This document shows positions 1 to 37,557 of a DNA stretch of 37,557 nucleotides, one piece after another. Numbering within the stretch: the first letter of the stretch is position 1; each line of letters opens with the position of its first letter. The translations under genes and the position numbers were made by a program. The stretch comes from Bacteroidales bacterium (GTDB taxonomy: Bacteria; Bacteroidota; Bacteroidia; Bacteroidales; WCHB1-69), in the NCBI GenBank assembly GCA_031285725.1, contig JAITVP010000056.1, positions 1 to 37,557 of the forward strand, given 5' to 3'. The notes under the pieces are model-generated. The model ran no database searches. It had not been told where the DNA came from and saw only the letters and a program-made list of their open reading frames with translations.

Positions 1-266
1 CCGTAATCGTCATACGAAACGATAATCACACCCTCAGGACAATCAAAATAAGACTCCTCGCCGTTTTCATATTTGTTGAGGAGCGAAGCGGTGATGTGGA
101 AACTGAGCCGGCCGGAATCACTGAAAAAAATCTCAATGTCCTTGGCCGATTCTTCCGGAAATTTTCCGTCATATTCTTTAGGGGAAATGACGGAAAAATC
201 ATCATTGCAAGCCATAAAAAACACCATAACGAGACAAGTCGCTATGGTGTTTTTGTATTTTTTCAT
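1..266 (-). CDS. lptC: LPS export periplasmic protein LptC, N-terminal part (runs off left edge)
   Basis: Not in the ORF track. Manual translation from ATG at 266 gives MKKYKNTIATCLVMVFFMAC-NDD...PEESAKDIEIFFSDSGRLSFHITASLLNKY...YFDCPEGVIIVSYDD. Lipoprotein-like N-terminus and SDSG motif resemble Bacteroidetes LptC; coaX-OMP-TPR-lptC order is typical of Bacteroidetes. Confidence 0.75.
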   Translation of the reverse strand, partial: MKKYKNTIATCLVMVFFMACNDDFSVISPKEYDGKFPEESAKDIEIFFSDSGRLSFHITASLLNKYENGEESYFDCPEGVIIVSYDDY

Positions 267-286
267 ACCATATAAATTATAGTGTA

Positions 287-1726
287 TTAGCGGACGGTTG
301 TGTTTTCTTGTATCCAGCAGCCCACGCGGTAAGAATCGCCGGCTTTCAACGCGCGCATATTCTTATCACCTTCCGATGGGTAGGTCAATCCTGCCAGAGC
401 GGCTCTTGCGTCGCTGGCCACAGAAGAATCCACGGCCATCGCTCTATGGAACTTGTCGGCTGCCGCCCAGCTGGTAGCGTAAGGAAGCGCACCGTCCGTA
501 TTGCATTGTGAAGCAGAATAAGCATACAACTGACCGATCAAAATGTACGCCCGACCGAAATTGGGATTGATTCGCAACGCTTCCTGAGCGGCGCTTCTTG
601 CTCTAGAATATTCATTTTTCAATTGATAGCAAGAGGCCATTAAAAAATAGGCCATCACCTTGCTCTCGTTAGTTTCATACAGGCTAATTGCTTGTTGATA
701 ATAGCCGATCGCCTTGTCGTATTCTTTGGCTTTCAATGAGGAGTTTCCCAGCAGGAACGCACTGAACGCCGCCGGATTTTGCTCATGATAAAGCGACAAT
801 CCCTCCATGAAAACGGGAGAATCCACGCAGCCAGCCTTACTCATCGTTCTGACAATCTTGCCCACTACAGTTATATTGCTCTTGTTTTCAGCTAATTTAA
901 CAGCGTAAACTTTTTCCAATACTGAACACGGTGCATACGGCATGAAAATAAGCTCAATATTGGTCATCGTTTTTTGATAGTTGTCAACCAATTTCATTTG
1001 ACGTGCGGTGTCTTCGCTGGCCAATTTGAATTTTTTTTCGTAATCGACAGCCGAAATCCGGTTCGCTTCCCGCAACGAATCCAACACCGCTAACTCTGCC
1101 AACTGTTTTTCGTATTGTTTGTAAGCGTTTTCGATTGCCAAATCAATGGGTTCGCTGGCGCGTTCATAAGCCTCAATGATGTAGGTGGTATCCTTGTTCA
1201 TCTTCAACATGATTTCCGCTGTCCGCATATAATAATCCAAAATCGTGGGTTGTGATTTTTCCTTTTCCATATCGATGGATTTGACGAACAAGTCGTATGC
1301 TTTGGCATAATCGGTTCTCCGGCGATAGCGCATCAAATTGTAGCCTTGGAATCCAAAGCCGCTACCTTCCGAGAAATTTTCAGGAAAATGGATGTGTCGC
1401 ACTTGGTAAGACCAGAGCAACGAGTCGATCAGTCTCTCTTTTCTTACAGAATCTTCTTCGTCTTTGATCAAATTATCGAACATATTTTGCGAATAGCTAA
1501 ACAGTGCGGACCAAGAACGGGGACAAGCGTTCACCAAATCTTGCCAATATTCGTACGCTTTCTGGTAATCTTTTTGCGTGTAATAGGTTCTGAATCCGTT
1601 GAGATTCTCAATACATTTGATGGAATCCTCCGGATTTGCCCCATATTTGAAAGTGACTGTTTTTTGTGCCTGCAGGGCGGTAATGCTAATTAATAAAACT
1701 GAAATTAATAGACTTACTTTCTTCAT
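287..1726 (-). CDS. Secreted tetratricopeptide-repeat protein
   Basis: Signal peptide MKKVSLLISVLLISITALQA-Q (alternative start 1738); TPR helices (KEYDKAIGYYQQAI, YSRARSAAQEALRINPNFGRAYILIG); C-terminal VGCWIQENTTVR. Confidence 0.85.
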   Translation of the reverse strand: MKKVSLLISVLLISITALQAQKTVTFKYGANPEDSIKCIENLNGFRTYYTQKDYQKAYEYWQDLVNACPRSWSALFSYSQNMFDNLIKDEEDSVRKERLIDSLLWSYQVRHIHFPENFSEGSGFGFQGYNLMRYRRRTDYAKAYDLFVKSIDMEKEKSQPTILDYYMRTAEIMLKMNKDTTYIIEAYERASEPIDLAIENAYKQYEKQLAELAVLDSLREANRISAVDYEKKFKLASEDTARQMKLVDNYQKTMTNIELIFMPYAPCSVLEKVYAVKLAENKSNITVVGKIVRTMSKAGCVDSPVFMEGLSLYHEQNPAAFSAFLLGNSSLKAKEYDKAIGYYQQAISLYETNESKVMAYFLMASCYQLKNEYSRARSAAQEALRINPNFGRAYILIGQLYAYSASQCNTDGALPYATSWAAADKFHRAMAVDSSVASDARAALAGLTYPSEGDKNMRALKAGDSYRVGCWIQENTTVR

Positions 1727-1791
1727 GTTTTTAACCATAACTACATTAATACTTATTTTTCTGGATAATTAACTTTAAAATCCAACTTTTA

Positions 1792-3060
1792 TTATTCCAA
1801 ACGAGTCCGTTGGTACCACTTTTCTTGTAAGATGAAATTGAAGGATATTTTGAGATAATCCTGCAAAATCAGATCGTAGGAAGTGGTTCCCATCCGCCCG
1901 TATTCAAAAACGATGTTGATAGTGGAGTTGGTGTTGAACGTTTGGAGCGGAATCCCGATTCCCAAGGAGATATTATACTCTGATAACACTTTCTCGTTGA
2001 GGGTTAGATAACCGGTGGAGTGCTTGAATCCGGCGCGGTATCTCAACTTCTTGAAAAACTTGGGCGATGCGGGATCTGCGCAGTATTGCAAACCGATAGA
2101 GGTTATCCAATTGTTGGAGAGGGAGTCGCTTTTCCCCATGCTTTCAAATTTCTTCCAATTTTGCCACGTCACATCCGCTCCGATAAGCCAAACATTTTTG
2201 AATGAATAAGATAGACCGGCTCCGATGGATTGTGGCAACTTCATCGTCCCTTTCACAGCTGCCGTACTGACAATGGTGTCCAAGGTATAGGAAGCATCGT
2301 ATTCTCCCGTGTAGTTTCCGATCATCAAGTCTTGCTTCACTCCGATATAGGCGGAATTTTCATATACCAATCCGAAACCCAGCTTGTGATTTTCCTTGAG
2401 CGGGAGGAAATATTGAAGACCTGCGGAGAGGTACAAACCGTCCACTTTGTCGCGTTGATCTATTCTCGTGTTAAAAAAATAATTCTCGTTATATTCGGCA
2501 TAGCGGGTATCGTGGAGCGTGCCCCACAAGTAGGATAGATTCAGCCCGATAGAGAGATTTCTCGTCAGTCGGAAAGCGTTTCCCCAGTACACTTGGTTCA
2601 GTCCGCCATCGCCTTCGTAGCGGTAGCTATAGCCTTCGTGGCCCGTATCATTGATTTTGTAACCTACATCGCTGAACGGCAACACACCGAGACTGGTGCG
2701 CCAGAACTTCGCCACTGAAAATCCAATGGTTAGATAATTGAACCGAGCCAGCGTGTTTTTTTGATTCATATCCGTGTTTTTCAAAGAGATAGAAGATGTT
2801 GAAAACGCAACATCAGCGATAAAAGAGAGCGAATCGAATGCGATGTAAGACGCCGGATTTTTATAGTTTACAAAACGGTTGCTTTGGATGGCATAGGAAG
2901 TTCCACCCATAGCACTGAGCGATGCGTTGGTGGTGTTACTCAAAATACCAATCCCAAAACCCGAGTAAGGTGAACTGATCCCCGTTTGTGCGTTTCCGAT
3001 GATGTGGATTCCCATCAGGATGATTAACGTAACGACCAGGATATTAAATTTTTTCAGCAT
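1792..3060 (-). CDS. Outer-membrane beta-barrel protein, FadL/OmpP1-like
   Basis: Signal peptide; SPYSGFGIG, AMGG and NPAS N-terminal motifs; GxGGLNQVYWG; amphipathic beta strands; lies between coaX and the TPR gene. Confidence 0.75.
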   Translation of the reverse strand: MLKKFNILVVTLIILMGIHIIGNAQTGISSPYSGFGIGILSNTTNASLSAMGGTSYAIQSNRFVNYKNPASYIAFDSLSFIADVAFSTSSISLKNTDMNQKNTLARFNYLTIGFSVAKFWRTSLGVLPFSDVGYKINDTGHEGYSYRYEGDGGLNQVYWGNAFRLTRNLSIGLNLSYLWGTLHDTRYAEYNENYFFNTRIDQRDKVDGLYLSAGLQYFLPLKENHKLGFGLVYENSAYIGVKQDLMIGNYTGEYDASYTLDTIVSTAAVKGTMKLPQSIGAGLSYSFKNVWLIGADVTWQNWKKFESMGKSDSLSNNWITSIGLQYCADPASPKFFKKLRYRAGFKHSTGYLTLNEKVLSEYNISLGIGIPLQTFNTNSTINIVFEYGRMGTTSYDLILQDYLKISFNFILQEKWYQRTRLE

Positions 3061-3775
3061 TTATTTTTAGTATTTCATGTAACCCTTTCAGGATAAAATT
3101 AGAGTCGGCAAATATCACATTTTTCACCGACTTTTGCAAGTACTCCGCATCGCCGCCCGTCAGTACCGTTTTGAGGAGAGGATAATTTTTTTGGTATTGA
3201 TTCATAAATCCTTGTATCTCAAAAACAAGCCCATTGATAACGCCGCTTTTGATAGATTGTTGTGTATCGTTGCCTACATAATAATCAATTTCATTTTTAC
3301 TCACTAACGGTAATTTTCCGGTGTATTGTTTCAGGGCGTTGAAGCGCATCTCCAAGCCCGGTGAAATCGCACCGCCGTGGTAAGCGCCGTGACGGTCAGT
3401 GAAATCATAAACGACACAAGTGCCCGCTTGGATAGACAATACATCCTCATCCGGAAAATAACAGGCGGCGGCCACGGCGTTGGCGATACGATCCAGTCCC
3501 AGCGTATGGGGGGAGGTGTAATTCAACGTGATCGGTAAGCGCAAAGTATGGGAGAACGAAACCGCCAGCGTGTGACTTGCGAGAAATGCCGTCCAATCAG
3601 GCATTATTGCCCGCACCGAAGAGACCATGGACCGTTTGACGGAATATGTTTCGCAAAGCGATTCAATTGTTTTTAATAAAATATCTTCTTGTTTATCAAA
3701 AAAAAACAACGTGCCATCCGGATCGAAAATCCCGATCTTGCACAAGGTGTTGCCGATGTCGATGACTAAATCCAT
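3044..3775 (-). CDS. coaX: Type III pantothenate kinase
   Basis: MDLVIDIGNT, LGLDR, AGT, GGAISPG and TGGD motifs; start moved to ATG at 3775. Confidence 0.95.
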   Translation of the reverse strand: MDLVIDIGNTLCKIGIFDPDGTLFFFDKQEDILLKTIESLCETYSVKRSMVSSVRAIMPDWTAFLASHTLAVSFSHTLRLPITLNYTSPHTLGLDRIANAVAAACYFPDEDVLSIQAGTCVVYDFTDRHGAYHGGAISPGLEMRFNALKQYTGKLPLVSKNEIDYYVGNDTQQSIKSGVINGLVFEIQGFMNQYQKNYPLLKTVLTGGDAEYLQKSVKNVIFADSNFILKGLHEILKINAEKI

Positions 3776-3796
3776 GATTATGCTCTTCAAAAACGG

Positions 3797-3825
3797 CAAA
3801 GGTACGAAGTTTTTCGCTACCTTTG
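3797..3825. promoter_or_regulatory. Back-to-back Bacteroidetes -7 promoter boxes for coaX and dprA
   Basis: TACCTTTG on the minus strand (3797-3804) and on the plus strand (3818-3825); both match TAnnTTTG. Confidence 0.75.
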
Positions 3826-3844
3826 CTCCTCTAAAATCACTCCG

Positions 3845-4945
3845 ATGCTCAACGAAACTCTCTGCCGCTTGGCACTACAGTACCTGCCCAATTATGGCAA
3901 TGTCATCATCAAAAAAATCATTGAAGAGACTGGCAGCGCGCACGCTGTTTTTCACGATGTCGCTTTGCACAAACATTTCATTAAAAAGATTAACCGGGCG
4001 TTGTCCCGGCCGGTCATCACGGACGAAATCCGGAGGAAAATCGAGGATGAACTCGCATGGATGTCGGCCAACCACGTGAATATCTGTTTCGTGGCGGATG
4101 AGAATTATCCCCATCGTTTTCAAAATTGCAACGATACACCGTATATGTTTTATTATAAGGGGAATGGCCATTTTAACCGACAAAAAAGCGTGGCTATTGT
4201 GGGCACGCGTAATGCTTCAATTTATGGGAAAGAGGTTGTGAAAAAGATCATTTCCGAATTGGCTGCATGTAACTTATCCATTGTCAGTGGGTTGGCAGAG
4301 GGGATCGACACCATGGCTCACGAAGGGGCGTTGGCCTACAACCTTCACACCATTGCCGTGCTGGGTTCCGGCTTAGGTCGAATCTATCCTGACTCTAACC
4401 ACAAACTGGCCCGTGACATGGTGGAGCAAGGTGGGTCGCTGATTTCGGAGTTTCCCTACAGAACTATCCCCGACCGGGGCAACTTCCCTAAGCGTAACCG
4501 GATCATCGCCGCCTTGGCCGATGTGGTGATCGTAGCCGAAAGCGCGCTCAAGGGTGGTAGCATTATCACCGCATACATCGCCCACTCTTACAACCGCGAC
4601 ATTTTCGCCGTACCTGGTTCAGTGTTTCAGGGCTCGTCAGCGGGTTGCCACGAACTGATCCGGCGAAACATCGCTGGCATCATCACTTCCGGCAAGGAAC
4701 TCATGGAGATGATGCGCTGGTGCGATGAAAAACCCAAAACGGTGCAACGCGCGTTGTTCCTTGACCTTACGGAAGAAGAGAAAACGCTTACCACTCTCAT
4801 CGAATACCATGGCGAGTGTCCCATTGATATTATCAACGGTACTGTAAGCAACCTCACTCCCAGCAAAATAGCCGGAATATTGCTGGGACTCGAACTGAAA
4901 GGGGTATTGGAGTGCCGACCCGGAAAAGTATATCGGATGATATAA
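3845..4945 (+). CDS. dprA: DNA-processing protein DprA (Smf)
   Basis: VAIVGTR, IVSGLAEGID, FPKRNRIIA, GGSIITA and AVPG motifs; C-terminal winged helix LELKG. Confidence 0.95.
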   Translation: MLNETLCRLALQYLPNYGNVIIKKIIEETGSAHAVFHDVALHKHFIKKINRALSRPVITDEIRRKIEDELAWMSANHVNICFVADENYPHRFQNCNDTPYMFYYKGNGHFNRQKSVAIVGTRNASIYGKEVVKKIISELAACNLSIVSGLAEGIDTMAHEGALAYNLHTIAVLGSGLGRIYPDSNHKLARDMVEQGGSLISEFPYRTIPDRGNFPKRNRIIAALADVVIVAESALKGGSIITAYIAHSYNRDIFAVPGSVFQGSSAGCHELIRRNIAGIITSGKELMEMMRWCDEKPKTVQRALFLDLTEEEKTLTTLIEYHGECPIDIINGTVSNLTPSKIAGILLGLELKGVLECRPGKVYRMI

Positions 4946-4974
4946 ACAGGAAAAAAAGGCAAAAGATAATTATG

Positions 4975-4982
4975 TACCTTTG
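4975..4982 (+). promoter_or_regulatory. -7 promoter box for lipoprotein/radical SAM pair
   Basis: TACCTTTG ends 24 nt upstream of ATG 5007. Confidence 0.65.
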
Positions 4983-5006
4983 CGCATCGTTAAAGATCCA
5001 AACACT

Positions 5007-5435
5007 ATGAAAAAAATCGAATTAAAAACAAGAAAATGGCTTCGTACTCTTTTTGGCTGTGTCAGTTTGACTGCCGTGGCTTTTGTATTTCAGGCGTGTT
5101 ATGGAACAGGTCCTGATGAGTCTTTTGATGTGAAATTGACAGGCATGGTGACTTCGAAAAGTACCAATTTGCCGGTAAAAGGAATAACTGTTACGGTCAA
5201 TGAAGGCATTAATTATGGAATTACCGATGAGGACGGCAATTTTGATTTTTACGCCAGCATTAAACCTTTTGATTATTATAAAGACAGTGTGCATTATACT
5301 CCCGACAGCGTGAGAATCAATTTTTTAGACACTGACGGCGTTGAAAACGGCTTTTTCGTTGACACGATGATCATCATCAACCCCGTTAGCCAAGATGAGG
5401 CGAAAATCTTTATGGAGTTGGAAGAAAAGCAGTGA
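5007..5435 (+). CDS. Radical SAM-associated putative lipoprotein (TIGR04134-like)
   Basis: Basic N-terminus, hydrophobic stretch, lipobox FQA-C followed by YG; carboxypeptidase-regulatory-like Ig segment (GMVTSK..PVKGI..TDEDGNF) and DTDGVENG motif; 4-nt overlap with the radical SAM gene. Confidence 0.8.
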   Translation: MKKIELKTRKWLRTLFGCVSLTAVAFVFQACYGTGPDESFDVKLTGMVTSKSTNLPVKGITVTVNEGINYGITDEDGNFDFYASIKPFDYYKDSVHYTPDSVRINFLDTDGVENGFFVDTMIIINPVSQDEAKIFMELEEKQ

Positions 5436-6571
5436 AAAAGGTCATAAAACGAATCATTTCCATATTCCTCCATCGCATTTTTCGTAAAAACGAAACTAAG
5501 TTACATATTCTCAACTATTTGTTTTGGGAGTGTACGTGGCGTTGCAATTTAAACTGCCTGCATTGCGGTTCCGATTGCCAGGCCAGCAGTACTGTTCCCG
5601 ATATGCCGTTTGAGGATTTTCTCGACGCTATCCAGCCGCTGAAGAGACACTATCCCAAAAATTCCATCTTGGTTGTGATCACTGGTGGCGAACCGTTGCT
5701 GCGGCAAGATTTGGCGGAGTGTGGTAAACGATTGCGCGACAAGGGTTTCCGCTGGAGCATGGTCACCAACGGCTACGCTTATGATGAGGCGATGCATGCT
5801 AAACTAGTCTCGGCGGGAATGGGTAGCATTACCGTGAGTTTGGATGGCTTAGAGACAAACCACAACTGGCTGAGAAACAATCCGAAAAGTTTCGACCGTG
5901 CAGTGAAAGCATTGGAACTGATTATCTCGTATCCTCGTCTGAATTACGATGTTGTCACGTGTGTAAATCAACGGAATGTGTTGGAACTTTCTGAATTGAA
6001 AGAGTTCTTGATTTCAAAAAAGATAAAAAAATGGCGCATTTTCACCATCGCTCCCATTGGCAGGGCGGACGAAAGTCCAGAGATGATGTTGACCAACGAG
6101 CAAACCCGGCAACTGATGGACTTTATCGCCGACACGCGCCGACACGACCCCCGCATAGCACTCACTTTCAGTTGTGAAAGCTACGTCGGCGACTACGAGA
6201 AGAAGGTGCGTGACAGCTATTTTTTTTGCCGTGCCGGTATTAACATTGGTTCGGTGTTGATCGATGGCGGCATCTCCGCCTGCCCGAATATCGACCGGAA
6301 TTTTGTGCAAGGCAACATCCACACAGATAATTTGTTAGATGTGTGGGAAAACCGTTTCGAGGTGATGCGAAACCGGCAATGGTGCAGAACGGGCATTTGC
6401 AGAAATTGTAAAGATTTCAAACATTGCAACGGCGGGGCCATGCACCTTTGGAATGTGGAACGGGAAGGGATAAAGGGGTGTGTGAAGGAGAAGATTCATT
6501 CCATTTCCGAAACTCAAAGCGAGCGCACCGTTTGCCTTGGGCCAGTCCACGACTATTTGGAGGGATTATAA
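5432..6571 (+). CDS. Radical SAM/SPASM protein (TIGR04133-like, rSAM/lipoprotein system)
   Basis: LFWECTWRCNLNCLHCGSDC (CxxxCxxC), ITGGEP, and SPASM cysteines FCRAG..SACP..C..C..C..CNGGAMH. Confidence 0.88.
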   Translation: MKKVIKRIISIFLHRIFRKNETKLHILNYLFWECTWRCNLNCLHCGSDCQASSTVPDMPFEDFLDAIQPLKRHYPKNSILVVITGGEPLLRQDLAECGKRLRDKGFRWSMVTNGYAYDEAMHAKLVSAGMGSITVSLDGLETNHNWLRNNPKSFDRAVKALELIISYPRLNYDVVTCVNQRNVLELSELKEFLISKKIKKWRIFTIAPIGRADESPEMMLTNEQTRQLMDFIADTRRHDPRIALTFSCESYVGDYEKKVRDSYFFCRAGINIGSVLIDGGISACPNIDRNFVQGNIHTDNLLDVWENRFEVMRNRQWCRTGICRNCKDFKHCNGGAMHLWNVEREGIKGCVKEKIHSISETQSERTVCLGPVHDYLEGL

Positions 6572-6626
6572 CATTCTACTGTTCAAAACTCATCTTTCCA
6601 TAAAGTATTAACTGTTGTTTTTTTAT

Positions 6627-6634
6627 TACTTTTG
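6627..6634 (+). promoter_or_regulatory. -7 promoter box upstream of ddl
   Basis: TACTTTTG shortly before ATGs at 6651 and 6657. Confidence 0.6.
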
Positions 6635-6656
6635 CAAGATTTATAAGTTTATGATT

Positions 6657-7634
6657 ATGAAAATAATAGCCATATTAATGGGTGGCGATTCGGGGGAGTA
6701 TGAGATCTCGCTGAAGACCGCGGCCAATATTTTCGAAGTAGTGGATCGGACGAAATATGTTCCGTATCTGATCCATCTGAAAGGAAATTCTTGGAGCTAT
6801 ACAGATTCGGAAAATGTAGTATATCAGATAGATAAAAATGATTTTTCTTTACAGATTTCCGATAAGAAGGTTGCGTTCGACACCGTTTTCATTGCCATTC
6901 ACGGCAATCCCGGGGAGAACGGGCATTTGCAGGGATATTTCGATATGTTGAAGATTCCGTATACCGGTTGCGATCTGTTTACCTCGGCGCTCACGTTTAA
7001 CAAGTTTTTCTGCAATATGGCGGTGAAACAGTTCGGTTTTCCCGTTTCTTCGTCATTGCACTTCTACCATGATGAAAAAATGGATTACGAAAAGATCGAG
7101 GAAATGTGTGGTTACCCATGTTTTGTAAAACCTTGTAATTCTGGTTCCAGCGTGGGGGTTACGAAAGTCCGTGATCGCCAAGAACTGGTCAATGCACTGG
7201 TGTTGGCGTTTGAATTCGACGACCAAGTGATGGTCGAAAAATTCATCCCTGGTCGAGAGATGACCTGCGGTGTGGTGAAACTGGACGGACAAGTGAAAGC
7301 GATGGCGGTGACTGAAATTCTGAGTAAGAAGGAATATTACGACTACGAAGCCAAATACACGCCCGGATTTTTGGAATTGGTAACCCCGGCCGAGATCGAC
7401 TTCTTGTTGGAAAGTCAAATCCTCTCGTATTCCGAAAAAATTTTTACCCGACTGGGTTGCCGCGGAGTAGTGCGCATCGACTATATCGTCACCGCTGAAG
7501 GTGTGCCCTATTTTTTAGAAATCAACACGATACCGGGACAAACCGCCATGAGTATCATCCCGCGGCAGGTGCGATACCGAGGATGGGATATCAAAGATTT
7601 TTATAGTAGTTTGATAGAAGAATCATTTTATTGA
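6657..7634 (+). CDS. ddl: D-alanine--D-alanine ligase
   Basis: GGDSGEYEISL, HGNPGENG, FVKP..GSSVGV, YDYEAKY and EINTIPG motifs. Confidence 0.95.
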   Translation: MKIIAILMGGDSGEYEISLKTAANIFEVVDRTKYVPYLIHLKGNSWSYTDSENVVYQIDKNDFSLQISDKKVAFDTVFIAIHGNPGENGHLQGYFDMLKIPYTGCDLFTSALTFNKFFCNMAVKQFGFPVSSSLHFYHDEKMDYEKIEEMCGYPCFVKPCNSGSSVGVTKVRDRQELVNALVLAFEFDDQVMVEKFIPGREMTCGVVKLDGQVKAMAVTEILSKKEYYDYEAKYTPGFLELVTPAEIDFLLESQILSYSEKIFTRLGCRGVVRIDYIVTAEGVPYFLEINTIPGQTAMSIIPRQVRYRGWDIKDFYSSLIEESFY

Positions 7635-7671
7635 TGGGACACGGATTGAGCGGATTTTAAAACATGAAAAC

Positions 7672-8718
7672 ATGAAAAGAGATTTTTTACTGATACTGTT
7701 GATTTTATTTACAACTTCAACTTTAGTAGCACAGTACACGGAGAAGGATATTCATTTGTATATCGAAAAGTATAAAGATCTGGCGATTCAGAAAATGTAT
7801 GAATATAAAATCCCGGCCAGCATTACGTTAGCACAAGGAGTTTTCGAGAGTGCTTGCGGCACCAGTCGTTTGGCAACTTATGGAAACAATCATTTCGGGA
7901 TAAAATGCCACAAAGAGTGGACGGGCGACACGCTGTTGGTGGATGATGATGCGCTGGGTGAATGTTTCCGGAAATACGAAAGGGTAGAGGAGTCCTTCAA
8001 CGATCACTCCCTTTTCTTGACGAGTCGTTCCCGCTACGAAAAGCTGTTCACGTTAGACATTATGGACTATGAAGCTTGGGCACACGGGCTTAAAACGGCC
8101 GGTTATGCGACCAATCCGCAATACGCCCACCGGTTGATCAGCCTGATCGAAAGGTTCGATATAGCCAAACATGATACTACTTATATAGAACGGTTGGAGT
8201 CAGGTTACTTTGAAAGGGAGGCGGAAGTAGAGCTGCAACCGCAAGTTACGGAAACGGTTACAGATAAAATTTCTATAGGGGACAAACCGGCGAAAGAGAC
8301 ACCGACAGCGGTGCAGGCAGGTTCACGGGTCTATTTCAAGGCGGATCCGAAGCAGTACAAACCGGTAAGCTATCCGTTTTCTGATCGTGCTGTGTATGAG
8401 AATAATAGAGTGCATTTTGTTATTACGGAAGAGGGGGAAACATTTGCGAGCATCGGGCAGGATGTGCAATTGACGGCGGCGGTCTTGCGGTCGTATAATA
8501 ACGCCGAGGCGGGCACTGAACCGCAACCGGGCGAGGTGATCTACGTGGAACGCAAGGTGAAAACCCACCCGATCGGTGTGCATATCGTGAAATCCGGTGA
8601 AACATTGCGCTTTATTTCGCAACAGTATGGAATAAGATTAGATATGCTATTGAGATACAATAATTTGAAGATAGATTCGATTATTCATCCGGAACAAGAA
8701 ATAAAACTTAAAAAATAG
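7672..8718 (+). CDS. GH73 glucosaminidase with C-terminal LysM domains (catalytic motifs intact)
   Basis: Signal peptide; IPASITLAQGVFES (catalytic Glu), NNHFGIKC and GYATNPQY; LysM HIVKSGETLRFISQQYGI. Confidence 0.9.
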   Translation: MKRDFLLILLILFTTSTLVAQYTEKDIHLYIEKYKDLAIQKMYEYKIPASITLAQGVFESACGTSRLATYGNNHFGIKCHKEWTGDTLLVDDDALGECFRKYERVEESFNDHSLFLTSRSRYEKLFTLDIMDYEAWAHGLKTAGYATNPQYAHRLISLIERFDIAKHDTTYIERLESGYFEREAEVELQPQVTETVTDKISIGDKPAKETPTAVQAGSRVYFKADPKQYKPVSYPFSDRAVYENNRVHFVITEEGETFASIGQDVQLTAAVLRSYNNAEAGTEPQPGEVIYVERKVKTHPIGVHIVKSGETLRFISQQYGIRLDMLLRYNNLKIDSIIHPEQEIKLKK

Positions 8719-8721
8719 ATT

Positions 8722-9792
8722 GTGAAAAAAATACTGTTTATTATCGTTTTTGTGGCACCGCTTTTTGCGTTTGCGCAATACAAAACGGAAGAAGTGCACC
8801 GCTATGTTGAAGAGTATAAAGACTACGCTGTCAAGCTGATGCGGGAAGAATTGATCCCGGCGAGCGTTCGTTTAGCGCAGGCCATCCACGCTACCGAAGC
8901 AGGAACCAATAAGCTCTGCATGGATGCCAACAACCACTTCGCTATCATGTGTCCCGACGACCACCAAGGGAGTAGTTTTACCGTGAAAGAGGGAACCAGC
9001 AAGAAGTGCTACCTCAGTTACCGTTACCCTGCCGTTTCTTGGGCAGATCATTCGATTTCCCTGCGGAGCAACGACCGTTTTGCGCCACTTTTCAAGTTGA
9101 ATGTAATGGATTACAAAGGATGGGCACAAGGCTTGCAACGGGGAAAATACAGCAACACCCCGGACTATGCAAACACCCTCATCAGTATCATTGAAAGTCA
9201 CGGTTTGGCACGGTTCGACACTGTGGCGATGCGGGAGTTGGAGGTGACGAAGAAGGCGACCGTTCCGGATAATGTTTATTCTGAATCTGGCATAGAGGTC
9301 GTTATGCAAAAGCAACCAAAACCAACGGTAGAGCAAGAGTGCAAAAAAGATTCCGTGGAAATAAAAATTGCGGAGGAGAAAATTGACTTGTTGTTGTCGG
9401 TTTTCACGGCGAAGGAGTTTGAATACAACCCTGTTTATTATCCTCATGCGAAACGGAATGTGTATGAAAATAACAAAGTGAAATTTGTGTTGGCCAAGTT
9501 GGGCGATAGCTACGAAGGCATTGCGCGCGAGTTGAATGTGCTCGAATCCGCTATCAGGGGATATAACGATGTTTTTGATCAAAACCTGAAACCCATTGCT
9601 GGTGAGGTAGTTTACATTGAGGCGAAAAACAAAAAATCGCCTGCTGAGTATCACACCATTAGCAAGGGGGAGAGTGCGCGATTTATCGCTCAAAAATATG
9701 CGGTGCCGCTGTCGTTGTTGTTCGAACGCAACAACGAAACGTATGATGCGTTCGGTGTGGGAAACGTAATTTGCATATCATGTAAAAAATAG
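8722..9792 (+). CDS. GH73-LysM paralog with degenerate catalytic motifs
   Basis: Aligns throughout with the upstream gene: IPASVRLAQAIHAT, NNHFAIMC, KYSNTPDY, VYENNKVKFV, LysM HTISKGES. Confidence 0.85.
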   Translation: MKKILFIIVFVAPLFAFAQYKTEEVHRYVEEYKDYAVKLMREELIPASVRLAQAIHATEAGTNKLCMDANNHFAIMCPDDHQGSSFTVKEGTSKKCYLSYRYPAVSWADHSISLRSNDRFAPLFKLNVMDYKGWAQGLQRGKYSNTPDYANTLISIIESHGLARFDTVAMRELEVTKKATVPDNVYSESGIEVVMQKQPKPTVEQECKKDSVEIKIAEEKIDLLLSVFTAKEFEYNPVYYPHAKRNVYENNKVKFVLAKLGDSYEGIARELNVLESAIRGYNDVFDQNLKPIAGEVVYIEAKNKKSPAEYHTISKGESARFIAQKYAVPLSLLFERNNETYDAFGVGNVICISCKK

Positions 9793-9794
9793 CG

Positions 9795-10760
9795 ATGTCC
9801 GATAAAGAATTTTATCATTTTAATCCGGAAACACTCTCTTTTGAGAAGAAAAAGATATCGATTAAGGATATTCTTAAAAAGGTAGTGTGGTTTGCCGCCT
9901 CGGCCTTGTCCTTTTCGGTGTTGGTATTGTGGATATCGTTCTATCTATTTGATTCTCCGAAAGAAAAAATGTTGCAACGGGAAAACAATGAACTGAAACA
10001 AGCGTTGAAAAGTGTGAATCGGCGGTTGGATGTGATGAACACGATGTTGTTGGATATTGAGGAGCGGGACGATGAGGTGTACCGTACCATTTTCGAGACC
10101 GATCCGATGCCGCGGGCCGTGAAGTTTTCTTCATTATACAAGCAAACGAAGTATGACGAGTTGAATTCCACGGAAGCGGCTTTGTTGTTGAATGAGATCA
10201 GAGGGAAGAGTGACCTGCTGACATTGCGGTTGGCGGAGGAGTCGCGGTCGTTAGACACGGTGATGGAGCTGGCGCAGTCGCAATCGGAGATGTTGGCCGC
10301 CATTCCGGCGATCCGTCCGTTGAAGAACATGTACCGGATTACCTCCGGGTTTGGCAACCGTTATCATCCGATTTTGAAGACATTGCGGCCCCATACGGGA
10401 ATTGACATCGCCGCGCCGAAAGGAACGCCGGTCTATGCCACTGCAGATGGTGTAGTTTCTTATGAAGCTGCAGGTTCGGGATATGGGATCACCGTGATCC
10501 TTAACCATGGGTATTCTTATCAAACGGTCTATGGCCATCTTTCGAAAAAAGTGGTGAAAGTTGGACAGAAAGTGAAACGAGGGCAAATTATTGGTTATGT
10601 TGGTAATACAGGTCTTTCGATGGGATCGCATCTCCACTATGAGGTCATCAAGGGTGGAAAGTATGTGAATCCGGTACACTATTTTTTCAGCGATATCACC
10701 CCGGAAGAGTATGACGAAATACTCAAATCATCACAAGAAGTAAATCAGGCTCTTTCATAA
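9795..10760 (+). CDS. M23/LytM metallo-endopeptidase (intact Zn ligands)
   Basis: N-terminal TM helix and coiled coil; HTGID, YGHLS and HLHYEV. Confidence 0.92.
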   Translation: MSDKEFYHFNPETLSFEKKKISIKDILKKVVWFAASALSFSVLVLWISFYLFDSPKEKMLQRENNELKQALKSVNRRLDVMNTMLLDIEERDDEVYRTIFETDPMPRAVKFSSLYKQTKYDELNSTEAALLLNEIRGKSDLLTLRLAEESRSLDTVMELAQSQSEMLAAIPAIRPLKNMYRITSGFGNRYHPILKTLRPHTGIDIAAPKGTPVYATADGVVSYEAAGSGYGITVILNHGYSYQTVYGHLSKKVVKVGQKVKRGQIIGYVGNTGLSMGSHLHYEVIKGGKYVNPVHYFFSDITPEEYDEILKSSQEVNQALS

Positions 10761-10761
10761 C

Positions 10762-11679
10762 ATGAAAATATTCAATAATATAAAATACTTTCTAAAAGCG
10801 ATCCGACGGAACTGGAAAAACAAGTATCGTTTGTTGATCCAAAATACGGATACTCATCAGAACAGGATATCTATCTTACTCAGTCCCAAGAATATATTCG
10901 TGTTATTGACTACATCGATTTTTATTTTGGTGCTGATTACCATTTTGTTGATAGCCTTTACGCCCTTGAAAGTGTATCTTCCTGGTTACACGCAACCCAA
11001 AGATTACCATGAATTTAGGCAATTGTCAGCAACGATGGATTCGTTGGATCAGGTGATTACCATCCATCAACAGTATATTGACAATTTTTATGATGTTTTG
11101 CACGGTCGTGACACGGAAAAGGAAGAGATGGTGGTGGCCATTAACGAGAAGATTGAGTCCAAGGAGGCGTTGAGTAATAAGGAAGTGCAGAAACGGTTGT
11201 CGACACGAGAGCGGATTTATGAGGAGGCGGAGATGATTCAAGAGGATGTCATCCATCAAAACAGCGTGCGGACGGTTTCTATTCCGTTGAGCAAACGGAA
11301 CGGGACGAGTTCATTACTCCTGTTACCGCCCACCCACGGCATCATTGCCGAGCGGTTTGATCCGACCAGTGGGCAAATGGGGATTGTCATTAAAAATCTT
11401 GCGGGTACGCTGATTTCTGCTACGTTGGATGGCGTGATCATCTTTGCAGGCTATGATCCGAAAGGAGGAAATACGGTTATCATACAGCATAACAATAACT
11501 TGTTATCGATCTACAAACATTGTGAGCAGCTGTTGAAAACGGTTTCCCAAAAAGTGAAAGCCGGCGAACCGATTGCAAAAATGGGCAACAGCGGACAAAC
11601 CGATGATGTCAATCTCTATTTTGAATTATGGTATAATGGCATTCAGGTGAACCCGTTGGATTATATGGTTGTTAACTAA
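10762..11679 (+). CDS. M23/LytM-domain protein with degenerate Zn site
   Basis: TM helix; LytM-fold motifs DGVIIFAG, GNTVIIQH, YKH, VKAGEPIAKMGNSG; HxxxD replaced by QMGIV and HxH by NLY. Confidence 0.85.
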   Translation: MKIFNNIKYFLKAIRRNWKNKYRLLIQNTDTHQNRISILLSPKNIFVLLTTSIFILVLITILLIAFTPLKVYLPGYTQPKDYHEFRQLSATMDSLDQVITIHQQYIDNFYDVLHGRDTEKEEMVVAINEKIESKEALSNKEVQKRLSTRERIYEEAEMIQEDVIHQNSVRTVSIPLSKRNGTSSLLLLPPTHGIIAERFDPTSGQMGIVIKNLAGTLISATLDGVIIFAGYDPKGGNTVIIQHNNNLLSIYKHCEQLLKTVSQKVKAGEPIAKMGNSGQTDDVNLYFELWYNGIQVNPLDYMVVN

Positions 11680-11720
11680 CTCAACACGATTCATTGAATT
11701 ATTGATTTACTGAACTTTGT

Positions 11721-12695
11721 ATGGAAAAAACCTTCATGATCGACTCCGGCATCGCACCGGGATTATACGGAATCAACAATAAGAATGTGGAATTTTTATC
11801 CCATATTTTCCCCAAATTAAAAATCACGGCGCGGGGCAACGAACTCAAAATTGCCGGCGAAGAGGCCGAAATTGACACATTTATTGACCGGCTTAATCTG
11901 TTGGTGCTTCATTATGAGCGGTTTGGGGAGCTCACCGAGCATAATATCTTGAACATCACCTCTGCGGAAGATGATTCGTTCTATCGGTTGGATCGGGAAG
12001 GGACACCGGGTGATATTTTGTTGCATGGACGTGATGGCCGGATAATCAAGGCGATCACGCCAAACCAGAAGAAGTTGGTGGAGAGCAGTTCAGTGAACGA
12101 TATGGTTTTCGCCATCGGCCCTGCTGGTACCGGGAAAACATACACAGCCGTGGCACTCGCTGTGAGAGCGTTGAAAAACAAACAGATACGGAGAATCATT
12201 CTGACTCGTCCGGCCGTGGAAGCGGGCGAAAATCTGGGCTTCCTGCCCGGCGACCTCCGCGACAAACTCGATCCCTATCTGCAACCGCTCTACGATGCGC
12301 TGTGGGACATGATGCCTATGCAGAAACTGTTAAGCTATCTGGAAGATAAGACCATCGAGATCGCACCGCTCGCCTTCATGCGCGGACGCACCCTTGATAA
12401 TGCGTATGTTATTCTGGATGAAGCACAAAACGCTACTGAAAGCCAATTAAAAATGTTCTTGACCCGAATGGGAAAAAATGCCAAATTCTTCATTACGGGA
12501 GATATAACCCAAATCGACTTACCCCGTCATCAAAATTCCGGCCTCGTGCAAGCCACCCGGATCTTGAAAAATGTGAATGGCATTGATTTCGTCTATTTGG
12601 ATAATTCTGATGTAGTTCGTCATCAATTGGTTACGAAAATCATTCAACGTTACGAGCAGTGGGATCATGGAAAAGATGAAAATGCGAAGCGATGA
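11721..12695 (+). CDS. phoH: PhoH family ATPase
   Basis: GPAGTGKT, RPAVEAGENLGFLPG, LAFMRGRTL, DEAQN and GDITQIDLP. Confidence 0.95.
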   Translation: MEKTFMIDSGIAPGLYGINNKNVEFLSHIFPKLKITARGNELKIAGEEAEIDTFIDRLNLLVLHYERFGELTEHNILNITSAEDDSFYRLDREGTPGDILLHGRDGRIIKAITPNQKKLVESSSVNDMVFAIGPAGTGKTYTAVALAVRALKNKQIRRIILTRPAVEAGENLGFLPGDLRDKLDPYLQPLYDALWDMMPMQKLLSYLEDKTIEIAPLAFMRGRTLDNAYVILDEAQNATESQLKMFLTRMGKNAKFFITGDITQIDLPRHQNSGLVQATRILKNVNGIDFVYLDNSDVVRHQLVTKIIQRYEQWDHGKDENAKR

Positions 12696-13774
12696 GGTGG
12701 CGGTGTCTTTTATTTCCATTTGCCTGGCTTTACGGTTGTGCCGCCGCTTTTCGAAGAGGATTGTACAATATGGGTGTGTGCCGGCGTTATCGCTCATTCA
12801 TTCCCACCTTTGTTGTGGGCAACTTGCGGGTGGGTGGCACGGGGAAAACACCTCACACCGAATATATTATACGATTGCTGAATCACACGGGACAAATTGC
12901 GCTCGTAAGTCGCGGATATGGGCGGAAAACCCGGGGTTATATCTTAGCTAATGATTTATTGAATAATCAGTTAACGGCGGAAAATATTGGTGATGAGCCG
13001 TTGCAGATCATGGAGAAGTTTTCCGGTTTACAGGTGGTCGTTTCCGAAAAACGAGTGGTCGCTTTGCGGGCGTTAGAGCAGTTGCCGAATCCGCCGCAGG
13101 CCATCATCCTTGATGATGCTTACCAGCACGTGGCGATTCAAGCCGGACTGAACATTTTGCTCACGGAATACAATGATCCTTATTACAACGACCTTCCTTT
13201 CCCGGCGGGAAACCTACGAGAGTTCGCTTCCGCCGCCCGCCATGCAGACCTCGTCATCGTTACCAAATCCCCCGTTGATTTTTCCCAACAACAAGCTGCG
13301 TGTATTCGGGAAAAATTGCGGTTGACAGGGAGTCAGATAGTATTATTTTCATATTACATATATAATAATATAATTCCGAAAAACAGTACGGCAGAGGCGG
13401 TAATACTTTCTCCATCTTTGCCGGTGCTATTGATCACGGGGATTGCAAAGCCCGATCCCATGAAGCAATATCTGACCGATAAATTTCATAAAATCAAACA
13501 TCTGTCCTATCAAGATCATCATACATATACTAAACAAGATATTGAAAAAATTAAAACAGCCTATAGTGAACTCGAAGCAGAGGCAGTTGTTATTACTACG
13601 GAAAAAGATTGGGCGCGGTTGAAAACGGAAACGGCTTCCGGTTTGTTAAGCCATCTTCCCGTTTTCGTTTTGCCAATTTCCGTGGCATTCCTGTTCGATG
13701 AGGAAGATAAATTCATTAAAATTATAGAAGACCATGTTAGAGAGAGTACAGAAAATAGCTCAGTTCTTGAATGA
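12692..13774 (+). CDS. lpxK: Tetraacyldisaccharide 4'-kinase
   Basis: VGNLRVGGTGKTP, SRGYGR, GDEP, LDDAYQH, PAGNLRE and TTEKD. Confidence 0.95.
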   Translation: MRWRCLLFPFAWLYGCAAAFRRGLYNMGVCRRYRSFIPTFVVGNLRVGGTGKTPHTEYIIRLLNHTGQIALVSRGYGRKTRGYILANDLLNNQLTAENIGDEPLQIMEKFSGLQVVVSEKRVVALRALEQLPNPPQAIILDDAYQHVAIQAGLNILLTEYNDPYYNDLPFPAGNLREFASAARHADLVIVTKSPVDFSQQQAACIREKLRLTGSQIVLFSYYIYNNIIPKNSTAEAVILSPSLPVLLITGIAKPDPMKQYLTDKFHKIKHLSYQDHHTYTKQDIEKIKTAYSELEAEAVVITTEKDWARLKTETASGLLSHLPVFVLPISVAFLFDEEDKFIKIIEDHVRESTENSSVLE

Positions 13775-14546
13775 TAATAAACAAGGTAATCCGAAAATCG
13801 CTATCGTATTGGGTTCCGGTTTGGGAAATCTGGGGCAGATTGTGGAAAAATATGTCGAAATTCCATATAAGGATATTCCTGATTATCCGGTTTCCACGGT
13901 GCAAGGCCATGCCAGCACGTTCATTTTCGGCAAATTGAACGGTGTGGACATCGTGGTTCTCAACGGGCGGTTCCACTACTATGAAGGTTATGATATGAAA
14001 GAGGTGGTTTTACCGATTCAAGTACTGAAGGAGATTGGGATTGAGAAGCTGATCCTCTCTAATGCGGCGGGTGGCATGAACCCGACCTTCAAAGTAGGCG
14101 ATGTGATGATCATCAACGATCATATCAACTTGTTTGGTGACAATCCGTTACTGGGGAAAAATGAAGACAAGCTGGGTCCGCGTTTCTTGGACATGAGCGA
14201 GGCGTACTCCCGCGCCATGCGGAAAACCGCCTTCAAAGCGGCAAAGGAACACAAGTTGCACGTGCAGGAAGGTGTTTACATAGGGGTTTCCGGTCCGTGT
14301 TATGAAACGCCGGCCGAATACCGGATGTTCCACATCATGGGTGCCGATGCGGTGGGTATGTCCACCGTGCCCGAAACCATTATGGCGCGCTATCGGGGTA
14401 TGGAAGTTTTCGCTTTCTCCGTCATCACTGATTTAGGTATTGTGGGACAAGTGGAAAATGTTTCCCATGAGGAGGTGCTGAAAGCAGCACAAACCGCGGC
14501 GCCAGTGATGGAAAAGTTGGTTTTTGAAATGTTGCCTCAATTGTAG
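13734..14546 (+). CDS. Purine nucleoside phosphorylase (trimeric type)
   Basis: VLGSGLG, GRFHYYEG, NAAGG, GPCYETPAE and GADAVGMSTVPE. Confidence 0.93.
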   Translation: MLERVQKIAQFLNDNKQGNPKIAIVLGSGLGNLGQIVEKYVEIPYKDIPDYPVSTVQGHASTFIFGKLNGVDIVVLNGRFHYYEGYDMKEVVLPIQVLKEIGIEKLILSNAAGGMNPTFKVGDVMIINDHINLFGDNPLLGKNEDKLGPRFLDMSEAYSRAMRKTAFKAAKEHKLHVQEGVYIGVSGPCYETPAEYRMFHIMGADAVGMSTVPETIMARYRGMEVFAFSVITDLGIVGQVENVSHEEVLKAAQTAAPVMEKLVFEMLPQL

Positions 14547-14965
14547 ACCCGAAGGCGTAGCCCGTCATACTTTGTTTTATAATACTTAAGGGCGAGTTCT
14601 GATGGCCCGCTGATCGGAAGCCCGTCTAACACATTAAACTGTGATCCACAGCAACTATCGCTGAGGATCAATCCGTTGTCTTCCATTCGAATCCAAGCGT
14701 TGCTGTTTTCCCAGTCGTAAGGACACGCCCGGTCGTATGCGGCAAATGAGTCATAATCGACACGGTATACCACAATTCCGTTTACGCCGCCGGTGAAATA
14801 CATATACCCGCCATAGTGGTTCAACGCCGCATAGTTGGGATCGTTAGGATAGATAGTGAAGTCTACTTGCACACCCGGAATGGTTGGATGCACGTATTTT
14901 CCACATTTTATAGATATTACAAATAAAGAAAAAACGATAATGGGGAATAATATTCTCCTTTTCAT
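14537..14965 (-). CDS. Rieske-like (His-less) putative lipoprotein
   Basis: Lipoprotein-like signal ISIK-C; GGVNGIVVYR..AYDRACPY..DSCCGSQF..DG.P..GP...L..Y pattern of Rieske-fold Bacteroidetes proteins; alternative start 14980. Confidence 0.65.
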   Translation of the reverse strand: MKRRILFPIIVFSLFVISIKCGKYVHPTIPGVQVDFTIYPNDPNYAALNHYGGYMYFTGGVNGIVVYRVDYDSFAAYDRACPYDWENSNAWIRMEDNGLILSDSCCGSQFNVLDGLPISGPSELALKYYKTKYDGLRLRVYN

Positions 14966-14990
14966 GGATTCTTTTTTCATGGATTCTTTT
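14961..14990. repeat. Perfect 15-bp tandem duplication (TTCATGGATTCTTTT x2)
   Basis: 14961-14975 is identical to 14976-14990; each copy holds a minus-strand ATG. Confidence 0.9.
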
Positions 14991-14995
14991 TTTTG

Positions 14996-15003
14996 TACCT
15001 TTG
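14996..15003 (+). promoter_or_regulatory. -7 promoter box
   Basis: TACCTTTG upstream of ORF 15050. Confidence 0.6.
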
Positions 15004-15049
15004 CGCCGCAAAATAATTAAAAATGACAACCCAATAACGAAAAAGGCTC

Positions 15050-15448
15050 ATGGATATTATCAAAATCCTCTTTCCCATCGTTGCGGCCTTGTTCTATTTT
15101 TATCTCACCAGTAGGAAAAAGAAGAATGAGGAATCCCCGCCTCCTATTTTTGAATACGATGACGAGTACGAAGAACAGTGTCGGGAAAACCCATCGGGAA
15201 AGGCTGTTTCTGCTGATTTTTTTGAAGAAAAGCACACGATTCCTCCTAAAAAAGGAGAATTTGTGAGTTATGATGAACTCGGTCAAGAGAAGTGGGAAGA
15301 AGAAAACTCCCGAATGAAAATAGAAGAACGCATGGCATATTCTTTTGATAATGAGGAAGAAAACGAGTTGGTGATTTCAACCGACATTGAAAATATACGG
15401 CAAGGGATCATTTATGCGGAAATTCTGAAAATACCTTATAAACAATAA
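15050..15448 (+). CDS. Membrane-anchored acidic hypothetical protein
   Basis: N-terminal TM helix plus basic stop-transfer, acidic linker, and conserved-looking C-terminus IRQGIIYAEILKIPY. Confidence 0.75.
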   Translation: MDIIKILFPIVAALFYFYLTSRKKKNEESPPPIFEYDDEYEEQCRENPSGKAVSADFFEEKHTIPPKKGEFVSYDELGQEKWEEENSRMKIEERMAYSFDNEEENELVISTDIENIRQGIIYAEILKIPYKQ

Positions 15449-15561
15449 GTTGTGTAAAAAAATGAATTTTACGTTTGGAAAGGTTAGTGGCGGTGTATAT
15501 TTTTTATAAATTTACCGCCCCAAAATGCAGATAAAATTTTATGTATGTTTAATATAAATTA

Positions 15562-18500
15562 ATGGCTATGATTAAAAAATTACTCTTATCAATTGGAGTG
15601 TTCCTTTGTTGCATAGGTTTTGTCTACCCACAGGCTATGATCAAGGGTGTGATTTCAGACAACGAAGGGAATGCGTTAGGAATAGCGCAAGGACAAGTTT
15701 TCCTAATTCAAGAAGGTGTCACGATTCGGGACGTGTTCACGGATGGCAACGGGGCATACCAATTTCCAAATCTACAATCAGGGACATACGATGTTAGGGC
15801 AGTTCATCTTGTTTCTGGAAAAGATCAAACCGTTGCGGGTATCAGGGTAAATCCTGACGCTATTGTGACGGAGGACATTAAAATTAACTTATCTTCGGAT
15901 GCCACCGTGTTACAGTCGGTTACGATTACCCACAGAGCTCCGATTATTGATCCGAATTCTACTGTTGCGGCCACAACCATTGACGGGAAGCAATTACAGA
16001 AATCTCCAGGTCGTGATTTGACCAAGGCACTGGCTTCTGCTGATGGAGTGAGTTCTGTGGATGGTGACATCAAGTCGGTGCGTGGTAACCGTTCAGACGG
16101 TCAAGTGGTAATTATCGACGGAGTGCGGGTGCGTGGTAGCGCATCCGTGGCGATGCAATCCATGGATGCGGCGCAGTTGATTCAAGGAGGGATTCCTGCC
16201 GAGTACGGCGATGGTACCAGTTTCCAGGTTTACAGTACCCGCGGTGTGCCGAAAAACTTCGCCTCTAGCGTTGAGTTCCGTGGTTCCGTAGACGGATACA
16301 ATAACTTCTTGGGTGCGGTTTCCGTTTCCGGTCCTATCGTGCGCAGCGACAGTAACAAGAAAGCCCGTATCGGTTTCATGTTGTCGGGCGAAGGTTACTT
16401 TAACCAAGATAATAGGCCAATGCGCGGCGGCACATGGAGAGCCACCGACGAAACCATTCAAAGTTTGAGGGAAACCCCCCTGCAATACAGTTTGACCGAT
16501 CTCGGTGCCTCCTCCTCTCCGGCAAATTATTTGTTGGAAGACGCTTTTGAGAAAAAAAGGGTAAGACAAAATGCTGAAAATTGGGGATACATCGTGCAAG
16601 GTAAAATCGACATCCAACCCATAAAAAGCACGGATGTGGTAAAAGCAAACAGCCTTAGACTCAGTTTGAACGGATCGTATGATTATGGGAAAGGTAAAAA
16701 CTGGAGTTTGGCGAATTCAATGTTCAATGTGGCCAACAACTCGGTGTATGACAACTCAACGTTGCGCTTGTTTGCTAGAGTGAATCACATGGTGGTGAAT
16801 AGTACCGATGAAAAAAAACTCTTGAAAAACTTAACCTATGACATCAATGTAAGCTACACGAAATACAATTACTCTACTTATGATAATAACTTTAAAGACA
16901 ACCTCTTCGCATACGGACATATTGGTAAATTCACGACAAGCTTAATGGATAGGTACCAATTGAGTTCATTTACAGATACCAATGGAATAGAATATGATGA
17001 TGTATGGGTAATGAATAGAAGAAATGATCCCTATTTTGTGGCTTTCACTCCGGGAGAATATAATCCGGATTTGGCGCAATACAACCGGATGCTTTTGGAT
17101 AATTTTGGACCGGAAACGGTAGAGGAATATTTCGGAATTCCCTACAATAAAGTTGCGTATCAACAATTTGGAGGTCTACTCAATGGGGAATCGCCGAGTA
17201 CGCTTTACAGTATGTATTATCTGCCAGGAATTCGCTCCAGCGGGTATCAAAAATCCGAAATAACCGCTTGGGGGGCGAAAGCGAGCCTGTCTATGAACTT
17301 GGGAAACCATGAAATTAAGTTGGGTTTTGAATTTGATCGACCCACAGAAAGAGGATATAGCATCTCGGCAGCCCCTCTGTGGACATTGATGAGAGGTCTT
17401 GTCAATACCCATTTTGCAGAACTTGATTTTGCGAATTATTCTTTCGTAGGAGAAGACTCGATAAGTTTCGGACTGCAAAACAACCTGGACGCTCAAAGTA
17501 CGTTTGATCGTAAACTGAGAGAAAAACTGGGTTATGATCCCAATGGAACCGACTGGATTGATGTGGACAACTTGGATCCCTCAACATTTGATGTGTCCAT
17601 GTTGTCGGCGGAAGACCTTTTGGTCGGTACAACCGCTACCGGTGGTAGCATGATACAATATTATGGATATGATTATACGGGAAAAAACAAGTATAACAAG
17701 AAAACCGACATTACCGATTTCTTCAACGCGAAGGATGCGAACGGACAAAGAACTTACAATATAGGTGCTTACGAGCCGGTTTACATGGCGATGTATTTGC
17801 AGGACAGGTTCTCTATCAGAACGTTGGTGTTTAACGTGGGTGTCCGTATCGACCGCTTCGATGCGAACCAATCCGTATTGAGAGACCCCTATTTGTTCAG
17901 ACCGGCTCACACGGTGGGATCCATCAAGGAAGATTTCGATGTGTCAAGCAACCTGTTTGTGGCCAATGCCCAAGATGATTGGGTAGTGTATGTGAATCAA
18001 CGTGACGAGATGTTGAACTTGGACGAATCCAACATCGTTGGGTATCGTAGCGGGGATACATGGTATGATGCGAATGGGCAAGAAGTGACCGACCCGGACG
18101 CATTATTAGGAGCCAATGGCGGGCCGGCTTTGGTGAGCGCTATTGATAACACTCTGATCTCCAAAGTGGATGAAAAAGCATTCATGGATTATGAAACACA
18201 ATGGTCCATTATGCCCCGTCTCTCATTCTCTTTCCCCGTTTCTACCAAATCCCGTTTCACGGCACACTATAATATTATCACCAGTCGTCCCACCAACTTG
18301 CGGTTGGAGCCGATTAGCTATCTGTTTGTTGAAAAATATGGCAAAAACCAAAACAATGTCATCAACAATCCTAATTTGAAATCTCAAAAAAGTATCGACT
18401 ATGAAGTGGGATTCGCACAAGCATTAGGCGATAACGCTGCGATCAATATTACGGCTTACTATTCTGAAAAACGCAATATGATCCAGTCGTATCGCTACAC

Positions 18501-19305
18501 ACAAGCATATCCGAGCACGTACTATTCGTATGCCAATATGGACTTCGGTACTGTGCAGGGTTTATCTTTAAGCTATGTCATGAGAGAGATAAAAAACATT
18601 TCATTGCGCGCAGGCTATACTCTCCAGTTTGCTAAAGGTACCGGTTCGACCGCTGGTTCCAACTTGGCGATCATCCAATCCGGTCAGCCTAACTTGAGAA
18701 CTCTGACTAATTTGGAATTTGACCAACGGCACAGATTGAACATGAGCGTGTCTTACACGTCACCGTCAGGGCAAGAATACGACGGACCCAAAAGCGTGAA
18801 GAAATTGAGCGACTCGACCAAAAAGGAAATCAGATGGTTCGAAGGTTTTGGCGTATCCTTGGTGTTCTCTGCGGCTTCAGGATTGCCATATAGCAAATCC
18901 AGCGTGGCCTATTCCGGAATTGTCAGCGGCCTGGGATCCTCTCGCCTCTCCGGAACCATCAATGGTTCACACAGACCTTGGACATACCAATGCGACTTGC
19001 GGATCGACAGAACCTTTAAATTGGGTGGAAAAACCAAAGACGACGGTAAAAAAAGAAAAACCACCGACTTGATGGTGTATGTTGATGTGACCAATCTCTT
19101 TAACTTCAAAAATGTGTTGTCGGTATATACATATACTGGAAATGCCGATGATGACGGTTATTTGACTGCATCCGAATACGAACAACAAATCAAATCACAA
19201 CTTTCCGTGGAATCTTACAAATGGTATTATGGAATGAGAGTTAAAAATCCTTACAATTACAGCGCACCAACGAGAGTTAGTTTAGGTTTCATGTTTTTAT
19301 TTTAA
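15562..19305 (+). CDS. TonB-dependent receptor-like outer-membrane protein with N-terminal carboxypeptidase-regulatory-like domain
   Basis: Signal peptide; KGVISD..TDGNGAYQF..GTYDV domain; TonB-box-like LQSVTIT; plug VRGNRSD..IDGVRV..GGIPAEYGD; barrel motifs YLQD, GVRIDRFD, PRLSFSFP, NPNLK; C-terminal Phe. Confidence 0.88.
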   Translation: MAMIKKLLLSIGVFLCCIGFVYPQAMIKGVISDNEGNALGIAQGQVFLIQEGVTIRDVFTDGNGAYQFPNLQSGTYDVRAVHLVSGKDQTVAGIRVNPDAIVTEDIKINLSSDATVLQSVTITHRAPIIDPNSTVAATTIDGKQLQKSPGRDLTKALASADGVSSVDGDIKSVRGNRSDGQVVIIDGVRVRGSASVAMQSMDAAQLIQGGIPAEYGDGTSFQVYSTRGVPKNFASSVEFRGSVDGYNNFLGAVSVSGPIVRSDSNKKARIGFMLSGEGYFNQDNRPMRGGTWRATDETIQSLRETPLQYSLTDLGASSSPANYLLEDAFEKKRVRQNAENWGYIVQGKIDIQPIKSTDVVKANSLRLSLNGSYDYGKGKNWSLANSMFNVANNSVYDNSTLRLFARVNHMVVNSTDEKKLLKNLTYDINVSYTKYNYSTYDNNFKDNLFAYGHIGKFTTSLMDRYQLSSFTDTNGIEYDDVWVMNRRNDPYFVAFTPGEYNPDLAQYNRMLLDNFGPETVEEYFGIPYNKVAYQQFGGLLNGESPSTLYSMYYLPGIRSSGYQKSEITAWGAKASLSMNLGNHEIKLGFEFDRPTERGYSISAAPLWTLMRGLVNTHFAELDFANYSFVGEDSISFGLQNNLDAQSTFDRKLREKLGYDPNGTDWIDVDNLDPSTFDVSMLSAEDLLVGTTATGGSMIQYYGYDYTGKNKYNKKTDITDFFNAKDANGQRTYNIGAYEPVYMAMYLQDRFSIRTLVFNVGVRIDRFDANQSVLRDPYLFRPAHTVGSIKEDFDVSSNLFVANAQDDWVVYVNQRDEMLNLDESNIVGYRSGDTWYDANGQEVTDPDALLGANGGPALVSAIDNTLISKVDEKAFMDYETQWSIMPRLSFSFPVSTKSRFTAHYNIITSRPTNLRLEPISYLFVEKYGKNQNNVINNPNLKSQKSIDYEVGFAQALGDNAAINITAYYSEKRNMIQSYRYTQAYPSTYYSYANMDFGTVQGLSLSYVMREIKNISLRAGYTLQFAKGTGSTAGSNLAIIQSGQPNLRTLTNLEFDQRHRLNMSVSYTSPSGQEYDGPKSVKKLSDSTKKEIRWFEGFGVSLVFSAASGLPYSKSSVAYSGIVSGLGSSRLSGTINGSHRPWTYQCDLRIDRTFKLGGKTKDDGKKRKTTDLMVYVDVTNLFNFKNVLSVYTYTGNADDDGYLTASEYEQQIKSQLSVESYKWYYGMRVKNPYNYSAPTRVSLGFMFLF

Positions 19306-19325
19306 TCAAGGAAAAACAAAAAGAT

Positions 19326-22300
19326 ATGAGAAATATAAGTAAAATAGTTTTTTTAGTGGTCACACTTGCAGTTTTTGGTATTAGCCAACTGCATGCTGAA
19401 AAAAGTAGATATGTGATCCCCAAGGCGGCTCAACCGCGTTCAATCGGAACCTGTTTGCCTGCCTCAAACTCCAATGAATTAACAATTAATAACGTTAGAG
19501 CCTATTTGGAGACCAACGGTACCATGTGGTTTATCGAGACCGCGGAATATGAAGTTCCGAAAGGCTCCGGAAAGACCTCCATGTTCTGTGCAGCGTTGTG
19601 GATCGGTGGACGCGATGTGAACCAACAGTTGAAATTGGCTGCGGTTCGTTTCCGCCAAAACGGGGATGACTTTTGGACTGGTCCGCTCTCTACCATAGAC
19701 GCTACGATTTCACAACAAACCTGTATCGAATACGACAGATTCTTTAAGATCACCCGGGCTGAAGTGGAAGCGCATATCGCCAACTGGGAACGCCCTGATT
19801 ATACCATGCCGTCGATTATTCGGAATTGGCCGGCTCATGGTGACGTGTCTTTAGGACAATCTATGTTCTTGGCACCTTACTTTGATGGAAATGGGAATAA
19901 AAAATATGAGCCGGATCTCGGAGATTATCCTTATTACGATTTGGAAAACGAATTGTGTCCGTGGACAGCGGAGAATAAAGAGCTGGCTATTGCCGGACAA
20001 CTCCCCAAAACTCCCGAAGAATCAGCAGGAATTTCAACAGGGATGGTCTATGCCGATCATGTGTTGAAAGGGGATGAAACATTATTCTGGGTATTTAACG
20101 ACAAGGGTAACACACATACCGAAACCGGCGGTGAACCCATCGGATTGGAAATCCGCGGACAGGCGTTCGCTTTCGCTACCAATGACGAGCTGAACAACAT
20201 GACGTTCTATTCTTACGAGATCATCAACCGTTCCACGTATGAATTAACTAATACCTATTTTTCCCAATGGGTTGACCCTGATTTAGGATATTCGAAAGAT
20301 GATTATGTGGGTTGCGATGTTAGCAGGGGATTAGGGTATTGCTTCAACGGAAAAGATGTTGACGGACAAGGGGAAATCTTTGCCTATGGTTCACAGCCTC
20401 CGGCAGTTGGCGTGGACTTCTTTCAAGGACCTTACATTGATCCCGAACCCGAAAACATGTACGACAGACCGAAATTTAACATCGACTCCGTGTCTTATCC
20501 GGGATATTGTGAAAAATATGTGAATCATGAATATAATCAAATGTCAATCAATGGGGTGAACTTCGGCGATGGTATTCCCAACAATGAACGTTTTGGGATG
20601 AGACGTTTCGTGTATCACAACAATGACAATTCCGTTGTGGGGGATCCAAGTGTGGCTTATGAATACTACAATATGTTGCAAGCTATTTGGAAAGATAATA
20701 CGAGAATGCGTTACGGAGCAAACGGCCATCCGAGTAATGGAGCTAATGGCCCTGAGTGTGATTTCATGTTTCCGGGATTGACCGACCCATGTAACTGGGG
20801 AACGAAAGGGATTGACCCTAATCCCTTACAATACAGTGAAGATGGTTGGACCGAACCCGGTGTGGGCAATGCGCCGGAAGACCGGCGTTTCATGCAGTCC
20901 GCAGGACCTTTCACTTTGAAAGCCGGAGCGGTTAACTATATCACCGTGGGTATTCCATGGGCAAGAGCTTCCTCCGGTGGTGCTTGGGCATCTGTGGAAT
21001 TGCTGAAAACAGCCGACGACAAATGCCAAGCGTTGTTTGAAAACTGCTTCAAAGTACTTGACGGTCCCGATGCACCGGATGTGACCGTTCGCGAATTGGA
21101 AAATCAATTGATTCTTTACCTAAGCAATGATGATCCGTTAAGCAATAACCACAATGAAGGGTATAATGAAAATGACAATCAAATTCTGGCAGAACGGGAA
21201 ATCATTACAGAAGTGGAAATTCAAGATACCAACTGGATTACAGTGGGTGCGGTTGACACTTTTATAGTTGAAACCAAAACGGTGAAACAAATCACAACGG
21301 TAGACAATGATAGAACATACCGTTTCGAAGGGTATCAGATCTATCAATTGAAAAACAAAGACGTGAGCGTGACCGATTTGAACAACGCCGACTTGGCGCG
21401 TTTGGTTCGTCAATGTGACATTGAAAATTATAAAGAAAATGGTTCGGGTATCGCTCGATTGGTGAATTGGACTTACGATGATGTCGCAGGTACTTCCGTG
21501 GCGAAACCCATGGTGGATGGTGCGAATGCGGGCATTTCCCACTCGTTTCCTATTACCGAGGATGCGTTTGCTACAGGTAGTAATAGGATTTTGGTAAATC
21601 ATAAAGTGTATTATTTTATGGTGATCGCTTATGCTCACAATGAATATTTTCCTTTTTCCTTGGATAATGGTGCTGAAGGATTGACTGGACAAAAAACTCC
21701 TTATCTGGCAGGTAGAAAGAATATCAAAGTCTATTCGGGCATTCCCCATTCACCCGCTCCGCAATCGGAAGGAACAATTCTGAACGCTCAATATGGCACC
21801 CAACCCATGATCACCCGGATCGAAGGGCAGGGGAACGGTGGATTTTTCCTGGATTTGGTTGATGAAGATCGTGAAAAAATCTTGAAAGAAAATACAGTTC
21901 AACAGATCACCTATAAAAACAACTATGGCCCGTTGAACATTAAAGTGATTGACCCGTTGCAAGTGAAACCGTTCGACTATGAAATCAAATTCGTAGAATT
22001 AGGCGCAAAGGATGTTACTGACTCAACCTATTGGGTGATGACAATTGTGAACGCTACAGATGAAGAGATCATTGCCGCAGGTGCTTATACCGAGGATGCA
22101 CATGGAGTTAAAACAGCTATCAGGGAATATAGATCCGCTGTGCCGATCTCTCAGAAAAACGAGCAGTTGATTCTTAGCTTAGGTATCTCCATCTCTATTT
22201 TGGATTACGGTTTTCAAGTTCACCAGAGCGAAATTGCAGATTGGGTGAACAACAATTCCTCATGGACCTATGCGAACAAAGCAAGATATGCGCAAGTGGA

Positions 22301-24050
22301 CTTTTTAGGAAGTTCAATCACTTATGCGGATGAATCCAAACCGTGGTTTGCCGGTGTGCCGGATAGCGAAGGGAACAATCAAAGCAACTGGATTCGCTCG
22401 GGACTGCAAACCGCTGGTGCTTGGCAAGCTCTTAGCAGTGCGGATCAAGGAGTGAAGGATGTCTATTCTCAATGGAAAACAGAAGATATATTCATGGTGG
22501 TGAAAGACACCAATTTGAATGCCGGTGGATGGGAATCCCGCGTGTGGAAAGATCCGGAAGGACAATTCGAAGGCGTGCTCGGTGGCACGTGGGCACCCTA
22601 TGTGTTGTCTTCCCCTTACGATGGTGGGCCTCAAGCAAAATACATTAATCCGGAAACCGATGGTGTTACGGAACCCACGCCCGCTTATTTTAATTTTAAA
22701 GACCCTTCTTCGTTTGCAGTGGGTGGCCCCGGATACAATCAAACCATGACCAATTTATATTCCGTGGACATCGTGTTAACCTCCGACAAGGATAAATGGA
22801 CACGTTGTGTCGTGTTGGAAGCGTGCGAAGACAGGACGTTGTCTGAAGGCGGCGCATTGAAACACGAACCGAGAAAAGCCCCCTCTGTGGACAAATACGG
22901 CAACACGGATATCAATAATCCTGTGGCAAGCAATGATCCGAATTCTCCAAACTACATCAGCGCTACCGGAATGGGTTGGTTCCCCGGTTATGCGGTGAAT
23001 GTGGAAACCGGTGAAAGACTAAACCTTATGTTCTCTGAAAATTCTTCCGATGGGGATAATAAAGGTAATGATATGTTGTTTAACCCCACCGGTATTTATG
23101 GTTATTTCATTGGACAGTGGAATGGAAACGATACTGTTATGCCGTTAAACCAAGTGTCATTCAATAGCCTTTATCCACCTCCGGTTAATGCTAACTATGA
23201 GCTGAAGTTGGCGTGGGGTGGAATGCACTTTGTTTTCGTTTGCAACAGTGCCGGAAACACAGCCTCTACCTACTACAAGGTCGCAAGTGCGAACAAGGAA
23301 CGCAACTATAACGATAATAACTTGACAACTTATAGCCAAGGGTATACTCATGGCGGAACGATAGCAGATGGTAAATCTTACTATGAGTGCGGTCCTTATG
23401 ACCAAGGTCAATGGTTGTTGGCGAAGTTCAATACTTTCGTTGGCGAAGGAACAGGCACAGCGAAGGTGCAAATGCAAAAAATGCAATTGTTTAACAATGT
23501 GATGTGGACTAGCATCGCCATGCCGGCGTCTGGACAGGAAGACAATTGGCTTTCCAATAATGCGATACTGAAATTGCGCGTTTCCCGTCCTTACATGAGA
23601 TACTCTTCTCGCTGGTTTGACGATCCGAATCAATCCGGTGCGGCGGGCAGCAATTCCGGATACCCGATGTACAGTTTCACCACGAGAAACATTGCGCCGA
23701 CAACACAAGCTACCTCGCAACACGATCAAATCTTGGAAGACATTAATATTGTTCCCAATCCTTACTACGGATTCTCCACCTATGAATCCACAGCATTGGA
23801 AACTTACGTGAAAATTGTTAATCTCCCCGAAAAATGTACCATCTCGATCTTCACGGTCAATGGACTTTTGGTGAGGAAAATCACCAAAGGGGATGAGGGA
23901 ACGACTCACGTTGCTTGGAATTTGAAGAACAACGCAAATGTGCCTATCGCCAGTGGTATGTATATTATCCATGTTAATGCTCCAGGAATTGGGGAACGGA
24001 CGTTGAAGTTCTTCTGTGCGATGAGACCCACCGACTTAAATGCGTTTTAA
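19326..24050 (+). CDS. Large secreted protein with T9SS C-terminal-domain-like tail
   Basis: Signal peptide; conserved-looking blocks (INNVRA, YEVPKGSGK, DPDLG..DDYVGCD, GVDFFQGP, DRRFMQSAGPF); Fn3-like PDAP..FEGYQIY..YYFMVIAY; tail VPNPY..NLP..CTISIFTVNG.LVR..WNLKN..IASGMYIIHV. Confidence 0.85.
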   Translation: MRNISKIVFLVVTLAVFGISQLHAEKSRYVIPKAAQPRSIGTCLPASNSNELTINNVRAYLETNGTMWFIETAEYEVPKGSGKTSMFCAALWIGGRDVNQQLKLAAVRFRQNGDDFWTGPLSTIDATISQQTCIEYDRFFKITRAEVEAHIANWERPDYTMPSIIRNWPAHGDVSLGQSMFLAPYFDGNGNKKYEPDLGDYPYYDLENELCPWTAENKELAIAGQLPKTPEESAGISTGMVYADHVLKGDETLFWVFNDKGNTHTETGGEPIGLEIRGQAFAFATNDELNNMTFYSYEIINRSTYELTNTYFSQWVDPDLGYSKDDYVGCDVSRGLGYCFNGKDVDGQGEIFAYGSQPPAVGVDFFQGPYIDPEPENMYDRPKFNIDSVSYPGYCEKYVNHEYNQMSINGVNFGDGIPNNERFGMRRFVYHNNDNSVVGDPSVAYEYYNMLQAIWKDNTRMRYGANGHPSNGANGPECDFMFPGLTDPCNWGTKGIDPNPLQYSEDGWTEPGVGNAPEDRRFMQSAGPFTLKAGAVNYITVGIPWARASSGGAWASVELLKTADDKCQALFENCFKVLDGPDAPDVTVRELENQLILYLSNDDPLSNNHNEGYNENDNQILAEREIITEVEIQDTNWITVGAVDTFIVETKTVKQITTVDNDRTYRFEGYQIYQLKNKDVSVTDLNNADLARLVRQCDIENYKENGSGIARLVNWTYDDVAGTSVAKPMVDGANAGISHSFPITEDAFATGSNRILVNHKVYYFMVIAYAHNEYFPFSLDNGAEGLTGQKTPYLAGRKNIKVYSGIPHSPAPQSEGTILNAQYGTQPMITRIEGQGNGGFFLDLVDEDREKILKENTVQQITYKNNYGPLNIKVIDPLQVKPFDYEIKFVELGAKDVTDSTYWVMTIVNATDEEIIAAGAYTEDAHGVKTAIREYRSAVPISQKNEQLILSLGISISILDYGFQVHQSEIADWVNNNSSWTYANKARYAQVDFLGSSITYADESKPWFAGVPDSEGNNQSNWIRSGLQTAGAWQALSSADQGVKDVYSQWKTEDIFMVVKDTNLNAGGWESRVWKDPEGQFEGVLGGTWAPYVLSSPYDGGPQAKYINPETDGVTEPTPAYFNFKDPSSFAVGGPGYNQTMTNLYSVDIVLTSDKDKWTRCVVLEACEDRTLSEGGALKHEPRKAPSVDKYGNTDINNPVASNDPNSPNYISATGMGWFPGYAVNVETGERLNLMFSENSSDGDNKGNDMLFNPTGIYGYFIGQWNGNDTVMPLNQVSFNSLYPPPVNANYELKLAWGGMHFVFVCNSAGNTASTYYKVASANKERNYNDNNLTTYSQGYTHGGTIADGKSYYECGPYDQGQWLLAKFNTFVGEGTGTAKVQMQKMQLFNNVMWTSIAMPASGQEDNWLSNNAILKLRVSRPYMRYSSRWFDDPNQSGAAGSNSGYPMYSFTTRNIAPTTQATSQHDQILEDINIVPNPYYGFSTYESTALETYVKIVNLPEKCTISIFTVNGLLVRKITKGDEGTTHVAWNLKNNANVPIASGMYIIHVNAPGIGERTLKFFCAMRPTDLNAF

Positions 24051-24086
24051 CATTATTAATCAGAGAAATTTTAATATTAAGAAATT

Positions 24087-25283
24087 ATGAATAATACATA
24101 TAGAACATTAATAATCGTTGCCTTGGTAAGTTTCTTTGCCGCATCCACTTCCGTTTTTGCGGGGAACAGGGACCGTGCGGGGCAGGCAGGCGCACAGCAT
24201 TTGCTTATCGACCCTTGGGCAAGATCTAACGGCTGGGGATCCGCCGGTGTTTCAGAAATTACCGGTTTGGAATCCATTTACACAAATATCGCCGGCATCG
24301 CGCGTGGACAAAACACGGAATTTGGATTCTCTCACACGCAATATCTTTCCGGTTCCGATGCTGGAATTAGCATCAACTCTTTCGGTGTGGTTCAGAGGTT
24401 GGCACGGAAAATCAAAGAAGGCGATCGCGTGAAAGAAACAAAAGAACTTGGTTATATCGGAGTATCTTTGTACACTATGAGTTTTGGGGATATTAAAAGA
24501 ACCACGGTAGATCAACCCGAAGGAAACATGGGTACATTTTCGCCCACGTTGAGCTACATTGGAATCCATTATGCCTATAAGTTTAACCGCTACATCAGTG
24601 CCGGTGCCAGCGTGAAAATCGTGACTGAGTCTATCGCTGACGTGAAAGCGGGCGGCGTTGCTATTGATGCGGGCGTGCAATACGTGGCTGGTTGGATGGA
24701 AAACTTCCGGATCGGCGTGGTGTTGAAAAATATCGGATTGCCGATCAGCTACAGCGGTGATGGTCTTTCTGTGAAAGGTTTTGTTTCCAATACGAATCAC
24801 GAAATTACAATGGAGCAACGTTCAGCGGAGGCTGAAATGCCCGTGCAGTTGACTATCGGTTTGTCGTATGACTTCTTGTTCTTTGGCGGAACCGCTTACG
24901 AAGGTCTCACAAGAGACGAGCGGAAAAAAAACGAAGCCGATTTGACCCGGAAAGACGCGTCTCACCGTTTGACGTTGGCCGGATCCTTCACTGCGAACTC
25001 CTATTCTCGCGACCAATTTGTATTGGGTCTTGAATACGGGATGGGTTACAAAGAAGGTATTGGCGACATCTTCCAATTGCGTGCGGGTTATACCCTTGAA
25101 GGCGGTATGTGGGATATCGAGGCAGCTGACACTTGGTATGCTGGTCCTTGTGCTGGCGCTTCTTTCGCTATTCCTTTGGCTAAGAAAAAACAAGGCGTTC
25201 AAAAAATATTGCTTGATTACGGGTATAGATTTACTAACAAATGGAAAGGTAATCATTATATTGGCATCAAAGTAGCCATTTAA
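24087..25283 (+). CDS. PorV/PorQ-family outer-membrane beta-barrel
   Basis: Signal peptide; AGAQHLLIDPWARSNGWG..NIAG N-terminal motif; SAGASVK, GVAIDAGVQY, GVVLKNIG, LRAGY and DYGY. Confidence 0.82.
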   Translation: MNNTYRTLIIVALVSFFAASTSVFAGNRDRAGQAGAQHLLIDPWARSNGWGSAGVSEITGLESIYTNIAGIARGQNTEFGFSHTQYLSGSDAGISINSFGVVQRLARKIKEGDRVKETKELGYIGVSLYTMSFGDIKRTTVDQPEGNMGTFSPTLSYIGIHYAYKFNRYISAGASVKIVTESIADVKAGGVAIDAGVQYVAGWMENFRIGVVLKNIGLPISYSGDGLSVKGFVSNTNHEITMEQRSAEAEMPVQLTIGLSYDFLFFGGTAYEGLTRDERKKNEADLTRKDASHRLTLAGSFTANSYSRDQFVLGLEYGMGYKEGIGDIFQLRAGYTLEGGMWDIEAADTWYAGPCAGASFAIPLAKKKQGVQKILLDYGYRFTNKWKGNHYIGIKVAI

Positions 25284-25307
25284 TAGTTAAATTTCCTTAT
25301 TCATCTT

Positions 25308-25348
25308 AAATTAAGGAGGCTTTTCCAAGCCTCTTTAATTTTTGTTTT
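25308..25348 (+). terminator. Rho-independent terminator closing the receptor/CTD/PorV operon
   Basis: AAATTAAGGAGGCTT-TTCC-AAGCCTCTTTAATTT stem (one G-U pair) followed by a T-rich run. Confidence 0.8.
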
Positions 25349-25367
25349 ATATTAAAAACCATTACAC

Positions 25368-25841
25368 ATGAGCACAATAAAATATTATTCACAAGATAGT
25401 CTGGACGCTTTGAAAAAGGAATTGAATGAATTGGAAACGATTGAACGTCCCAAAATATCGGCGGCGATTGCGGAAGCGCGAGACAAAGGCGACCTCTCCG
25501 AAAATGCCGAGTATGATGCGGCTAAGGAAGCCCAAGGTTTGTTGGAATTGAAAATCGTAAAACTGAAAAACCTCGTGGCCAATGCGAGATTGCTGGACGA
25601 GTCCAAATTGGATACCTCCAAAGTCTTGATCTATTCCATCGTAAAAATTAAAAACTTGGGCAATAATGCCATGATGACTTACACGCTGGTGCCGGAATCC
25701 GAAGCGGATTTGCGGTCAGGGAAAATATCGGTTACCTCGCCCATTGGAAAAACGCTGTTGGGCAATGCGGCTGGCAACACCATCACCGTGGATGCGCCGG
25801 CCGGAAAAATGCAGTTTGAAATCATTGAAATATCCCGTTAA
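25368..25841 (+). CDS. greA: Transcription elongation factor GreA
   Basis: ARDKGDLSENAEYDAAKE and ISVTSPIGK. Confidence 0.97.
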   Translation: MSTIKYYSQDSLDALKKELNELETIERPKISAAIAEARDKGDLSENAEYDAAKEAQGLLELKIVKLKNLVANARLLDESKLDTSKVLIYSIVKIKNLGNNAMMTYTLVPESEADLRSGKISVTSPIGKTLLGNAAGNTITVDAPAGKMQFEIIEISR

Positions 25842-25843
25842 TT

Positions 25844-26248
25844 ATGAGTACTCTATTTTCGAAAATTGTAAATGGCGAAATTCCTTCCTATAAAATTGCT
25901 GAAAATAATAGATTTTACTCTTTTTTGGACATCGCCCCGCTCACCAAAGGCCACGCCTTGGTAATTCCCAAAATCGAAGTGGATTACATTTTTGATTTGG
26001 AAGATAACCTGCTCGCTGAAATGACTGTTTTTGCGAAAAAAGTGGCGCTGGCCGTCGAGAAAAACGTAGAATGCCAGCGGATCGGTGTGGCGGTATTGGG
26101 AATAGAGGTCCCCCATGCCCACATCCATCTCATCCCGATTGTACGGGGTGACGAGATCAATTTCCAACAAGAGCGAATTAATTTGTCGAAAGATGAATTT
26201 TCCGAGTTGGCAAACAAAATTTTGAATACCTTTGAGCAAAATTTATAG
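25844..26248 (+). CDS. HIT family nucleotide hydrolase
   Basis: FSKIVNGEIP, FLDIAP..GHALVIPK and PHAHIHLIP histidine triad. Confidence 0.95.
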   Translation: MSTLFSKIVNGEIPSYKIAENNRFYSFLDIAPLTKGHALVIPKIEVDYIFDLEDNLLAEMTVFAKKVALAVEKNVECQRIGVAVLGIEVPHAHIHLIPIVRGDEINFQQERINLSKDEFSELANKILNTFEQNL

Positions 26249-26249
26249 T

Positions 26250-26774
26250 ATGAAGTCGATCAGCGAAAGTCCTATCACTACTTTGCAGATTATCAAACCT
26301 GATCTGATCAAAAAATATTATGAATTAAAATCCGGTGACGAGCTTTATGGTTCAGTGGAAGTCATGGACAATTCCGGAACCCTTGCTCGCATTGAGACCA
26401 CGCAGGGCGTTTTCACTGTGAAACGGGCCGGTTTTTTTAAACCTTACATCATCTTTCGAAAGGAAAAACACGCTGCCGACGAGATCATCGCATATCTCAA
26501 CATCGAAGACATTACCAAAATCGTGCTGGACAGCAATACCTACTATTTCCGGCTCGTCAATCTTTGGAAAAACCAATGGGGTTGGACGAACGAGAAAAAT
26601 CAGATTATTTTGCGTTATAAACCCACCATTGCCGGGTTGATCAAGGGTGATGTGGAAATATCCAAGGATTTCACATATCTCTCTTTTCTGGAAACTGTGA
26701 CCATTCTCGGCATCTATTTTTTAACACAATTGGAAGACGAAATCCTGCTACAGAATGAATTAACAGCTCAATAA
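26250..26774 (+). CDS. Hypothetical protein (beta-rich with C-terminal helix, possibly LURP/scramblase-like fold)
   Basis: Fills the gap between HIT and transketolase; ATG lies 1 nt after the HIT stop. The fold guess is from pattern only. Confidence 0.7.
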   Translation: MKSISESPITTLQIIKPDLIKKYYELKSGDELYGSVEVMDNSGTLARIETTQGVFTVKRAGFFKPYIIFRKEKHAADEIIAYLNIEDITKIVLDSNTYYFRLVNLWKNQWGWTNEKNQIILRYKPTIAGLIKGDVEISKDFTYLSFLETVTILGIYFLTQLEDEILLQNELTAQ

Positions 26775-26782
26775 TTTTTTAT

Positions 26783-27628
26783 ATGAAAAGCATTGCGGAA
26801 TTACAAGCTTTGGCGACTCAGGTGAGACGCGACATTTTACGAATGGTCTATCATGCGAAATCGGGACATCCGGGCGGCTCGCTGGGATGCACTGATTTCC
26901 TCGTGACGTTGTACACCAATATTATGAAAGCCGATCCCCAACATTTTACCGAAAAGGGTGAGGGAGAGGATATATTTTTCTTGTCTAACGGACATATTTC
27001 GCCGGTTTGGTACAGCGTGTTGGCCCGGACGGGATTTTTCCCGATCTCGGAACTGACGACCTTCCGTCAAGTGGGAAGTCGTCTGCAAGGCCATCCGACC
27101 AACCATTATCATCTGCCCGGTATCAGAATCGCATCAGGATCGTTGGGTCAAGGATTGTCCGTTGCCGTGGGTGCGGCCCTGGCGAAGAAGATGAACGATG
27201 ACAAACAGTTGGTGTACGTGCTCACTGGCGACGGCGAACTGGACGAAGGCCAGAACTGGGAAGCAATCCTGTTTGCTTCCGCCAATAAAGTGGATAACCT
27301 CATCACCGTGGTCGATTATAATAAAAAACAGATTGACGGTTCCACGGATGATGTTTGCTCGCTGGGTGATCTGAGAGCCAAATTCGAGGCGTTCGGCTGG
27401 GATGTGGTGGAGATGAACGGCAACGATATAGTGGATGTCATGGATAAAATGGACGTGGCGAAAAGCAAGCTGCATCGCCAAAAACCCGTGGTCGTCTTGA
27501 TGCACACCGAGATGAGCATGGGCGTGGATTTCATGATGGGCACGCACAAATGGCATGGCGTGGCTCCCAACGAAGAACAAATCAAAGTGGCCTTGGCACA
27601 ATTGCCGGAAACTATCGGAGACTATTAG
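26783..27628 (+). CDS. Transketolase, N-terminal (TPP-binding) subunit
   Basis: SGHPGGSL, LSNGH, RLQGHP, SGSLGQGLS, GDGELDEG and WHG; only 281 aa. Confidence 0.93.
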   Translation: MKSIAELQALATQVRRDILRMVYHAKSGHPGGSLGCTDFLVTLYTNIMKADPQHFTEKGEGEDIFFLSNGHISPVWYSVLARTGFFPISELTTFRQVGSRLQGHPTNHYHLPGIRIASGSLGQGLSVAVGAALAKKMNDDKQLVYVLTGDGELDEGQNWEAILFASANKVDNLITVVDYNKKQIDGSTDDVCSLGDLRAKFEAFGWDVVEMNGNDIVDVMDKMDVAKSKLHRQKPVVVLMHTEMSMGVDFMMGTHKWHGVAPNEEQIKVALAQLPETIGDY

Positions 27629-27685
27629 GTATTTTAAATTCGTGTTCCAAAGTCTGAAAATTGCTATTTTTACCCCTACCTCATT

Positions 27686-29149
27686 GTGAAGATCATCAAC
27701 TGCTATTTAATCAAAAAATTCATAGGGCCGTTTGTCATCACGTTTTTGTTTGCCTTAGTGATCCTTTTGATGCAGTTTTTATGGTTATGGGTGGATGAGC
27801 TGGTTGGTAAGGGTTTAGAAATAAAATACATACTTCGATTGTTGTTTTATGCTTCAGCTACGATGGTAAGTATGGCGGCACCGTTAGCAGTGCTGCTCTC
27901 CTCTTTGATGACCTTTGGCTCAATGGGCGAGCATTACGAATTAGTGGCCTTGAAAGCATCCGGGATTCCTCTCAGCAAATTGATGCTCCCGCTGGCGATT
28001 TTATGTATCTTGATCGGAATCGGAGCGTTTTGGTTTACCAACGATATCACTCCGAAATCGTGGCTGAAAATGAAATCCATACAGTATAATATAAAAAATC
28101 AGAAACCGACATTATCGATAGATGAGGGCGTTTTTTATGACGGATTTGATAATTACATCATTAGAATCGGTAAAAAACACCGTGATAACGAGACCATCGA
28201 GGATGTGTTGATTTACGACCATTCCCGACACCAGGGAAACACCACGATGACATACGCATCCAAAGGCACGATGAGTATCACGCCTGACGGGAATTATCTA
28301 TTGTTTTATTTGTATGATGGTTATTTTTGGGACGAAAGCAAGAATGACAACAGCCGCAGTTCCAAACTTCCGCTCAATCGAGCACATTTCAAAGAGCAAT
28401 ATAAGAGGTTTGATCTCTCCTCTTTTGAGATGAGTAAAGACGAACACAGTTTTTACCAATCCAATACAAAAGCGATGTCGATCGAGCAGTTGGAGGTGAA
28501 AATCGACACGATCAGTCAATTGATTGCCGGCATTTCTGATGAAGCGGTTCGGGCGTTTTACAATGGAATGCATCAGTTCCAAACTTTGCATGATGAGCCG
28601 GAAATGATCAAAGACACGGCGAAACTGTGCATCGAAAGCATTTTAAACCAATATGACAAACAAAAATTGCAAAACATCTTCGGGTTTGCCAACCAGGCAT
28701 CTTACAGCACGGCGGGTAACGTACGTTATACTTACGAGGATGTGAAATTTAAGAACGAATCACTGTGGAGCCACCAAATCGAGTGGCACCGGAAATTCAC
28801 TTCGGCCGCGGCTTGTTTCCTCTTCTTTTTCATCGGAGCCTCGCTGGGATCAATCATCCGCAAAGGGGGAATCGGGGTGCCATTGCTCATTACCGTGGTC
28901 TTTTTCGTCATCTATTTTGCCCTGTCGATTTTTGGCGAAAAACTGGCGAAAGGAAGCGCGGTGCCCGTTTGGTTCGGTATGTGGCTCTCCACGTTCGTAT
29001 TGATCCCGCTTTGCATCTTCCTGACCCGCAAAGCCACTACCGACTCCGCCATTTTCTCCATCGACGAATACACGAAATGGTTTGCAAAATTGAAGAAAAT
29101 AGGAAAAAATCAGTTAATAAACAATGAAAATATTACAGATTTGTCATAA
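27686..29149 (+). CDS. LptF/LptG (YjgP/YjgQ) family LPS export permease
   Basis: DELVGKGL, PLAVLLSSLMTFG..E.YELVALKASGI and IEWHRKF..IGASLGSIIRKGG; about six TM helices. Confidence 0.93.
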   Translation: MKIINCYLIKKFIGPFVITFLFALVILLMQFLWLWVDELVGKGLEIKYILRLLFYASATMVSMAAPLAVLLSSLMTFGSMGEHYELVALKASGIPLSKLMLPLAILCILIGIGAFWFTNDITPKSWLKMKSIQYNIKNQKPTLSIDEGVFYDGFDNYIIRIGKKHRDNETIEDVLIYDHSRHQGNTTMTYASKGTMSITPDGNYLLFYLYDGYFWDESKNDNSRSSKLPLNRAHFKEQYKRFDLSSFEMSKDEHSFYQSNTKAMSIEQLEVKIDTISQLIAGISDEAVRAFYNGMHQFQTLHDEPEMIKDTAKLCIESILNQYDKQKLQNIFGFANQASYSTAGNVRYTYEDVKFKNESLWSHQIEWHRKFTSAAACFLFFFIGASLGSIIRKGGIGVPLLITVVFFVIYFALSIFGEKLAKGSAVPVWFGMWLSTFVLIPLCIFLTRKATTDSAIFSIDEYTKWFAKLKKIGKNQLINNENITDLS

Positions 29150-30323
29150 GCCCCCCATGCCCGCCGTGGATGGTGGATGCATTGCGACCAACACGATCAC
29201 GCAGGGTTTGCTGCACAATGGCCACGAGGTAAAAGTGCTAGCCATTTCGACCCTGAAGCATCCTGCGGATTTTGACAAAATACCCCAAGAATATATCCAA
29301 GATACTGGTTTTGAAACTGTTTTCATGAATACCGCCGTCACACCATGGGGGGCTGCGAAATCGATGCTGCTGGGTCAATCGTATCATATCAACCGCTTTA
29401 TTTCCAAAGAGTTTTCCGCAAAAATCGTTGAAGTGTTACAAAAAGAAACGTTCGATGTCATCCAACTTGAATCGATTTTTGTGGCACCGTATATCGATAC
29501 GATCAGAAAACATAGTCAAGCGAAAATTGTCCTGCGGGCACATAATATAGAGCATAAAATCTGGGGACGTTTCATGATTCACCAGAAAAGTCCGATCAAG
29601 AAGTGGTTGTTGGAGAAGATGATTCGACAATTGCGGAGATACGAGATGGGAGTTTTCACCAAAGTGGATGGATTTTTGGCCATTTCTGCTCCAGATTATA
29701 ACTTTTTTCACAAACGTTTTCCCCAACTCAAAGGCAATGTGATTCCCATGGGGATCAATATTGATCATTATATAATTGAAAATGAGTATATTCCAACGAC
29801 TAATCCCAAACTATTCCACATTGGTAGCATGAACTGGATACCTAATTTGGAGGGATTGGAGTGGTTTTTCGATGAAGTGTGGAAGACCATCCTTTCCCGT
29901 CATCCCGGGTTGACCTTTAATTTGGCAGGACGAGGCATTCCCAAAAAATGGCAATCGTTGAACATTCCGAATGTTATTGTGGATGGTGAAGTGGAGGATG
30001 CAAACCAATACATTCTCTCTAAAGATATTATGATCGTTCCGTTGCTTTCGGGGAGCGGTGTCCGCATCAAGATCATTGAGGGGATGGCATTAGGCAAGAC
30101 CATCATCACCACGCCGATCGGGGCGGAAGGGTTGGAGGTGGAGCACGGCGTTAACATTTTTATCGCCGATACGCCGCAAGAATTTGCCAATTTAATCGAC
30201 AAATGTATCGACAATTCCGAGTTGTGCAAAATCATTGGCGAGAATGCGAGAAACTATGTGATTTTAAACCATAATAACGAGATAATAACCCAGAATATCA
30301 TTTCGTTATACGAGGAGATTTGA
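29124..30323 (+). CDS. Glycosyltransferase family 4
   Basis: P..DGG, HNIE, GSMNW.PN.EG and VPLLSGSGVRIKIIEGMA.GK. Confidence 0.9.
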   Translation: MKILQICHKPPMPAVDGGCIATNTITQGLLHNGHEVKVLAISTLKHPADFDKIPQEYIQDTGFETVFMNTAVTPWGAAKSMLLGQSYHINRFISKEFSAKIVEVLQKETFDVIQLESIFVAPYIDTIRKHSQAKIVLRAHNIEHKIWGRFMIHQKSPIKKWLLEKMIRQLRRYEMGVFTKVDGFLAISAPDYNFFHKRFPQLKGNVIPMGINIDHYIIENEYIPTTNPKLFHIGSMNWIPNLEGLEWFFDEVWKTILSRHPGLTFNLAGRGIPKKWQSLNIPNVIVDGEVEDANQYILSKDIMIVPLLSGSGVRIKIIEGMALGKTIITTPIGAEGLEVEHGVNIFIADTPQEFANLIDKCIDNSELCKIIGENARNYVILNHNNEIITQNIISLYEEI

Positions 30324-30354
30324 CAACTCGTTATTTTTCATTAAAATTCTTTGA

Positions 30355-32238
30355 ATGAGTATATTAGATAATATAAACTATCCATCGGATCTCAAAAAGC
30401 TAAAACGGGAAGAACTTCCGGTTCTTTGTGAGGAACTGAGGAATTTTATTATCACCAACACGGCAGAAAATCCCGGCCACTTGGGTGCAAGTTTAGGCAC
30501 TGTGGAGTTGACCGTGGCTCTACACTATGTTTTTAACACACCCGATGATCAGATTGTGTGGGATGTCGGACATCAAGCATACGGTCACAAAATTTTGACC
30601 GGACGGAAAGAACGTTTTCATACCAATCGTAAATATCAAGGAATCAGCGGTTTTCCGAAAAGTTCGGAGAGTGTATTTGATGCTTTCGGGGCAGGCCACT
30701 CCTCCACTTCTGTATCGGCAGTGTTGGGTATGGCGATTGCTTCGGAATTGCGGGGAAATATGGAGCGGAATCACATTGCGGTCATAGGTGACGGCGCCAT
30801 GGGCGGCGGGATGGCATTCGAGGCCATGAACCAAGCGGGTATCAGCAATGCGAATGTGTTGATTATATTGAATGACAATAAGATATCTATTGACGACAGC
30901 GTGGGTGGGGTAAGCAAACATCTGCTCAACATCACTTCATCCCCAGCGTACAACCGTTTTAAGAACAAACTGTGGAACTTTTTCACTCTCAATACCCACC
31001 GTGCGAACTGGCTCACCCGTTTTTTTAGCGGACTGGGCAATGTGGTAAAAGGTTTCCTGTTAAGCGGAAGTAACATGTTTCAAAGTCTGGGGTTTCGTTA
31101 TTTCGGTCCCGCTAACGGTCATGATGTCATTCAGTTAGTAGATGTCTTCACTTCGTTGAAAAAGATCTCCGGTCCCAAGTTGCTCCATTTGGTGACGGTG
31201 AAAGGAAAAGGATTGCGGATGGCCGAGCAGGATCAGACGACGTATCATGCTCCCGGTCGGTTTAATCCGGATACCGGCGAAATCATTCTTGAATCCAATC
31301 CGGATGAACCGCCGAAATATCAGACTGTTTTTGGAGAAACTATTCTAGAATTGGCGAAAAACGACCCGAAAGTAGTTGGAATCACGCCGGCAATGATGAC
31401 TGGCTGTTCGTTGACCATCATGCGGGATGTATTCCCCGATCGGGTTTTCGATGTGGGCATTGCGGAGCAACATGCGGTCACTTTTTCGGCCGGATTGGCG
31501 AAAAGCGGTGCAATCCCGTTTTGCAATATTTACTCTTCTTTTATGCAGCGTGGGTATGATCAAGTAGTTCACGATGTGGCCTTGCAAAACTTGCCGGTAA
31601 TCTTTTGTTTGGATCGTGCGGGATTGGTGGGAGAGGATGGTGCCACACATCACGGCGCTTATGACCTCGCATTCATGCGGAGTATCCCGGGCATGATCAT
31701 CACCTCGCCCATTAACGAAAAAATTTTTCGTAACTTGCTCTATACAGCATACTTGAATCACTATAATCCTTTCACCATCCGTTATCCGCGCGGCAAAGGA
31801 ACCACCATCAATTGGCGAACACCGTTCGAGAAAATGGAAATTGGAAAGGCGAATATGTTGAAAAAAGGGGAGAAAATAGCAATTCTTTCACTAGGACCGT
31901 TGGGAAACATTGTTTCGCAAGTGCTCGTCGAACTGGAGTCCGAAAACATTCGTCCGGCGCATATTGATATGGTATTTTTGAAACCGTTGGATGAAGAATT
32001 ATTACACGAAGTGGCGAAAGAGTATCCGGTTATTGTCACGGTGGAAGAGGGTTGCGAAAAAGGGGGGCTATTCTCCGCCGTATCCGAATTTTTGCAAATT
32101 AATGGTTATAAAAACAGCGCACACGCTATTGCCTTGCCGGATCGTTTTATCGAGCACGGCGACATAAACTCGCTTTACAAAGAAGTCGGTTTTGATTCCG
32201 AATCAATGAAAGCATGTATACAAAAACTGATGAGATAA
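30355..32238 (+). CDS. dxs: 1-deoxy-D-xylulose-5-phosphate synthase
   Basis: GHLGASLG, WDVGHQAY, GHSSTS, GDGA, DVGIAEQHA and DRAGLVGEDGATHHG. Confidence 0.97.
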   Translation: MSILDNINYPSDLKKLKREELPVLCEELRNFIITNTAENPGHLGASLGTVELTVALHYVFNTPDDQIVWDVGHQAYGHKILTGRKERFHTNRKYQGISGFPKSSESVFDAFGAGHSSTSVSAVLGMAIASELRGNMERNHIAVIGDGAMGGGMAFEAMNQAGISNANVLIILNDNKISIDDSVGGVSKHLLNITSSPAYNRFKNKLWNFFTLNTHRANWLTRFFSGLGNVVKGFLLSGSNMFQSLGFRYFGPANGHDVIQLVDVFTSLKKISGPKLLHLVTVKGKGLRMAEQDQTTYHAPGRFNPDTGEIILESNPDEPPKYQTVFGETILELAKNDPKVVGITPAMMTGCSLTIMRDVFPDRVFDVGIAEQHAVTFSAGLAKSGAIPFCNIYSSFMQRGYDQVVHDVALQNLPVIFCLDRAGLVGEDGATHHGAYDLAFMRSIPGMIITSPINEKIFRNLLYTAYLNHYNPFTIRYPRGKGTTINWRTPFEKMEIGKANMLKKGEKIAILSLGPLGNIVSQVLVELESENIRPAHIDMVFLKPLDEELLHEVAKEYPVIVTVEEGCEKGGLFSAVSEFLQINGYKNSAHAIALPDRFIEHGDINSLYKEVGFDSESMKACIQKLMR

Positions 32239-32314
32239 ATTTGTGCAAATCGACCCCAATCAATGTCATTTGTGTGTCATTTAAAAGAATGTAATAACAA
32301 CCAACCATATAGTT

Positions 32315-33289
32315 ATGAAAAAAACAAGATTATTTTCTCTACTATCTCAAATTACAATGATCATTTTGATCATTCATATAGCCGGATGTAAACCAAAAAC
32401 CACCGAGCCGTTACAAACTGCGACGGAAAAAGTGGACTATCCCGTGAGACCCGTTCCCAATATGATCGCCACTTCCATTGACGATGCGGAAACGCTGTAT
32501 CCTTTAGATGCGGATTTTGTCAAAGATTTCATGGAAAAAGCCCGTGATTACGAAGGTACGCATGTGCAGGCGGAGATTGCGTTTCCCGAAGCATGGGGTT
32601 TGTTGTCGGTCGAGTATTTGCCCGAAGGTCGAGAGTTGTGGCATCTGCAATCGCAATGTCGAGAGTGGATGTATTTGGTGATTACCTCCGGCATGGGCAC
32701 GCAACGGATTCTGGATTTGCTGCCCGTGGCCGTGAACCTCTCCGTGCATCGGGGAGACATTCTCCAAACCGAACTTTGGACCACCTGTCGCGAATCGGAC
32801 GGCGCATTCTTGGTCGAGAAGGCCTATGAATGGTTGCGTTCCATCGAGAATGTATCCAAACAAGATTTGGACACCAACTTCTCTGCTTATCAACATGAAA
32901 ATCACGTAATTGATAAATACTATATCAACGATATGAGCCGCTTTGAATACATTCCCCGAATCGACAGCATTGACTACAGCGCCGTGGTTTTCTACTACAA
33001 CCAAGAGACTAAACCGGACGAGTGGGACGAGGTGATCCCGATCCTGCAATCCTACTGTGAAGAGAAAAATATCTTTTTTGATGAGATCTATTCCGGTTAC
33101 AACAATGTGAAAATCACAGATTTTAGACTCAACGACATTGCTGAATTAGATATCACACCCTACATGGGTGTCACCGAATCCGGCATGGTGATGTTCCGCT
33201 CCGGTCAAGAACCCAAAAACGTCAGTTTCGGCAGCATGGAACGGATGAAGGTTGAGATACGGCGTTTTTTTAATTTATTGAGTCAATAG
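32315..33289 (+). CDS. Hypothetical lipoprotein
   Basis: 324-aa ORF with a hydrophobic signal ending IAG-C; no recognised catalytic motif. Confidence 0.75.
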   Translation: MKKTRLFSLLSQITMIILIIHIAGCKPKTTEPLQTATEKVDYPVRPVPNMIATSIDDAETLYPLDADFVKDFMEKARDYEGTHVQAEIAFPEAWGLLSVEYLPEGRELWHLQSQCREWMYLVITSGMGTQRILDLLPVAVNLSVHRGDILQTELWTTCRESDGAFLVEKAYEWLRSIENVSKQDLDTNFSAYQHENHVIDKYYINDMSRFEYIPRIDSIDYSAVVFYYNQETKPDEWDEVIPILQSYCEEKNIFFDEIYSGYNNVKITDFRLNDIAELDITPYMGVTESGMVMFRSGQEPKNVSFGSMERMKVEIRRFFNLLSQ

Positions 33290-33351
33290 GGATTGACATT
33301 GATCCGGTGCCGATTTGCAACATTATGGCATGGTAGCATGCCTTGCAAAAA

Positions 33352-33397
33352 CAAAAAAGGGGAAAGCTCAAAGATGGTGTCTTTTGAAGTATTCCCC
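33352..33397 (-). terminator. Terminator-like hairpin oriented for a minus-strand transcript
   Basis: Minus strand reads AGGGGAA-tact-TCAAAAGAC-acc-ATCTTTGA-gct-TTCCCCT, then TTTTTGTTTTT. Confidence 0.55.
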
Positions 33398-33489
33398 TCT
33401 GAAATCAATGACACAATTATGTTTCCAACTGGAATCCCAACTGACTTTGACACTTCGATAAGTTGTGGGGCAACAACATAAAGATTTAA

Positions 33490-33519
33490 TTTGAAAATTT
33501 GAAAATTTCCGTACCTTTG
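33490..33519 (+). promoter_or_regulatory. Bacteroidetes primary-sigma promoter (-33 TTTG / -7 TACCTTTG)
   Basis: TTTG at 33490-33493, 18-nt spacer, TACCTTTG at 33512-33519. Confidence 0.7.
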
Positions 33520-33564
33520 CGCATCTTTTGAAAAATAGAACACTTAATCAAATAAAACAAAGAA

Positions 33565-34764
33565 ATGTCAAGAGTATTAATTATCGGAGCCGGCGGAGTG
33601 GGCTCGGTGGTTGCGCACAAATGTGCGGCAGTTCCGGAAATTTTCAATGAAATTTTATTGGCGAGCAGAACGAAGGCGAAGGCGGATCAGATTGCGGCGG
33701 CGATCGGAAGCAGTAAAGTGCAAACCGCCCAAGTCGATGCCGATAACGTAGAGGAGACCATCGCACTGATCAACCGTTTCAAACCCGATTTATTGATCAA
33801 TGTAGCGCTGCCCTATCAAGACCTTCCGTTGATGGATGCTTGTCTGGCGACGAAAACAAGCTATATGGACACTGCAAATTACGAACCGAAAGACGAGGCG
33901 AAGTTCGAGTATAAATGGCAATGGGCATACCACGACCGTTTCAAGGAAGCCGGCATCATGGCACTGCTCGGGTGCGGATTCGACCCCGGCGTGACCAGCA
34001 TTTATACAGCGTATGCGGCAAAACACCATTTCGATGAAATACACCATTTAGACATTGTGGATTGTAATGCCGGCGATCACGGCAAGGCTTTTGCCACCAA
34101 CTTTAACCCTGAAATCAACATTCGCGAGATTACCCAAAAAGGGAAATATTGGGAAAATGGAAAATGGATTGAGATTGATGCGATGTCTATCCACAAACCA
34201 ATCGCATACCCCAACATTGGAGAAAGAGAATCGTATCTTCTTTATCATGAAGAACTTGAATCATTAGTAAAAAATTATCCTACCCTCAAACATGCCCGTT
34301 TTTGGATGACGTTCGGACAAAAATATATTACGGTGTTGAACGTGCTGCAAGAGGTCGGCATGACCAGCATCAAGCCAGTGATGTACGAGGGGCGGGAGAT
34401 CATTCCGTTGCAATTCCTGAAAGTTGTACTGCCAGAACCTTCTTCGTTGGGCGAAGGCTACAAAGGGGAAACTTCCATCGGTTGCCAAATCCGAGGAATC
34501 AAAAACGGCAAAGAGGCTACCTATTATATATGGAATAACTGCGACCACGAAGCCGCATTCAAAGATGTTGGCGCACAGGCGGTTTCCTACACCACAGGCG
34601 TTCCCGCCATGCTGGGCGCAAAGATGATTCTCGAAGGAAAATGGAAAAGTGCAGGTGTCTTCAACGTGGAAGAGTTCGATCCCGATCCATTCATGGCCGA
34701 AATCGGAAAATATGGCTTGCCGTGGAAAGAAGAAATCAACCAACCGTTGCCGGTGGAGAAGTGA
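33565..34764 (+). CDS. Saccharopine dehydrogenase family protein, probable carboxy(nor)spermidine dehydrogenase
   Basis: IIGAGGVG, NVALPYQD, DTANYE, GCGFDPG, DCNAG, FATNFNPEINIRE and HEELESL. Confidence 0.9.
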   Translation: MSRVLIIGAGGVGSVVAHKCAAVPEIFNEILLASRTKAKADQIAAAIGSSKVQTAQVDADNVEETIALINRFKPDLLINVALPYQDLPLMDACLATKTSYMDTANYEPKDEAKFEYKWQWAYHDRFKEAGIMALLGCGFDPGVTSIYTAYAAKHHFDEIHHLDIVDCNAGDHGKAFATNFNPEINIREITQKGKYWENGKWIEIDAMSIHKPIAYPNIGERESYLLYHEELESLVKNYPTLKHARFWMTFGQKYITVLNVLQEVGMTSIKPVMYEGREIIPLQFLKVVLPEPSSLGEGYKGETSIGCQIRGIKNGKEATYYIWNNCDHEAAFKDVGAQAVSYTTGVPAMLGAKMILEGKWKSAGVFNVEEFDPDPFMAEIGKYGLPWKEEINQPLPVEK

Positions 34765-34863
34765 CTCAATACTCATTGCTTCACCACCCGAAATCCGATA
34801 AAGGACGAAAAGGAAGCGGGGGGCAAAATTGGTGATTTGAGCCATCCGATTTGTGTTCACCTT

Positions 34864-37439
34864 TCACCTCACCACCGTCACTTCCCCTTTTACAGTGTGC
34901 CGTTTTCCGAAATGGTCCCGGTAGTGAATGATGTACACGAACATTGCGCCGTTGAGGGTATGCTTCCCGTTGCCGGTGCCGTTCCAGCCGCTGTCGGGGT
35001 TTTCAGTGTAGAAGATTAATGTTCCCCAGCGGTCGTAGATCGACATTTTGAATTCCGTCATATCTATCGTCACAAATTCGGGTTTGAAGAGGTCGTTCAA
35101 ACCATCGCCGTTGGGAGAGAAAGCGCTGGGGACAAAAAACGAGGTTTTGTCTTTGATATCCAAGGTCAAGGTCGTGCTATCTTCGCAGTCATTATCATCT
35201 CTCACATAAAGAGAGACTTCGTATTGCCCAATCTCATCATACCGATGCTCGGGATATTGGGTTGACGAACCGTTACCATCACCAAAATTCCACCGCCAAT
35301 AGGTCGCATTTTGGGAACAATCGACGAAACGCAACATGTCGTTGATGAAATTGGGCGGAGACGGAGATACCGTAATACATGCTTTAATATCCTGTATATT
35401 ATTGATAGTGAACGGGAAATCGATAGGGCATATTCCATCATCTACCGAAATCGTGTAATTTCCCGGCCGGAGATTGAAAGCGGTGCGATCTGTGTAATTT
35501 TCGATACCGTTCCAATAGACATCATAATGATCCGATGAGGTGCTGATGTTGATTTCAATGGAGCCGTTATCTTTATTGCATGTCGCATGCGTGATTTTGA
35601 CAATAGAGACCATGATTGGGTCTGGAATTGTGATTTCCACAATGCCGATTTCCAAGGTGTTACATTGATCGTGTACACTGACGATGACATCCGTCTCCTC
35701 GGTAATGATCGTTCCAACGGCTGGCGTTTGCGAGAAGGTGATCTCGTCGCTGCTCACGCAATTGTCATACGCCGCCGTATCGAACAGTTCCGTAATATCA
35801 GGGATAGAGTATTGTCCGTTTTGGCAAATCGCTTCTGCGGAATAGACAGTCGTTTCAATGGTAGGCGGTTCAATATCTTGTATCAAAATGGTGATCGTGT
35901 CCCGTTTCATGCAGTTATTCGCATCGGTGACTGCCAGATAGACTTCGACGAGGGAGTCACAGAGGTAAGCGGCAGAGATATTGGTCTGGGCGGAGGCAGG
36001 GTCGCCGGCAATAGCTGCGGCGTTACCATTCCACTGGTAAGAATAGGGTGGCGTTCCGCTCGTCACTTGTGCGGCGATGGTATGATTGATCTCGAAATGA
36101 CAAAAAGGATCAGGGAATTGTGTGACCACGGTTTCGACCGACGGATAGATGTGGACATACACACCGACGGCGGAACCGCACCCGTTGGCAGAGCCGACTA
36201 CTTGGAAATAGGTGGACGTGGTGGGTGCCACCAAAATCGTCGAGGTGTCGATCTCTGTGGTGTTCCAACGGTAGGAATCTGCACCGGAAGCCACCAAGCG
36301 GGTGGTGTCGTTGGCGCAAAGCGTGTCGCGGTAAGCGTAAACGCTAACATTGGGAAGGCTGTTTACTACCACGGGAATGGTGGTAACAACCGTGTCGCCA
36401 TCGGCAAGGAAAAGATAGAGTGTGTAATTGCCACTGTCCGCCGGCATGGCATCGTAAATGGTCGGAGCACGTTCCGTGGAAGTGAAACCATTGGGGCCTT
36501 CCCAGTAGACGGTGGATCCACTTTCCGAATTAGCGCAATAGAGGAAAAGAATATCACCCTCGCAAACCGGACTGTTGCTGCCGGCCAAGGAGAGCACGGA
36601 ACAGTCGGTTTCCGCTGTGGTGTAGTTTGTTTCCACGGCATTGAAAGAGATGACACCGGGCACGCTCGCAAAATTTGTAATGAGCAGCAAATAAAATTCC
36701 CCTTCTTGCGCATCGGGAATAAAACACCATTCCGTGCCTGCAGAGTGATAACTACAGTCTATCATATTGTCCACGGGATATCCTCCAAAATTTCCATTGG
36801 CATGGTCTCCGTTAGTAGGTCTATGGGTTGAGGTCGATTCAGTATAAAAATCGTATCTGCCGCAACACAAGTTATTTTTAAAATCGGCAGATGTGCTAGC
36901 GGCAAAAGGTCCCCAGCAGGCAAAATCCACATCCGATTCAGAGCCGTCCGAATCCCGAAATTGTTGCAAATAAATTAGCAGATTTCCGGGTTCGCTAATA
37001 CGCATATAGTACCAAGCGGCAGGTTTATCGATATTGCCCAGACAGCCCACGGAGGATTGTCCGAAAAAAACAGTCGGGTAACCGCCGGTGCCGGAAGGAT
37101 AGCTGATTCCGTCCGGGGTGTCGTCGGTACAGAACGGGTGCAGGCTTACTCCGTCGCAAGGCGATCCCAATGCGGAGGAAACGGTAAAGCAAGGTTTGCA
37201 GCTTAGACCCGCAGCCCACCCGGAACTTACCCCTTCGCCGTTTGACGTGAAAAAGAGGGTGATCACCTGACCGGTGGTTTCTATTCTGGGGGGAAGACTA
37301 TTTCCCATGAACGTACCCAACACCGGAGAGGAGGTCGATGCGCCGTCGTAAACATACAAACAATCATAATCACTCAAAGAAAACTCATAAAATTCCAACA
37401 CTAAGGGTTGGCCATCTTCTGAGATGTAAATTTGCGTCA
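34864..37439 (-). CDS. 3' part (3' exon) of a T9SS type-B CTD surface protein (CUB, Cys-rich, Ig/HYR-like, SprB-like, PKD domains)
   Basis: Partial CUB (LVLEFYEFSL..DCLYVYDG..SP.LG..G..GW.A), DVDFACWGPF block, PKD (WNFGDG..PEHRY..GQYEV.L) and CTD FVPSAFSPNGDGLND..IYDRWG. No signal peptide; the first 27 codons of the track ORF are intron DV/DVI sequence. Confidence 0.85.
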
Positions 37440-37557
37440 ATCGAGTAGGAGGAAAACGAAGTAGTTTGCTTCCTACTTTCGTTTTCCGACCTCTCACACC
37501 ACCGTACGTGCCGTTCGGCATACGGCGGTTCTTTACCTACGATGCAATTTACTGTAA
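37440..37557 (-). mobile_element. Group II intron (class IIC), 3' end: domains V and VI (truncated by window edge)
   Basis: Minus strand: DV (37529-37498) ACCGCCGTA-TGCC-GAAC-GGCA-CG-TACGGTGGT with the IIC CGC triad, GAAC loop and CG bulge. DVI GAGAGG...CCT-A-CTC with bulged A at 37446; intron ends ...CTACTCGAT (AY) at 37440. Confidence 0.93.
37533..37556 (-). CDS. Probable C-terminus of intron-encoded RT/maturase (YSKLHRR-stop)
   Basis: Open frame TAC AGT AAA TTG CAT CGT AGG TAA ends a few nt before DV, where IIC intron-encoded proteins usually stop. Only 7 sense codons are visible. Confidence 0.5.
   Translation of the reverse strand, partial: YSKLHRR

Follow-up and report, generated by a model that had tools for sequence, protein, structure and literature searches.

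[quoted passage not shown] Passages of PMC12578637 present complexes of a transporter with a surface lipoprotein as a general principle in this phylum. On the secretion side, sections of PMC10202324 describe the C-terminal domains (CTDs) of PorU and PorZ as retained on PorV and PorQ, and put forward cognate PorV-like barrels for cases of CTD retention. A preliminary description of the locus considered here, made from its sequence, had proposed an alternative uptake or sensing machine in which a T9SS-exported protein, held by its own PorV-like barrel, serves as the lid or substrate processor of a TonB-dependent receptor. Our follow-up suggests that this trio of genes is a widely conserved outer-membrane module, which may represent an alternative to the SusC/SusD design. 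No description of it was found in the literature covered, subscription journals lying outside that coverage.

Layout of the three-gene unit

The window, by which we mean the whole 37,557-nt stretch of DNA analysed, holds the following features of the trio and its immediate surroundings.

15470..15477, + strand: promoter-like TACGTTTG, matching TAnnTTTG, in the 113-nt gap 5' of gene 1
15562..19305, + strand: gene 1, TonB-dependent-receptor-like outer-membrane protein, 1247 aa (Pfam, NCBIfam)
19326..24050, + strand: gene 2, secreted 'cargo', 1574 aa (no Pfam or NCBIfam family at cut-off)
19326..19397, + strand: cargo signal-peptide-like N-terminus, residues 1-24 (...ISQLHA/EKS; by eye)
19443..21056, + strand: cargo N-terminal module, residues ~40-577, predicted galactose-mutarotase-like beta-supersandwich with large insertions (predicted structure, VIA-align)
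20274..20318, + strand: cargo invariant acidic block, residues 317-331, within the N-terminal module
21276..23717, + strand: cargo middle region, residues 651-1464, mostly beta (predicted structure, pLDDT 83.3)
23718..24023, + strand: cargo CTD, residues 1465-1566, T9SS type-A-like, of a distinct 'trio' subclass (profile, structure)
24024..24047, + strand: eight-residue cargo tail RPTDLNAF after the CTD (alignment)
24087..25283, + strand: gene 3, PorV/PorQ-family outer-membrane barrel, 398 aa (NCBIfam, tree)
25308..25341, + strand: intrinsic-terminator-like hairpin closing the three-gene unit (15-pair stem, 4-nt loop, T-rich tail)
25368..25841, + strand: greA, directly 3' of the trio (Pfam; context, outside the module)
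25844..26248, + strand: HIT-family gene following greA (Pfam; context, outside the module)

The ORF coordinates confirm the arrangement first described, with all three genes on the + strand, spacers of 20 nt (genes 1 and 2) and 36 nt (genes 2 and 3), and a terminator-like hairpin at the end. The Bacteroidota -7 promoter consensus is TAnnTTTG, and because matches to this motif are not enriched in the window (21 against 27.8 expected) the copy upstream of gene 1 is a positional hint only; a sigma-70 promoter scan was likewise at chance level (20 found, 22.2 expected). Two small ORFs upstream (14537-14980 and 15050-15448) have no NCBIfam or Pfam match. It had also been stated that no SusD, CAZyme or regulator lies nearby, and a Pfam scan of the 26 other window ORFs found none among the flanking genes, but two genes for Glucosaminidase-LysM cell-wall hydrolases do lie ~6 kb upstream and greA follows directly downstream. 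Within the class, greA and the HIT-family gene are conserved downstream neighbours of the trio, a greA-like gene being present in 66 of 77 trio loci. The window's trio sits amid housekeeping genes, adjoined by no catabolic, regulatory or inner-membrane transport genes, and is single-copy in a reduced 2.1-Mb genome.

The three encoded proteins

Gene 1 encodes the domains expected of a TonB-dependent transporter: an N-terminal extension of the SusC style, followed by a plug and a barrel. Pfam places CarboxypepD_reg at residues 27-107 (32.3 bits, equal to its cut-off of 32.3), Plug at 133-219 (26.4 bits, cut-off 23.9) and TonB_dep_Rec_b-barrel over a stretch at 625-1068 (48.5 bits, cut-off 27); the protein ends in Phe, and the plug and barrel scores bear out its earlier naming as a TonB-dependent receptor. 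Among 74 orthologues the plug motifs are kept as in working transporters, and a candidate TonB box, spotted by eye at residues ~116-124, is moderately conserved. NCBIfam returned no match to TIGR04056 (SusC/RagA) at E<=0.01, which places the receptor outside the SusC/RagA subfamily. A PDB sequence search yielded no match for this receptor or for the gene 3 barrel.

The gene 3 product scores 107.2 bits against the NCBIfam PorV/PorQ family NF033709 (cut-off 90; 106.4 bits in the genome search), and falls far under the cut-offs of the PorV equivalog NF033710 (40.8 bits, cut-off 250) and the PorQ equivalog NF033711 (53.8 bits, cut-off 220). No Pfam family was matched at E<=0.01, and hence not PorP_SprF. 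We rejected gene 3 as the genome's own PorV or PorQ, which are encoded on other contigs (PorV at C165, 471.1 bits; PorQ at C107, 341.3 bits), and the view that this is not the canonical PorV is thereby upheld. Fourteen trio barrels form their own clade in the tree (SH-aLRT 99), an orthogroup separate from both PorV and PorQ. A further barrel paralogue at C17 was considered as part of a second trio and rejected, as it is a solitary gene with tgt and a DeoC-family gene for neighbours.

The cargo has the signal-peptide-like N-terminus anticipated for it, judged by eye, and its acidic motifs DPDLG (residues 317-321), DDYVGCD (325-331) and DRRF (519-522) are present where claimed, with nine of their residues (D317, D319, L320, G321, D325, D326, G329, D519 and R521) invariant in 18 aligned relatives. 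The N-terminal module is modelled with a pLDDT of 90.0 and a pTM of 0.89. Foldseek, which had been suggested as a check on this domain, gave weak matches only (TM 0.30 or less); with VIA-align the module matched the N-domains of dextran dextrinase, glucodextranase and glucoamylase at Z 17.7, 17.5 and 17.3, respectively (rmsd 3.1 over 254 aligned aa for the top match), and bona fide mutarotase-like proteins at Z ~12. The predicted structure therefore points to a galactose-mutarotase-like supersandwich, a fold associated with carbohydrate enzymes that does not by itself imply a function. In the enzymes matched this fold is the non-catalytic N-domain, and Pfam, NCBIfam, family-profile and fold searches recognised no catalytic domain in the cargo. 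The middle region, of ~800 residues, contains a stretch, GWFPGYA..ETGERLN (residues 1215-1233), that is conserved within the class; three fold searches with a model of residues 651-1574 returned almost solely the CTD and yielded no fold assignment for this region, and the ESM Atlas gave only unnamed clusters for residues 640-1460. Over its full length the cargo shares 56-68% identity with its best 120 relatives, and the family, with 7065 cluster representatives, carries no functional name.

A T9SS-like CTD had been proposed for the cargo and is indeed present, ending 8 residues before the C-terminus. Because it scores below the curated cut-offs (TIGR04183, 17.9 against 23 bits; FlgD_ig, 16.5 against 27), confirmation had to come from the family profile, which matches the CTD of PorZ (E 1.9e-5), and from structure. 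The modelled domain aligns with PorZ at Z 12.0 (rmsd 2.0, 92 aa, 25% identity) and with PorU at Z 10.4, compared with 8.5 or less for the CTDs of ordinary cargo proteins (mirolase 8.5; NucA and RemA 7-7.9), and so is closest to those of PorZ and PorU. In a search of 46 proteins, the cargo-family CTD profile gave 53-114 bits on the middle proteins of all seven trios of G213, a genome from another class, 25.5 bits or less on five other CTD proteins and nothing on two more; among the 4267 ORFs of the window's own genome it gave 168 bits for the cargo and 19.6 for the next best. These profile scores show that the CTDs of trio proteins form a distinct subclass. The tail that follows the CTD is kept in the orthologous group as RPxDLxxF and is absent from the CTDs of paralogous trios. 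Few parts of the cargo are as well conserved between classes as its CTD, a pattern more in keeping with a lasting partner than with a signal that is discarded.

Distribution of the trio and its possible roles

Of 20 loci sampled from across the phylum, 18 showed the order receptor, cargo, barrel (in the two exceptions the cargo gene is an additional copy in a genome that has a trio as well), as did 54 of the 59 named loci that left room on either side, so that the predicted co-occurrence was borne out; the order was also kept across classes in all six loci where the cargo body had diverged beyond recognition. Other classes of the phylum carry paralogous trios with different middle proteins, several per genome. 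Among seven paralogous trios of a single genome the three components co-diverge (receptor and barrel, r 0.70; receptor and CTD, r 0.89; CTD and barrel, r 0.60; permutation p 0.002-0.007), a pattern that would also follow from duplication of whole modules without binding. Of the G213 trios, one adjoins UxaC and an MFS transporter, another has an RpiR regulator and DcuC next to it, and a third is flanked by GatZ/KbaZ, PfkB, an aldolase and SIS genes. In G213, in a further genome (G128) and in the window's own (G000, 94.6% complete), no SusD match was found with PF07980, PF14322 or PF12771 and no SusC match over the TIGR04056 cut-off; the window's contig holds none of the G000 matches to that model.

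Wherever the cargo family was found, PorV was found too; in family f22, PorV was detected in 0 of 63 genomes and the cargo in 1 of 63, as a marginal match. It had matches in 159 of 301 genomes, a count that overstates the range of the orthologue because many of them concern the CTD only. Within the order, 69 of 151 sampled genomes carry the family, and the module is therefore not essential, being absent from about half. Matches were near-absent from the families that usually serve as models (f8, 0 of 22 genomes; f7, 1 of 16), and the family may have been overlooked for this reason. A search for related loci with an alignment of 8 closer sequences brought up a cultured carrier, Acidiluteibacter ferrifornacis S-15 (L069), the one seen, which opens the idea to direct testing.

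We consider the chances evenly balanced that the trio is a T9SS-dependent, SusD-independent uptake module, in which the barrel tethers a surface protein by the transporter as its capture or processing partner. The three genes would then encode a single outer-membrane module. The cargo CTD would stay uncleaved and bound to the gene 3 barrel, like PorZ on PorQ and PorU on PorV, and this tether would keep the 170-kDa cargo at the cell surface beside the transporter. The supersandwich, with its invariant acidic pocket, may capture or process a glycan-like substrate and pass it to the transporter, a role parallel to that of SusD and other surface lipoproteins for SusC. The uptake element of the preliminary description has partial support from the co-occurrence, the separate barrel, the PorZ/PorU-like CTD, the co-divergence and the sugar-gene context of some paralogues. 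Its sensing element is unsupported, because no signalling domain was seen in gene 1 and no sigma or anti-sigma gene in the window. There are also observations that count against uptake. The housekeeping setting with class-wide greA/HIT synteny is unlike that of typical substrate-induced uptake loci, the conservation of the cargo is unusually high for a surface substrate-binding protein, and the sugar-gene context belongs to paralogues in another class and not to the window's orthologue.

Other explanations have to be set beside this one. The barrel might be a secretion adaptor, a cargo-specific shuttle comparable to PorV at the SprA translocon or to PorP/SprF for SprB, that only delivers the cargo. 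The cargo, its CTD cleaved, would be freed or attached to LPS and work as an enzyme while the transporter imports the products of its activity. We regard this as unlikely, although parts of PMC12578637 describe PorV as a substrate-binding shuttle, parts of PMC10202324 describe PorP/SprF-like barrels that serve specific substrates, PorU-PorV in G213 shows the same order of cargo and cognate barrel, and a supersandwich of this fold is found with many glycoside hydrolases and phosphorylases. The fold in question is a non-catalytic N-domain with no catalytic domain recognised alongside it, the cargo CTD more closely resembles two retained CTDs than cleaved ones, and its conservation between classes again favours a lasting partner. 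Similarly improbable, in our view, is an envelope or surface-structure module, with the cargo as a coat, adhesin or envelope-maintenance protein on the barrel and the receptor as a platform or an importer of envelope compounds. The housekeeping context and its synteny, the single copy in a reduced genome and the very high cargo conservation would all suit such a role, as would the precedent of BamG-BamH in the Bacteroidota BAM complex, where a surface protein is reportedly held by a FadL-like barrel; it fits poorly with paralogous modules in sugar-utilisation contexts, with plug motifs conserved as in working transporters and with a distribution that marks the module as non-essential.

That the three genes act independently, their adjacency being due to chance or inherited synteny, draws some support from the gene order that kin have in common and from the origin of many loci in related metagenome-assembled genomes. 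It is nevertheless very hard to reconcile with an order kept across classes despite a diverged cargo body, seven paralogous copies in one genome, tight spacers with a single terminator, and components that co-diverge. Trans-envelope signalling, with gene 1 as a TonB-dependent transducer of a surface signal, has nothing in its favour beyond the presence of a TonB-dependent receptor and is scarcely credible given that Pfam found no STN domain in gene 1 and that no ECF sigma or anti-sigma gene adjoins the trio.

If the uptake module is real, it joins TonB-dependent uptake and the T9SS through a partner tethered by its own barrel, gives dedicated PorV paralogues a defined job and accounts for how transporters are equipped in those members of the phylum that lack SusD. 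The window's trio seems to be the single, most conserved member of a wider class comprising a TonB-dependent receptor, a CTD protein and a PorV-like barrel. More tentatively, and with somewhat more doubt than belief, we suggest that receptors combined with a protein bearing a trio-type CTD and a PorV-like barrel could constitute another way of capturing substrates at TonB-dependent transporters, spread through the whole phylum and either predating SusC/SusD or running in parallel with it, in which a T9SS-delivered partner and a dedicated barrel replace the lipid anchor. Such modules might be the main high-affinity glycan importers where no SusD was found, as in G213, G128 and the window's genome.

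Comparison with known systems

The cargo N-terminal module (residues ~40-577) shares its predicted fold with the N-terminal supersandwich domains of GH15, GH65 and GH94 enzymes and with galactose mutarotase (Z 17.7 to 12), but the alignment covers only 230-254 of 626 residues, at 7-12% identity, and no catalytic domain follows. The trio also recalls BamG-BamH, in which a surface protein is reportedly held by the extracellular loops of a 14-stranded FadL/PorV-like barrel; it differs in having no BamA context and in a partner that carries a T9SS CTD. The SprB-SprF pair, and type-B CTD proteins with PorP/SprF-like barrels, resemble the trio in having the barrel directly downstream of the cargo, as set out in sections of PMC10202324, whereas the trio barrel matches PorV/PorQ and not PorP_SprF, its CTD is type-A-like, and no gliding-motility context was seen.

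The T9SS attachment complex provides a closer parallel. In PorU-PorV and PorZ-PorQ a CTD protein is likewise paired with a PorV/PorQ-family barrel, their CTDs are structurally the closest to that of the cargo, and the gene order of CTD protein then barrel is that of porU-porV in G213. However, the trio barrel belongs to a separate orthogroup, the cargo has neither a Peptidase_C25 domain nor a PorZ-like body, and the unit includes a gene for a TonB-dependent receptor, with no known role in secretion. With SusC/SusD (RagA/RagB) the trio shares a TonB-dependent transporter with a CarboxypepD_reg-type extension, encoded beside a large, putatively surface-exposed partner, and the occurrence of paralogous copies in sugar-utilisation loci. 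It departs from that design in that the SusC/RagA model gave no match to its transporter and no SusD was found in the window or genome, in that the partner is a signal-peptide protein with a T9SS CTD rather than a lipoprotein, and in that there is always a third gene, encoding a PorV-family barrel.

Layout of the locus and its neighbours

The three genes lie on contig C143 of G000, the window's own genome (an assembly of 2.11 Mb, 94.6% complete), in which each is present as a single copy, and close relatives of the window's proteins carry the name Bacteroidales.

15562-19305, + strand: gene 1, ORF of 1247 aa, TonB-dependent receptor (TBDR)
19326-24050, + strand: gene 2, ORF of 1574 aa, secreted protein (cargo)
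24087-25283, + strand: gene 3, ORF of 398 aa, PorV/PorQ-family barrel
25308-25341, downstream of gene 3: terminator-like hairpin, 15-pair stem with a T-rich tail

The preliminary description had claimed three co-oriented genes with short spacers ending at a terminator, and the ORF coordinates and the hairpin agree with this, the spacers being 20 nt between genes 1 and 2 and 36 nt between genes 2 and 3. Within the 113-nt gap 5' of gene 1, at 15470-15477, lies TACGTTTG, which matches the Bacteroidota -7 consensus; motifs of this type are not enriched across the window. The predicted arrangement, in which the three genes form a single transcription unit, is likely.

Divergent from the trio and upstream of it, a 147-aa ORF (14537-14980, - strand) recurs in 21 trio loci and has no family match. 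Elsewhere in the window, directly 3' of ddl, a tandem pair of Glucosaminidase-LysM genes precedes a tandem pair of Peptidase_M23 genes (7672-11679, + strand), which looks like a duplicated cell-wall hydrolase set. An 885-aa protein (34864-37521, - strand) has CUB, PKD and SprB-repeat matches and a CHU_C (type-B) T9SS C-terminal domain (CTD). At 4980-6571 (+ strand), a 151-aa ORF with a weak, below cut-off match of 25.9 bits to TIGR04134 ('radical SAM-associated putative lipoprotein') overlaps the 5' end of a gene of the radical SAM/SPASM type, and the two may constitute a small peptide-maturation pair.

Domain identities of the three proteins

The domain identities of the trio are shown here. 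Gene 1 scores above cut-off in Pfam for Plug, TonB_dep_Rec_b-barrel and CarboxypepD_reg, its product ends in Phe and the plug motifs are kept among 74 orthologues; it has no match to the SusC/RagA model. Another contig of G000 carries short segments (C47, 7788-8051 and 9782-9913) that share 61-68% identity with TBDR residues 102-192, the TonB-box and plug region.

No Pfam or NCBIfam model reaches its cut-off on the cargo, whose structure we predicted in two parts. The model of residues 25-650 (the N-module; pLDDT 90.0, pTM 0.89) has a predicted galactose-mutarotase-like beta-supersandwich as its core, for which VIA-align gave Z 17.7 against the dextran dextrinase N-domain (rmsd 3.1, 254 aa), 17.5 and 17.3 against those of glucodextranase and glucoamylase, 15-16 against GH65 and GH94 N-domains and approximately 12 against mutarotase-like proteins, although these supersandwich alignments cover just 230-254 of the 626 residues and Foldseek alone gave weak matches. 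As modelled, the fold is a 'carbohydrate-enzyme-associated sandwich', and it does not indicate a function. The conserved-looking acidic blocks pointed out earlier in the middle protein fall inside this module and proved invariant among 18 relatives. Order-level genomes (e.g. G422:C42 and G367:C3) also harbour ORFs of ~550-800 aa with the N-terminal supersandwich module only, matching cargo residues 247-575, with several per genome in some relatives.

In the second part (residues 651-1574, pLDDT 83.3), fold searches assign no fold to the middle ~800 residues, and the last domain (1465-1566) is a T9SS CTD in the predicted structure. Its best structural match is PorZ (Z 12.0, rmsd 2.0, 92 aa, 25% identity), with Z 10.4 for PorU and at most 8.5 for ordinary cargo CTDs, and at the sequence level the cargo family profile also picks up the PorZ CTD (E 1.9e-5). 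The T9SS-like CTD claimed in the preliminary description is thereby borne out as PorZ/PorU-like. An eight-residue tail following this domain, RPxDLxxF, is kept across the orthologous group to which the window's own trio belongs.

The gene 3 barrel is recognised by the PorV/PorQ family model (107 bits, cut-off 90) and scores far under the PorV and PorQ equivalogs. It is not the canonical PorV of the genome, which is encoded on C165 (471 bits), with PorQ on C107 (341 bits); another PorV-family paralogue stands alone next to tgt on C17. A tree of 35 barrels (26 chosen of the 77 available trio barrels and nine other PorV-family proteins from G000 and the complete genome G213) assigns it to a clade with 14 members, every one the barrel of an orthologous trio (SH-aLRT 99); the pairs formed by PorV (99) and by PorQ (97) are separate from it, and the backbone is unresolved. 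The gene 3 barrel is a dedicated paralogue. Several PorV-family barrels of G213 (loci L117-L121) also match Pfam UPF0164, a family described from Treponema, a hint that PorV-like barrels may occur in other phyla as well.

Conservation of the trio and a wider class of modules

The cargo belongs to a large family: 6336 of 8000 scored candidates fall at E<=0.001, and the best 120 of them are 56-68% identical over the full length; among representatives at 50% identity, 7065 score at E<=0.001 and 2126 at E<=1e-30. The order TBDR, cargo, barrel is conserved. Among 20 loci drawn from the phylum sample it was found in 18; the other two are extra cargo copies, and their genomes contain a trio as well. 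The full trio occurs in 54 of the 59 named loci with room on both sides (79 named loci in all); four of the remaining five are cargo paralogues standing alone, and the fifth is a second copy located behind a different cargo-barrel pair. A cultured bacterium, Acidiluteibacter ferrifornacis S-15, is among the carriers of the full trio (L069). Seven of nine extra cargo copies retain a full CTD (135-166 bits). At three loci (L052, L072 and L057) a second full-length cargo gene lies directly 3' of the PorV-like gene, and its product retains the trio-type CTD.

The distribution is wide but patchy. The N-module was found in 69 of 151 genomes of the order sample (E<=1e-20) and a cargo match in 159 of 301 genomes of the phylum sample (E<=0.001), although the latter figure overstates the range of the orthologue because many matches cover the CTD only. 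PorV was found in 236 of the 301; of the 63 genomes in family f22, none yielded PorV and one yielded the cargo, as a marginal match. All six CTD-only loci fetched, from families f29 and f32, show a TBDR, a protein of 1143-1569 aa whose body is unrecognisable against the cargo, and a PorV-like barrel.

Arrangement of the 14 PorV-family loci examined in G213 (13 over the cut-off and one just below)
TBDR, middle protein (X), barrel trio: 7, one being the orthologue of the window's trio
TBDR directly 5' of barrel, CTD protein further upstream: 2
Lone barrel: 2
porU-porV: 1
CTD protein with two barrels: 1
PorP/SprF-like barrel: 1

At the G213 locus L130 (C1:467600-478100), a 2375-aa protein that combines 15 CarboxypepD_reg repeats with a weak CTD is directly followed by a PorP/SprF-like barrel.

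Searched against 46 proteins, the cargo-family CTD profile gave 53-114 bits on all seven X proteins of the G213 trios, 62.8 bits on one protein of a TBDR-before-barrel locus, at most 25.5 bits on five other CTD proteins including PorU, and no score on two called Por_Secre_tail by Pfam. The trio CTDs are a distinct subclass. Pairwise distances among the seven trios (21 pairs) are correlated between TBDR and CTD (r 0.89), TBDR and barrel (0.70) and CTD and barrel (0.60), with permutation p of 0.002-0.007. The components therefore co-diverge, having diversified as modules, which does not by itself imply contact.

Possible function and relation to known systems

None of the three SusD Pfam models matches in G000, G213 or G128, nor does any SusC exceed the cut-off; G000 has eight partial N-terminal SusC/RagA matches, none over it. 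If it is not an assembly gap, this result for a Bacteroidales-labelled genome is unusual for the order. In two other genomes (G036 and G018), trios occur together with SusC over the cut-off and SusD_RagB matches. Some paralogous modules of G213 sit next to sugar genes: one adjoins UxaC and an MFS transporter, another an RpiR regulator and DcuC, and a third GatZ/KbaZ, PfkB, an aldolase and SIS genes. The flanks of the window's own trio lack catabolic genes, regulators and inner-membrane transporters, in keeping with the earlier remark that no regulator lies nearby. Downstream of the barrel, 66 of the 77 trio loci carry a greA-like gene and 63 carry one of the HIT family; of the 11 without the greA-like gene, eight are from other classes, one has room for it and two do not. 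This context points to a locus that is vertically inherited and probably constitutive.

We consider it roughly an even chance that the trio is an uptake module with the cargo as a tethered partner. The cargo would be exported by the T9SS, its CTD would be retained on the barrel, placing it beside the transporter, and it may there capture or process a glycan-like substrate. According to a review (PMC10202324), PorU and PorZ retain their CTDs on PorV and PorQ, and cognate PorV-like barrels have been suggested to protect such CTDs. A barrel acting as a shuttle, from which an enzyme is released, is a less probable alternative, as is, to a similar degree, a role in the envelope or in a surface structure. 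That the three genes are simply independent neighbours is very improbable when set beside the constant order and the correlated distances. Signalling we regard as the most improbable reading; Pfam revealed no STN signalling domain in gene 1.

In the literature covered, which excludes subscription journals, we came across no account of CTD protein, barrel and transporter as a fixed combination, of the distinct CTD subclass or of the use of such modules in multiple copies by SusD-less genomes. The parts themselves, TonB-dependent transporters, T9SS CTDs and PorV-family barrels, are already known, and a barrel that holds a CTD protein is a known principle.

Follow-up and report, generated by a model that had tools for sequence, protein, structure and literature searches.

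A multi-copy group II intron assigned to class IIC probably resides as a spliced and tolerated insertion within the coding sequence of a surface protein

The window, i.e., the whole stretch of 37,557 nt that was analyzed, comprises the complete contig C143, one of 197 contigs in the assembly of the source genome, and breaks within a repeat. The features at this end of the contig are as follows:

37440..37557, minus strand: last 118 nt of a putative class IIC group II intron (RF00029), with the end of domain IV, DV (CGC triad), DVI, and the 3' end ...CUCGAU
37438..37439, minus strand: TG, positions 2 and 3 of the codon that the intron interrupts (from the sequence)
34864..37437, minus strand: 3' exon of the type IX-secreted surface protein P0001, 857 codons plus stop (from translation, Pfam, and alignment to P0003)
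37210..37416, minus strand: part of a CUB domain in the 3' exon, residues 8-76 (PF00431, 33.8 bits)
36019..36081, minus strand: SprB repeat, residues 453-473 (PF13573, 29.6 bits)
35164..35343, minus strand: PKD domain (PKD_4 and PKD matches), residues 699-758 (PF18911, 50.3 bits, and PF00801, 33.7 bits)
34885..35133, minus strand: CHU_C type IX secretion C-terminal sorting domain, residues 769-851 (PF13585, 59.9 bits)

The 3' end of the intron was identified by a match to RF00029 (group II intron DV/DVI), which extends over 37440..37530 of the minus strand, covers the full model (1-77), and scores 45.4 bits at a gathering cut-off of 40 bits, with an E-value of 6.1e-6 in the search of the whole window and of 9.1e-8 in that of its final 558 bases. 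The final bases of the intron are ...CCUACUCGAU, the last one at 37440, so that the 3' boundary is AU; a candidate for the bulged A of DVI, located by eye, lies 7 nt from this end. Since C143 terminates 27 nt upstream of DV, the intron body is unreadable in the window. The same 3' end is present at eight contig ends of the genome, seven of which exceed the Rfam cut-off, and the eighth, which is shorter, is 98.8-100% identical to those over its 80 nt. The DV/DVI match is therefore not a product of chance. The window's own copy shows 98.8-99.2% identity to the seven other contig ends and carries one private base change.

Directly after the TG, the codons ACG CAA ATT TAC (T-Q-I-Y) open a run of 857 stop-free codons from 37437 down to 34867, which is closed by a stop codon at 34864-34866. 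Position 37439 (T) presumably represents IBS3, and together with a G as the final base of the 5' exon, deduced from the tail of the protein P0122 described below, the TG would complete a GTG codon for valine. An earlier, sequence-only reading of this DNA had noted that the signal peptide and the CUB start are absent while the rest of the frame is open. This is confirmed by the open frame and by the CUB match, which covers profile positions 35-108 of 110 and lacks the first quarter of the domain. A homology search for the surface protein yielded 532 matches, the best non-self match being 64% identical, and no intron-less allele was found among them. In 40 related genomes, no orthologous empty site could be demonstrated for the CUB gene, as the best matches were only 50-52% identical. 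A hairpin within the 3' exon (37395-37411) was considered as a real terminator signal and dismissed, since the terminator scan of the window end gave a count (6 found vs 3.7 ± 1.8 in shuffles) no higher than shuffles give.

The upstream part of the gene was traced to a separate, unbinned contig of 1103 nt encoding P0122, a protein of 243 aa. Among 499 short candidates, it was the better of two matches to the N-terminus of P0003, the closest homologue (E 8e-58). P0122 comprises a hydrophobic, signal-peptide-like N-terminus, an N-domain, and the start of a CUB domain. It ends with ...YGTDLF followed by GSPSMGIF and a stop, and this terminal GSPSMGIF-stop corresponds to a G plus the first 26 intron bases, translated in phase 1. 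Relative to P0003, the 5' exon ends at residue 235, codon 236 is split, and the 3' exon continues from residue 237. Because Y230 of P0122 aligns with Y230 of P0003 and T1 of P0001 with T237, the two exons adjoin with neither gap nor overlap. The CUB profile, represented in P0003 by one whole domain (residues 216-311), is divided between the two exons, and the CHU_C domain of the 3' exon (59.9 bits) and the hydrophobic N-terminus of P0122 are found on different contigs. The sequence-only reading had predicted such a 5' exon, i.e., one that encodes a signal peptide and breaks off after the first base of a codon, and P0122 corresponds to it and reads into the intron 5' end. Its statement that the whole protein requires splicing is borne out as well, the intron being located inside the coding sequence. 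As another candidate for the missing gene part, a 931-aa frame on C144 that runs off the contig and contains a related domain was rejected for its other architecture. With 29% identity to P0122 over 58 residues in addition, C144 is a paralogue.

We infer the physical linkage of P0122 to C143 from homology and from the intron end that both carry; a sister strain is another conceivable source of P0122. An artefact of metagenome assembly or binning might be imagined for the junction or for the way in which the exons were paired, either as a repeat chimera or as exons of two strains. C143 ends in a repeat of approximately 119 nt, which is likely a k-mer overlap, the exon depth is low (7.6 in the termite gut metagenome, the one run containing the window stretch), and the 5' exon lies outside the bin. 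However, an independently assembled contig of the same run (795 nt) spans 36900-37466 and crosses the exon-intron junction with zero differences. Moreover, the 3' exon starts with T as at every other copy, a chance chimera would not give exons that adjoin to the residue and in frame, and the interrupted lnt gene discussed below has the same architecture. We consider an artefact to have next to no probability. The contigs of this run, which drop rare variants, contained no joint or loose end towards an intron-less allele, a result that is neutral as to whether such an allele exists.

The intron's 5' end, GTTCGCCCAGC... (GTTCG...), was found at 11 contig ends, and the two that were scanned matched RF02001 (D1-D4) at 143 and 145 bits. 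A hairpin with a T-run lies upstream of every one of these 5' junctions (11/11). At nine of them, a sense frame of at least 90 codons ends 55-75 nt upstream and is followed by the hairpin and T-run, and for two such terminator hairpins, folding energies of -19.1 and -18.4 kcal/mol were obtained. The exon-final base is G at eight of the junctions, A at two, and T at one. On the 3' side, the first exon base is T in all eight genome copies, and the same holds for 69 of the 73 related copies from other genomes. The exons end in the T-run, and by eye no other exon sequence is conserved; with regard to EBS1 and EBS3, a candidate UAAA may lie in the loop GCUAAACA. The spread of the copies is recent, as judged from their identity of 98.8-100%. 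No reverse transcriptase (RT) or GIIM maturase gene was found in the 197 contigs of the genome; this would be expected if the gene lies on an unbinned repeat contig and does not prove that it is absent.

Several features support the assignment of the intron to class IIC (class C), namely the hairpin and T-run at 11/11 5' junctions, the T at 8/8 3' junctions, the CGC triad with G at position -3, and the intron protein of a relative. The triad in DV reads CGC, as opposed to AGC in the Rfam consensus, and the last intron bases are ...CGAU with G at -3. According to the cited sections of the literature, CGC occurs in some IIC introns (PMC4424553), and G is the -3 base in the vast majority of them (PMC4748821). 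In other genomes, single elements carry both the 5' and the 3' end (L046, L068, and L110), and the L046 intron is likewise inserted after a hairpin and T-run. In the source genome, the two types of end are connected through the lnt exon pair described below. The L110 intron, which shows 80% identity across 285 nt at its 5' end, encodes a protein of 469 aa with RVT_1 and GIIM only. The best solved relatives of this protein are GsI-IIC RT (398 bits) and 7uim (392 bits), with LtrA at 160 bits. These results agree with the proposal of the sequence-only reading that a IIC intron lies in sense, in phase 1, and within the CUB domain of a surface-protein CDS, which is borne out by the DV/DVI score, the class IIC features, and the exon alignment.

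Among known introns, the closest are class C introns such as B.h.I1 of Bacillus halodurans and GsI-IIC of Geobacillus stearothermophilus. As far as the cited sections describe them (PMC1702495, PMC4748821, PMC4424553), they share with the present intron the insertion after a stem-loop and T-run, an apparently short IBS1, a presumed one-base IBS3, the CGC triad in DV, the G at -3, and many near-identical copies per genome. A further common trait may be the intron protein, which in the relative L110 has no domains other than RT and maturase and most resembles GsI-IIC RT. In contrast to both, two copies of the present intron are located in sense inside coding sequences at apparent look-alike sites, and the host is Bacteroidales-like and not a Firmicute. 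The third base of the 5' end also deviates (GUUCG vs GUGYG), and the GTGCG end that had been expected from the sequence alone was not found, the intron family having GTTCG instead.

The second of these two copies splits lnt in the same phase as in the surface-protein gene. The 5' exon lies on C38 (MKIVFCLLSGLLLWLSWPPVGVAIF + G) and the 3' exon on C75 (TT + 521 codons), where TIGR00546 lnt matches with 211.8 bits vs a cut-off of 132.9. Ahead of this copy, the coding sequence itself supplies a hairpin and TTTTTG. The distance from the end of this hairpin (-22.3 kcal/mol, z -3.2) to the splice site is 5 nt, and splice sites of B.h.I1 are given in the cited section of PMC1702495 as 3-11 nt past the stem-loop. 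In 7/7 relatives examined, lnt is a single, uninterrupted, and collinear gene, and all seven show collinearity with the N-terminus encoded on C38. A search of the assembled genome with a 200-aa lnt query returned this gene as the sole match and no second lnt, and the gene was detected in 10 of 12 related genomes searched. Because no second lnt was found in the assembled genome with this query, the intron probably splices in vivo. As lnt is not essential in all bacteria, this argument for splicing is only suggestive.

From these data, we consider it quite probable that the window contains a IIC intron in sense within a surface-protein CDS at a terminator look-alike, flanked by intact exons, and that this is a recent and tolerated insertion which is spliced. 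The multi-copy intron of a Bacteroidales-like bacterium, whose genome derives from a termite-gut metagenome, would have entered the type IX-secreted CUB/SprB/PKD gene in sense orientation, splitting a Val codon after its first base, roughly 20 residues into the CUB domain. The site may have been hit for its resemblance, which would include a hairpin, to the normal target, where a stem-loop precedes UUUUG and the 3' exon opens with U. The two exons are intact, with 235 codons + G on the 5' side and TG + 857 codons on the 3' side. Unspliced RNA would be translated into the 243-aa N-terminal fragment, with the stop 8 codons into the intron and no secretion domain, whereas accurate splicing would yield the full protein of 1093 aa. 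As the intron lies within the coding sequence, each of the two interrupted genes can give a whole protein only via RNA splicing.

Alternatively, the insertion could be real and the intron unspliced, or spliced too rarely, in which case the gene would be a fresh pseudogene with exons that have not yet decayed. The near-identity of the copies (98.8-100%) means that the intact exons could simply reflect a very recent insertion, and surface adhesin-like genes are both many and variable, as the 532 homologues with a best non-self identity of 64% illustrate. The bin without a reverse transcriptase or maturase gene points in the same direction, and so do reports on IIC introns in vitro, where the cited sections describe poor splicing and mostly hydrolysis (PMC4748821, PMC7161350), with few exons ligated (PMC4748821). 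In a reporter test, a IIC intron decreased the host mRNA, as stated in the part of PMC6003770 cited here. However, the same intron interrupts the genome's only lnt match with the query, a gene present in most of the related genomes searched (10/12), and neither stops nor frameshifts occur in the exons of the two genes. Splicing, moreover, requires an insertion in sense and a precisely restored frame, and both are present. We regard a knockout, one of the options of the sequence-only reading, as unlikely.

The other two options raised there, a splicing-gated switch or exon shuffling, found no supporting evidence. Regulated or alternative splicing, in which the intron controls whether the surface protein is made or connects different 5' exons to the 3' exon, has a precedent in the surface-layer intron of Clostridium tetani and is possible in principle. 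The cited section of PMC4024640 describes group II splicing that fuses surface-protein frames, as predicted here, and paralogues of the N-terminal domain do exist on C43, C150, and C144. However, these are only 29-34% identical to P0122, none of them adjoins an intron end, and one 5' exon, P0122, fits exactly. In C. tetani, several upstream frames are joined via a shifted 5' splice site, whereas a single 5' exon and a normal splice site are seen here. With ordinary terminators preceding the same intron at 9/11 junctions, such regulation seems highly improbable. For the surface-protein gene, a recent and tolerated insertion that lowers expression and is not a designed switch remains the most likely reading.

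Introns in functional genes with splicing-dependent expression are also known from Ll.LtrB in the relaxase gene ltrB and from cyanobacterial housekeeping genes, and the cited parts of PMC6003770 and PMC4424553 report that these introns decrease host gene expression. They belong to IIA, IIB, or CL/ML and use long specific sites, whereas the intron described here is of class IIC and would depend on structure and approximately 4-5 bases. Targeting of a stem-loop that is not a terminator is known from one IIC lineage, the IIC-attC introns of integrons (cited sections of PMC4424553 and PMC3001079). In contrast to those, the non-terminator stem-loops here, putative at the window site, come from coding sequence and not from attC, and no integron context was seen.

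In the cited sections of PMC7306698 and PMC8919778, class C introns are described as avoiding coding sequences, and reviews and surveys consider them harmless, since landing after terminators leaves coding sequences unbroken. The literature searched contained no description of a IIC intron within a conserved coding sequence, which does not amount to a claim that such a case is unpublished. Here, the targeting rule (stem-loop, U-run, and one 3' base) seems to have been met by chance inside two genes whose exons remain intact and in frame. Should splicing be confirmed, the two genes would provide natural evidence of accurate in vivo splicing by a IIC intron, sufficient for a conserved gene, as well as natural coding exon contexts for studies of IIC splicing. 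Going further, IIC introns of this lineage may be efficient in vivo splicers that reside in expressed genes, including the conserved lnt. Being transcribed along with their host genes, the gene-borne copies could be active 'master' copies behind the burst to at least 11 copies. The amount of the secreted adhesin-like protein would then be maturase-dependent, amounting to a splicing-dependent throttle. We put this forward tentatively, as a possibility that we ourselves find somewhat doubtful.

The open frames after the junction comprise 857 codons (surface protein) and 521 codons (lnt) in the source genome. Among the 73 related copies elsewhere, only three are followed by at least 150 open sense codons (271, 203, and 150), and none shows a cut domain; one of these frames contains an HTH domain that starts whole at residue 36. 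The three frames, examined as candidates for a cut gene in other genomes, gave no evidence of one. A practical consequence concerns annotation: metagenome-assembled genomes break at such repeats, which leads to truncated proteins with invented starts. The 845-aa P0002 is a truncated gene-caller product of this kind.

A group II intron reaches into the window with its 3′ end, which covers the final 118 bases on the minus strand and terminates ...CCUACUCGAU in the Rfam alignment. Compared with the Rfam consensus, DV carries CGC in place of the AGC triad, and its upper helix is shortened. The intron is followed by TG and then by 857 stop-free codons of the 3′ exon, with the following features:

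37440-37530, minus strand: DV/DVI, match to the full-length Rfam model (45.4 bits, gathering score 40)
34864-37437, minus strand: 3′ exon with product P0001, stop codon at 34864-34866
in P0001: CUB domain, starting at profile position 35 of 110 (Pfam)
in P0001: SprB repeat (Pfam)
in P0001: PKD domains (Pfam)
in P0001: CHU_C type IX secretion C-terminal domain (Pfam)

The sequence-only reading, which had placed a class IIC group II intron inside the coding sequence of a T9SS surface protein, described this junction correctly to the base according to Rfam, translation, and Pfam, and its core is supported. The public call of the same gene (P0002, 845 aa, 34864-37401) uses an internal start set by the gene callers (M-LEFYEF...), which is artefactual and stems from the gene being split, as the product would be without a signal peptide. 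Approximately 29 nt past the junction, the 3′ exon contains a small hairpin followed by AATTTTA (37395-37411, minus strand); a hairpin scan around this position found such sites no commoner than in shuffled sequence. Further into the window, a 324-aa frame (32315-33289, plus strand), to which Pfam assigned no family, is flanked by DXP synthase and a saccharopine dehydrogenase-like gene.

The window is one complete contig of genome G000 (197 contigs, 2.11 Mb, completeness 94.6%) and breaks off 27 nt upstream of DV. The same 3′ end was found at seven further contig ends with 98.8–99.2% identity to the window copy, which has one private base change, and all of these copies end in ...CUCGAU, then T. 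A second repeat, GTTCGCCCAGCATGGG..., is common to eleven contig ends, and both of the two that were scanned matched RF02001 (Rfam group II D1-D4) with 143 and 145 bits. The 5′ and 3′ repeats represent opposite ends of a single intron family. The repeat overlap between contigs is approximately 119 nt, which looks like the k-mer limit of the assembler. No reverse transcriptase or maturase domain was found in the 197 contigs; evidently, the intron body collapsed into an unbinned contig. A copy on contig C7 (bases 1-300, locus L026/L036) is divergent, with 96% identity to the others, so that the assembler could extend 300 nt into the intron, and this contig stops at nine consecutive T. Contig ends in G000 form about 30 clusters, and many other repeats fragment the assembly, for example a nine-member family ending ...TATAGCAATTGAACTT... 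and six- and seven-member families with transposase-like ends. Contigs C20, C27, C114, and C75 each have one repeat at one end and a different one at the other.

The element belongs to class C. In the same-family genome G008, an element of 1461 nt (L046) with a maturase remnant is 83% identical in its 5′ part and near-identical in its 3′ part (8 differences in a comparison of 118 intron bases); its position is directly after a gene stop, then a hairpin, then TTTTTTTTG. Full-length relatives in other genomes (L068, L110, and L082) measure about 1.9 kb each. The L110 intron protein (469 aa) contains RVT_1 and GIIM domains only, and its nearest solved structures are the GsI-IIC RT (398 bits) and another IIC reverse transcriptase (392 bits), whereas LtrA scores far lower (160 bits). 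Typical of IIC introns is a G at position −3 (PMC4748821). The 39-base DV core was unchanged at at least 119 places in species-representative genomes of several phyla, and this IIC lineage is very widespread and highly conserved in gut genomes. Loci with the core (L047-L126), very often at contig ends, belong to Bacteroidales, Clostridia, Kiritimatiellia, Lentisphaeria, Akkermansia, Streptococcus, and others. L074 (Phocaeicola coprocola DSM 17136) and L118 are short relatives of ~0.6–0.7 kb that have both ends and little or no protein gene.

With regard to the target, a hairpin and a T-run precede all eleven 5′ junctions in G000, and the last exon base is G at eight, A at two, and T at one of them. 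Nine of the 11 junctions lie 55–75 nt downstream of the end of a sense reading frame with 90 or more codons, which is the classical layout of gene stop, terminator, and intron; two terminator hairpins of such ordinary junctions have energies of −19.1 and −18.4 kcal/mol. The 3′ exon opens with T in 8/8 copies in G000; elsewhere, 73 related copies with a recognisable 3′ end were obtained from 80 fetched loci, and 69 of these 73 also have T. This target preference agrees with what has been published on IIC introns, namely an IBS1 of 3–4 bp, an IBS3 of one base, and a stem-loop that also aids exon ligation (PMC1702495, PMC4424553). A long open sense frame starts from the 3′ junction in two of eight flanks, the window (857 codons) and contig C75 (521 codons), and the rest have at most 95 codons. 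Four of these six other flanks hold the terminal part of a convergent gene or a tRNA (SbcC-like gene, class V aminotransferase, tRNA-Leu, and solute-binding protein), and no recognised gene was found in the remaining two.

P0001 aligns with its closest homologue, P0003 (991 aa), from P0003 residue 237; therefore, approximately 236 residues are absent upstream. The N-termini of four homologues yielded no convincing 5′ piece in G000. An end of contig C144 was considered and rejected, its related domain being a paralogue. The frame concerned (bases 1-2793, minus strand, 931 aa) has its own signal peptide and runs off the contig end; it finishes with a domain paralogous to the N-terminal one of the CUB proteins, and further paralogues are located on C43 and C150. 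Comparison of the P0003 N-terminus with shorter proteins gave two matches among 499 candidates, the better of which, P0122 (243 aa), is encoded on a separate 1103-nt contig. P0122 opens with a hydrophobic signal-like stretch, continues with the N-terminal domain and the first 20 CUB residues, and ends ...DPGGDDDYGTDLF-GSPSMGIF. Exactly GSPSMGIF-stop is obtained when G and the first 26 bases of the intron are translated, and the P0122 contig probably continues into the window's own intron copy. In the alignment, Y230 falls on Y230 of P0003, a register that places the last full codon of P0122 at P0003 residue 235 and the split codon at 236, and the window exon begins at 237; the whole CUB domain of P0003 covers residues 216–311. 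The split codon G|TG encodes Val (Ile in P0003), and the spliced protein would be 1093 residues long. A 5′ exon with a signal peptide and an end one base into a codon had been predicted from the window, and P0122 with its signal-like start bears this out.

The second split gene is lnt, with junctions at two contig ends:

C38, left end, base 107: lnt junction (L021)
C75, right end, base 3518: lnt junction (L003)

The C75 frame is lnt without a start (TIGR00546, 211.8 bits, cut-off 132.9), and C38, one of the eleven 5′ ends, reads ATG...MKIVFCLLSGLLLWLSWPPVGVAIF plus G into the intron. Joining the C38 exon with TT and FVAFVPLFILSDK... of C75 gives an Lnt N-terminus that is collinear at the level of single residues with its counterpart in seven relatives, whose lnt is uninterrupted. 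The split is in sense orientation and in phase 1, the same phase as in the surface-protein gene, and a 200-aa lnt query found a single match in G000. The lnt codons for LWLSWPPVGVA fold into a 14-bp hairpin (−22.3 kcal/mol, z −3.2); UUUUG comes next, and the distance from the hairpin end to the splice site is 5 nt. The equivalent stretch in relatives reaches −5.8 to −18.5 kcal/mol.

Both insertions most likely arose by ordinary IIC retrotransposition into single-stranded DNA that resembled the target by chance. A stem-loop presumably precedes the surface-protein site as well, and, judged from the protein, the exon end Leu-Phe plus G in P0122 could be encoded as a T-run plus G. Since the insertions are in sense and the frame is restored exactly, both messages can be made whole by splicing. 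In unspliced RNA, translation would end 8 codons into the intron, and the surface-protein product would be a 243-aa fragment without secretion domain. A knockout, a switch, and exon shuffling had been proposed as options; no support was found for the latter two, and a fresh knockout is the main rival reading. IIC introns in vitro mostly undergo hydrolysis (PMC4748821), and in an E. coli reporter the host mRNA was lowered by a IIC intron (PMC6003770). In the one run holding this DNA, a termite gut metagenome, an independent contig crosses the exon-intron junction of the window with zero differences; no intron-less form is listed among the contigs of that run, and contigs decide nothing either way. 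The presence of the intron in lnt, together with no other lnt match being found, points to probable splicing in this cell.

The element is of a known kind in an uncommon place, the unusual feature being the location of two copies, and the mechanism is clear and testable. Inspection of the 73 related copies in other genomes revealed no clear example of an interrupted gene. Likewise, no report of such a case was found in the literature searched, and priority is not claimed. Bacterial introns are seldom located in housekeeping genes (PMC4424553, PMC6003770). The surveys and reviews consulted state that class C introns keep away from coding sequences or leave them unbroken (PMC7306698, PMC8919778), whereas the G000 intron has two copies inside genes.
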